From assembly GCF_000018105.1 (NCBI RefSeq), contig NC_009925.1:4890001-4922000 (forward strand): a DNA stretch of 32,000 nt, in the 5' to 3' direction. Numbering within the stretch: the first letter of the stretch is position 1; each line of letters begins with the position of its first letter. The position numbers and the translations under genes were made by a program. The DNA comes from Acaryochloris marina MBIC11017. GTDB lineage: Bacteria; Cyanobacteriota; Cyanobacteriia; Thermosynechococcales; Thermosynechococcaceae. Below, one piece after another: positions 1 through 32,000 of this stretch. The notes beneath the pieces were generated by a model that saw only the letters and a program-made list of their open reading frames with translations, had not been told where the DNA came from and searched no databases.

Positions 1-39
1 TCTGGGTAAAGTCAAAATTTAGCAGGTCATGCGTCACCT

Positions 40-582
40 ATGAGCACAAAAGTTTCTGTTTTTATTGCGACCAGCTTAGATGGATTTATCGCCAGAACCA
101 ATGGAGACATCGATTGGCTCAATGAGGCGAATGCAGCAGTCCCGGAGGGGGAAGATTGTGGCTATCAAGCCTTTATGGCCTCGGTGGATGTCTTGGTCAT
201 GGGGCGAAAAACCTATGAACAGGTTCTATCTTTTGGAGCGTGGCCCTATGGTCAAACCCGAGTCATTGTCTTGAGTCGAACTCCTATCCAATTCCCAGAT
301 GCTTTGCCTGCCTGCATTACGCACTCTGCAGACCCCCCACTCATGCTCTATAACCGCCTTGTCCAAGAAGGAGCCCAGCATTTATATATAGATGGTGGGG
401 CTACAATCCAGCGATTTTTGGCGGCGGGTCTGATTGATGAACTCACCATTACCGTGATCCCTATTCTGTTAGGCGAGGGGATACCTCTGTTCGGTTCCTT
501 GGCAAAAGAGATACCGCTGACCCACCTCAGCTCCTATTCCTATGACTTTGGATTTGTCCAACTTAAATATGCTGTTTCTTGA
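40..582 (+). CDS. dihydrofolate reductase family protein (RibD C-terminal-like reductase fold)
   Basis: 180-aa ATG ORF. The N-terminal VFIATSLDGFIA..DIDWL, VLVMGRKTYE and IDGGATIQRFL segments are typical of the RibD_C/DHFR-like family. Confidence 0.75.
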   Translation: MSTKVSVFIATSLDGFIARTNGDIDWLNEANAAVPEGEDCGYQAFMASVDVLVMGRKTYEQVLSFGAWPYGQTRVIVLSRTPIQFPDALPACITHSADPPLMLYNRLVQEGAQHLYIDGGATIQRFLAAGLIDELTITVIPILLGEGIPLFGSLAKEIPLTHLSSYSYDFGFVQLKYAVS

Positions 583-1160
583 AATAGGCTCTCAGCTTTC
601 GCAGATGCATGGACAGCATGGTGGTGCAATCTCAGATCTGTATTGCGGTAAGATCTCTCAGATGATCCCATCCTCATCACTGCCCCTTAACTCAAGGATG
701 ATGAGATCGTAAAGTTATGGCCAGCTGATCTCAGCACAATGCTTCAAGTGTTTGAATTCCTTTGAGAACTGCGTTTAAGAGTGATATAAACGATGCCGAA
801 CAGCTAAAATCTTCAATATCTTCTGGATATACCAAGATCACATCCCGCCGCGGCAAAGATGGAGCATGATCAAGACATCTCAACGGTTCATTAGTTAAGC
901 CAAATCAGTTAAGACATTTGAGGAAGAAGATACCTGTAAACGCTGTCTCGTTATCATCAGTAGTCAGCATCGTCTCCATCCGTTAAGTGCGCTCTCCCAT
1001 CCAACAAAGGAATTTAAGATCAAGAAGCAGATAACTCTAATCTTCAGGCTATCGGGAAACATCAGTTTTGACCGGTAGTCAGAGCCATCTCCCTCACCAA
1101 CTTTAGGGTGATCCAGTCCTAACAATCCCAATATTGACCCATCAAACGCTCCTCACACTT

Positions 1161-2483
1161 ATGGTTATTCTTCGACCCCAGGTTGCCCTGCTATCGACTG
1201 CCCTCTCAATTGCAACCCTCACAATCGCTTCCCCCACCCCTAAGACTTGGGCAGCCCCAAACTCCGACTCGTCCAAGGCCATCATTGACGAAGTTTGGCA
1301 GATTATCAAAAATGATTATTTAGATACATCCTTCAATGGTACAGATTGGCCTGCTATTCGCAGCCAATACTTAAACCGTACTTATACCTCCAAAGAAGAA
1401 GTCTATGATGCAGTTCGAGAAATGCTGGACCAACTTGAGGATCCTTATACTCGCTTTTTGGATCCTCAGCAGCTTAAAAACATGCAAATCAGTACTTCAG
1501 GAGAACTAACAGGTGTTGGGGTACAAATCACCCAGGATGAAAAGACGAAAGACATCACGGTCATTGCTCCGATTGAAGGCAGTCCTGCCGCCCAAGCAGG
1601 GCTCTTAAATCAAGATGTGATCATCCAAGTAGATGACACCAGCACCGAAGGGATGGATATTAATGAAGCGGTCCAGTTAATTCGAGGTCCCGTTAACTCT
1701 ATCGTGACCCTCACCGTTTTACGGGGTCAGGAGCAGTTGAGTTTTAAGATCAAGCGGGCTCGTATTGAAATTCATCCAGTTCGATTTTCCTCTCAAACGA
1801 GTCCCTCTGGCCCAGTGGGCTATATCCGCCTCAACCAATTTAGCAACAAAGCCACTTCTGAGATGCGCGAAGCCATCCAAGACTTGGAAAAACAAAAGGT
1901 CACTGGATTTGTTCTAGACCTGCGCTTAAACCCCGGTGGATTGCTATATTCCAGCACTGAAATTGCCCGAATGTGGATGGGGGAAGGTACAATTGTGGCC
2001 ACTGTGGACCGTGAAGGGGGCGAAGATAAACTCACTTCTGATAAAAACACCCTAACGGATAAGCCGCTTATCATCCTGGTGGATGGAGGGTCTGCCAGTG
2101 CTAGTGAGATTCTGGCTGGGGCCTTGCAAGATCACCAACGCGCCGTTTTGCTCGGCACTCAGACGTTTGGCAAAGGACTGGTGCAATCTGTACAGCCTTT
2201 AGAAGATAATTCGGGGTTATCTATAACTGTTGCCAAATACGTGACTCCCAAGGGGCGAGATATTCATAAAAAAGGTATTGAGCCCGATATCGAAGTAAAA
2301 CTTACCGATAAGCAACGGAGCGACCTGTTCCAAAACCCAAACAAACTAGGCACAACTTCTGATCCCCAATATATGAAAGCTGTAGCCGAACTCAATAAGC
2401 AAGTTGAAAAACATCGTTGGGACAATGTCACCGTTGCCACTCAGTATCTGTGCTCATACCTAACATCCTTGATCGTGAATTAA
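1161..2483 (+). CDS. S41 family carboxyl-terminal processing protease (cyanobacterial Ctp family)
   Basis: Signal-like N-terminus and PDZ segment (GVGVQI..IAPIEGSPAAQAGL). S41 catalytic motifs GGSASASEILAGAL (Ser) and TFGKGLVQS (Lys). The ORF track starts at TTG 1134; I prefer ATG 1161 (MVILRPQVALL...). The CtpA/B/C paralog cannot be assigned. Confidence 0.85.
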   Translation: MVILRPQVALLSTALSIATLTIASPTPKTWAAPNSDSSKAIIDEVWQIIKNDYLDTSFNGTDWPAIRSQYLNRTYTSKEEVYDAVREMLDQLEDPYTRFLDPQQLKNMQISTSGELTGVGVQITQDEKTKDITVIAPIEGSPAAQAGLLNQDVIIQVDDTSTEGMDINEAVQLIRGPVNSIVTLTVLRGQEQLSFKIKRARIEIHPVRFSSQTSPSGPVGYIRLNQFSNKATSEMREAIQDLEKQKVTGFVLDLRLNPGGLLYSSTEIARMWMGEGTIVATVDREGGEDKLTSDKNTLTDKPLIILVDGGSASASEILAGALQDHQRAVLLGTQTFGKGLVQSVQPLEDNSGLSITVAKYVTPKGRDIHKKGIEPDIEVKLTDKQRSDLFQNPNKLGTTSDPQYMKAVAELNKQVEKHRWDNVTVATQYLCSYLTSLIVN

Positions 2484-2709
2484 GAATGTTTCGATCGCAC
2501 CCGCTAAATCAGGCAATGCTACTCTCAGCAAAGGCAAGGCATATGATCAATCCCTACCTATAGGAGAAAAAATTTTGACTATCGGGAGTAACCGATGAAT
2601 TGCTACGTTGGCTATAGGGCTAATATTGAATTACTTCATAGACCTAAAACACAAGATCTCAAGAATTCTGCATAGCAGTCAACGTCATAGTTTTTATTGT
2701 CCCGATAGT

Positions 2710-3864
2710 TTAAATCGCACTATTAGAGACTTTTAAATTAGTCATTTTAGAGGTCAATGAAAGATATATTTCTCTCAATTTTTTATAGGAATGGGTAATA
2801 TCATACTGCTTGCATTTTTCTTTCGCTTCGCTACCCATAGATTGCGCCACTTCTGAATTTTTCAGCAAGAAAATTAGTTTGTTGGCTAACAGCTCACAAT
2901 CCTTAAACGTAATAATAAAACCAGTTTTCTGATCGTCGATTGCAGATCCCATGCCTCCAGCAGTCTTACCCACAACCGGTTTGCTCATATTCATTGCTTC
3001 CACTAAAGCAATTGGTAATCCCTCCCATAGAGAAGGCATCGCCACAACATCAGCGAGGGCCAATAAGGTCGGAACATCTTCGCGATAGCCAGTGAAAATA
3101 ACCTGATCAGCAATACCTTCACTTTGAGCAAAGGACTGGAGCATTTCTAAATCTGGACCAGCCCCGACCAACAAGAAACGGGTATTTGGAAACTCTTTTA
3201 AAATTGAGGTTGCAGCTTTCAGTAGGTAAATTTGACCTTTTTGAGTGTCCAATCGACCTACATTACAAATCACCTTCTCTCCAGGTAGAATACCTAGCTT
3301 TGATCGTTCATGATCGACGACTTCTTGAGCAGGAGCTTTAAACTCTTTTAGCGGTAAGCCATAAAATAATGTTTCTACTTTTTGGGGCTGAACTTTACGC
3401 GCGGTCACCATAAAGTCGCGTACAGGTTCTGAACAAGCTATTGCTGTTGTTGTCAAAGGCGATAATAGGGCATCCACTGCCGTCAGATAAAGTGGCTGTT
3501 TAGGAAAAACTGCATGTTCATGAACAATATTGGGCAAACCTTTTGCGGTTCCAACTAAGCGTCCAAATGTCGTAGAACCATATCCACTTAAGTGTAGAAT
3601 ATCAGGTTTTTCTTGCTCAATTAATTTTGAAAGATCTAGATAAGTCCTAGGATCAAATTTACTTCGGCCCAAGAAGAATACTGGAACCCCTTGACGTTCA
3701 AAAATCTGCGCTGCTTCCTCAGGTGCTCGTAAGCTACAAATGCTGAACCGAATCTCCTGTGAATTGAAGCAAGGAATCCACCGCTCGATAGCCTTAGATA
3801 CACCATGAATCTCTTAGCCAGCAACGCTCAGCTTATCCATGATATGCATTACATGAATAGCCAT
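2710..3864 (-). pseudogene. GT4-type glycosyltransferase (Glycos_transf_1 fold) interrupted by an in-frame TAA at codon 17
   Basis: My translation of the minus strand from ATG 3864 gives MAIHVMHIMDKLSVAG*EIHGVSKAIERWIPCFNSQEIRFSICSLRAPEEAAQIFERQGVPVFFLGRSKF... It is in the same frame as the 320-aa track ORF 2710..3672. The stop codon is at 3814-3816 (+ strand tta). The C-terminal half has GT4 hallmarks (FLLVGAGPD, GYREDV, MPSLWEGLPIALVEAM). Confidence 0.7.
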
Positions 3865-4175
3865 ATATAAAAAATTTTTAATCAATAGTTTACATATTAC
3901 TATAGATCCTTTAATTCAGATTTTTTGTAACTTAAATTACAATCCTGAGTCATTTTTACCTAGCTACTAAATTTACCCATCGAGAAGTCATAACTGAGTA
4001 TTTAGGTTGCAAAAAAATTGACAGAATTAAAAAATCGATAGTTCAAGCAGGTCTATTACTATCTAGTGAAAATCACTTTTTAGGTTCATTAACCCTCAAC
4101 TAACCTTGAAGAAAATTCTAGCTTTTTATCGGAATATGTTGATAAGTAGTCTACAAACAAGTTTGATGACATTGA

Positions 4176-4325
4176 GGAGATGATGATGCGATCGCACAAG
4201 CTAAACCCGGCGATACTATCCTGATTGCGGGCAGTCATGAAAATTACCAAATTCTTGGCACTGAGAAAATCCATTTCAACGACCGCGAAGAGGCCCAAAC
4301 AGCCCCTCCGCGCTATGGATACTAG
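4176..4325 (+). pseudogene. murE: relic of the murE 3' end (UDP-MurNAc-tripeptide synthetase C-terminus), no start codon and no upstream body
   Basis: The + frame after TGA 4173-4175 reads [49 protein letters not shown]. This matches my memory of the conserved MurE C-terminal block (..AGKGHE.YQ......F.D.E.A), with one residue missing in AG-SHE. Upstream DNA is AT-rich and non-coding. Confidence 0.55.
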
Positions 4326-4327
4326 AA

Positions 4328-7300
4328 CTAAGCAGTAATGCCTTCTAGTTCCTCGTCCGTCAGTTCATACAATGCTCGGAGTTGATCCAATATGTCTTGG
4401 TCAGGACTCCAAAATCCACGACCATGGGCCTCTAGCATGCGACCGACGATATTACGGAAGGCTTCTGGATTAGCTTGGCGTAACTTCTCCGCCATTTCAG
4501 GATCTAGGGCATAGGTCTCTGCGGCTTGGTCATAGACCCACCCTTCTTGGAAATCAGCAGTGCCACCCCAGCCAATCAGGGCCGTCATCCGCTGAGAAAT
4601 CTCATAGGCCCCGCCAGAGCCTTGATCAGCCATTGCATCTGCCCATTTGGGATTGAGCAGCTTAGTCCGATATTCCATCCGCAGTAGTGAATCTAAATCA
4701 CGGGGGGTGGTGTCCTTGGAGAAACTCTCGACAAAATTGGCTTTGACCTTGCTGCCCCGCTGCTGCTCCGCCGCTAACTTCAGACCACCGGTGTTGGCGT
4801 AATATTCCTGAATATCAGTCAAACCATATTCCACTGAGTCAATCTCTTGGACAATCTGCTCGGTACTTTTCAGTAAGGTTTGCAGGACCTCAGGGCGGGC
4901 TTGGCCTTTGTCATTGCGGCCATAGCTAAAGGCATTCCGATCGCTCCAGGTTTGCCCCAACTCATCTGAAGATTCCCAGTTGGAGTCCGTCACACGGTCA
5001 TTGACCAAAGAGCCGAAATCCCCAGCAGGGTTAGAAAAGAGACGAGCAGAGACATTCTCCACTCCCTGCTCTTTCAAGGCCAGGGCATGTTTACGAATAA
5101 AGTTCTGAGCCGGGGGCTCATCGGCTTCTGCTGCCCGTAAAAATAGATCGTCCAACAGCTCAATGATATTGACAAAGCTATCTCGGAATATGCCGGACAG
5201 GTTCGCCAAGACATCTACACGGGGATGATCGAGCTGCTCTAAAGGCGTCAGACCATAGCGAACAATCCGACCCGTGCCTTCTTTAATCGGTTCTGCCCCT
5301 ACGAGTTCTAGAAGAATACCGATAGATTCCCCGCGAGTTTTAATGGCATCTAAGCCCCAAAGCATTACGGCGACAGTTTCTGGATAGGTGCCTTTGTCTT
5401 CCAGGTTCTGGGCCAAAATCTTACGAGCAATCTCCCGACCCCGCTCATAGGCAGCAGGAGAAGGCATCCGATAGGGGTCAAGGGCGTGGATATTGCGGCC
5501 TGTGGGTAAAACGCCGGGACCATCCCGGAGCAAGTCTCCACCGGGTGCAGGCGGCACATACTCACCGTTTAAGCCCCGCAGTAGGTTAGTGAGTTCATCC
5601 CCTGTTTGGGCCAGCAGGCTGCGGATTTGCAAGGCCTCTTCCAGCTTAGGCGTACTGCCATTGAGTTCAAATCGCTGGCGAATCTGATCGGATTCTTCGC
5701 CCGTAGCAACGGCTGCGATCGCATCTTCTGGTAACTCTTCTCCAAAATAAGCCTGAAGGTAACTTCCCAGTTTCTCAGCATCAGGAGATTCGCCCAATAC
5801 ATGCAGACCGGAAGAGAATAACCGCGTTTCTAAAACTTGCAGATACTCATATAGCTCCACTAGATAGTGGTTGAAGGCCTCAGCACTAAACATGCGAGCA
5901 TTTTCAGGGGTAAATTCAATGCCCAACTGCTTGGCTTCTTGGAACGGACAATCTGCATCAATCCCCGCATCAATAATTTTCTTGCAGATAGCCTCCCGCA
6001 GCACCGCATTTTTTTCCGGGTCTTCACGGTATTCCTGAATCAGATCGCGTAAGGCAGCTAGCTCTTTATATAGCTCAGCTCGACCATAGGGGGGGACGTT
6101 ATGGGAGATCAAAACGCCATAGCCTCGACGTTTCGCTAAAATCGACTCCGAGGGATTATTGGCCGCATAGATATAGAGATTTGGAATATTCCCCAGCAAT
6201 ACATCCGGCCAGGAATAGCCGGTATTGCCGAGAGGACTACCGGGCAGCCATTCCACGGTACCGTGCATGCCAAAATGGATCACCCCATCAGCCTGGAATC
6301 CATTTTGCAGCCATTTATAGAAGGCCGCGTATTGGGGATGGGGCGTTAGATCCCGCTCAAACATTAGGCGCATCGGATCACCCGACAAGCCTAGGGGTGG
6401 CTGCACCCCGATCCAGACATTCCCCATCTGAATGCCGCCGACGCTAAATTCCTCGCCATTGGTTTTAATTCCTGTTCCCGTTAGGGAGTCCCACTGCTTT
6501 TCTATCCGATGGGTCAGCAAATATCCCAGCCACCTTTCCAGCTGGCGGACATTGACGGAGGTGGTTCCAGCATGACCATTCATCTGGGCTGGATCAACTA
6601 AGCCATTATCTGCTTCCCGCACCCAGTTGACGATTTCCTCGCCATCCTCTGGTAAATCTCCCACGTTATAGCCTTGGGATTTTAGGGATCTGAGCAGACT
6701 TAAGAGAGATTTCGGTACATTCAGTAGCGCTGCAGTTCCAGTCGCCCCGTATCCCGGCGGAAATCCATAGAGGAGAATGGCTAACTTCCTTTCTGCCATT
6801 GGTTTCTGGCGGAGGGCAATCCATTGCTTCAACCGTCCGGTGAGGCGATCGACCCGTTCGGGCACAATGTAAATGTCATTACCAACCAGCCCGCCTAGGG
6901 GAATCGTATCAATTGCGCCATCGAGTTCCGGCAGGGCATAGAGCACCACGCTTTGCAGGCCACCTATTCCTTGGCGAGTCCAGGAATAAATATCCTGAAT
7001 CAGCAGAGGGGCGGCAACGAGGTAAGGCACATTCTTAGCGCTGAGAATCTGCTTGGCCACGGCCACTTGCCGTCCCGCTTCCATGGATCCTGCGGGTCCG
7101 CCGACGAGGGGAAAACCAATTGTCGAGACAATCGCATCCACCTCAGCCGCTTTTTCAGACAAGGACAGAATTTCTTTGGTGCCCTGCTGGCGTTGACCCT
7201 GTTCGTGGCGGGTGGTCATTAAATCGCGCACGGCCACATGGCCTTCCACCCCGTTAATAAAAATGGGTAAAGGAATCAGCCCTGCTTCCTCAAACTTACG

Positions 7301-8113
7301 AATCATTTGGGGAATATAGGGCTGCTTGGTGATGACATGCTTGCGATACAGCAGAATCCCCACAACTGGAGGCTGGGCAAAGTGGATATGTTGGGTTGTG
7401 GAGGTTGCTCCCGCTTTCCAAAGGAAGGGCAGCCGATTAATTTTGTACCAGTCCAGATAGTCCTGAGGAGATTCAAAATACCCTTCATAATCTGGATGGA
7501 GTAGACCAATATTGGGGGTCTCAATGGGGGGTGGAATTTCCGCGTTGAGGGGTAAGTTGAGGTATTTCTCTGCCAGGGTCCAACACATGGCGGCCACATT
7601 CTCAGGCCCCCCAGCATTCCAGTAGCCGTAAATAATCAGCCAGTTACGCAGATCCTGGACCTTTTTGCCGGGGACATACTTGAGCAGTTTAGGACCGACC
7701 TTCAGAAAGCTGATATACCCGGCGAGTTTGTCTTCTTCTTTACCGCTACCAAATTTATCCAGGATGTATTTGACGGGCTTGGGCATCCCTTTGGGCTTCT
7801 CGCCAATTACAAACTTGCCGAGCTGGGTGAGGCTCATCAGTTCCAACGCCGATTCAAATACCAAGCGGATGGGAATATCCTGCACCCGCTCCCGTAGCCA
7901 CAGCACTTGGTCGTAGTCGAAGACTAAGCTGCTAAAGAAGACATCCGCTCCTTGCAAGGCGGCGGTGACGGCTTCTGGGTCAGCGTTAATATCGCGATCG
8001 CTAAAGATCCGCACCTCCAAACCTGGACAGCGCGCCTGGGCTAGCTCGGCAGCTCTGATATATAAATCGATGTTAAAGGATTCAAATCCCGCAATCAGAA
8101 CAATCCGTGCCAT
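4328..8113 (-). CDS. chlH: magnesium chelatase subunit H (ChlH/BchH type, CobN superfamily)
   Basis: 1261-aa ORF. It has blocks KLLKYVPGKKVQDLRNWL, HFGMHGTVEWLPG, NLYIYAANNPSESILAKRRGYG and LLNPKW. AANNPSE is the ChlH/BchH signature rather than the CobN one, from memory. Confidence 0.75.
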   Translation of the reverse strand: MARIVLIAGFESFNIDLYIRAAELAQARCPGLEVRIFSDRDINADPEAVTAALQGADVFFSSLVFDYDQVLWLRERVQDIPIRLVFESALELMSLTQLGKFVIGEKPKGMPKPVKYILDKFGSGKEEDKLAGYISFLKVGPKLLKYVPGKKVQDLRNWLIIYGYWNAGGPENVAAMCWTLAEKYLNLPLNAEIPPPIETPNIGLLHPDYEGYFESPQDYLDWYKINRLPFLWKAGATSTTQHIHFAQPPVVGILLYRKHVITKQPYIPQMIRKFEEAGLIPLPIFINGVEGHVAVRDLMTTRHEQGQRQQGTKEILSLSEKAAEVDAIVSTIGFPLVGGPAGSMEAGRQVAVAKQILSAKNVPYLVAAPLLIQDIYSWTRQGIGGLQSVVLYALPELDGAIDTIPLGGLVGNDIYIVPERVDRLTGRLKQWIALRQKPMAERKLAILLYGFPPGYGATGTAALLNVPKSLLSLLRSLKSQGYNVGDLPEDGEEIVNWVREADNGLVDPAQMNGHAGTTSVNVRQLERWLGYLLTHRIEKQWDSLTGTGIKTNGEEFSVGGIQMGNVWIGVQPPLGLSGDPMRLMFERDLTPHPQYAAFYKWLQNGFQADGVIHFGMHGTVEWLPGSPLGNTGYSWPDVLLGNIPNLYIYAANNPSESILAKRRGYGVLISHNVPPYGRAELYKELAALRDLIQEYREDPEKNAVLREAICKKIIDAGIDADCPFQEAKQLGIEFTPENARMFSAEAFNHYLVELYEYLQVLETRLFSSGLHVLGESPDAEKLGSYLQAYFGEELPEDAIAAVATGEESDQIRQRFELNGSTPKLEEALQIRSLLAQTGDELTNLLRGLNGEYVPPAPGGDLLRDGPGVLPTGRNIHALDPYRMPSPAAYERGREIARKILAQNLEDKGTYPETVAVMLWGLDAIKTRGESIGILLELVGAEPIKEGTGRIVRYGLTPLEQLDHPRVDVLANLSGIFRDSFVNIIELLDDLFLRAAEADEPPAQNFIRKHALALKEQGVENVSARLFSNPAGDFGSLVNDRVTDSNWESSDELGQTWSDRNAFSYGRNDKGQARPEVLQTLLKSTEQIVQEIDSVEYGLTDIQEYYANTGGLKLAAEQQRGSKVKANFVESFSKDTTPRDLDSLLRMEYRTKLLNPKWADAMADQGSGGAYEISQRMTALIGWGGTADFQEGWVYDQAAETYALDPEMAEKLRQANPEAFRNIVGRMLEAHGRGFWSPDQDILDQLRALYELTDEELEGITA

Positions 8114-8269
8114 TGGTGCAGCCTAAAATCGGTTAAGGTCTCTTCCTAAATCTTAATGATCTTTCAGACGTTTTAGCAGCGGAGTTTTTGATAGTGCTAG
8201 GGAATAGCACCTTAGCCACTGATTAGAGAGTGGGCATTTTTCGGAAGATTGAAGACTTCAACCCATGAT

Positions 8270-8734
8270 TTAGAGAAGTAAACCAGCCGGGCCGAGCAGT
8301 ATGGCAATGGCAACTCCCAGAATTGAACCAACAATCACTTGCACTGGGGTATGGCCTAAGAGTTCTTTGAGGCGGTCTTCATTGAATTCGGGATGCTCTT
8401 GAAACATTTCATCCACAATCTGATTGAGGACTTTGGCTTGCTTGCCCGCGGCCTGCCGGACACCGGCGGCATCGTACATAACGATGATGGCAAAGACGGT
8501 TGCGATCGCAAACTCAGTACTGTCCCACCCCTGAACTTGCCCCACACAGGTAGCTAAGGTTGTCACCGAGGCAGAATGGGAGCTAGGCATGCCTCCCGTT
8601 TCCACCAACACTCGGAAATTGATTTTGCCATTTTGAATCAGATCAATAATGATCTTGAGACCTTGAGCAATTAAACTCGCCGCAAGGGAAACCAGCAAGA
8701 CCTGGTTGTTGAGAATATTGCCAAAATCCTGCAT
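8270..8734 (-). CDS. divergent PAP2 family membrane protein (DUF212; acid phosphatase/vanadium haloperoxidase-related)
   Basis: 154 aa with several hydrophobic helices and motifs GGMPSSHSA and YDAAGVR..AG. Confidence 0.8.
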   Translation of the reverse strand: MQDFGNILNNQVLLVSLAASLIAQGLKIIIDLIQNGKINFRVLVETGGMPSSHSASVTTLATCVGQVQGWDSTEFAIATVFAIIVMYDAAGVRQAAGKQAKVLNQIVDEMFQEHPEFNEDRLKELLGHTPVQVIVGSILGVAIAILLGPAGLLL

Positions 8735-8775
8735 ATCTATTGTCGAAACTTAAACCAGGAGAGCATTGACAGCAT

Positions 8776-9726
8776 CTAAGATTGACGAGACGTAATAAAA
8801 TCAGCGAGGGCCTGTAACGGGGCTGACTGCTCTCCGTAAACCGCTAACTCTGCTTTCGCTTCTTCGATTAAATGCTGGGCTTGTCGTTTAGACTCTGGAA
8901 TGCCCCACAGACTGGGATAAGTCGCTTTTTGAGCCGCCACATCTTTACCCGCAGTTTTGCCTAGCTTTTCGCTAGTGGCCGTCACATCCAATACATCATC
9001 AATAATTTGGAAGGCCAGACCGATATTACGCGCAAATTTAGAGCACCGATTCAAGAGGTCTTGACTCGCCCCTGCCAGCTCAGCTCCCGATAAAACCGAT
9101 GCTTCTAGCAATGCCCCGGTTTTATGGGCATGGATAAAATTCAAAGTCGAGAGGGTGACATCTTCTGCGCCTTCCGACTCTAGATCGACGACCTGACCGC
9201 CCACTAGACCTGTCGCAGCCACCGCATGCCCCAGGCGAGCAACAACTTTCAGAACCTGTTCGGGCGGAACCTGCTGCGTCTCAATTGCCACATGCTCATA
9301 GGCATAGGCTAATAATCCATCCCCGGCCAGAATAGCAATGTCTTCCCCATATTTTTTGTGGTTGGTGGGCTTGCCTCGGCGGAAGTCATCGTTGTCCATG
9401 GCGGGCAAATCGTCATGAATCAGGGACATAGTATGGATCATTTCTAGGGCACAGGCCGTAGGCATTGCCATCTCAATGGTGCCGCCAGCCAGTTCACAAG
9501 CCGCCAAGCACAAAATCGGACGAAGGCGCTTCCCTCCTGCCAGTAAGGAGTAGCGCATGGCCTCATAAATTTTTTCCGGGTAAACCACGGGAATAGAGGC
9601 ATCTAAGGCGGCCTCCACAAGTTCTCGCCGCTGAGAGAGATAGTCTACAAGGTTAAAGTTGGAGGGGGTTGGAGCAGACAAATCTTGAGTCGATGAGGTT
9701 TTCTGAGGGTTTTCAGCGGATATCAT
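8776..9726 (-). CDS. crtE: geranylgeranyl diphosphate synthase (polyprenyl synthetase family)
   Basis: First Asp-rich motif [19 protein letters not shown] and second Asp-rich motif FQIIDDVLD. Size is 316 aa. Confidence 0.85.
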
Positions 9727-9839
9727 CCTGTTGATCCTTCGTGATCTTTGACGATGAAATGGTCACCCTAAGTCGGGCAAAAAAAGCCCTCCAGCTGTTG
9801 AAAGCAGTGATTCAGTGCGATCTCAACCATGAGGCTAGT

Positions 9840-10727
9840 TCAACTATTGTATGATCCTTTGTGCCGTTGCCTAAAACTCCACACGGTATTCTCCAAAAGC
9901 ATAGACACGGTTATGGGACCGACGCCCCCTGGCACTGGGGTAATTAATGAACTTTGAGACTGGACTGAGGTAAACTCCACGTCTCCTACTAAGCGGGCTT
10001 TCCCTTCAATTTCTTGGCGGCTTATCCCCACATCAATCACCACAGCTCCGGGCTTAACCATATCTGCCGTGATCAGTCCAGGTTTGCCGACGGCCGCCAC
10101 CAACACATCAGCAGTGCGGGTAACCGCGGCCAAATCAGGGGTGCGAGAATGGGCCATCGTCACCGTGGCATTGGCTGCCAACAGCATCAAAGACACGGGT
10201 TTGCCTACCAAAATACTGCGGCCAATAACAACCGCATGCAGACCGGACAGCTCCACATCATAGGCTGCTAATAAACGCATCACCCCCGCAGGGGTACAGC
10301 TGCGTAATCCTGCCTCACCTCGCACTAATCGCCCTAAGTTTAGGGGATGTAAACCATCTACATCTTTATCTGGATCAATCTCATACAGTAGTGCTGTGGA
10401 ATCCAAATGGGCAGGCAAGGGCAACTGCACCAGAATGCCATCGACTTGAGGATTCGCATTTAAGTCGTGGATGGTTTGCTTCACTTCCTCAAAGGTCACC
10501 TCCGCAGGGAAATGGTGACCAAAAGAAGCAATCCCTAACCGTTCGCAGGCCCGTTCTTTATTCCGCACATAGGCTGCACTCGCCGGATTATCCCCCACCA
10601 TCAGAACGGCTAATCCGGGTGGACGACCGATTTCGGCTTGTAAGGTTTGAATTTGGGCAGTCAGCTCCCCTTGAATTTTTTGGGCTAGTCCCTTGCCGTC
10701 TAGCAGCTTGGAAGACTCAACAGGCAT
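9840..10727 (-). CDS. folD: bifunctional methylenetetrahydrofolate dehydrogenase / methenyltetrahydrofolate cyclohydrolase
   Basis: 295 aa. [42 protein letters not shown] and PVPGGVGP blocks are all present. Confidence 0.9.
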
Positions 10728-10864
10728 CGGTAACGTCCTTCTGATGCAGTTAAAAGTGCTTCTCGATTGTATCGGCTTACCTTAGAATTCGGGATAGTCT
10801 TATACCTAAGGGGCAACGTTACAGTTTTATCTGGCCCTTTGCACTCAAGAAGTCGTGCCCAACT

Positions 10865-11092
10865 ATGTCTGAATCTATTGATATTGGCGATCGCATTCGT
10901 ATTGTTTCCCTCCCCCCCTATGTCAAAACGGCAGAACCGATGCCCATGTTGCGGCCTCCAGATGTCATTCGCATTGGTGAAGAAGGCACGGTCCTCAGCC
11001 GAGAACCGGGGGATTACTGGAGCGTGCGCATGGAGAATGGCGCGTATTTACTCAGCAGTCAATATTTAGAAAAAGTAGATTCCGCCGATTAA
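10865..11092 (+). CDS. small conserved cyanobacterial/plastid-lineage protein (I believe DUF3148 family)
   Basis: 75-aa ATG ORF with IGDRIRIVSLPPYVKTAEPMPMLRPPDVI..GEEGTV, which I recall as the DUF3148 signature. It lies divergent from folD. Confidence 0.6.
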   Translation: MSESIDIGDRIRIVSLPPYVKTAEPMPMLRPPDVIRIGEEGTVLSREPGDYWSVRMENGAYLLSSQYLEKVDSAD

Positions 11093-12408
11093 GACAGGGC
11101 GAGCCAAGGCTGTACAGCGGCCTCTGACCCGACTAAGGAAAGATGGGATTGCTGCAGATGCTGACCAGCAGCCTGATAGACGGTTTCAACATCTAAGCTG
11201 GCAATCTGTTTGGGGAAAGTCTGATCATAGTGAATCCCTAATCCCAGCGCTTCATACCAGCCCATCAGATGAGCCAGTTGGGCATTACTCTGTTTGCCCA
11301 AAACATATTGTCCTAGCAGCTTACTTTTGGCAGTTTCTAGCGCCTCATCTGCCAGGGGCTGTTGACTTAGGCGATGGATTTCAGCTTGTAGTTTCGCCAG
11401 TGCGATCGCAGTATTATCCGCAGCGGTCCCCAAATACACAACAAAATGCGATGGTCCTAAGCGAGTCGGATAGAACCCCGATACCTCATAGGCTAGACCC
11501 TGCTTTTCTCGCAGCTCCACAAACAAGCGACTAGACAGACCGCTACAGAGGTAGGTATACAGCAACTTCAAGGCAACATAGTCCGGCTCCTGAACTGAAG
11601 GGGCTAGATGCCCCAGCATGACAATACTTTGCTGGGTCGGTTGTGTCGTTATGGCAAGATTTGAACCAGTCTCCATCGAGCTGACTGGCTGTAACCCAAT
11701 AGGCGGAAGCAATGGCTGCTCTGGGACGGGCCAATCTCCAAATATTTGCTGGCAATAGTGCACGGCCTCAGCCGCCTGCAAATTCCCTGAGAGACTAATC
11801 ACCATATTGTCAGGCCGAAAATAGGTCTGATGGTACTGATGCAGATCGGCAGGTTGAAGCTGAGCAATCTGGTCAGGATCTCCGGGGCCGATTTGAGTGT
11901 AGGGATGGCCTGGGGGGAATAGGGACTGTCGAAGTCCTTTCAGGGCCAAGGTAAAGGGCTGTTCTTGCTGAGACCGAATCGATTGCAGGGCCAGCTTCTT
12001 TTCCAACTCCACTTCAGATGGGGGAAAAGACGGAAATTGGAGTAACTCAGCTGCCAGGGACAGGATATCTAAGAAATCTTCAGAAACGGTTTTCAGGCTG
12101 AGTAAGAAATAGTCCGGCGCGCGTTCAACTCCTAAGCTGGCCCCGACAGATTCCACCTGTTCAGCAATCTCAGCAGAGGACAATCGGTGGGTCCCTTTGG
12201 TAAGGGTGGCCGCCATCACGAAGGCAAGCCCGGCCTGCCCAGAGGTCTCACGAGTGCTACCAGCCCCGACGAAAATACGTGCTGAGACGATATCTGCAAT
12301 GGGGTTTTCTGTGATTAGTACCGTCAGCCCATTGGCTAACTCAAACTTCTGGCAGAGTAATCCTGAAGTAACGGGAACCGAAGCGGTGGGAGCAGGGAGA
12401 GACAGCAT
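11089..12408 (-). CDS. M16 (pitrilysin) family peptidase-like protein, non-catalytic subunit type
   Basis: 439 aa with the M16 fold pattern. The zinc-motif position reads GLAFVMAATLTKG, so HxxEH is absent. The start lies 5 nt after the stop of the upstream M16 gene. Confidence 0.8.
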   Translation of the reverse strand: MLSLPAPTASVPVTSGLLCQKFELANGLTVLITENPIADIVSARIFVGAGSTRETSGQAGLAFVMAATLTKGTHRLSSAEIAEQVESVGASLGVERAPDYFLLSLKTVSEDFLDILSLAAELLQFPSFPPSEVELEKKLALQSIRSQQEQPFTLALKGLRQSLFPPGHPYTQIGPGDPDQIAQLQPADLHQYHQTYFRPDNMVISLSGNLQAAEAVHYCQQIFGDWPVPEQPLLPPIGLQPVSSMETGSNLAITTQPTQQSIVMLGHLAPSVQEPDYVALKLLYTYLCSGLSSRLFVELREKQGLAYEVSGFYPTRLGPSHFVVYLGTAADNTAIALAKLQAEIHRLSQQPLADEALETAKSKLLGQYVLGKQSNAQLAHLMGWYEALGLGIHYDQTFPKQIASLDVETVYQAAGQHLQQSHLSLVGSEAAVQPWLALS

Positions 12409-12413
12409 TCAGA

Positions 12414-13724
12414 TCAATAAGAGCAGGGTTGCAAGGTGGTGATGGCGTAGTGACTTGGGGACAAGTACTGGTGAACGAGATGTTGCAAGGTTGGGGGCTC
12501 AAGGGCCTGAATGAGCTGTGGATAGGCAGAAGCTTGCCCCAATTCGCCCAATATACTGTAATACCCATATAAGCCAGCCAACTGATTCACCATTTCTGTC
12601 CCAAAAATAAAGTCGTTGACTACCAGTTGTTGGCATCGATGCAACTCAGCCTCTGGAATGGAGGTTTCCCCCAATTGATACATATGCTCACGAATCACCG
12701 TCTCCGCCACCTCTAGATACTTCGGATCTAGCCAGACAGAGATGGTGAAACATCCCCCTTCTCGCTGCAGAAAAAATTCGCTGTGGACATCATAAATCCA
12801 GCCGCGTTGTTCTAATAAATCCGAGACTAATCGGGACGTGCGTCCTCCCGTTAATAGCACCGACAACAGATCAAATCCGTACCCCTGCTCTTTTTCCGTT
12901 ACCCCTGGTCCTAGCCAGGCCATGGTCAACCGGGCTTGATCAATACCTGGAGTTTCCATGGCATGGTAACAGCGTTGACCCAAAGGGGTTAAAGGACTTG
13001 GCGTCGACAGAGGTTTCCTAGAACCCGAGGCAGGGGGCCAATCACAATGCCGATGGACTAGATCCATCGCTTGTTCATGGGTCAGATCGCCCACCAAGAC
13101 GATCGTCATATTCTCTGGCTGATAAAGCTGATGGTGAAAATTCCGCACATGGTCTGCAGATAGAAAGGGAGGCAGTTCTGCCAAACCAAGCACTGGACGC
13201 CCATAGGGATGGTTCGGAAATATGAGCTGGCGCACCGACTGATAAACCACCCAATCGGGATTGTCGTAGGCTTGATCAATTTCAGTACGGATGATGTCCT
13301 GTTCCTGTAAAAATTCCGTTTCAGGAACTGCTGCATGGATTAAGAGTTCAGCCAGATGTGCAAAGCAGGGGCCAAGCTGATCTGCTAGGGTCACCATATA
13401 GAAATGAGCGTAATCATAGCCTGTGGAGGCATTGACCATTCCGCCCTGGCGCTCCAGCAGCCGATCAAATTCTTGGGGAGAAATAGTTTCAGTCCCCTTG
13501 AAAATCATATGCTCTAAAACATGAGCTAACCCAGGTATGGTATTGGGTTCCTGAGTAACCCCTGCATTAACCCAAATATCAACGGTTACGACTGGCGTAA
13601 ACGGTAGGTATTGATGCACAACCGTTAATCCATTCTCCAAACGCGTTTGATGAACGGGATGGGCTGCCCCTAGGGTCTGGGCAGGCTGCCAATGCTTCGC
13701 AGGATTGGGATCAAACCACATCAA
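12414..13724 (-). CDS. M16 (pitrilysin) family zinc peptidase, catalytic subunit type
   Basis: 436 aa. Inverted zinc motif HxxEH is present as GLAHVLEHMIFKG (about 13503-13535). Confidence 0.85.
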   Translation of the reverse strand: MMWFDPNPAKHWQPAQTLGAAHPVHQTRLENGLTVVHQYLPFTPVVTVDIWVNAGVTQEPNTIPGLAHVLEHMIFKGTETISPQEFDRLLERQGGMVNASTGYDYAHFYMVTLADQLGPCFAHLAELLIHAAVPETEFLQEQDIIRTEIDQAYDNPDWVVYQSVRQLIFPNHPYGRPVLGLAELPPFLSADHVRNFHHQLYQPENMTIVLVGDLTHEQAMDLVHRHCDWPPASGSRKPLSTPSPLTPLGQRCYHAMETPGIDQARLTMAWLGPGVTEKEQGYGFDLLSVLLTGGRTSRLVSDLLEQRGWIYDVHSEFFLQREGGCFTISVWLDPKYLEVAETVIREHMYQLGETSIPEAELHRCQQLVVNDFIFGTEMVNQLAGLYGYYSILGELGQASAYPQLIQALEPPTLQHLVHQYLSPSHYAITTLQPCSY

Positions 13725-13949
13725 CGAGGGTTAAGACAGGAGGGATAAGGAAATAGATGGTTTTAAAGGTCTGTATTCAATAACGAGAGTATAAAAGGGG
13801 ATGCCGAACTGGAGGGGAAATCTATAATCTATTTCTCTGTTCCAGAACGTTTCTGTGAGAAGTTACTATATACCTTTAGTCTACTAGACGGCTGGAAGTC
13901 CCGTACTTCAGCCCCTTTCTATCTTTCACCTTCTCGGCGCTCCCGACTC

Positions 13950-14879
13950 ATGTCGAATACTCAAACATTAACCATCCAAGTCCCGGCAACAACCGCCAAT
14001 ATTGGTCCAGGCTTCGACTGTTTAGGAGCAGCCCTCTCCCTCTACAATCGCTTTCAATTTACCCGTCTTGCAGATGATGCTGAAGCACCCATCATCCAGG
14101 CAACTGGACAGGGGGCCGAGCAACTGCCTACGGATGACAAAAATCTGGTTTACCGAGCGTTTGTGTCTACCTACCAACACCTGGGACAAACGCCCCCCGC
14201 CATCAAAATTGATATCCATTTGGATATTCCCCAAGCGAGAGGGTTAGGTAGCTCAGCCACGGCCATCATTGCGGGCCTGATAGGCGCTAATCAATTCGCC
14301 AACCAACCGTTAGACCCAGCGGATTTGTTGCAGCTGGCCATTGACCTGGAAGGCCATCCTGACAATGTGGTCCCTGCCATGGTAGGAGGTTGCTGTCTTG
14401 CGGCTAAAGACCTAGCCGGCAAATGGCAGATTTGCCCTATCGATTGGTCCCCTGAGGTGGTTCCCATTGTCGCGATACCGGATTTTGAACTCAAGACCGA
14501 TCTAGCTCGCAATGCTCTACCCGATACCTGTGGATATGGGGATGCGATTTTTAATATGGCTCACCTTGGTTTTTTGATCAAAGGTTTAGAGCAAGCTGAT
14601 CCAGCCCTTCTCAAAACAGCCCTTGATGATAAATTGCACCAACCCTATCGGCTTCAGCTGATTGCTGGATTTGCAGAGGCTTACCAAGCGGCCCTAAAGG
14701 CTGGAGCCTACGGCCTCGTGATTAGCGGTGCTGGCCCGACCCTTTTGGCTTTGGGTGATCGTGAATCGGCAGGTGCGATCGCATCTGCCATTCGCAATCA
14801 ATGGCAAACAGCCAATCGGTCAGTAGAGACTCAGGTACTCAAGATAGATAGACAAGGGGCTATCGCTCAATTCACCTAA
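13950..14879 (+). CDS. thrB: homoserine kinase
   Basis: 309 aa. N-terminal PATTANIGPGFDCLG and GHMP kinase motif GLGSSATAI. Confidence 0.9.
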   Translation: MSNTQTLTIQVPATTANIGPGFDCLGAALSLYNRFQFTRLADDAEAPIIQATGQGAEQLPTDDKNLVYRAFVSTYQHLGQTPPAIKIDIHLDIPQARGLGSSATAIIAGLIGANQFANQPLDPADLLQLAIDLEGHPDNVVPAMVGGCCLAAKDLAGKWQICPIDWSPEVVPIVAIPDFELKTDLARNALPDTCGYGDAIFNMAHLGFLIKGLEQADPALLKTALDDKLHQPYRLQLIAGFAEAYQAALKAGAYGLVISGAGPTLLALGDRESAGAIASAIRNQWQTANRSVETQVLKIDRQGAIAQFT

Positions 14880-14927
14880 AGTCATTGCCCTCAGCCTCTA
14901 CCCTCTAAAGGCGCTACTAGGTACTGC

Positions 14928-17267
14928 TTAGTTCTTAATGCCGTTGGCAACAACACCCAGGATAGGAATCTGAGCAATTTCCAGCATACGGAGGCTTTCC
15001 TTCAACAGGCTTCTGGGAACGCTGCCTAGATGGGCAACTACCATTAAGCCATCCGTTTGAGGTGCAATAATCGTTGGATCTGCCAGGTTGAGGGGTGGGC
15101 AGTCATAGATAACTAAATCAAACTGTTCAGCGAACACACCCATCAACTTCTGCATCTTTTGAGACGCCAAGATGCGGGTTGGATCCGATGGCAACATCCC
15201 TGCTGTCAGTACAAAGAGGTTCTCGGTCCCAGGCAGTGGATGAATGGTGGACTGAAGATTACCTTCCGTCGCCATCAGGTCACTCAATCCAGGGCTGTTG
15301 GGTAAGTTGAGGACGCGGCTAAGGCTGGGAGCTCGTAAATCAGCATCGACTAACAAGACTCGTCTTCCCATAGCCGCTGCAGCCTGAGCTAAGTGCATCG
15401 AGGTGGTGGATTTTCCTTCCTGGGGTGAGCAGGATGAAATAACCAGGGAAGAAATGGGTAAGTCAGGATTGAGAAGGTGCAGTTGAGAGTAAAGGGAGCG
15501 AAAGGCTTCTAGGAACGGTGAATAGGAGTACTCCGAAGCTTTCTTGTTATTGGCAAAATTACTCAAGTTAGCCAAAGAGAATTGCTCGTTATTTAGCAGT
15601 GAAGGCTGTTCTTTTTGCTCAAGCAGTGCTAGTCCAACTTCACTCTTCAGGAAGTCACTTTCCGAAGATAGGAAGGGCGTTTCTTCCAGTTGCTTTTGCT
15701 GAGGAATGATACCTAGGATTGGACGCTTTAATTCGGCCCGGAGATCCTGTAGGGAGTGAATGGCATCATTGGTTCTATCCAAAAGAATCGCAATGCCTAC
15801 ACCGAGTAAAAGACCCAGCATTGTGCCTAAAGCCAAATCACGAGGCAGATTTGCATTGGTAATGGTTCTAACAGATGGCTTCCCTAATAACTCCCAGGGA
15901 ACCTCATTTCTAGCGGCGTTGATTAAGAGTTCTTCCCGCTTTTCTAGAAACTTACGATAAGTATCGTTGGCAATCTGAAGCTTCCGCTGCAGGTTTTCAT
16001 ACTGGCGGGTAATGGCAGGCAACTGCCCCATTTTCTGTTGTAGAGAGGATTGGGCTCTCAAAATTCCCTGTCGTTTTGCTTCCAGAACTTGAAGCTGTAC
16101 CGCAGCATCTACAAATTGTTGACTCATCCCCTTCCGCAGGGAGTTTTGGTAAGGCAGCGCTGCTGTGTCGGGAATCGTACTAGATAGATTCCGGCCAAGG
16201 CTATTGCGGGCTGCCTGGTTGATGAGAGGCAACAGCTTACTACGCTGTTCCCGTAAGTCAACCACTTCCGGGTGATTACTGGTGAGTTCTGCCGACCGAA
16301 TGGCGAGTTGAGACTCAATTTCCTGCAATTGCGCTCGCAACTTCTGATAGCTGGGAGACTCTGTCAGCACCGTGGCTGCTTCTGCACCAGATGGAGTCAA
16401 TTTTAGTTGCTGTTGTAGGGTTGTATATAACTGCCGAGTCTCCATAAGCTGAATTTGATTTTCAGCTAGCTGGCCTTGAATGGCACCGGCCTGAGAGGAA
16501 ACCTGACCACCAAACGTTGCCGGGTCCAGAAGCTGATACTGTTCACGGAACCGTTGCAGTAGCTGTTCAAATTGACGAACTTGACCTTCAGCTTTGGGAA
16601 GTTGCTGATCAACAAACTGAATCGCTCTTCTTAAGTTCGTTTGTCGCTCATTGACACTGTAATCGGTGTATTGCTGAGCTACTTCAGCGGCAATCACTTT
16701 CGCAGAGTCAGGATCGGCAGCATCAAGGGTCACTGACAATATCTTGGTGGGCGCCTTGTTTTCGGCAACTCGCTCAATTGTTAGGTTCTTAGCCAACTTT
16801 TTGTAGGACAAATTGGGATATTGAGGGCTCAATTTATCCGCAATGGGTTGAAGAATTTGAGGACTCAGAAGAATTTGGATCTGCGTAGGATAATCAAGAA
16901 CTGTCTGGGAAGCCTGAGCGTTTCCTAAGTCTTGCGCATTAACTGGGGTATTGTTACCACTAATCGCGGAAACAACTTCACTTTCAGCAGTAACAGGCTC
17001 AATCAAGAGTCGAAATTGACCTTGATAGGATGATGGTCGGGTACGGCTCCAGTATAGGGTTGAAACCGCAACAGCAGCCGTCACTAAAACGACCACTGGG
17101 AAGCGCCGACGAATAGCTCCAAACAGTTGGCCAAGATTTAGGCCTCCTTCTTCTTCTACACCAGCTTGAAAAGATTGAGGAAGGAGAGTGAGCGATGGGG
17201 TAGGAGTTTCTTTAACGGTCTCCAATCGCTGTAATCTCGTCATTTTTGAGTTAGGGCTAGGTTTCAT
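14928..17267 (-). CDS. polysaccharide co-polymerase / BY-kinase-like protein (GumC/Wzc/ExoP family)
   Basis: 779 aa with an N-terminal LNLGQLFGAIRRR + TM (Wzz-like) segment and a long Gln-rich coiled coil. A second TM follows. The C-terminal P-loop domain has Walker A SPQEGKST, A' LLVDADLR and B LVIYDCPP. A possible alternative start is M9 (17243). Confidence 0.85.
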   Translation of the reverse strand: MKPSPNSKMTRLQRLETVKETPTPSLTLLPQSFQAGVEEEGGLNLGQLFGAIRRRFPVVVLVTAAVAVSTLYWSRTRPSSYQGQFRLLIEPVTAESEVVSAISGNNTPVNAQDLGNAQASQTVLDYPTQIQILLSPQILQPIADKLSPQYPNLSYKKLAKNLTIERVAENKAPTKILSVTLDAADPDSAKVIAAEVAQQYTDYSVNERQTNLRRAIQFVDQQLPKAEGQVRQFEQLLQRFREQYQLLDPATFGGQVSSQAGAIQGQLAENQIQLMETRQLYTTLQQQLKLTPSGAEAATVLTESPSYQKLRAQLQEIESQLAIRSAELTSNHPEVVDLREQRSKLLPLINQAARNSLGRNLSSTIPDTAALPYQNSLRKGMSQQFVDAAVQLQVLEAKRQGILRAQSSLQQKMGQLPAITRQYENLQRKLQIANDTYRKFLEKREELLINAARNEVPWELLGKPSVRTITNANLPRDLALGTMLGLLLGVGIAILLDRTNDAIHSLQDLRAELKRPILGIIPQQKQLEETPFLSSESDFLKSEVGLALLEQKEQPSLLNNEQFSLANLSNFANNKKASEYSYSPFLEAFRSLYSQLHLLNPDLPISSLVISSCSPQEGKSTTSMHLAQAAAAMGRRVLLVDADLRAPSLSRVLNLPNSPGLSDLMATEGNLQSTIHPLPGTENLFVLTAGMLPSDPTRILASQKMQKLMGVFAEQFDLVIYDCPPLNLADPTIIAPQTDGLMVVAHLGSVPRSLLKESLRMLEIAQIPILGVVANGIKN

Positions 17268-17313
17268 CGCCTTTTAGGGGGGTAAGTAAAGAACTTAAAC
17301 TAATGCCAAACTT

Positions 17314-17481
17314 TCACATAGCCTGAGTTTCAAGTCAGACTGCAGATACCAAGGAATGAGGGATTAGTAAAATTTCACATATCTCTAGAATAACTTGTTT
17401 GTGAAGGGTTGCAATTGACTCAGATCACATGAACTTGGATACACGAGGCTAGTAGGCTGTTTTGAGGGAATGTAATCACAT
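17314..17481. promoter_or_regulatory. four phased copies of TCACAT upstream of the wzc-like gene (candidate regulator sites)
   Basis: TCACAT occurs at 17314, 17375, 17425 and 17476, with spacings of 61, 50 and 51 nt. Extended forms are TTTCACATA (two copies) and ATCACAT (two copies). The sites lie 47-214 nt upstream of the minus-strand start at 17267. Confidence 0.25.
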
Positions 17482-18223
17482 TATCTGTTAGCAATGGGTG
17501 CGTAAGAACAAACATTTAAGAAGCATATGAGGCAAAGGGAAAGCTGGATGTGACTTGAATCAACAGGGTTGCCATGAATTTAGTTTTCTTATGATTCAAA
17601 TAAAATTTCCTGCAATAAGTCTCACGAGACCCAAAGGCGTTTCTAGCTCTAGAATGAGCGAAAAATGCTCTATATATTGATAATATCTCCCTCATTTTCA
17701 ATATGGGTGCTGATCGTAAATCTATTGGCTAAAAATCGACCACTATCGGTTTCATTTTCTTAGCAGTAACAAACTCACAGCTATGTCGGTAGTATTAATT
17801 GATACAAAACTAATAATTATGGATGTATTCTTATTGTAGGCCTTTAGCATTAACAGAACGGTAAGATAAAGTCTGATTTAGTATGCATTAAGGATGTTTT
17901 TCACCTGTAATCTCTATATTTTTTATATTAAAAAAATAAGCAGGCAATAATTTTCCTCTTTTAGTAAATAAAAATTCTATAAAATAAAAACCTTTTATTT
18001 TATGTATTCCTCTAATCCTAAAATCCTGAATAATTATCTTTTTATATACAATCAGCTCATTTACTCATGATCAGCTAAACATATATTTCGGTTGAATTTA
18101 TCTCGTTCTAGTGAGAATATTTGAATTGTGTTTTTATATAAATAATTTTACTGATCTTTAAGTGTGTCCAGTTTTTTTATCTGATTAGCACTCAAAGATA
18201 AAAGCAAAGATAGAAGTTCTCAT

Positions 18224-18241
18224 AAGTATAGCAGTCGCCAT
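18224..18241. repeat. IS630 terminal inverted repeat (one end)
   Basis: AAGTATAGCAGTCGCCAT is the exact reverse complement of 19170-19187. Confidence 0.85.
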
Positions 18242-18246
18242 TCTAT

Positions 18247-19123
18247 TCAGGACACTAGATGTAGAACATGTTCCATTGCTTCTCTGAGAGATCCAAAATG
18301 TTCTAATTGGTGACGGATGCGACTTTTAATCCAAGACCAAGACCGCTCAATCTTGTTCAAGTCAGGGGAATAAGGCGGTAAATACCAAACCTCACATCCT
18401 GCTTTTTCCACTAATTCCTGTATTTGTCCTCCCTTGTGAAAAGTGGCATTATCTATCACCAGCTTCTGCCCAGGCTTGAGCACGGGTATCAAGCAACGCT
18501 CTAGCCAAAGTTCAAACACAGTCCGATTGCAAGCTCCTTCGATCGTGAACGGTGCCATCAACTGCTTTGCTCTCAACGCCGCAATCATATTGACTCGGCC
18601 GCTTCTACGCCCAGTCTTCAAAGCATAAACCCGCTCACCTTTGGGGCCATAAGCATAGTCATACTCGTCTCGATGATCCATGCCCGACTCATCCGCATAG
18701 ACGATATCGTCTGGGTCCACGGTACTCAGACGTTTGATGAACGCTGCCCGTTTGTGCTTATCTCGTTCTCGGTACCCATATGTTTTTTTTTCGAGTAAAT
18801 CCGATTTTCTGGAGGGCTCTTGAGATGGTTCGATCACTAATCTCTCCATCCCATAGTTGAGCCATCTGAGCTTGGGTTTTATGACGATGCTTGTGGGCAA
18901 ACGCTCGAAACTTGTCCCAGTCAGTGATTTTATGGCTATGGCCAGGATGATGGACTGGCTTGGGATGCAAATCACCCGTTTCCGCCTTGAGGTGTTGCCA
19001 TTGGTTAATGGTGTTACGACTGATATCGAACAGCTCACTAGCCTCAGAAGGGCGCATCCCATCTAGCTCAATCGCATCTATCACTTTGCAACGTAGGTCG
19101 TAACTATAAATTTTGGGCATCAC
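18247..19123 (-). CDS. IS630 family transposase in two overlapping frames (orfA 19123..18758 HTH part; orfB ..18247 DDE part)
   Basis: orfA ends ..ALQKIGFTRKKNIWVPRTR*. orfB continues ..LEKKTYGYRERDKHKRAAF.. and carries the catalytic residues VYADESG, LVIDNATFH and PYSPDLNKIER. The frames meet on an A9 run (T9 on + strand, 18783-18791). orfB is +1 relative to orfA, so loss of one A or slippage gives ..FTRKKTYGY... Confidence 0.85.
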
Positions 19124-19169
19124 ACAGGAGAAGGAATAAAATACTTCTCTAGTTTAAGTCCTTCTCAAT

Positions 19170-19187
19170 ATGGCGACTGCTATACTT
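19170..19187. repeat. IS630 terminal inverted repeat (other end)
   Basis: ATGGCGACTGCTATACTT is the exact reverse complement of 18224-18241. Confidence 0.85.
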
Positions 19188-19430
19188 CCTAAGGCTGTCC
19201 TGCCACCTTCAAAATCACACTCTATGTTCTAGATGTTTTCTCGTGCTATTTCGGCTATATAAAATAGCACTTAGCATTCAGTGCATAACGATGACTCCAA
19301 ATCATAGAGTTAATTCACCTGATTTATGAGTCAATGGTAGAGTAGGAAAGCTTTTTGGAGATATTTATTTTGTAGGGCTAATAGGTAAAATGGATGATCA
19401 TTTAGAAAGATGCTTGCCACTTATCATAGA

Positions 19431-19469
19431 AGATGCATTATTTTTGTATAATTAAAAAATAATGCATCT
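19431..19469 (-). terminator. candidate operon-end hairpin downstream of the GT2 synthase gene
   Basis: Perfect 15-bp stem AGATGCATTATTTTT (19431-19445) pairs with AAAAATAATGCATCT (19455-19469), with a 9-nt loop. It lies 57 nt after the stop at 19526. The stem is AT-rich and has no clean trailing U-tract, hence moderate confidence. Confidence 0.4.
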
Positions 19470-19525
19470 TTGAGAAGAAAAGTATAGACAAAGTAGGTTC
19501 AAATCTCTGATTCTAAAGTGTAGAT

Positions 19526-21949
19526 TTAGGTGTTTACTAACTCGGTAGAGGCTGATTCTGCTGTGGGAGGTTGCCAAATAGCAGCCTTGATCAAAGCCCA
19601 AATCAAAGAAACATTATAAATTGCCCAGGCAGAGTTCAGAAGATGCAGGCCAGGGTTATCTAAAGTACCCATTGCATACCGAATTAGACTCCAGGAAATC
19701 CCTAATATAGTCAGAATGACAACCGTGAGTTGAGGGATTACAAGACCAACATACATCCCAGATTGACGTTGTTTAGGAGTGACTTGAAACTTAACGGGTC
19801 TACCCGTGAACACACTCCACACCGCCTTGATAAAGAGTGGAAAGAGTGCGATCGCAAATTGTTCTGCTCGCCATAGTTCCTCCTTCTTAATGCCCCAAGC
19901 AGCGGCCATAAAGGTAATCCGGTTGAGAATGAAAGCAGGCACAAAATGGATGGCAAACGCCAGGCCATAGGTTTGCACGGGTATCGCTTCAGTAAAAAAG
20001 TAAATCAGCGGACAGGCAATGAAAATCAGAGTAAAAAATCCAGAAAAGTAGCTATACATCGTCTGGAAGTATTGCAGCTGCTGCCAAACGGTGAGCCCTT
20101 TTTTGGTGAGAGGATTCTCTTGTAGCAAGACTTGAACGGTCCCTTGAGCCCATCTCAGTCGCTGTTTTAAAGTAGAGCTGAGGTCATCTGGTGCCAGGCC
20201 AACTGCTAATACTTCATGGTGATACACTGACTTCCACCCTGCAGCATGAAGTCGCATCGCCGTATTCATGTCTTCCGTAATACTGGCACTGGAGACCCCG
20301 CCCACCAGCTCAAACTCCTCTAAGCGTTTTTGATCTGCGATATATTCATCGGCGAAATTTTGCAGCCCCGTTGTGACTAACGCTTCGCGACGTAAAACCG
20401 CATTCGTGCCTGTATAAAAGGCTGAACTCATGCCATCCTTCCCTTGTTGAATCGGGCCATAGAACAGACGCGCTTGATGGCCAAAGGGGTCACCGGGAGG
20501 AAGGTTATAAAAGTCTTGTGGGGTTTGAACAAAGGCAATATCGCTGTCTTTGTATGCCCCATCCTGCATACTGTAATCAAAGAAATAGGGCAGGGCTCGC
20601 TGGAGAAAATGAGGTTTAGGAATATGGTCGGCATCTAGGGTCAAGATGAGATCGCCGGTTGTTTCTCCGGAAAACAAGGCATAGTTAATGTTGCCTGCTT
20701 TAGCATGATGGGGTTTCCCTTTAGGCTTGGGACGAGCAATATAGCGACTGCGCGCTAGGTCAATTAAGTCCTGTTCCTTTTGCTCAATGGTGCGTTGTAG
20801 GGTCTTGATTTCGGCCTTGAGATAGTCCGTCACCGAGCCATATTGATGATTGAGTAGACGAGTGCTCTGTTGCAGGCTATGGAGATAACCGGCTAACTGC
20901 TGAGTTTGATCTTGAATCCCAGTGGATTCTGGTGAAAAGAACTTGATGGCAATTAAACACTGACGTTGATCGGGAGTCGGATTGTAGCTGATAAAGTCAG
21001 TGAATTGGCTCATAATGCCAAAGCCTCTCCCTCCTTCAGCCATTAGATCCACATCTTCCAGGGATTTGAAGATTTTGTCGGGGTTGTCTAGACCAGGACC
21101 TCGGTCCCAAATCTGCAGAACTAAGACATTGCTGGAAATGTTTAATTCCAAATCAATCGGTGTGGTGGGGGGAAGATCCTTATGGGCATATTTCAAGACA
21201 TTATCCACACCCTCACCCAATACCGTTTGCAGCTCTAACCATGGTTTCATGGGAATGTGAGGTTGCTGAAGCTGGCTAAACCAGTCCAGGGCTACTTGGG
21301 CATTCTCTCGTTTGGTTTCTAGGGTCAACGTATGAGACTTTAATTTCTCCTCTCCAGCCGCAATTTCTGAGGCAAGACTTTGGAGATGCTGCAACTGTGC
21401 CTTGAGGTGTAGACGTTGCGAGTTGATCTCGTCTGCAGCGGCACGAAGCTGTGGTGTTTGCAAATCCCCAATACATAATTGCTCCGACATTTGCCGCATT
21501 TGAGGAGAATTTCCGTCATCCAGTACATAGACCTTCAACTTTGTCGCAGGATAGTCCATGTTTAGAGCTGCTTTCGCCGTTTCTCGAACCATCTCAACAG
21601 GTTCGTTGTAGCAGGTGATAAACACATCAACACTCGGCCATTCAGCTTCTGGCAATGCGGGGCGCATTTGTCTGAGGGGTTTGACATCTCGGACAATGGG
21701 CCGCCAGAGACCGATAAAGAACATGACGCCGCCGATATAGCTATAAATTTCCGCGAGTAATAGCGGAAGGGCTAACCACAGGGCATTGAAGTTAACCGAA
21801 TTGAGGATCCGCCACTGCAAATACCAGCCCCCAAAAATGAGGTTTATGATCACCAGAAACCGAAAGAGTAGGGTCCTATCCTTTAGTCTGATGCGGATAT
21901 TGCCAGAAAAAGCAGGGGTATTTTCAATAATGGGGACGGCATTAGTCAT
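19526..21949 (-). CDS. processive family-2 glycosyltransferase (cellulose-synthase-like beta-glycan synthase) with an embedded GHKL ATPase-like insert
   Basis: 807 aa with 2 N-terminal and about 6 C-terminal TM helices. GT2 motifs are CYNEP, VLDDG (aa 142-146), HAKAGNIN (415-422), LDADH, FVQTPQDF, SITEDM and QRLRWAQG. No PilZ-like C-terminus is present. Confidence 0.9.
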   Translation of the reverse strand: MTNAVPIIENTPAFSGNIRIRLKDRTLLFRFLVIINLIFGGWYLQWRILNSVNFNALWLALPLLLAEIYSYIGGVMFFIGLWRPIVRDVKPLRQMRPALPEAEWPSVDVFITCYNEPVEMVRETAKAALNMDYPATKLKVYVLDDGNSPQMRQMSEQLCIGDLQTPQLRAAADEINSQRLHLKAQLQHLQSLASEIAAGEEKLKSHTLTLETKRENAQVALDWFSQLQQPHIPMKPWLELQTVLGEGVDNVLKYAHKDLPPTTPIDLELNISSNVLVLQIWDRGPGLDNPDKIFKSLEDVDLMAEGGRGFGIMSQFTDFISYNPTPDQRQCLIAIKFFSPESTGIQDQTQQLAGYLHSLQQSTRLLNHQYGSVTDYLKAEIKTLQRTIEQKEQDLIDLARSRYIARPKPKGKPHHAKAGNINYALFSGETTGDLILTLDADHIPKPHFLQRALPYFFDYSMQDGAYKDSDIAFVQTPQDFYNLPPGDPFGHQARLFYGPIQQGKDGMSSAFYTGTNAVLRREALVTTGLQNFADEYIADQKRLEEFELVGGVSSASITEDMNTAMRLHAAGWKSVYHHEVLAVGLAPDDLSSTLKQRLRWAQGTVQVLLQENPLTKKGLTVWQQLQYFQTMYSYFSGFFTLIFIACPLIYFFTEAIPVQTYGLAFAIHFVPAFILNRITFMAAAWGIKKEELWRAEQFAIALFPLFIKAVWSVFTGRPVKFQVTPKQRQSGMYVGLVIPQLTVVILTILGISWSLIRYAMGTLDNPGLHLLNSAWAIYNVSLIWALIKAAIWQPPTAESASTELVNT
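20714..21478 (-). other. ~250-aa insert between the DDG and HAKAGN motifs: coiled coil, GHKL (RsbW/SpoIIAB-like HATPase) core, coiled coil
   Basis: N-box EGVDNVLKYAH (21182-21214), G1 box WDRGPGLD (about 21092-21109) and G2 box GGRGFGI (about 21017-21034). Heptad-like Gln/Leu-rich segments flank the core (aa ~165-225 and ~345-400). From memory, BcsA-type synthases have only a few tens of residues between these GT2 motifs. Confidence 0.65.
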
Positions 21950-21963
21950 GAGACTGTGTATCC

Positions 21964-22155
21964 TTACTGCTTGACTAAAGAGTGATGATGTTGGGTGCTA
22001 CTAACAATATTTTTGAGAATCACCACAGTACCGTTGCGGTTATGTTGAGTATTGACACTTAGATGCTCTTTCTCACAACATCTCGCAAAATATTTGTCTT
22101 GAGATGGTCTTGAATTGGTCACTAGACTATCGACTACTAAAGGGAGAGTTTCCAT
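21964..22155 (-). CDS. hypothetical 63-aa protein wedged between the triple-domain gene and the synthase gene
   Basis: ATG ORF lying 20 nt after the upstream stop and 14 nt before the downstream start. It has no recognisable motif, TM segment or obvious SD. Only position supports it. Confidence 0.3.
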   Translation of the reverse strand: METLPLVVDSLVTNSRPSQDKYFARCCEKEHLSVNTQHNRNGTVVILKNIVSSTQHHHSLVKQ

Positions 22156-22175
22156 TCGTCTGTGGGTTGAAGAAG

Positions 22176-25100
22176 TTATTTATTATTGTTTTTGGACAAA
22201 GCGCTGTTGGGAGCCCCCCAATAGGTGCCGGTCGAATCAGTAATGAGCTGCAATTTGGGTTTGGGGGTTGGCGGTAGGCCTGTACCAATTTCTTCGTTGG
22301 CTACGGCTTTCCACCAGGGGGAGCTACGGGAGATATCCGCAACGAGTAACGGTTGGCGATCGCGCAAGCGATACAAGATAGACTGCAACACAATACTGTT
22401 GGTGGAGCCACTAAAACCAGGATTAGATTGGCCCGATTGCTCATTCACCCCTTCGTAAAAACCCAATACGGGGTTATACAGGTCTAAAGCGGACTGATAT
22501 AGCTCTTGAGCATAGTCATTGTCAGGGAAAATCGCATGGTAGGCGAAAGCGGCAGCACTACTGATCACGCGTTGCTCAGACTTTAAGGCTTGGTCAGCGG
22601 ATGAGGCCGCCCAAGCTTTTTTATCTTTGCTGATCAAGCTGCTATGGATCACGTAGGGGGCTTTCGTCGTTAAGGTGGTTCCAGCTGCCGTCAATACCCC
22701 TTCACGGTTATATCGTTCTTGTTGAGCTTGCAACATGGGTAGAACTAATTGCCGCATTTGGGGATCTAGGCCCAGTTCTAAGCCGTAAACCATAAACGGA
22801 TTGCTAACGATCTGTTGATCCTTATCAGACTTCTTGCGAGGTCGGTCTCGCTCAATCGGAATTTGGAACCCTTCTAATTCGGCTGTTTTGTAATTCCCGC
22901 CTACCGCCGCTTCTGTTACATCAAAGCCCCAAAGCTGGAAGCCTCGGGCTGCATATTCTTCATAGCCCAAGCGAGAATCTGGTTTGACTCGGATTAAACG
23001 ACGACCATTGCTGTCAGCTTCGACAAAGGCACTGTGGATACGACCGTCTCGAACAACCCGTAAGAACGACCAGTCCAACACAATCTCATCAATAATGTCG
23101 GTATAGCCCTTATGACACCCCTTGAGATTGTGGAGCGCCAACAAGAAACGGCCCACGTCTAAACCGGACCAGCCGATCCCTTCAGGAGAAGGGTTCATGC
23201 CGTAATCTACCGCCTCAAGGGTGCGAATATCATAGTTGCGATGGGGCAATTCACCACCATGTAACGGTAACCGTTTTATTGCACCTAAAAATAAGCGAAC
23301 TCGCTGATCAAATTCTTCGATGGTAATCACATCCAGGGATTCAGCCGCTTGAAGCGCTGCGATATAGTCTCCCATCCCCCAAAGGGTTGCAACTTTCATG
23401 TCGCTGCGATCGCTCACCAGTCCCGTACTGGATTCATAATTCGCTTCAAAGTATTTCCAGGCTGCTTTGGCATACCGCTTCTCAGCTAGGTGAGGTCGGC
23501 GAGTTAAGTCCTGGCAGACCGAAGAATCTTTGGGTTTTCGTCCCGACAAGATGGGAGCCACAGCCACCTGAACGGGCTGATTCGGCGGTTCCGGCTGTTC
23601 TATTTTGCCGATGGGTTCTGGTGAAGGAGCTGGGGCTGGGGTTGATGCGACAACTGGAGCTGGGACTACAGTAGGTGCAAGAGTCGGCAAGGATGTCGTC
23701 GTTTGACCAGGGGAGAATTGGGGACTAGCACCATCCCCTTCAATAAATTGGCAGCAAACCACTAGGTTCGGATCAATTGCGCTAGGTTGAGATACCGTTT
23801 GCTGAGTGGGAGACTGAGCAACGACAGGGCTAGGTGCTGGCGCAGCACTTGGGCCAGGCGTTGGGGCTGGAGCGGGTGTCGGTGCTGGCGCAGGTGCCGG
23901 GGCGGGTGCTGGAGCTGGAGCGGGTGCCGGAGTTGGGGCGGGTGCCGGAGCTGGGACGGGTGCCGGAGTTGGAGCAGGTGCCGGGGCTGGGGCGGGTGCT
24001 GGAGCTGGAGCGGGTGCCGGAGTTGGGGCGGGTGCAGGAGCTGGAGTCGGGGCAGCAGCTACATTATCTGGAGCTGGATAACCTTCTGCAACGATTGTAT
24101 TTTGGGGACTTCCAGTAGACGCATTAACACCATTCCCACCGATCAACGGTCGATATCCCCTGGCCTTGTAATAAAGGATTTCCATGATCAGTCCGTTGGT
24201 ATTTCCGGTCAGAGCTTGATTAGGCTGATTGGTTTCTTCATACAATCCTGCATAAAAGCCGCCACCATCCGGGCTCATCAACCCCTTCGCGACTTCAAAC
24301 AATTGATCTGCATAGGGTTCATCGGGAAAGATATACCGCCAGCCAAACGCAGCTTTGGTACTAATACTGCGCTTGTCAGGATGAAGCTCATTTTTTTCGG
24401 TAATCGTAGCCCAAGCCACGCCATTGGAAAAAACAGTGTTGTAAAGGAAGTAAGGCGGGCCATCAATATTGTCTTCTGTCACAGCTGTAAGCTGTCCAGT
24501 TGCTTGATATCGACGTTTTTGAACTTCTAGAACCCGAGCGGCATAGTCTCGCATTTGGTCGCCCAGAAAACCAAATTCAATCCCATCCAAAATATAAGAT
24601 TCACTCACCACATAGTTATTGGCATTTGTTTCTTGATAGGCCCGAGTATCTACAGGAATCTGCACCCCATAGATTTCGACCATTTGGAAGGGTTCAAAGG
24701 ATAGTGCTTTGGGGACAGAGAACCCCCATAACTCATACCCCCGAGCAGCATATTCTTCATAGCCTAGGCGGCCTTCTTGTACAGGTAGGGTTTGGCCATC
24801 TTCCAGTACCGTTGCCCCAAACATATTGCCATCTTCAATGGAACGTTCAATCGCCCAGCGATCCACAATAGCCTGTAACCAGTCGGCATACTGAGGATGG
24901 CAGGTACGGAGAACATGGAAAGCCGCCAGAATTCGACCAATATCAAGAGCCGACCAGCCAATCCCTCGCTCAATGGGATTGTTACCGTAATCCACCATGT
25001 CGCCATTGGCAGCGTTATAGACCTTATTCGGCAGGCTGTCTTCAAATAGTTTCAATCCGGCTAAGGACGTTAAAAACTTATTCAGTTTCTGATCCAATTC

Positions 25101-26828
25101 CTCTTGCGGGATCAGGTTCATCCACCGGGCTGCATTCAGAGCCATCAGGTAGTTGCCCATATCCCATAAGGTGCCGGAAGGATATCCTCCCGACGAATTG
25201 GTAAACCCAGTTGCTTCTTGATAGTTATTGACAAAATATTGCCAAGCAGTGCGAGCGTAGGTTTCTTCCTCTGGTGTTAAAGGATTGGTAATGCCCCCAC
25301 AGGAATTATCGCCAGGTGGCGGAGGGGGAGCAGCAATAGGTGCCGGAGATGGAGCTGGGGTAGCCGCAGGTGTGGGAGAGGGGGCTGGTGCCGGGGCTGG
25401 AGCCGGAGATGGAGCTGGGGCTGGAGCCGGGGCTGGGGCTTGGGCTGATGCAGGTGCAGGAAACTCTTCCATGACCACGGTCGTTTCAGGGTTTCCAGTC
25501 GAAGCACTAACGCCATTCCCCCCAATCAGTGGCCGATTGCCTCTGGCCTTGTAATAGAGGATTTCCATAATCAGCCCGTTTGTGTTTCCGGTTAAGGATT
25601 TATTGGGCTGTTGGGTCTCCTCATACATACCAGCAAAAAAACCGCCACCATCCGGACTCATTAATCCCTTGGCAACCTCAAAAAGCTGTTGAGCGTAGGG
25701 ATCATCTGGGAAAATATAGCGCCAACCAAATGCTGCCTTCGTGCTAATACTGCGTTTATCAGGGTGGAGTTCGTTCTTTTCCGTGATGGTGGCCCAGGCG
25801 ACACCATTAGAGAAAACAGTGTTGTAGAGGAAGTAGGGCGGGCCATCAATGTTATCCTCAGTCACTGCTGTCAATTGGCCTGTGGCCTGATAGCGTCGCT
25901 TCTGAACTTCAAAGACCCGGGCGGCAAAGTCCCGCATTTGATCGCCTAAAAAACCAAATTCAATGCCATCTAAGATGTAGGACTCACTGACAACATAGTT
26001 ATTCGCATTGGTGTCTTGATAATTACGCGTATCTACAGGAATTTGCACCCCATAGATCTCGACCATTTTGTAAGGTTCAAAGGACAATGCCTTCGGAACC
26101 TGAAAATTCCAAAGTTCGTATCCTCTGGATGCATACTCCTCATACCCGAGGCGGCCTTCCTGCACTGGTAAGGTTTGACCATCTTCAAGGACTGTAGCCC
26201 CATACATATAGCCATCTTGAACGGACCGATCCACCGCCCAGCGATCAATGATGGATTTTAGCCACTCCGCATATTGAGGATGGCAGGTGCGCAAGACATG
26301 AAACGCTGCCAGAATACGGCCAATATCTAGGGCGGACCAACCAATCCCTCGCTCAATAGGGTTGTTGCCATAATCCACCATGGCCCCATCGGCTGCGTTG
26401 TACACCTTATTCGGCAAGCTATCTTCAAATAGCGTTAACCCAGCCAGAGATGATAGGAATTTATTTAGTTTTTGATCGAACTCTTCTTGGGGAATCAGGT
26501 TCATCCATCGGGCCGCATTGAGGGCCATCAGGTAGTTTCCCATATCCCACAAGGTGCCTGAAGGGTACCCCCCGGTAGAGTTGGTAAAGCCTGTCGCTTC
26601 TTGATAGTTATTCAGAAAGTATTGCCAAGCCGTGCGGGCGTAGGTTTCCTCCTCTGGTGTCAGAGGATTTGTAATCGCACCACATTCATTGGCTTCTTGG
26701 GCATAGGCAACCTTCTCTGTAGTAAAAGGTAGCCACAGAGGAGGAGAAAGAATGCCTAATGCCAACCAGGCAACTAGTCTAACTATTGGCAGAGGACGAC
26801 GTCGCTTCATCAGATAGGATGGCCCCAA
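22176..26828 (-). CDS. secreted 1550-aa protein with three tandem copies of a ~390-aa alpha-helical domain (I believe DUF3131-like; possible glycan-binding/glycoside-hydrolase-like fold), joined by Pro-Ala linkers
   Basis: Sec-type signal (MKRRRPLPIVRLVAWLALGIL...AYA-QE; the likely true start is M7 at 26810). Domain copies lie at about 25501-26684, 24121-25301 and 22350-23516. They share the blocks AW.YF..NY...TG, TLW(D/G), LP.(K/R)(V/N)Y, VDYG, GIGWS..D(I/V)GR, EGRLGYEEYA.RG..LW, LTA, S(T/S)(K/A)AAF and GFY.G.(Y/N)E. Confidence 0.85.
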   Translation of the reverse strand: MGPSYLMKRRRPLPIVRLVAWLALGILSPPLWLPFTTEKVAYAQEANECGAITNPLTPEEETYARTAWQYFLNNYQEATGFTNSTGGYPSGTLWDMGNYLMALNAARWMNLIPQEEFDQKLNKFLSSLAGLTLFEDSLPNKVYNAADGAMVDYGNNPIERGIGWSALDIGRILAAFHVLRTCHPQYAEWLKSIIDRWAVDRSVQDGYMYGATVLEDGQTLPVQEGRLGYEEYASRGYELWNFQVPKALSFEPYKMVEIYGVQIPVDTRNYQDTNANNYVVSESYILDGIEFGFLGDQMRDFAARVFEVQKRRYQATGQLTAVTEDNIDGPPYFLYNTVFSNGVAWATITEKNELHPDKRSISTKAAFGWRYIFPDDPYAQQLFEVAKGLMSPDGGGFFAGMYEETQQPNKSLTGNTNGLIMEILYYKARGNRPLIGGNGVSASTGNPETTVVMEEFPAPASAQAPAPAPAPAPSPAPAPAPAPSPTPAATPAPSPAPIAAPPPPPGDNSCGGITNPLTPEEETYARTAWQYFVNNYQEATGFTNSSGGYPSGTLWDMGNYLMALNAARWMNLIPQEELDQKLNKFLTSLAGLKLFEDSLPNKVYNAANGDMVDYGNNPIERGIGWSALDIGRILAAFHVLRTCHPQYADWLQAIVDRWAIERSIEDGNMFGATVLEDGQTLPVQEGRLGYEEYAARGYELWGFSVPKALSFEPFQMVEIYGVQIPVDTRAYQETNANNYVVSESYILDGIEFGFLGDQMRDYAARVLEVQKRRYQATGQLTAVTEDNIDGPPYFLYNTVFSNGVAWATITEKNELHPDKRSISTKAAFGWRYIFPDEPYADQLFEVAKGLMSPDGGGFYAGLYEETNQPNQALTGNTNGLIMEILYYKARGYRPLIGGNGVNASTGSPQNTIVAEGYPAPDNVAAAPTPAPAPAPTPAPAPAPAPAPAPAPAPTPAPVPAPAPAPTPAPAPAPAPAPAPAPAPTPAPAPTPGPSAAPAPSPVVAQSPTQQTVSQPSAIDPNLVVCCQFIEGDGASPQFSPGQTTTSLPTLAPTVVPAPVVASTPAPAPSPEPIGKIEQPEPPNQPVQVAVAPILSGRKPKDSSVCQDLTRRPHLAEKRYAKAAWKYFEANYESSTGLVSDRSDMKVATLWGMGDYIAALQAAESLDVITIEEFDQRVRLFLGAIKRLPLHGGELPHRNYDIRTLEAVDYGMNPSPEGIGWSGLDVGRFLLALHNLKGCHKGYTDIIDEIVLDWSFLRVVRDGRIHSAFVEADSNGRRLIRVKPDSRLGYEEYAARGFQLWGFDVTEAAVGGNYKTAELEGFQIPIERDRPRKKSDKDQQIVSNPFMVYGLELGLDPQMRQLVLPMLQAQQERYNREGVLTAAGTTLTTKAPYVIHSSLISKDKKAWAASSADQALKSEQRVISSAAAFAYHAIFPDNDYAQELYQSALDLYNPVLGFYEGVNEQSGQSNPGFSGSTNSIVLQSILYRLRDRQPLLVADISRSSPWWKAVANEEIGTGLPPTPKPKLQLITDSTGTYWGAPNSALSKNNNK
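23826..24075 (-). repeat. (Pro-Ala/Pro-Thr)n linker-coding low-complexity repeat with an exact 45-bp direct repeat at 90-bp period
   Basis: GGCGGGTGCTGGAGCTGGAGCGGGTGCCGGAGTTGGGGCGGGTGC occurs at 23901-23945 and again at 23991-24035. It encodes ..APAPAPTPAPAPAPAPAP... Confidence 0.9.
24121..26684 (-). repeat. intragenic tandem duplication, period 1383 nt (461 codons), two domain-plus-linker units
   Basis: By eye, copy A (25501-26684) and copy B (24121-25301) encode peptides identical at roughly nine of ten positions. The DNA differs at many synonymous sites, for example Leu CTG vs TTA and Glu GAG vs GAA within NPLTPEEETYA. Confidence 0.9.
25313..25460 (-). repeat. (Pro-Ala)n linker-coding low-complexity repeat between domain copies A and B
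   Basis: Encodes PAPASAQAPAPAPAPAPSPAPAPAPAPSPTPAATPAPSPAPIAAPPPPPG. The DNA is GGNGCN-type hexamer repeats. Confidence 0.9.
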
Positions 26829-26892
26829 TCAAAAAATGTAAAGGAAATACAAACCCTGTTGTAGTCGAGCAGGGAAATAGGGCTAAATCCGA

Positions 26893-28383
26893 TTAAGTTT
26901 CCAGCTCAGAAACACCAGCCCAAACGGCTAAAGGTTTGCCAACCTTTTTGAATAATAAGCACTCTAAGATAATGCCATTATTATTAGCTGTCAATACGGC
27001 ATTTGGCTCATCTAAGGTCTCATAAAAACCACTGTACCAACCTTTTTTAGAACCGACTTTTTCTTGCACAAAAGAAAACAGCTTTTTGGTGTAATCCGTG
27101 TTGTAAAGAACATGCCAACCAATCGCCGCTTTCGTACTAACAAAGCGAAGATGATTGTAGTTTTCTCCGGTGTCACTAATGGTTGCCCAGGGTTTACCGT
27201 TTACATACAAGGTGTTGTAAACAAAATAGGGTTCCCGATCTAAATTATCTTCCGTGATAGCGGTCAATTGCTTCGTCGCTTTATAACGAGCTTCTTGAGC
27301 CGCTAACATCCGATCGGCATAGGCCTTAGGCAGGGCTTTAAAGCCTGTCTCAATGCCATCCAAGAAGAATGGCTCACTTAATACGTAATTATTCGCTTCC
27401 GAATTTTCGCGATCGCGCACATCAAATGGAATGCTGTGGCCATAGAGTTCAACGAAGGCCGATTTGTTGTCATAATCTAAAGCCTTATCAACATTGAGTC
27501 CCCAGAGTTTCAATCCATAGGCTGCATAATCTTCGTACCCTAAGCGTCCTTCCTGGTTGTATTGCTCTTGACCATCCTTGATACTGGTGCCGAACATTTG
27601 GCCATCTTTCGTCAACCGCTTGACATCCCAGGCTTTCCACACTGCCGTAGTTTGGGGTTCAAACTCGGGATATTTAGCAGCAATAATTTTTAACCATAGG
27701 GCAATTCGTCCCAGGTCAATTGCTGACCAGCCAATCTCTTCCCGTTTGTCTAGAGAACCATAATTTACCGGCATAAGGTTTTGGGAATTGTAGACCTTAT
27801 TGGGAAGCTCTCCCTTATACAATTCCAGTTTGGCAAGAGTGGTCAACATCTTGCTCATGGTTGCTTTGAATTCCTTTTCTGAAATCAAGTCCAATTCTTT
27901 GGCACTGACCACAGCCGCCATTGCTGCGCTTTGATCCCAAAGGGTCACCGATTGAAATTGATCAACCGAATTAGCCAACCCTGTGTCTGGATTAATATTG
28001 GTCTCAAAATAGCTCCAAGCCTTCTTGGCGACCTTTAGCTCGGCAGGGGACAGTTTACCGACATGTGCTGGGATATAAGGTGTGGTTGTTTTTGCAATTT
28101 CTTGTTTGCTCACCCGATCACCTGGAAATTTAATTGAGCGGGAATCAGGTTTTTCATTCTTGGCCTTGGGTTTCGCCTTGGCGGTGTCAGAGGTCTTTGA
28201 ACTAGGAGCGGTAGCAGTGGTCGTAGGGCCAGACTCTTGAGTCGATTCTTTTTGGGAAAGATTGCCCGATAACATTTCTAAACCTGCGATCGCAGCGACG
28301 GCTGTCACTACCCCCCCTAAATAGGTGAGAAAAGCAAGTTTTTTAGGTGGCATTTCGAAATTAGAATTCATGACTGCTCCCAC
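26893..28383 (-). CDS. membrane-anchored protein with a single copy of the same ~390-aa (DUF3131-like) domain
   Basis: 496 aa with one N-terminal TM (LAFLTYLGGVVTAVAAIAGL) and a Ser/Thr/Lys-rich spacer. The domain then shares AW.YF, TLWD, LPNKVY, EIGWSAIDLGR, EGRLGYEDYAAYG.KLWG, LTAITEDN, STKAA and WYSGFYE with the neighbouring gene. The likely start is M5 (28371). Confidence 0.85.
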   Translation of the reverse strand: MGAVMNSNFEMPPKKLAFLTYLGGVVTAVAAIAGLEMLSGNLSQKESTQESGPTTTATAPSSKTSDTAKAKPKAKNEKPDSRSIKFPGDRVSKQEIAKTTTPYIPAHVGKLSPAELKVAKKAWSYFETNINPDTGLANSVDQFQSVTLWDQSAAMAAVVSAKELDLISEKEFKATMSKMLTTLAKLELYKGELPNKVYNSQNLMPVNYGSLDKREEIGWSAIDLGRIALWLKIIAAKYPEFEPQTTAVWKAWDVKRLTKDGQMFGTSIKDGQEQYNQEGRLGYEDYAAYGLKLWGLNVDKALDYDNKSAFVELYGHSIPFDVRDRENSEANNYVLSEPFFLDGIETGFKALPKAYADRMLAAQEARYKATKQLTAITEDNLDREPYFVYNTLYVNGKPWATISDTGENYNHLRFVSTKAAIGWHVLYNTDYTKKLFSFVQEKVGSKKGWYSGFYETLDEPNAVLTANNNGIILECLLFKKVGKPLAVWAGVSELET

Positions 28384-28584
28384 TTGGAATAATGACTGAA
28401 ATAGTCAGTGATTAGACAATATTGATTGGTGAATAGGACAACTGACTAGAGAAAGTTTTCTTAATTCTTGAAAATCAGAAAAAAATATCAATAATAATCG
28501 ATTAAAATGAACTTTCTTCCGTTAAAAGAGGCTTGTCTGCTCTAGAATTCCCAACTTTACAATAGGTTTAACACTCTTAAAAAA

Positions 28585-30591
28585 TTAAAAATCGATTCTC
28601 AACTGCCCAGAAAAGATATGGCTATTACTGGCCCCAGATCCACTTGAAATGATGTTGGTGAGAACATAACCAAAATCAAGCTCTACATTATCGGCCAAAG
28701 ACGCTGTACATTTCGCTTGTAATCCTCGACCGGTACTTTTGCCCCCATTCACGACTTGGTTGCCAATAGAGGCAGCAAATTGGCAGGTTAAGGGGTCAAA
28801 AATTTTGCCTTTCCAACCCACTTCAGCGTTGTAGAGTAAAAAACTGAGGGGAGAAAAATAGCCACTCTCTGATTCTAGATCTTCCGCAAAGTTCCAGGTG
28901 AATACGTTTGCAGCGACAGAAAAAGGTCCGATTTTTCGTTCTAATCGGCTGAAAGACTGGATTTCTTGGTTGCCATCATTGAAAAATCCAGCTTGGAACA
29001 GCCCAAAGAAGGTGGTTTTACTATCAATTTGCCAAAATACGCTTGGACGAATCCGCCAATAGCTAATTTCATTCTCTAAAGTCGTGGTGTTGAATTTATA
29101 AGGACCATGCTCGACTTCTCCAGAAACCAAGACTTGTCCAAAAAGGGATGTTTTCGCTCCCACCTTAAATGTAGGCTGAGGATCTAAACGATTAAATACT
29201 TCAGCACCCGCCGCTACATTGATGGAAACCTCTCCAACTTCAGTCTCCCATCCTAAAATCAGCGGAATATTTTTGACGGGTTCTTGCCCTTCCTGGCTAT
29301 AGGTGTTGACCCCTGTTGTAAAGGTGACAACATCTCCATTCCGAACTCGAAAAGTTATAATTTCTTCGATTTTTAAGTTTTCTTTGCCAAACTCATCGAA
29401 ATCTAGCTTGAAGTCAGTTGTCGAACTCTCTAAGACAATAAAAGACACCTGTGGATCATCAGCGGCTCCAATCGGGGTTAATTCAGTAGGGAACCGATCT
29501 GGAGGTGTTTTTTGAGGCGGTTGAAGAGGGAGGTCTGGAGGTACCGTAGGCGATTGAGCGGTCGTTTGTGCAGGAACCTTAGGTGTGCCTTGCACTAGCA
29601 CAGGCTGAGAGGTAGGTGAAATATTTTGCTGCCGGGCGGGTGAAGGTAGAGATCGAAAACGAGGGGTAGATGAAGGGGGCGAGCTGTCCCGAAAAGCTTC
29701 TGGAACAGTCGGTTGGGACCTTTGTTGCCGCGTTGGGGGCAGACCTGATGGACGGACAGCAGGGCTAGAATGAGGTGCTTGATGAGCAGGCGTTGTCGCA
29801 CCCCCTGTCGCAGAATCCTTGGGAGAAGTAGCAGAGGGTATGTTTCGAGGAACGGGACCTGAAGGACGGACCGTTGGACTATGGATAGGGGCACTATCAA
29901 CGGGAGTTACCGCCCCTCCCTCAAAAGAACCTGGGAGTGAGGGATGCTTTGGGAGATCTGTTGGTCGCGGAGCTGGACCTGAAGGTCGGGCCGCCGGACT
30001 ATGGGCTGGTGTTGCTGCACCGCCTTGAAAATCATCGGGTGAGGAGCGAAGAGGAATATGGGTTGGCCGAAGAGCTGGACCTGAAGGACGAGCTGCTGGA
30101 CTATTGGTAGGAGGTCTAGGGGTTTCCGCACCTCCGTGAAAATTATCTGATGGGGGCAGTGGTGAGGCTATTGGCCGAGGAGCTGGACCTGAAGGACGGG
30201 CCGCTGGACTAATAATTAGTAAGGGTGAATTAGGTGGAACTGGGGACGGAGAATATGGCTGAGAATTCTCCACTAGCGGAACTCCATCCGCCTCTGCTGG
30301 AATATTCACATCAGTTGGAAATGAAGCTCCGCCTTGGGGGCCTGCTCCAGATGGGCTGGTCGGGGTAATGGCTGGTGAGGAGGGGAAAGGTTGGGGAGAA
30401 GCCTGGGGACGTGCAGGCTTTTTCTGAGAACGGTCAGGTTGAACAATAGGCTGGAGCAAGCCGGGATTCAACTCATAGGGGCCTGCAACTAACATCGGCT
30501 GTTGAATCACAGGCGAGGATAACTCCTGAGCCTTTGGAGTATTGAGGTCAGTTTGACAGCCTAAGCATAGCGTTGCCAACACGGAAAACAT
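28585..30591 (-). CDS. putative outer-membrane lipoprotein: Pro-rich repeat stalk plus C-terminal beta-barrel (BcsC-C-terminal-like porin, tentative)
   Basis: 668 aa. The N-terminus MFSVLATLCLGC has a lipobox-like LGC. Residues ~25-375 are Pro/Ser/Ala-rich with five 34-40-aa repeats (SPAARPSGPAPRP...GGA.TP). Residues ~380-668 show an alternating beta-strand pattern, a GYFSP motif I associate with BcsC-type barrels, and the terminal ..FSGQLRIDF (C-terminal Phe). Confidence 0.75.
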   Translation of the reverse strand: MFSVLATLCLGCQTDLNTPKAQELSSPVIQQPMLVAGPYELNPGLLQPIVQPDRSQKKPARPQASPQPFPSSPAITPTSPSGAGPQGGASFPTDVNIPAEADGVPLVENSQPYSPSPVPPNSPLLIISPAARPSGPAPRPIASPLPPSDNFHGGAETPRPPTNSPAARPSGPALRPTHIPLRSSPDDFQGGAATPAHSPAARPSGPAPRPTDLPKHPSLPGSFEGGAVTPVDSAPIHSPTVRPSGPVPRNIPSATSPKDSATGGATTPAHQAPHSSPAVRPSGLPPTRQQRSQPTVPEAFRDSSPPSSTPRFRSLPSPARQQNISPTSQPVLVQGTPKVPAQTTAQSPTVPPDLPLQPPQKTPPDRFPTELTPIGAADDPQVSFIVLESSTTDFKLDFDEFGKENLKIEEIITFRVRNGDVVTFTTGVNTYSQEGQEPVKNIPLILGWETEVGEVSINVAAGAEVFNRLDPQPTFKVGAKTSLFGQVLVSGEVEHGPYKFNTTTLENEISYWRIRPSVFWQIDSKTTFFGLFQAGFFNDGNQEIQSFSRLERKIGPFSVAANVFTWNFAEDLESESGYFSPLSFLLYNAEVGWKGKIFDPLTCQFAASIGNQVVNGGKSTGRGLQAKCTASLADNVELDFGYVLTNIISSGSGASNSHIFSGQLRIDF
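29740..30220 (-). repeat. in-frame tandem repeats (102-120 nt units) coding the Pro-rich stalk
   Basis: The core GGACCTGAAGG(A/T)CG.. occurs at 29855, 29975, 30077 and 30185, with spacings of 120, 102 and 108 nt. A fifth degenerate unit lies near 29740. Confidence 0.85.
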
Positions 30592-30708
30592 GAGAGATGA
30601 TCTACCACAGAACAGGTCATAAGGGGAATTCAGCTAAAAAATCGACATTTTCTGAGAAAAATCAATCTGCCCCAGCTTAGAGTGCCCTGTAAGTTGTGGA
30701 CTAACGCA

Positions 30709-32000
30709 TCATTTTTCTGTCTGTTTAGAGGAAATAGGTCGCCATCCAGGTAATACACTTTGCCGTTGACGCGCCACGACTAGGACATCATCATCGACAT
30801 TCTTAGTAATTGTGGAGCCTGCCGCCACGGTAACATTTGCCCCTAAGGTAATCGGAGCCACTAAGACGCTGTTTGCACCTGTTTTGGTGCGATCGCCAAT
30901 CTGAGTTGGATGTTTATTCACCCCGTCATAATTGGCAGTAATGGTTCCTGCACCAATATTGACCTGGGTTCCTAAAGTGGCATCCCCTAGATAAGACAGA
31001 TGGGCGACGTTGGTGCGATCTCCAATGGTCGTTTTTTTCATTTCAACGAAATTACCGACCCGGCATTTCTCACCAATCTGCACATTCCCTCGTAGATGCG
31101 TATAAGGCCCTATCCGGGAGTTGTCGCCCACTCGGCTGTCCGAGATAACAGAATAAAGAACCTGCACATTGGTGCCAATATGGCTATTCTCAATCAAACT
31201 CCCAGGACCGATACGGCTACCGGTATCAATTTTGGTATCGCCCCGTAGGTGGGTTTGAGGCTCGATAATGACATCGGTCCCCAATTCAACGGTTTCATCT
31301 ATGGTAATGCTGTCTGGATCCATAATTGTCACGCCAGCAACCAGCCAATCATCCTTAATCCGATCTTGCAAAATCTTGTAGGCGGTGGCTAATTGTTTGC
31401 GATCGTTAATGCCTAGAATTTCTTGATAATCATCGACATCCAGAACCATAACTGGGTCTAAGTAGTTAACTGCATCGGTCAGATAATATTCTTTTTGATC
31501 ATTTTCAGCTTTCAGGTTTGGTAATACTTTGGCTAAAGCCGACCAGCGAAAACAATAGACCCCTGCATTGATGCGTTGATTTTGACGTTGGGCAGGGGTA
31601 CAGTCTCGATCTTCAATAATTTCTTGCAAATGCATTTGAGCATCGCAAAAGACCCGACCATAACCTTTGGGATTGGGCAATTGGGCTGTCAAAATGGTCG
31701 CTGCATTCTGATGCTCTTGATGGGTTGCCAACATTTTTTGCAACGTCCCAGGTCGGAGTAAGGGGACATCGCCATTGAGGACGAGCAAGTCTCCTTCAAA
31801 GCCTTCCATCACAGGCAGTACTTGCTGGACGGCGTGGCCTGTGCCCAATTGCTCCGTTTGTTCCACAAATTCTAAGTTCGGCCAGCCTTGCATTTCTGTC
31901 CGCACTTGATCAGCGGAATAGCCCACAATCACAATCTGACGGGATGGAGAAAGGTTTTGGGTGCTGCTTAATACTCGCTCAATCAGGCTCTTACCCCCTA
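30709..32000 (-). CDS. glmU: bifunctional UDP-N-acetylglucosamine pyrophosphorylase / glucosamine-1-phosphate N-acetyltransferase, 5' end beyond the window
   Basis: The frame stays open to the window edge; my translation upstream of the track start reads ..[32 protein letters not shown]. The nucleotidyltransferase half and the C-terminal left-handed beta-helix hexapeptide repeats are present ([35 protein letters not shown]). Confidence 0.9.

Follow-up and report, generated by a model that had tools for sequence, protein, structure and literature searches.

Cellulose synthases devoid of the c-di-GMP-binding PilZ domain have been named and defined in cyanobacteria as the 'CesA with PCR domain' class, and their partners, regulation and mechanism were listed as open in a 2025 review (PMC12430437). 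Which proteins accompany such a synthase, how it is switched on and off and how its product leaves the cell are the questions raised by a locus on the chromosome of Acaryochloris marina MBIC11017, contained in the 32-kb stretch of DNA that was analysed here (the window). An initial annotation took the locus to be a synthase-dependent secretion system, and this reading holds. The attributes 'undescribed' and 'non-canonical, built from unrelated modules' do not, because the synthase class is already named and one member has been knocked out (PMC4851311), and because the predicted barrel fold is the same as that of the PgaA, BcsC and PelB porins. As argued in the following, the locus probably encodes a machine of the Bcs/Pga type for the synthesis and export of a beta-glucan, most likely a cellulose-like one; from Bcs and Pga it would differ in its periplasmic module and in its switch.

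The locus and its surroundings

The five co-directional minus-strand ORFs that had been proposed were recovered by ORF calling, with intergenic gaps of 201, 64, 20 and 14 nt; they correspond, in this order, to an outer-membrane barrel protein, an inner-membrane-anchored and a secreted protein with DUF3131 domains, a 63-aa ORF and a BcsA-like GT2 synthase. The upstream bound is glmU (30709-31932), which adjoins the locus in the Acaryochloris lineage only and seems to do so by coincidence, as had been suspected. The hairpin proposed downstream is a perfect 16-bp AT-rich inverted repeat (~19427-19468, minus strand), found ~60-100 nt past the synthase stop codon, with arms that read AAGATGCATTATTTTT...AAAAATAATGCATCTT; it was not detected as a canonical intrinsic terminator in a terminator search and, lying 3' of the synthase stop, may represent a candidate transcript end. 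The AT-rich island beyond it was also recovered, with a low GC fraction (0.37-0.43) across 17-20 kb. Inside this stretch lies an IS630-family transposase, overlooked in the initial annotation, which is encoded in two overlapping frames (18247-19123, minus strand; DDE_3, E 3.2e-40; NF033545 IS630). The element is located between the synthase gene and wzc, that is, in the slot of the gene for a STAS antagonist in relatives.

The 63-aa ORF (21964-22155, minus strand) does not stand as a gene, being not conserved in relatives and having no family match in Pfam or NCBIfam. In the closest relative (L007), only 46% of its amino acids are identical, though the DNA is 83% identical, and in two further loci (L006 and L008) it contains in-frame stops. 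L010 carries an additional DUF3131 ORF (8733-9983), whose end it matches in frame. The 63-aa ORF is what is left of the C-terminal end of a further DUF3131 copy that was lost, and it now lies in the spacer that precedes the synthase gene.

Conservation of the gene set

That orthologues in other genomes might not be syntenic, as the initial annotation had considered, fails as an objection because synteny of the genes is strong among 80 cyanobacterial genomes. Linkage was surveyed in 43 cyanobacterial loci flanked on each side by 8 kb or more: DUF3131 is found near the synthase in 35 of the 43, three or more domains being present in 32, and a homologue of the barrel gene adjoins the synthase cluster in 29. 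In Nostoc, the order of the DUF3131 and GT2 genes fits the arrangement of alr3756, annotated as 'unknown protein', in an operon with alr3757. The set extends to proteobacteria, as plasmid pDSJ10 of Pantoea stewartii and a Paracoccus plasmid each carry genes for the kinase, STAS and SpoIIE proteins discussed below, a GT2 and three DUF3131 genes; an accessory block with like parts has been described in Klebsiella (PMC12974863). No description of the accessory genes was found in the searchable literature, where the set appears to be uncharacterized.

A cellulose synthase-like GT2 with an embedded kinase

The synthase gene (19526-21949, minus strand) encodes a protein of 807 aa (ABW29834.1), recognized by its homology to BcsA and by its motifs. 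It matches E. coli BcsA (7lby) with E 1.9e-53, residues 31-158 pairing with BcsA 201-326 and residues 413-791 with BcsA 336-690. Further matches are to CelA TIGR03030 (325.6 bits, under the equivalog cut-off of 699.1), to NF008558 (257.7 bits, under the equivalog cut-off of 992) and to the plant-type Cellulose_synt family PF03552 (E 1.9e-34). The motifs DDG, HAKAGN, DAD, TED, QRLRW and FQVTPK are conserved, those of the D, DxD, TED and QxxRW set being invariant among 14 orthologues, and hydrophobic segments number two towards the N-terminus and at least three to four towards the C-terminus. No PilZ domain was found with Pfam or NCBIfam, the C-terminus coming right after the last transmembrane region, at about BcsA residue 690.

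As proposed in the initial annotation, the GT2 carries a GHKL-type insert: a segment of ~250 aa (aa ~159-412; 20714-21475) lies between DDG and HAKAGN, in which two helical, coiled-coil-like flanks surround a SpoIIAB/RsbW-type serine-kinase (HATPase_c_2) core. The core (aa 216-328; 20966-21304) matches PF13581 with E 2.5e-13 and 50.6 bits (cut-off 27.4), as well as the anti-sigma F model TIGR01925, and aligns with SpoIIAB (1tid; E 0.005) over the N-box E/N, DxGxG and GxGf elements; the residues of the ATP-binding boxes are invariant among the 14 orthologues.

Judged by these sequence features, the protein is a member of the 'CesA with PCR domain' class, with which it shares a BcsA-like GT2, the absence of PilZ, an insertion between U1 (DDG) and U2 (DxD) and a layout of two N-terminal and several C-terminal TM helices. 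It is likened in particular to SynPCC7002_A2118 through the published description of the latter (788 aa, no PilZ, an extra insertion). Knockout of that gene removes a cellulase-sensitive wall layer, which is also labelled by a cellulose-binding domain, and slows growth solely at low salinity; no other ces genes were known in this study, the only one with a knockout (PMC4851311). The literature on the class regards the insertion as a plant-like region, whereas here it contains a SpoIIAB-type kinase, and a search for sequence similarity between its stalk and plant CesA structures found none. Furthermore, the two published sizes of these synthases, 788 aa with and 693 aa without an extra insertion, fit the fused and unfused forms of the kinase described below; and, while no partners are known in that literature, conserved accessory genes surround the synthase here.

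A candidate partner-switching module

The kinase is not always part of the synthase. Nostocales and Microcoleus synthases lack residues ~205-350, and a stand-alone kinase gene, whose product is 34-39% identical to the insert, is found near them; in the proteobacterial loci the kinase is likewise a separate gene. Among the 43 surveyed loci it is fused to the synthase in 24 and separate but nearby in 16. A gene for a STAS antagonist, scored within 10 kb of the synthase, is found in 41 of the 43 and comes after the synthase gene in relatives, and one for a SpoIIE phosphatase is near the synthase in 31. The phospho-acceptor motif of the STAS proteins, F-[MI]-[ND]-S-[ST]-G, is kept, with serine in all 72 aligned sequences. 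Given the linkage of STAS and SpoIIE genes and the separate kinase gene of relatives, gating is most likely achieved by a partner-switching phospho-switch, so that the gating signal, which the initial annotation left open, is narrowed and no longer fully open.

The module can be compared with SpoIIAB-SpoIIAA-SpoIIE, RsbW-RsbV-RsbU, HenR-All4160-Alr3423 of Anabaena and SypE-SypA of Vibrio fischeri, with which it has in common the three domain types, the phospho-serine motif of STAS and SpoIIE phosphatases fused to receivers. Its target, like that of All4160, appears to be a polysaccharide enzyme, and a cyanobacterial polysaccharide glycosyltransferase has been reported to be under direct partner-switching control (bioRxiv 10.64898/2026.04.08.717354). 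Unlike in the known systems, it is the kinase, and not the STAS domain, that is built into the enzyme, within its catalytic domain. Since HATPase_c_2 domains like this one classically act as anti-sigma factors, and the best matches are SpoIIAB and RsbW, the insert might instead be a true anti-sigma factor, the synthase tethering a sigma factor that is freed upon STAS binding, with control exerted on transcription. We regard this as very unlikely: no sigma-factor gene is present among the called neighbours in five loci with precomputed Pfam annotation, a kinase placed inside the catalytic domain of an enzyme in more than half of the loci argues for direct action, and the cyanobacterial precedent concerns a polysaccharide enzyme itself. 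Direct switching of the synthase is the preferred reading, the lack of an evident sigma factor being a further difference from classic partner switching.

Another difference from the classic systems is that STAS and SpoIIE genes are absent from the 32-kb window, as they are from the closest relative. As these genes are missing and an IS630 element sits in the STAS slot, the partners in A. marina MBIC11017 must be encoded elsewhere, or else the switch is orphaned. Such an arrangement could also mean that the whole system is decaying in this strain, its regulators displaced by insertion sequences and a DUF3131 copy lost, leaving the locus unregulated or inactive. Besides the IS630 insertion and the 63-aa relic, an IS1 element in the matching spacer of another relative and a locus (L005) with the synthase between glmU and wzc and no barrel or DUF3131 genes would be in keeping with decay. 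However, none of the four large ORFs is disrupted, the motifs for catalysis and ATP binding are retained, Acaryochloris MBIC11017, CCMEE 5410 and 'Moss Beach' have the 807-aa and 668-aa proteins at full length, and the number of DUF3131 copies differs also among loci that look functional, so that decay has little to recommend it over a working system with distant partners.

DUF3131, a predicted glucanase-like fold

The ~390-aa domain noted as a single copy in the 496-aa protein (26893-28383, minus strand) and as three copies in the 1550-aa protein (22176-26828, minus strand) is DUF3131 (Pfam PF11329; E 1.8e-157 and 0, respectively, with three separate stretches in the latter). Other features proposed for the two proteins were recovered as well: one N-terminal transmembrane-like segment (aa 16-34) as the membrane anchor of the former, a signal-like N-terminus in the latter, and (Pro-Ala)n linkers, visible in the DNA as two tandem repeats (23855-24060 and 25338-25447). 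In the secreted protein, copies 1 and 2 share 91% identity, and copies 1 and 3 share 36%.

The AF2 model of DUF3131 from the 496-aa protein (pLDDT 91) is an (alpha/alpha)6 domain, for which the best 20 Foldseek matches are all of the GH144/162/189/192 type or Cgs (E 4e-12 to 3e-7, TMq 0.62-0.69); the DUF3131 profile also matches the GH189 domain 8wy1 (E 1.5e-4). Thus, the statement that no known glycanase gene is present needs correction in that the predicted fold matches the beta-1,2-glucanase (GH-S) clan (GH144, GH162, GH189, GH192-194), with which DUF3131 has the (alpha/alpha)6 barrel in common, and the model indicates a resemblance to glycanases in fold. Sequence identity to beta-1,2-glucanases is 10-15%, DUF3131 is missing from the GH-S groups given in PMC12102758, and its genes are tied to cellulose-synthase-like GT2s and not to genes for beta-1,2-glucan utilization. 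Characterized members of the clan act on beta-1,2-glucan, not on cellulose, with one member, PgSGL4, being without beta-1,2-glucanase activity.

Ten residues (S121, D124, R127, Y187, E246, R267, W300, Y332, E356 and N370) are conserved in 206 or more of the 209 domains, and the conservation of D124, E246 and E356 spans all paralogous copies and both phyla. The clan is defined by a Glu/Phe/Tyr triad (E239, F286 and Y367 of XcSGL; PMC12102758); the near-invariant residues of DUF3131 include E246, W300/F288 and Y332.

The three to five copies found at each locus, of which one is anchored in the membrane, could also be taken to form a non-catalytic glucan-binding scaffold leading from synthase to porin, replacing BcsB and the TPR repeats rather than BcsZ. 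The PA-rich linkers would suit a reach across the periplasm, the cyanobacterial loci are without TPR or BcsB, and in proteobacteria the gene for an anchored copy overlaps the GT2 gene at its end, which recalls the order of bcsA and bcsB. Yet acids of the glycosidase-pocket type at D124, E246 and E356 are usually not needed by a pure scaffold, and DUF3131 is not simply a substitute for TPR repeats because Paracoccus carries it together with a protein combining TPR and PgaA_barrel domains. A purely structural role seems doubtful, and a glucan-processing one is preferred.

An outer-membrane porin without TPR repeats

The first gene of the locus (28585-30591, minus strand) was identified by exact sequence look-up as AM1_4867 (ABW29838.1, 668 aa). 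The Pro-rich stalk and the C-terminal beta-barrel that had been proposed are both present: the N-terminal ~380 aa are rich in Pro and repetitive (24% Pro, at least four RPSGxxPR units), and the C-terminal ~285 aa (28588-29454) are modelled by AF2 as a barrel of ~16 long strands (pLDDT 94.8). Foldseek matches are PgaA (4y25; TMq 0.80, E 1.4e-10), BcsC (6tzk/9b8a; 0.69) and PelB (9h80; 0.67). In sequence, the Pfam match to BCSC_C is weak (16.6 bits, below the cut-off of 23.5), the family profile finds BcsC alone in the PDB (E 1.2), and a GYFSP-like motif aligns with BcsC. The lipobox did not hold up as a family trait, with LCLGC here, LCLDC in the closest homologue and an ordinary signal peptide in most homologues, where an AAPENFNP motif is conserved after it.

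On its model, the protein is a PgaA/BcsC/PelB-type outer-membrane porin without TPR repeats, none being matched with Pfam. Where PgaA, BcsC and PelB have TPRs, A. marina has ~340 aa of Pro-rich repeats, and other cyanobacterial barrels have a short segment with the AAPENFNP motif.

A model and its relation to known systems

In the proposed mechanism, the inner-membrane GT2 would polymerize a UDP-sugar and thread the chain through its own channel. In place of PilZ, its catalytic domain bears a coiled-coil stalk with an RsbW/SpoIIAB-type kinase at the tip; a small, unphosphorylated STAS protein may bind this kinase and alter synthase activity, by either activation or inhibition. The kinase would reset the switch by phosphorylating the STAS serine, and the SpoIIE/PP2C phosphatase, often fused to receiver, PAS or GAF sensor domains, would re-arm it. 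In the periplasm, the one anchored and three secreted DUF3131 domains may bind the growing glucan and probably cleave or transglycosylate it, thereby taking the place of BcsB and BcsZ. Finally, the PgaA/BcsC-type barrel would pass the polymer through the outer membrane, with the Pro-rich segment in lieu of a TPR scaffold.

The Bcs system and the locus have in common a processive GT2, an (alpha/alpha)6 protein in the periplasm and an outer-membrane barrel of 16 strands, encoded in one putative operon. Bcs has PilZ, BcsB, TPR and GH8, whereas the locus is without all four; the initial annotation had already stated the absence of BcsB, TPR, PilZ and HlyD-type parts, borne out with Pfam and NCBIfam, and no BcsB or GH8 (BcsZ) match was found among the proteins of the locus or of the window. 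Bcs is gated by c-di-GMP, the locus by the proposed kinase/STAS module, and the three to five DUF3131 domains of loci of this type are unlike the Bcs periplasmic module. The tripartite cyanobacterial Xcs system consists of a PilZ-bearing XcsA, the HlyD-like XcsB and TolC (PMC12430437), none of whose domains was found in the locus with Pfam and NCBIfam.

The OPG system (OpgH, OpgG/OpgD and OpgC) also combines a GT2 synthase with periplasmic glucan-cutting proteins, which here are predicted, and OpgC accompanies the proteobacterial DUF3131 clusters too. The product could be a non-cellulosic (beta-1,2, mixed or other) osmoprotective glucan of the periplasm or wall, with DUF3131 proteins as dedicated glucanases or transglycosylases in an alternative to OpgH/OpgG/OpgD. 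The nearest folds of DUF3131 all belong to beta-1,2-glucan enzymes, including the cyclization domain of cyclic glucan synthase; an OpgC gene lies within the Paracoccus cluster, flanked by GH16 genes, and in the Klebsiella block; and the low-salinity phenotype of the Synechococcus 7002 mutant is a classic one for periplasmic glucans. This reading is, nevertheless, unlikely. The synthase scores 30 and 20 bits with the MdoH models (cut-offs 419 and 550), far below its score with cellulose synthases, and matches the plant-type enzymes too; no OpgG/D (GH186) match was found with Pfam; the cellulase sensitivity and cellulose-binding-domain labelling of the A2118-dependent layer (PMC4851311) speak for cellulose; the locus, unlike the OPG system, has an outer-membrane porin, which a purely periplasmic glucan is not expected to need; and, as PgSGL4 illustrates, likeness of fold leaves substrate specificity unfixed. 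A cellulose-like product remains the preferred one.

A bolder and rather improbable extension is that the PCR-type synthases and related proteins of Pantoea, Klebsiella, Salmonella, Vibrio and Rhodobacterales are no simple cellulose synthases but stand at the centre of a separate glucan system of ancient origin, with a kinase-STAS switch docked on the synthase, DUF3131 as a new family of glycoside hydrolases or transglycosylases that remodels the chain, possibly by adding or cutting non-beta-1,4 linkages, and an osmoprotective wall or periplasmic glucan as the product.

Implications

What is new here are the helper proteins and the on/off switch, the synthase class and the barrel type being already known. 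The locus and its relatives provide a concrete and testable parts list for the PilZ-less cyanobacterial cellulose synthases, namely a synthase-embedded kinase with STAS and phosphatase partners, periplasmic glucanase-like DUF3131 proteins and a TPR-less porin. DUF3131 emerges as a candidate new glycoside hydrolase family, and the occurrence of the same set on plasmids of enterobacteria and Rhodobacterales points to a switching of exopolysaccharide synthesis that is widespread and independent of c-di-GMP, of relevance for the biology of biofilms and for the engineering of cellulose production in cyanobacteria.

Organization of the locus

The synthase-dependent secretion system proposed in the initial annotation is correctly read as such, and its five co-directional minus-strand ORFs and their spacings (201, 64, 20 and 14 nt) match exactly: a barrel gene (28585-30591; 668 aa), genes for one-domain (26893-28383; 496 aa) and three-domain (22176-26828; 1550 aa) DUF3131 proteins, a 63-aa ORF (21964-22155) and a GT2 synthase gene (19526-21949; 807 aa). 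By exact-sequence look-up, the window belongs to the chromosome of Acaryochloris marina MBIC11017, the synthase is ABW29834.1 and the product of the first gene is ABW29838.1 / AM1_4867. The upstream neighbour of the locus is glmU. Downstream, the predicted hairpin is found to be perfect, AT-rich and 16 bp long; no canonical terminator is predicted 3' of the synthase, and the counts of promoter-like and terminator-like sites are not above those of shuffled sequence. The low-GC stretch taken as an AT-rich island is also confirmed, but an IS630-family transposase within it, in two overlapping frames (18247-19123, minus strand), had been overlooked. The synthase-wzc spacer that it occupies is the usual position of the STAS gene in most other cyanobacteria, and the equivalent spacer of the relative L006 holds an IS1 (11988-12380). 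Just downstream lies the gene for a Wzc/GumC-type polysaccharide tyrosine autokinase with a Wzz domain (14928-17267, minus strand), whose synteny is kept in the Acaryochloris lineage; this kinase is part of a different, Wzx/Wzy-type polysaccharide pathway.

In a 74%-identical relative (L005, 8526-13091), glmU is immediately followed by a fused synthase and then by wzc, without barrel and DUF3131 genes, from which it follows that an 8.6-kb accessory block was gained or lost in this lineage. The gene order of positions 1-14000 of the window is common to L005 and L006 and is made up of housekeeping genes, namely RibD_C, S41 C-terminal protease, GT4 glycosyltransferase, Mg-chelatase ChlH/CobN, divergent PAP2 (DUF212), polyprenyl synthetase, FolD, two M16 peptidases and GHMP kinase.

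Two ORFs of the region are rejected or doubtful as genes. The 63-aa ORF is ruled out as a fifth gene: its conservation at the protein level is weak, it is interrupted in relatives, and it can be aligned, in the same frame, with the terminal part of an extra DUF3131 gene (L010, 8733-9983) still intact in Acaryochloris sp. IP29b_bin.148. Together, these features identify it, at the level of sequence, as a relic, left over in degenerate form from the C-terminal end of a further DUF3131 gene. Opposite the (Pro-Ala)n linker, a Cys/Trp/Arg/Gly-rich antisense ORF of 247 aa (23787-24530, plus strand) looks more like a by-product of the GC-rich repeat than a real gene.

The synthase and its kinase insert

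E. coli BcsA aligns with the synthase (E 1.9e-53) in two blocks, aa 31-158 with BcsA 201-326 and aa 413-791 with BcsA 336-690, and the DDG, HAKAGN, DAD, TED, QRLRW and FQVTPK motifs are retained. The plant-type cellulose synthase family also matches, and the score is well under the NCBI equivalog cut-offs for BcsA and far under those for OpgH. The C-terminus directly follows the last membrane segment, so that a PilZ domain is absent. The class cannot be called undescribed, being already named as the cyanobacterial PCR-class CesA, the partners and regulation of which are unknown according to a 2025 review (PMC12430437).

Between the two BcsA-aligned blocks, approximately 250 residues are inserted. 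The stalk of this insert resembles the plant P-CR in position only and has no detectable similarity in sequence to plant CesA structures in the PDB. The core of the insert (aa 216-328) is an HATPase_c_2 domain, for which the anti-sigma serine kinases SpoIIAB and RsbW rank first among both families and structures; its N-box Glu/Asn, DxGxG and GxGf align with those of the SpoIIAB/RsbW type and are invariant among orthologues. Fused-kinase homologues are common in cyanobacteria. The synthases of Nostocales and Microcoleus are devoid of precisely aa ~205-350, and in these organisms a separate kinase gene, whose product shares 34-39% identity with the insert, adjoins STAS and phosphatase genes, a pattern of fusion and fission that points to a functional link of the kinase to the synthase. 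In L059 (9917-12220), a related locus, the insert of a 760-aa synthase resembles a degenerate kinase domain with an altered N-box region, and STAS and barrel genes still follow.

Conserved neighbourhood and proposed phospho-switch

Precomputed annotations of five loci and HMM annotation of 80 genome loci yield the conserved order barrel, one-domain DUF3131, two- or three-domain DUF3131, synthase, STAS and SpoIIE phosphatase, to which receiver, PAS and GAF domains are often joined. The synteny on which the operon proposal depended is thereby borne out, the gene set being conserved in the surveyed loci. When linkage counts are restricted to loci flanked by 8 kb or more on both sides (n = 43), STAS is found in 41, DUF3131 in 35, SpoIIE in 31 and the barrel in 29, while the kinase is fused into the synthase in 24 and encoded by a separate gene nearby in 16. 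The SpoIIE counts derive from a model built on the SpoIIE domain alone; a broader 'PP2C' model was dropped, as it took in receiver/PAS/GAF regions and matched, e.g., the hybrid histidine kinase of L010.

The STAS proteins retain the SpoIIAA-type phospho-acceptor motif, with Ser in all 72 aligned sequences. In Anabaena, partner switching has been reported to control a polysaccharide glycosyltransferase directly, but there the enzyme-fused part is a STAS domain (bioRxiv 10.64898/2026.04.08.717354), whereas here it is the kinase. On the basis of gene linkage, kinase fusion and fission, the conserved Ser motif and the Anabaena precedent, we infer that unphosphorylated STAS would dock on the kinase domain of the synthase, toggling its activity by either activation or inhibition, and that the phosphorylation state of STAS would be governed by the kinase together with the sensor-linked phosphatase. 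By HMM and tblastn, neither STAS nor SpoIIE is found anywhere in the window, and both genes are also absent from the closest relative, L007. In the Acaryochloris relative L010, a hybrid histidine kinase (13799-16567, plus strand) with an N-terminal domain resembling that of ethylene receptors (ETR1_N), two receivers and Hpt adjoins the STAS gene (12520-12876) and may feed sensory signals into the switch.

The DUF3131 proteins

The repeated domain of ~390 aa is Pfam DUF3131; the membrane-anchored 496-aa protein has a single copy, and the secreted 1550-aa protein has three. A PDB search with a single sequence returned nothing useful, matches requiring the family profile and a predicted structure. 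The profile matches the cyclisation domain (GH189) of cyclic beta-1,2-glucan synthase (E 1.5e-4), and the 20 best PDB matches of the AlphaFold model (pLDDT 91) all belong to the beta-1,2-glucanase clan, including GH144, GH162, GH189, EeSGL1, PgSGL3 and Cgs itself. The locus had been described as carrying no known glycanase gene, but its repeated domain is glycanase-like, albeit outside the groups described in the clan-defining paper. Identity with 'Group 4' of that paper is unlikely, PgSGL4 being a 1142-aa beta-propeller/CBM protein.

At least 206 of 209 domains (88 loci) retain S121, D124, R127, Y187, E246, R267, W300, Y332, E356 and N370, residues shared by all paralogous copies and by the proteobacterial proteins, a degree of conservation that favours a functional pocket for sugar binding or catalysis in each copy. 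Within the 1550-aa protein, copies 1 and 2 (24114-26696, minus strand) are 91% identical, indicating a recent tandem duplication; copy 3 is 36% identical to copy 1, and the counterparts in L006 and L008 contain two copies only.

By tblastn against plasmids, DUF3131 genes 40-44% identical, three per locus, are found in Pantoea, Salmonella, Vibrio and Paracoccus, and pairwise identity is suggestive of three paralogue types matched across phyla. Pantoea stewartii pDSJ10 carries genes for the kinase, STAS, SpoIIE, three DUF3131 proteins and a cellulose-synthase-like GT2 without PilZ; a Paracoccus plasmid has this same set together with genes for OpgC, GH16 proteins and a TPR+PgaA_barrel protein, and an accessory block of matching content has been described in Klebsiella (PMC12974863).

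The outer-membrane porin

For the last 289 aa of the first gene product, a barrel with roughly 16 strands is predicted (pLDDT 94.8), with PgaA as the best structure match (TMq 0.80), followed by BcsC and PelB, the porins of known synthase-dependent systems. The barrel is therefore of a canonical type and not the non-canonical part it was taken for. Support from sequence is weak, BCSC_C being under threshold and the family profile reaching BcsC in the PDB at E 1.2. Unlike the BcsC/PgaA type, the A. marina protein has no TPR and instead contains a Pro-rich repeat region of ~340 aa, visible only in the protein, as Tandem Repeats Finder detects no such repeats in the DNA. The lipobox formerly assigned to it is not conserved even in an 88%-identical homologue, and the lipoprotein reading is rejected on this ground. 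In most cyanobacterial barrel proteins (N-termini of homologues P0242-P0296), the signal peptide is directly followed by an AAPENFNP motif, present in A. marina in a diverged version (GPYELNPGL, aa ~37-45), which might be a docking peptide.

The polymer product

For experimental evidence, the nearest reference is SynPCC7002_A2118, likened to the present synthase from its published description; at 788 aa it is longer than the Nostoc enzyme owing to an extra insertion (PMC4851311). Its knockout loses a cellulase-sensitive layer, labelled by a cellulose-binding domain, between peptidoglycan and outer membrane, and has less surface polysaccharide and slower growth at low salinity; no other ces genes were identified by its authors (PMC4851311). 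Because of this phenotype, cellulose or a cellulose-like beta-glucan is taken by analogy as the default product. The growth defect at low salinity is also what a non-cellulosic or osmoprotective glucan would explain, a rival product with which the beta-1,2-glucanase-like fold of DUF3131 and the association of OpgC with the cluster are likewise in line. Host-specific extra genes, such as those for a beta-helix/GH141-like protein beside the Pleurocapsa cluster (L003, 2027-4144), GH16 and OpgC in Paracoccus (L088, 5677-7332 and 21535-22371) and GH2 and a globin in Pantoea (L087, 19943-22138), include glycan-active ones that may hint at polymer chemistry.

What is new in this system is the recognition of a conserved accessory set and of a putative partner-switching gate in which the kinase would reside within the synthase itself.

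Follow-up and report, generated by a model that had tools for sequence, protein, structure and literature searches.

The bacterial cellulose synthase BcsA combines a GT2 core, with its D, D, D, QxxRW and FxVTxK motifs, with a transmembrane (TM) channel, eight TM helices and, at the C-terminus, a PilZ domain that mediates gating by c-di-GMP. The synthase described here, encoded in the window (a stretch of 32,000 nucleotides of Acaryochloris marina MBIC11017, analysed as a whole), has the same core, motifs and channel but lacks PilZ and has seven predicted TM helices. With plant CesA it shares the insertion point of the P-CR, between DDG and DxD, and both inserts are helical hairpins, predicted or known (PMC8892547); the plant hairpin contains no GHKL domain and serves trimerisation, whereas that of the window's synthase carries one. 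A structural overlay shows the PilZ domain of BcsA and the plant PCR to overlap in space (PMC8892547). Cyanobacterial cellulose synthases 'with PCR domain' are defined by the absence of PilZ, an insert between U1 and U2, and two N-terminal plus five C-terminal TM helices (PMC12430437), and the window's synthase, like those in the literature, shows just these features. For the CesA of Synechococcus 7002 (788 aa), Zhao 2015 noted an 'insertion of ~90 amino acids' relative to the Nostoc protein (PMC4851311). Judged by its length, that CesA (A2118 of Synechococcus PCC 7002) appears to be of the long form with nested kinase domain, and it is required for a cellulase-sensitive, CBM-labelled layer that the knockout loses (PMC4851311); short forms of the Nostoc type represent the same family with the hairpin alone. 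In the literature on cyanobacterial synthases the insert figures as a plant-like PCR, an unidentified 'insertion' or a 'distinct module', and we found there no link to a GHKL kinase or to STAS/PP2C partners. The initial annotation had known of no description of such a regulatory solution; the insert itself had already been seen, though not recognised for what it is (PMC4851311).

SpoIIAB and RsbW have in common with the insert a Bergerat fold of ~140 aa and the same N, G1 and G2 boxes, and their partner set, SpoIIAA/RsbV (STAS) and SpoIIE/RsbU (PP2C), is mirrored in loci related to the window's, with the phospho-serine conserved. Unlike them, the kinase considered here is nested in a membrane glycosyltransferase, has no linked sigma factor, and its presumed output is an enzyme. 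HmpU/V/W of Nostoc punctiforme and SypA/SypE of Vibrio fischeri follow STAS/kinase/PP2C logic with polysaccharide-linked phenotypes and non-sigma outputs, their downstream target being undefined (PMC8256260, PMC6495340); in contrast to the insert, neither is fused to a synthase or reported beside one, and by their locus tags hmpW/U/V (Npun_R5134, R5135, F5169) are not neighbours of Npun_F1469. The Anabaena protein all4160 is, as here, a cyanobacterial fusion of a glycosyltransferase with a partner-switching-type domain (PMC8256260), but that domain is an N-terminal STAS, whereas here a kinase is nested in another glycosyltransferase.

Proteobacterial clusters have so far merely been listed. 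Klebsiella pneumoniae, in its accessory 'block 3b', carries the same cassette as plasmid clusters of Chimaeribacter and Pantoea, namely a PilZ-less GT2, three DUF3131 genes, OpgC, an anti-sigma-type kinase and its antagonist, together with a sensor-kinase or response-regulator gene (PMC12974863). On a Sphingobium plasmid the GT2 is accompanied by the kinase/STAS/phosphatase trio, with no annotated DUF3131 or OpgC. In all four genera the kinase has a gene of its own and nothing is inserted into the synthase at the P-CR site, which sets them apart from the locus in the window.

The synthase and its nested GHKL domain

19526..21949, minus strand: 807-aa PilZ-less processive GT2, cellulose-synthase-like, with nested GHKL (ORF, Pfam, PDB sequence and fold matches)
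21479..21949, minus strand: aa 1-157, two N-terminal TM helices and first GT-A half with DDG (model, BcsA alignment)
21338..21478, minus strand: aa 158-204, outgoing long hairpin helix, Gln/Leu-rich (model helix 166-202, pLDDT about 85-94; kept in short forms)
20930..21337, minus strand: aa 205-340, complete SpoIIAB/RsbW-type GHKL (Bergerat) domain (PF13581, Foldseek, short-form comparison)
21182..21214, minus strand: N box EGVDNVLKYAH, aa 246-256 (E246, N250, H256; position checked)
21086..21106, minus strand: G1 box DRGPGLD, aa 282-288 (D282, G284, also G286; position checked)
21014..21037, minus strand: G2 box/ATP-lid region EGGRGFGI (E305, G307, R308, G309; position checked)
20753..20929, minus strand: aa 341-399, return hairpin helices (model helices 348-366, 373-396; kept in short forms)
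19529..20752, minus strand: aa 400-807, second GT-A half, gating-loop motif and five C-terminal TM helices (motifs, alignment, model)

The 807-aa protein has all the marks of a processive GT2 (D, D, D, QxxRW, FxVTxK gating loop, TM channel), with DDG at aa 144-146 (nt 21512-21520, minus strand; position checked) and the conserved motifs HAKAGN (415-420), DAD (439-441), TED (558-560), QRLRW (596-600) and, in the gating loop, FQVTPK (721-726). Its model shows TM helices at 26-50 and 54-81 on the N-terminal side and at 621-653, 663-683, 689-715, 734-760 and 766-791 on the C-terminal side. Pfam Cellulose_synt (1.9e-34) and split GT2 matches are found, a sequence search of the PDB ranks BcsA and plant CesA highest, and Foldseek relates the model to BcsA/CesA folds (E about 1e-20 to 1e-22). 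When aligned to BcsA of E. coli (7lby), the protein falls into two blocks, query 31-158 on BcsA 201-326 and query 413-791 on BcsA 336-690, so that ~254 residues in the synthase replace ~9 in BcsA. The equivalog level of BcsA proper is not reached among NCBIfam models (TIGR03030, CelA, 325.6 vs a cut-off of 699.1 bits; NF008558, 257.7 vs 992), and the window contains no BcsB gene.

The 254-aa insert between DDG and HAKAGN/DAD (aa 158-412, nt 20714-21478) consists of a long helix, the GHKL domain and two return helices. Pfam HATPase_c_2 (PF13581) reaches 50.6 bits (E=2.5e-13) over aa 216-328, the gathering cut-off being 27.4 bits; HATPase_c gives a sub-threshold 23.4 bits on the synthase. SpoIIAB (E=7e-5) and RsbW are the only GHKL families matched among the NCBIfam models, and SpoIIAB is also the best PDB sequence match of the insert. 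In the AlphaFold2 model, built on 115 homologues (pLDDT 84.3, pTM 0.78), the insert comprises one helix (166-202), then an alpha/beta domain (206-337) and two further helices (348-366, 373-396). Its best Foldseek match is SpoIIAB 1l0o_A (E=2.2e-6, TM 0.79 over target, rmsd 3.6 A, 140 columns), with further matches to 1th8, 1til and 1tid (SpoIIAB TM range 0.74-0.79), and the N-terminal strand and helix of SpoIIAB are likewise present, which makes the fold a whole one. The domain is thus assigned to the HATPase_c_2 (SpoIIAB/RsbW) subfamily of GHKL proteins, its Bergerat fold being that of the predicted model. It is thus confirmed that the catalytic domain of a cellulose-synthase-like enzyme lacking PilZ encloses a serine-kinase domain of the SpoIIAB/RsbW type in complete form, and public databases already label such proteins PF13581 or 'ATP-binding protein'.

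Much of this layout had been read correctly from the DNA in the initial annotation: the 268 residues between VLDDG (aa 142-146) and HAKAGN (aa 415-420), the succession of N, G1 and G2 boxes in GHKL order (with GGRGFGI at aa 306-312) and the flanking Gln/Leu-rich helices are all as it placed them, and neither an H-box nor a C-terminal PilZ domain came to light, no HisKA and no PilZ family being matched in the 807-aa protein even at E<=1 in the Pfam profile search. The outcomes it had named as fatal to a GHKL domain, namely an insignificant profile match, a non-Bergerat fold or a mere P-CR/CSR-type region, are answered by the PF13581 score, by the SpoIIAB-like model and by an insert that is a GHKL domain on a helical hairpin, hence more than P-CR-like helices. 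Its placement in the 'catalytic loop' needs correction, since the insert lies between U1 (DDG) and U2 (DxD), the plant P-CR position. A phmmer search with the short-form hairpin against the PDB, plant CesA chains included, returned no CesA at E<=10.

The residues of the ATP site are close to invariant. Glu, Asn and His of the N box are found in 55/55 alignable nested homologues and in 21/21 stand-alone copies of the domain, Asp and Gly of G1 in 57/57 nested homologues, and in the G2 region E305 and G309 are kept in 57/57 and G307 and R308 in 55/57. For the GHKL segment, comparison with locus L007 gives a dN/dS of 0.027 and comparison with locus L004 one of 0.096. Such conservation and low dN/dS make an active domain likely. 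Among the stand-alone GHKLs of Nostocales, 20/21 have the adenine-binding Asp of G1 replaced by Ser, and at least this branch may bind STAS without phosphorylating it.

Partner genes and companions in related loci

Among 73 cyanobacterial loci, 46 of the long form (GHKL nested) and 27 of the short form, a STAS gene lies no more than 1.2 kb downstream of the synthase in 59, namely in 34/46 of the long-form loci (in 32 of them on the synthase strand) and in 25/27 of the short-form ones. A PP2C gene is found within 10 kb in 47/73 (23/46 and 24/27, respectively). The linked STAS protein is a single domain of ~107 aa with the motif F-[MI]-[ND]-S-[ST]-G, whose serine is invariant (66/66) and is compared with S58 of SpoIIAA, which we take to be the reference phospho-acceptor position. 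The linked PP2C is of SpoIIE type; it is joined to the receiver domain of a response regulator and frequently to PAS/GAF domains as well. A hybrid histidine kinase, with an Hpt domain where domains were listed, is present in the loci inspected and presumably feeds the PP2C receiver. Hybrid kinases are abundant across cyanobacterial genomes, so their nearness to synthase loci is weak evidence.

The short-form synthases, which belong to a Nostocales/Microcoleus clade, retain the two helices of the hairpin, and what they lack is precisely the GHKL core. In 21 of these 27 loci a ~139-aa stand-alone GHKL gene is found (matched by the insert HMM at E=1e-38 to 1e-49; named 'anti-sigma regulatory factor' in RefSeq), and an extra copy of this kind occurs in 0/46 long-form loci. 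The nested domain and the separate gene are related by fusion/fission.

The synteny extends to a further gene family, DUF3131, which is present within 10 kb of the synthase in 61/73 cyanobacterial loci and is thus a conserved companion. The window has two such genes upstream of the synthase.

22176..26828, minus strand: 1550-aa protein, three DUF3131 domains (PF11329, three stretches), Pro/Ala-rich linkers
26893..28383, minus strand: second DUF3131 gene, 496 aa, single domain (PF11329 E=1.8e-157)

Proteobacterial relatives of the synthase, PilZ-less and insert-less, are found at 33-34% identity. Those of Chimaeribacter, Sphingobium and Pantoea adjoin GHKL, STAS and SpoIIE genes and that of Paracoccus adjoins SpoIIE; DUF3131 lies by three of these four relatives inspected (Chimaeribacter, Pantoea, Paracoccus), none being annotated in the Sphingobium stretch. 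The polymer made is a candidate beta-1,4-glucan, to which the cellulase-sensitive layer lost in the A2118 knockout points indirectly (PMC4851311), and other beta-glucans are possible because GH16 and OpgC neighbour the proteobacterial relatives.

Neither a STAS gene (tblastn, hmmsearch) nor a PP2C gene is present in the window, so the kinase stands there without the other two components. For STAS this is what the initial annotation had reported, and its idea of a STAS-type partner is borne out by the synthase-linked STAS genes of the related loci. Linked STAS/PP2C genes are likewise absent from the closest syntenic relatives (L005-L007) and from several Pleurocapsales loci. In close Acaryochloris genomes a STAS orthologue is present but unlinked to the synthase, with 81% identity to a synthase-adjacent one, and a MAG with a 92%-identical synthase keeps such an orthologue. 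The STAS and PP2C genes that serve the window's synthase are expected elsewhere in the genome.

Proposed partner switching at the synthase

The nested kinase and the partner genes that adjoin the synthase in related genomes point to an undescribed mode of switching polysaccharide synthesis on and off. We favour, at a probability of roughly two in three (0.68), that the insert is the functional SpoIIAB/RsbW-type kinase arm of a partner-switching circuit that controls the synthase itself and not a sigma factor. ATP use, STAS phosphorylation and an effect on polymerisation are what we infer, along the following lines. The GHKL domain would sit at the tip of a helical hairpin projecting from the GT-A domain of the PilZ-less synthase, and its partners would be the ~107-aa STAS, the receiver-fused PP2C and the hybrid histidine kinase. 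A signal would pass from the hybrid kinase to the receiver-PP2C, which would dephosphorylate STAS-P; unphosphorylated STAS would dock on the GHKL domain and alter the action of the hairpin/GHKL module upon catalytic domain and gating loop, with the synthase changing its state, most likely to on. The GHKL domain would then phosphorylate the STAS serine with ATP, STAS-P would leave and the synthase would reset. The wiring might take either of two forms, the GHKL domain acting as an in-cis inhibitor relieved by STAS, or STAS acting as direct activator with the tethered kinase as local off-switch. Situated at the P-CR site, which overlaps the space of PilZ in BcsA, the module would replace c-di-GMP/PilZ gating. 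A tentative, distinctly less probable elaboration has the synthase itself as the switched 'partner'. Its 'anti-synthase factor' would be the RsbW-like domain or, in Nostocales, the free kinase of ~139 aa docked on the same hairpin, and the gating region would be kept in a single state up to the point at which this factor is displaced by unphosphorylated STAS.

Of the alternatives, the one that fares best, though unlikely, takes the GHKL domain mainly as an oligomerisation scaffold that pairs synthases and so governs how glucan chains bundle; ATP and STAS would at most tune this assembly and not catalysis. Both SpoIIAB and RsbW form dimers. The whole SpoIIAB fold, N-terminal strand and helix included, is present in the model. 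The insert is located between U1 and U2, the P-CR position (PMC12430437), and trimerisation by the PCR is described for plant CesA (PMC8892547). A scaffold leaves without explanation, however, the strict conservation of the catalytic Glu, Asn, Asp and Gly, the invariant phospho-serine of the adjacent STAS and the conserved PP2C, and the insert-less proteobacterial relatives retain the trio as separate proteins. It is quite unlikely that the GHKL domain works as a partner-independent ATP/ADP sensor of energy charge, STAS being dispensable in lineages like the window's; the ATP-binding residues are intact, and purifying selection acts on the domain in the Acaryochloris lineage, where no STAS is linked, but the MAG with the 92%-identical synthase has kept its STAS orthologue, and in most other lineages STAS is immediately adjacent. 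Highly improbable, in our view, is a membrane-tethered anti-sigma factor that sequesters an alternative sigma factor at the synthase and frees it on STAS binding, so that transcription would follow the synthase's state, even though SpoIIAB and RsbW, the nearest relatives to have been characterised, belong to the anti-sigma factors and RefSeq names the stand-alone copy accordingly. Canonical partner-switching systems are co-operonic with their sigma factor, whereas no sigma-factor gene is found in the window or in 12 annotated neighbourhoods around synthase genes, which leaves these without the cognate, normally co-operonic sigma factor that marks an anti-sigma factor. Cyanobacterial HmpUVW and HcyA-D, moreover, show no sigma interaction (PMC9127174, PMC6495340). 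The companions conserved over two phyla are the synthase and DUF3131 proteins. The least probable proposal, that the kinase has as its substrate the synthase itself or a further protein of the cluster (e.g. DUF3131 or a 668-aa protein) and STAS merely inhibits it, can draw on kinase and synthase being one polypeptide and on the established phosphoregulation of plant CesA as precedent, but the STAS partner is, to our knowledge, the only phosphorylation target of SpoIIAB/RsbW-type kinases, and the DUF3131 proteins appear extracytoplasmic.

If the synthase is indeed itself the switched partner, the circuit would be the first partner-switching one to directly target a polysaccharide synthase and a c-di-GMP-independent counterpart to PilZ gating that Enterobacterales and cyanobacteria have both conserved; it would follow that the P-CR-site hairpin arose as a kinase platform, of which the plant P-CR may be a kinase-less descendant. 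The kinase/STAS/PP2C switch offers a concrete, testable answer to how PilZ-less cellulose-type synthases are controlled, a class to which belong those cyanobacterial enzymes from which plant CesA is usually said to descend, and it bears on the origin of the P-CR insertion site. It also makes the synthase a candidate direct target for partner-switching systems such as HmpUVW and SypA/E. Nostoc, Leptolyngbya, Acaryochloris, Klebsiella and Pantoea all have the cassette of PilZ-less GT2 and trio, mostly with DUF3131 genes, so many exopolysaccharide loci that await characterisation may share a single mechanism. Synechococcus PCC 7002, where the 788-aa CesA has a knockout phenotype (PMC4851311), should make the system amenable to study.

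Other features flanking the synthase gene

28585..30591, minus strand: 668-aa protein, Pro-rich N-terminal half, beta-rich C-terminal part ending ...LRIDF (sub-threshold BCSC_C)
19430..19470, no strand assigned: perfect 16-nt inverted repeat with 9-nt loop, terminator-like, about 55-95 nt past the synthase stop codon
18224..19187, minus strand: complete IS630-family element between the synthase and a Wzc-like gene (perfect 18-nt terminal repeats; HTH_Tnp_IS630 and DDE_3 ORFs)

The 668-aa protein gave no match in a profile search against the PDB. Its BCSC_C match (E=0.0047) is sub-threshold, and homologues occupy the same position in loci L004 and L006; it might, tentatively, be an outer-membrane component of the cluster. 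The IS630 element, with its terminal inverted repeats at 18224-18241 and 19170-19187, occupies the downstream side of the synthase, where most relatives have the STAS gene.

The nested domain and its predicted fold

19526-21949, minus strand: synthase gene, a single ORF of 807 aa

Judged from profile and motif evidence, the PilZ-less synthase carries a conserved, apparently ATP-competent domain of the RsbW type at the P-CR site, the region that in plant CesA lies between the U1 (DDG) and U2 (DxD) motifs. Pfam recognizes the cellulose-synthase/GT2 catalytic domain in two halves, with HATPase_c_2 (PF13581) placed between them at residues 216-328 (E=2.5e-13; 50.6 bits against a gathering threshold of 27.4), a significant match in line with the initial annotation, which had proposed a GHKL ATPase domain inside the catalytic loop. 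The motifs from which that proposal was made are all found in place, namely VLDDG (142-146), HAKAGN (415-420) and the GHKL N (246-256), G1 (282-288) and G2 (306-312) boxes. The HisKA and PilZ families of Pfam gave no match in the 807-aa protein even at E<=1. Among the NCBIfam models, SpoIIAB and RsbW were the only GHKL families matched, and the GT2 part is similar to CelA/BcsA with scores far under the equivalog cut-offs. The catalytic motifs DAD (439-441), TED (558-560) and QRLRW (596-600) are intact, as is the gating-loop motif FQVTPK (721-726). Aligned with E. coli BcsA, residues 31-158 and 413-791 flank a BcsA connection of just 9 residues, from which an insert of about 254 aa follows.

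The AlphaFold2 model obtained from an alignment of 115 homologues (pLDDT 84.3, pTM 0.78; single-sequence input gave pLDDT 38) starts with two TM helices at the N-terminus and the first GT-A half, followed by a long predicted helix (166-202) that leads into an alpha/beta domain composed of a strand (206-211), two helices (216-226 and 234-255), a hairpin (264-282), a lid, a further helix (308-316) and a second hairpin (319-337). From there the chain runs through two return helices (348-366 and 373-396) into the remainder of the GT-A fold, and five TM helices follow at the C-terminus. In Foldseek searches against the PDB, the synthase body matched BcsA and plant CesA (E about 1e-20 to 1e-22) and the insert matched SpoIIAB (1l0o_A; E=2.2e-6, TM 0.79 of target, rmsd 3.6 A over 140 columns), with 1th8, 1til and 1tid as further matches. 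Given the model's shape and the match to SpoIIAB, the insert is predicted to comprise a helical stalk bearing an entire GHKL domain of the anti-sigma type. Of the outcomes named in the initial annotation as speaking against its proposal (lack of a significant GHKL profile match, a non-Bergerat fold, a plant-type region with no nucleotide-binding pocket), none came true. The insertion site is common to the cyanobacterial hairpin and the plant P-CR, but a comparison of the two detected no sequence homology, and "P-CR-like" therefore denotes the same site only.

The architecture recurs throughout cyanobacteria, in over 100 clusters of proteins about 800 aa in length. Among the genera represented are Acaryochloris (up to 98% identity), Coleofasciculus, Lyngbya, Calothrix, Pleurocapsa, Geminocystis, Nodosilinea and Leptolyngbya, and part of the clusters already bear the database name "ATP-binding protein". 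In the 57 nested copies from the genome loci examined, the N-box Glu and Asn are conserved in 55/55, the G1 Asp and Gly in 57/57, and Gly307 and Gly309 of G2 in 55/57 and 57/57, respectively. A purely structural role of the GHKL domain would leave this conservation of catalytic residues unexplained. The dN/dS ratios of the GHKL segment between the window and its closest relatives (0.027 and 0.096, rough values at a dS of about 1-1.6) are similar to those of the catalytic core. Used as query against 1.84 billion representative proteins, the GHKL segment retrieved only 231 relatives at E<=1e-3, a mixture of proteins of about 140-200 aa and about 700-800 aa, and on this sequence evidence the domain belongs to a small, specific subfamily. 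One MAG (L059, 10001-12220) has a degenerate insert of intermediate length, its N, G1 and G2 boxes gone, with a STAS gene still immediately downstream.

Partner genes, fused and separate kinases

Neighbourhoods of the homologues (e.g., Lyngbya, Nodosilinea, Acaryochloris bin.148) contain a gene for a 107-108-aa STAS protein straight after the synthase gene, together with genes for a receiver-PAS-GAF-SpoIIE(PP2C) protein and a hybrid histidine kinase with Hpt. In all, 80 loci on one-genome-per-species contigs were sampled and all their ORFs scanned with HMMs built from the neighbourhood proteins. The long form has the nested GHKL domain, and the short form of about 665 aa retains both stalk helices and is missing exactly the GHKL core in the alignment.

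Genes accompanying the synthase (each locus counted once, downstream flank of 1.5 kb or more)
Gene: long form (n=46); short form (n=27)
STAS gene up to 1.2 kb downstream: 34/46 (32 on the same strand); 25/27
PP2C within 10 kb: 23/46; 24/27
DUF3131 within 10 kb: 34/46; 27/27
Separate GHKL gene: 0/46; 21/27

The STAS-type partner envisaged in the initial annotation thus has a candidate gene just downstream in 34/46 long-form and 25/27 short-form loci. Its motif F-[MI]-[ND]-S-[ST]-G retains the serine in 66/66 proteins, at the position that aligns with Ser58 of SpoIIAA. Gene content across the loci shows a putative kinase encoded either separately or fused to the synthase, with a conserved, seemingly phosphorylatable STAS protein and a receiver-PP2C as its companions.

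The 27 short-form loci come from Nostoc, Anabaena, Dolichospermum, Nodularia, Microcoleus, Scytolyngbya and Aliterella, and the protein is known in the cyanobacterial literature as "cellulose synthase with PCR domain" (alr3757, Npun_F1469; PMC12430437). In 21 of them, a stand-alone GHKL protein of about 139 aa is encoded about 2-2.7 kb downstream; it matches the insert-derived HMM at E=1e-38 to 1e-49 and aligns with the insert end to end, sharing the family-specific motifs W..Q, CQT..EGF.N..HAH, ERGRGL and LSY...R.CL. The typical Nostoc order is DUF3131 / DUF3131 / GT2 / PIG-L / STAS / receiver-PP2C / GHKL / hybrid kinase, the PIG-L family deacetylase gene lying between the synthase and STAS genes (L063 12019-12726; L089 11067-11774). 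In place of the adenine-binding Asp of G1, 20/21 stand-alone proteins, all 20 from Nostocales, have Ser (IRIWSQGEPFD; e.g., L063 14537-14953; loci L063-L086); the Asp is kept in the Scytolyngbya stand-alone copy as in 57/57 nested ones. The substituted proteins may be pseudokinases or have altered nucleotide binding.

A neighbour-joining tree was built from the catalytic core, with proteobacterial relatives as the root. All 200/200 bootstraps recovered the cyanobacterial family as a clade, and 150/200 did so for the short forms; the long forms were not monophyletic in any, a Leptolyngbya/Nodosilinea long-form clade branching first. One fusion plus one fission and two fusions would fit this tree with equal parsimony; of the two, a fusion with a later fission is favoured by the insertion point being identical.

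The trio of GHKL kinase, STAS protein and PP2C was also compared with HmpU/V/W of Nostoc punctiforme, whose locus tags (Npun_R5134, R5135, F5169) do not adjoin Npun_F1469; by locus tags, the synthase-linked trio is probably a different system. The hcyA-D genes are Npun_1682-1685.

Searching plasmids by tblastn recovered proteobacterial relatives of about 600 aa that are PilZ-less, 33-34% identical and have no insert at the P-CR site. In Chimaeribacter and Pantoea, GHKL / STAS / (receiver-)PP2C / hypothetical / OpgC genes are divergent from GT2 / DUF3131 x3 / response-regulator genes, a block listed without comment for Klebsiella pneumoniae in a 2026 paper (PMC12974863). Sphingobium has GT2 / SPOR, then GHKL / STAS / SpoIIE, then BcsS / GH16 / CHASE3-domain protein / response regulator, with no DUF3131 annotated in the stretch; in Paracoccus, PP2C and GAF genes adjoin GT2 / DUF3131 x3. 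The proteobacterial kinase and STAS proteins match the cyanobacterial HMMs. Because the components persist between phyla while gene order varies, comparative sequence data provide strong evidence that synthase and accessory set constitute a functional unit.

The Acaryochloris marina locus

14928-17267: Wzz + P-loop gene (Wzc-like, BY-kinase type), adjoining the synthase locus
18224-19187: IS630-family element, complete, bounded by perfect terminal inverted repeats of 18 nt and encoding a frameshift-type transposase in overlapping HTH and DDE_3 ORFs
19430-19470: terminator-like hairpin downstream of the synthase gene
22176-26828: gene for a 1550-aa protein with three DUF3131 domains and long Pro/Ala-rich linkers
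26893-28383: single-domain DUF3131 paralogue
28585-30591: gene for a 668-aa protein, Pro-rich in its N-terminal half and beta-rich in the C-terminal part, which ends ...LRIDF

The IS630 element lies between the synthase and Wzc-like genes, on the side where most relatives have the STAS gene. The window itself contains neither a STAS gene (tblastn with three STAS proteins, ORF listing of 17200-19600, hmmsearch) nor, over its 32 kb, a PP2C gene. The GT2-then-Wzc order recurs in the homologue loci L005 and L006, and is therefore older than the window's IS copy; the shared neighbour indicates that the Wzc-like gene is stably maintained in this Acaryochloris-like lineage. In Acaryochloris genomes, a STAS orthologue 81-82% identical to the synthase-adjacent protein occupies a conserved site not linked to the synthase, flanked by ftsH and a TPR/M50-like gene (L087 2989-3312; L088 8001-8324). 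The MAG of Acaryochloris sp. IP29b_bin.137 (L007), whose synthase is 92% identical, likewise has its STAS gene between ftsH and a TPR gene, and the product shares 81% identity with the synthase-adjacent STAS protein of bin.148. Since close relatives keep the gene at an unlinked site, the partner in the window's genome is probably unlinked rather than lost.

DUF3131 genes occur near the synthase in 61/73 cyanobacterial loci and 3/4 proteobacterial plasmid loci inspected; the domain has no sequence relative in the PDB and no NCBIfam match, and none of the four papers found to name it is a functional study. Several plus-strand ORFs of 94-247 aa at 23387-24871 are Cys/Trp/Arg/Gly-rich read-throughs of the Pro/Ala-linker DNA, almost certainly not genes. 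The 668-aa protein, conserved in position in L004 and L006, gave no match in a PDB profile search and matched only BCSC_C, below threshold (E=0.0047); it may be an outer-membrane exporter for the polymer.

Proposed switch and polymer

In the mechanism we propose, the receiver-PP2C phosphatase, controlled by phosphorelay, would restore unphosphorylated STAS, which would dock on the GHKL domain and alter the activity of the synthase, with activation the most likely outcome; the GHKL kinase would then phosphorylate STAS and so reset the switch. Two wirings are conceivable, with GHKL inhibiting in cis or STAS activating directly. Non-sigma outputs of partner-switching systems are precedented, some with an effect on polysaccharide production (PMC8256260), and an anti-sigma role of the nested GHKL domain is unlikely because no sigma gene was linked in any neighbourhood inspected. 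Full-text searches of the literature returned neither a GHKL kinase nested in a cellulose-type synthase nor a STAS protein or partner-switching trio linked to one; an insertion or module is mentioned without identity (PMC4851311 and PMC8892547), and neither an ATPase nor STAS comes up in a 2025 review on how cyanobacteria make cellulose. The domain already has its tag in databases, and partner switching and PilZ-less cellulose synthases are each known.

The best evidence on the polymer comes, by analogy, from the knockout of A2118, which loses a cellulase-sensitive layer labelled by CBM. A2118 is the Synechococcus 7002 CesA, which is likened to the present synthase by its length (788 aa) and its reported "insertion of ~90 amino acids" relative to the Nostoc protein (PMC4851311). 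Given the GH16, OpgC and DUF3131 neighbours, a beta-glucan other than cellulose is possible. The proteobacterial plasmid GT2s (L092, L093, L094, L095) have two other insertions, one following QTPQWFYDLPEG (about 33 aa) and the other, longer, preceding the TED motif, and OpgC, GH16, BcsS and a globin gene occur in their clusters; the insertions and these genes together hint at a modified or mixed-linkage beta-glucan as the plasmid-encoded product.

Follow-up and report, generated by a model that had tools for sequence, protein, structure and literature searches.

The plant cellulose synthases are considered to descend from cyanobacterial CesA, whose partners, secretion route and regulation are treated as open questions in reviews (PMC12430437). 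Could the genes that surround such a synthase supply them? We analysed a 32,000-nucleotide stretch of the Acaryochloris marina MBIC11017 genome (the window) in which a CesA-type gene lies beside one for a 1550-aa protein, and the locus offers candidates for partners, secretion route and regulation: four glucanase-fold paralogues, a BcsC-like porin and a kinase/STAS/PP2C switch. Our best explanation, which as a whole we judge modestly probable, is that the 1550-aa product is exported by Sec to the periplasm, as a protein of about 1500 amino acids, and belongs there to an assembly that processes and handles the glucan of the CesA-type synthase.

The open reading frame of this three-domain, predicted secreted protein (22176..26828, minus strand) begins with TTG, and its true start is likely to be the ATG at codon 7 (nucleotide 26810). 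The N terminus reads MKRRRPLPIVRLVAWLALGILSPPLWLPFTTEKVAYA followed by QE. By eye this is a Sec-like signal peptide (amino acids 7–43; 26700..26810, minus strand) with a predicted AxA-type cleavage site between AYA and QE. Anchoring as a lipoprotein, through the Cys that follows the signal peptide, was considered and rejected, as ECGA comes after the AxA site and there is no lipobox. Three matches to PF11329 (DUF3131) follow, with scores of 561, 557 and 484 bits (cut-off, 20.3), each spanning profile positions 1–2 to 366–367 of 367. The original prediction of a signal and then three domains separated by spacers, with the domain named as DUF3131, is thus borne out. In the paralogue nomenclature used below the layout is B-B′-C: domain 1 is type B (amino acids 63–430; 25539..26642, minus strand), domain 2 is type B′ (amino acids 524–891; 24156..25259, minus strand) and domain 3 is type C (amino acids 1118–1489; 22362..23477, minus strand).

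The anticipated Cys motif ahead of each domain (ECGAITNPL, SCGGITNPL and SVCQDLTRRP) is present, at C49, C510 and C1105, and each Cys has a partner 133 residues further on (C182, C643 and C1238), the pair C49/C182 belonging to domain 1. This conserved Cys pair and the Sec signal point to a periplasmic location. Two Pro/Ala-rich spacers had also been foreseen and are found by composition, at about 66 and 200 amino acids. Linker 1 (amino acids 444–509; 25302..25499, minus strand) has a Pro plus Ala fraction of 0.64. Linker 2 (amino acids 905–1104; 23517..24116, minus strand) is rich in Pro, Ala, Thr and Ser, with a fraction of 0.52; it is about 200 rather than 185 residues long and contains a conserved island, NLVVCCQFIEGDGASP, that is itself not Pro/Ala-rich. 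The DNA of both linkers carries tandem repeats of 6–30 nucleotides.

AlphaFold models of domain 1 (pLDDT 91.7) and domain 3 (pLDDT 83.1) are (alpha/alpha)6 barrels. In Foldseek searches of the PDB with these two domains, the top 19–20 matches fall exclusively in the beta-1,2-glucanase clan (GH144, GH162, GH189, GH192 and GH194), with E values of 1e-10 to 3e-6 and TM scores of about 0.55–0.65. Models and matches together place the barrel among those superposable on GH144, GH162 and GH189, the mark of this clan (SGL clan or clan GH-S; PMC12102758), and support the earlier suggestion of an (alpha/alpha)-barrel like those of beta-glucan-active glycoside hydrolases.

Sequence comparison is more restrictive. 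A phmmer search of PDB sequences with domain 1 returned no match, and the cyclisation domain of Cgs (8wy1) was reached only with family profiles (E = 1.7e-6). Against clan reference sequences taken from the supplement of the PMC12102758 paper, hhalign gave probabilities of 98.3% for GH193 and 94.5% for GH189, both over only the N-terminal ~150 amino acids rather than the whole catalytic domain, and 45% for CpSGL (GH144), again over the N-terminal part only. Sub-alignments of the C-terminal two-thirds gave no significant hhalign alignment to GH144, GH189, GH192 or GH193. Conversely, SkSGL and TiCGS match PF11329 at profile positions 2–140 only (22–29 bits), and their C-terminal halves belong to PF10091 (Glycoamylase), the profile by which GH144 membership is judged and which the window domains do not match even at E <= 10. 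A search with the 102-aa fragment of 8wy1 recovered short fragments only and no full-length Cgs; what PF11329 labels there is the start of the cyclisation domain. Because the fold is that of the clan but sequence kinship to GH193 and GH189 is confined to the N-terminal ~150 amino acids, we read DUF3131, from models and alignments, as a separate family inside the beta-1,2-glucanase clan and not as GH144 or GH162 itself. It would be a large branch, of about 1,260 clusters at 50% identity, with a genomic context that points to a substrate or role unlike that of any characterised clan member.

That context begins with the synthase. The gene at 19526..21949 (minus strand) encodes a CesA-type GT2 protein of 807 amino acids with the motifs of a processive synthase (DDG144, DAD439, TED558 and QRLRW596), identified by these motifs, Pfam and NCBIfam. 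An RsbW/SpoIIAB-like HATPase_c_2 domain (20966..21304, minus strand) is inserted after DDG and ahead of DAD, where the plant enzymes have the P-CR. The gene immediately upstream of the three-domain protein (26893..28383, minus strand) encodes a 496-aa protein in which a hydrophobic anchor at the N terminus is joined by a Ser/Thr/Lys-rich linker to a single DUF3131 domain (type A, 525 bits), the fourth copy that had been proposed there. Beyond it (28585..30591, minus strand) lies the gene for a 668-aa protein with a Pro-rich first ~380 amino acids, including four SPxxRPSG repeats, and a C-terminal BcsC-like beta-barrel of ~290 amino acids. PF05420 (BCSC_C) matches 15 of 16 orthologues of this protein, weakly but consistently (best E = 2e-5), and the top two hits of a PDB profile search are both BcsC (6tzk and 9b8a), suggesting an outer-membrane porin of the BcsC type. 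Pfam and NCBIfam detect no BcsB, PilZ domain or TPR scaffold among the window proteins. STAS and PP2C genes, though present in most related loci, are absent from the window. Promoter and terminator scans of 19–32 kb stayed at shuffle level, and no plasmid matched the cluster by megablast.

What does this synthase make? Every characterised clan member, including all structural neighbours of known activity, acts on beta-1,2-glucan and not on beta-1,4-glucan (PMC12102758, PMC10834661), which counts against the processing of a beta-1,4-glucan here. The GT2 could make, or also make, beta-1,2-glucan, with DUF3131 proteins acting on it as beta-1,2-glucanases or glucanotransferases, to fix the length of the chains or to cyclise them, much as OpgH works with OpgG/OpgD, or as in Cgs. 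GH193 and GH189 are indeed the nearest sequence relatives, and an ungapped motif (VQK...SE, with 15 residues between VQK and E) tentatively sets E324 of domain 1 on E1442 of TiCGS, the nucleophile Glu that makes GH189 a retaining transglycosylase; this is the best local hhalign match, but it is non-significant (E ~0.14–0.3). The growth of a Picosynechococcus PCC 7002 cesA mutant, poor at low salinity only (PMC4851311), also resembles the phenotype of an osmoregulated-type (OPG-like) glucan system. Set against these points, the window GT2 scores far better as BcsA/CesA (TIGR03030, 326 bits; Pfam Cellulose_synt, 1.9e-34) than as OpgH/MdoH (30 bits), GH9 endo-beta-1,4-glucanase genes stand beside some of the related clusters, and the periplasmic layer that is lost when PCC 7002 CesA is knocked out is sensitive to cellulase and takes label from a cellulose-binding domain (PMC4851311). 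We therefore consider a beta-1,2-glucan system distinctly unlikely.

The association with a synthase is widespread. Among 80 related cyanobacterial loci, a CesA-type GT2 lies within 10 kb of the DUF3131 genes in 72, on the same strand in 69, so that the neighbourhood on which the original prediction had staked its reading is found again in other genomes. The cluster holds four paralogue types, A–D, with type D in many genomes; a B-C fusion occurs in nearly all loci, and B-C-D, B-B-C and B-B-C-D fusions are found too. It is from these gene fusions that we infer a physical association of the paralogues. Outside cyanobacteria, all three clusters examined, including those of a deltaproteobacterial and an acidobacterial metagenome-assembled genome, have three or four tandem DUF3131 genes, and in two of them (L084 and L087) a GT2 gene adjoins. 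A GH9 endoglucanase is also present in some clusters (L011, L013, L015 and L085–L087), where a simple trimming role like that of BcsZ may already be filled.

Some secreted polysaccharide degraders also have tandem catalytic domains on Pro-rich linkers. The 1550-aa protein could on that model be a catabolic multi-domain glycosidase that scavenges foreign glucans, with the synthase next to it by chance, and many characterised clan members are catabolic (PMC12102758). The synteny with GT2, kept in numerous cyanobacterial genera and two of the three clusters from elsewhere, speaks against such scavenging, as do the membrane anchor of the type A paralogue and the want of any recurrent sugar transporter, phosphorylase or beta-glucosidase in the cluster; we regard it as very improbable. 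Since the cluster is conserved around a plant-like cyanobacterial CesA, the DUF3131 protein probably processes or guides the CesA polymer in the periplasm.

Whether it processes or guides depends on the individual domains. Domains 1 and 2 are ~88–90.5% identical as protein, with a dN of 0.057 and saturated synonymous sites (dS), and therefore both are under strong purifying selection. Domain 3 is 37–38% identical to either, and the copy in the upstream gene is 42–44% identical to domains 1 and 2 and 31% identical to domain 3. The image of three beads of one domain thus holds in that all are DUF3131, but the beads are not equivalent: two are type B and one is a remodelled type C.

Across 126 diverse family members, thirteen residues are conserved at 90% or more (in domain-1 numbering, D124, R127, E180, R182, E186, D222, R224, E246, Q265, R268, E280, W301 and Y334), and all are retained in types A, B and D across the 80 loci. 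Domain 1 has the conserved acidic set complete (D168, E224, E230, D266, E282, E290, E324 and D325). A candidate general base is indicated by hhalign, which puts WSALD(168)IGR on SSVDNGW of SkSGL and STVDSGN of TiCGS; this position, which corresponds in the clan to CpSGL E142, EeSGL1 D149 and SkSGL D160 (PMC12102758), is Asp in 121 of the 126 members and in all four window domains. The clan is further defined by three residues, the general-acid Glu (XcSGL E239, CpSGL E211, TiCGS E1356), a Tyr (XcSGL Y367) and a Phe (XcSGL F286) (PMC12102758). In the C-terminal two-thirds, which lack a significant alignment, conserved candidates are E224 or E230/E231 for the Glu and Y335 for the Tyr, with none clear for the Phe. 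The E324 position is Glu in 113 of the 126 members and Thr in type C. Domain 3 retains the barrel fold with conserved residues altered (E280T, D281T, D222E, R224D, E238N and Y291H, in domain-1 numbering), and type C is changed similarly across the 80 loci: E280T in 80, D281T in 72, D222Q in 65, and E238N and Y291H in 74 each.

These patterns bear on a further possibility, that all DUF3131 domains are non-catalytic, lectin-like barrels that together make up a periplasmic scaffold or conduit in place of BcsB and the TPR region of BcsC, along which the chain would be guided from the synthase to the outer-membrane barrel. Such a conduit would account for a cluster that has a BcsC-like barrel and neither BcsB nor the TPR region, for long, extended linkers, and for four paralogues kept across phyla and repeatedly fused, as expected of the subunits of one assembly; there is a separate GH9 in some clusters, and Group 4 of the clan (PgSGL4) is inactive on every substrate tested (PMC12102758). 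However, five acidic residues together with Arg, Tyr and Trp residues are near-invariant in the 126 members, as is usual for active sites, the Asp that is the candidate for general base is conserved, and the remodelling of type C, set against types A, B and D, suggests that these have kept something which it has lost. We think a wholly non-catalytic scaffold unlikely.

We hypothesize instead that the B-(B′)-C protein is a subunit of a conserved envelope-spanning polysaccharide system comprising the inner-membrane CesA-type GT2, a membrane-anchored type A protein, the fused B-(B′)-C protein, often a type D protein and the BcsC-like outer-membrane barrel. The GT2 would be controlled through its built-in RsbW-like kinase domain rather than through PilZ. 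We propose catalytic activity for types A, B and D, as glycosidases or transglycosylases by which the nascent beta-glucan is trimmed, remodelled or released in the periplasm, because they have the complete conserved acidic and aromatic set, including the Asp that aligns with the candidate general base in GH144, GH192, GH193 and GH194. Type C may hold the chain without cutting it, or have another activity, because its pocket is remodelled alike in nearly all cyanobacteria examined. With flexible Pro/Ala-rich linkers, the beads could reach across, or explore, the periplasm and peptidoglycan that separate synthase from porin. The periplasm-spanning track suggested in the original prediction is a conjecture, with indirect support from the repeated fusions among the paralogues and from the gene for a BcsC-like outer-membrane barrel in the cluster.

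A bolder form of this glucan-processing assembly, which we offer tentatively and hold to be rather unlikely, is that plant-like cyanobacterial CesA and deltaproteobacterial, possibly also Acidobacteriota, synthases are served by a new hetero-oligomer of DUF3131 types A–D, made of bead-on-string fusions in cyanobacteria, that replaces BcsB and the BcsC TPR region; nascent glucan would be remodelled by retaining transglycosylation, with E324 in the role of the GH189 nucleophile, and type C would keep hold of the glucan. On this view the periplasmic ‘cellulose’ layer would not be plain cellulose but a product of processing, with branches, cross-links or mixed linkages, and the cluster would represent a synthase-dependent secretion system of a new type, in which the switch is a partner-switching module within the synthase.

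Compared with known enzymes, the window domains share with GH193 and GH189 the (alpha/alpha)6 barrel, an N-terminal W-x-Y-F helix, an N-x-G-x-Y-L motif and the Asp of S-x-x-D-x-G, and SkSGL and Brucella Cgs are likewise named ‘DUF3131 domain-containing’ by NCBI. Unlike those enzymes, with their PF10091 C-terminal halves, the window domains are PF11329 from end to end, and they lack the long helical insert of GH189. GH144 (CpSGL, 5GZH/5GZK; the Bacteroides ‘putative glucoamylases’ 3EU8 and 4QT9) is the best structural match (E ~1e-10, TM ~0.6) and is of similar size, at ~400 amino acids, with a sequence identity of 13–15%. BcsZ (GH8), KORRIGAN (GH9) and XcsC are, like the DUF3131 proteins, extracytoplasmic or periplasmic proteins of glycosidase fold coupled genetically to a processive beta-glucan synthase, and BcsZ is also an (alpha/alpha)6 barrel, weakly matched by Foldseek (E ~1e-4). 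The window system differs from these in family and clan, in having three to five paralogous domains instead of one enzyme, and in that GH9 occurs as an addition in some clusters.

Among synthases, the nearest counterpart is the cyanobacterial ‘cellulose synthase with PCR domain’ system (SYNPCC7002_A2118, alr3757 and Npun_F1469). Two reviews (PMC12430437 and PMC8892547) and a primary study (PMC4851311) describe the synthase alone and mention neither DUF3131 partners nor a BcsC-like barrel, nor that the insert is of kinase type; BcsW appears in a review as a cyanobacterial substitute for BcsB. The window GT2 and its PCC 7002 orthologue, CesA (SYNPCC7002_A2118), share their architecture and are 52% identical over the full length. 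Picosynechococcus has a DUF3131 gene of 925 aa and a barrel gene of 364 aa beside cesA. The Anabaena DUF3131 gene alr3756, annotated as an ‘unknown protein’, is in an operon with alr3757; both genera are genetically tractable. In Picosynechococcus PCC 11901 a relative with 90% identity to the PCC 7002 CesA lies in a cluster of this kind, which has DUF3131, barrel and GT2 genes as in the window.

The open reading frame at 22176..26828 (minus strand; 1,550 codons counted from a TTG) encodes a secreted protein with three barrels, from a family with a glucanase fold. An alternative start, an ATG at codon 7 (nucleotide 26810), would give the N terminus MKRRRPLPIVRLVAWLALGILSPPLWLPFTTEKVAYA followed by QEANEC, which we read as a predicted Sec signal with an AxA cleavage site. 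The three domains, for which the original prediction had suggested DUF3131, match Pfam PF11329 (DUF3131; cut-off, 20.3 bits) over its full length at residues 63–430 (561 bits), 524–891 (557 bits) and 1118–1489 (484 bits), and the fourth copy placed immediately upstream is also a DUF3131 domain (525 bits). That gene (type A; 26893..28383, minus strand) encodes 496 amino acids: a hydrophobic anchor at the N terminus, a linker rich in Ser/Thr/Lys and a single domain. Both spacers are Pro/Ala-rich as described (residues 444–509, P+A = 0.64; residues 905–1104, P+A = 0.52), and their DNA consists of short GC-rich tandem repeats; the sole correction is that the second spacer measures about 200 rather than 185 residues and includes an island that is not Pro/Ala-rich. 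This conserved island, NLVVCCQFIEGDGASP (residues 1019–1034; 23731–23778, minus strand), carries two adjacent Cys and is also present in the orthologue of the Acaryochloris MAG L002. The Cys motifs reported ahead of each domain lie at C49, C510 and C1105, each exactly 133 residues from a second Cys (C182, C643 and C1238). The N-terminal Cys and C138 (domain-1 numbering, used for residues hereafter; add 44 for the full protein) occur together in all 85 type B domains, the type of domains 1 and 2, and such a pair would fit a disulfide and an extracytoplasmic location.

AlphaFold models of domain 1 (made from 33 homologues; mean pLDDT, 91.7) and domain 3 (pLDDT, 83.1) are helix-rich barrels. The predicted (alpha/alpha)-barrel of glucan-active type is borne out by Foldseek searches of the PDB, in which the first 19 matches of domain 1 and the first 20 of domain 3 are without exception beta-1,2-glucanase-clan enzymes (E = 1e-10 to 3e-6; TM about 0.55–0.65), including GH144 (5GZH/5GZK, 3EU8, 4QT9, 4GL3, 5Z06 and 8XUL), GH192 (8XUJ), GH194 (8XUK) and GH162 (6IMU/6IMW); generic (alpha/alpha)6 proteins (epimerases, GH8/BcsZ) appear only later, at E ≥ 1e-5. 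A single-domain sequence search of the PDB returned no match, and a profile built from 126 diverse members of the family reached the GH189 proteins 8wy1 (E = 1.7e-6) and Cgs (E = 5e-4) over only about 100 N-terminal residues. Against the clan sequences given in the PMC12102758 supplement, hhalign gave probabilities of 98.3% for GH193, 94.5% for GH189 and 45% for GH144, confined to the first ~150 residues in every case, and no match to GH192, GH162 or Group 4. SkSGL (GH193) and TiCGS (GH189) match PF11329 at positions 2–140 only (22–29 bits), their C-terminal halves being PF10091 ('Glycoamylase'), whereas the window domains span the whole of PF11329 and show no match to PF10091. Because of these N-terminal-only alignments and the PF11329/PF10091 split, the family (about 1,258 clusters at 50% identity; E ≤ 1e-3) is the 'true' DUF3131, separate within the clan and outside GH144, GH189 and GH193. 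Neither the Pfam family nor the fold clan is new, and NCBI 'DUF3131' proteins of GH193 have been tied to the clan (PMC12102758); the literature searched gave no account of full-length DUF3131 as a separate branch, and none of the four papers that mention 'DUF3131' concerns cyanobacteria.

Conserved in at least 90% of the 126 members are D124, R127, E180, R182, Y185, E186, D222 and R224, and further E246, Q265, R268, E280, W301, Y334 and N373. D124 (D168 of the full protein; WSALDIGR) aligns, in the significant part of the hhalign alignments, with the Asp of SSVDNGW in SkSGL and STVDSGN in TiCGS; this position, which corresponds to CpSGL E142 and EeSGL1 D149, has been argued to be the likeliest general base in GH144 and GH192–194 (PMC12102758). 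VQEGRLGYEEY holds two conserved candidate general-acid Glu: E180, in a context resembling the S-E-x-R motif of GH189, GH192 and GH193, and E186/E187, in one resembling the G-Y-N-E motif of GH144. E280 falls on the GH189 nucleophile E1442 in an ungapped match (VQK, 15 residues, E), the best local hhalign match for that segment at an E of only 0.14–0.3, and as a possible counterpart it is a lead only.

Three paralogue types have an intact conserved pocket and one has a remodelled pocket. Across 80 related loci, types A, B and D retain all the listed residues, with the exception of an Asp at E238 in type D. Type C (domain 3) keeps D124, R127, E186, E246, R268, W301 and Y334 and carries E280T (80/80), D281T (72/80), D222Q (65/80), E238N (74/80), Y291H (74/80) and N371S (67/80), a pattern of conserved remodelling rather than decay and that was not seen in the non-cyanobacterial paralogues examined. 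A purely non-catalytic scaffold leaves the intact pockets of A, B and D to be explained; we regard it as unlikely. Domains 1 and 2 are 90.5% identical in protein (400 ungapped codons) with saturated synonymous sites (pS = 0.75; dN = 0.057), and both copies have therefore long been under strong purifying selection. Such an age is surprising for this type B pair (24156–26642, minus strand), given that the duplication was seen among Acaryochloris relatives alone; other lineages (L085 and L081) have likewise gained, or retained, a second B copy.

The closest loci, from Acaryochloris MAGs, share 94–97% protein identity, and the order conserved among the 80 is BcsC-like barrel, type A, B, C, often D, then a CesA-type GT2. 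The association with a synthase recurs in other genomes: 72 of the 80 loci have a GT2 no more than 10 kb away (same strand in 69). Among the eight loci lacking a full match, six are truncated by the end of a contig, the GT2 is split in another, and L058 alone has no GT2. An unrelated catabolic enzyme sits poorly with such a neighbourhood and is very improbable. The paralogues are repeatedly fused: almost every locus encodes B and C in a single reading frame (about 950 amino acids), six loci have B-C-D fusions, L085 encodes a B-B-C-D protein of 1,820 amino acids and Leptolyngbya PCC 7376 has B-C-D plus a separate B. B-B-C is restricted to the window and two Acaryochloris MAGs; plain B-C is found in a third. 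The three non-cyanobacterial clusters examined (deltaproteobacterial MAG L084, acidobacterial MAG L088, and L087) each contain three or four tandem DUF3131 genes, with a GT2 adjoining in L084 and L087; the multi-paralogue set is therefore old, and in cyanobacteria it has become fused.

The conserved cluster combines an inner-membrane beta-glucan synthase with an outer-membrane BcsC-like porin. The latter (28585–30591, minus strand; 668 amino acids) has a Pro-rich N-terminal part of ~380 residues with four SPxxRPSG repeats and a C-terminal BcsC-like beta-barrel of ~290 residues, whose only PDB profile matches are BcsC; BCSC_C is found in 15 of 16 orthologues, and TPR repeats are absent from the protein. 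Its short N terminus, MFSVLATLCLGC, might be a lipoprotein-type signal. Directly upstream on the same strand lies glmU (UDP-GlcNAc synthesis; 30709–31932, minus strand), an adjacency that is probably incidental because it recurs in only 2 of 80 loci, the Acaryochloris MAGs L002 and L003. Just downstream of the synthase, an IS630-family transposase (18247–19123, minus strand; two overlapping ORFs, an HTH part and a DDE_3 part) is missing at the equivalent position in L002. Beyond an AT-rich gap (17268–18246; GC, 0.37), about 2 kb past the IS element, a Wzc-type chain-length determinant/tyrosine autokinase (14928–17267, minus strand; TIGR01007, 125 bits) belongs to a separate, Wzy-type polysaccharide pathway.

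The synthase (19526..21949, minus strand), encoded downstream, is a processive GT2; it has DDG, DAD, TED and QRLRW motifs, best matches BcsA/CesA models and lacks a PilZ domain. Its 'P-CR-like' insert is an RsbW/SpoIIAB-type HATPase_c_2 kinase domain (20966–21304, minus strand; Pfam E = 2.5e-13; related loci L081, L083, L085 and L001). Of the 80 loci, 62–66 have STAS proteins together with a receiver-(PAS)-SpoIIE phosphatase in the cluster; in most relatives the synthase is followed by a STAS gene, and this gene is missing from the window locus. Clusters of the Nostoc type encode the kinase separately (for example, as alr3760). The arrangement looks like a partner-switching module that may act directly on the synthase, replacing PilZ and c-di-GMP. 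For a cyanobacterial glycosyltransferase other than CesA, a comparable switch was published in 2026 (PMC13555669).

On balance, and by a modest measure, we favour a system in which the A, B and D barrels would act in the periplasm to cut or transfer nascent glucan, the C barrel would bind this glucan, the fusions would mirror physical assembly and the Pro/Ala linkers would let the beads reach between synthase, peptidoglycan and porin. The clan affiliation could instead point to a beta-1,2-glucan (OPG-like) system. GH9 endoglucanase genes flanking a minority of clusters (CelD_N + Glyco_hydro_9; L011, L013, L015 and L085–L087, for example L085 2464–6527 and L087 1–2477), beside a GH2 enzyme in L085–L087, argue for a beta-1,4 product, and we consider the OPG-like alternative quite unlikely. 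Plant KORRIGAN is a GH9 enzyme. The flanking GH9 also suggests that the role of DUF3131 differs from simple BcsZ-like trimming.

Reviews of cyanobacterial cellulose synthesis give the partners of the CesA-type synthase as unknown, and the literature searched gave no account of the four-paralogue structure, the remodelled type C or the near-obligate link of DUF3131 to a CesA-type synthase and BcsC-like barrel. In Anabaena, alr3756 ('unknown protein') is listed in an operon with alr3757 (CesA) (PMC12267927). Over its full length the window synthase shares 52% identity with ACB00100.1 of Synechococcus PCC 7002, which from accession arithmetic we infer to be SYNPCC7002_A2118, the CesA that was the subject of Zhao et al. 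The CesA of Picosynechococcus PCC 11901 falls in the same 90%-identity cluster, and its neighbourhood comprises RR-PAS-SpoIIE, a 925-residue DUF3131 protein (B-C), a 364-residue barrel sharing 40% identity with that of the window, GT2-HATPase and then STAS. Knockout of cesA in PCC 7002 removes a layer between peptidoglycan and outer membrane that is cellulase-sensitive and labelled by a cellulose-binding domain, and the mutant's slow growth is confined to low salinity (PMC4851311).
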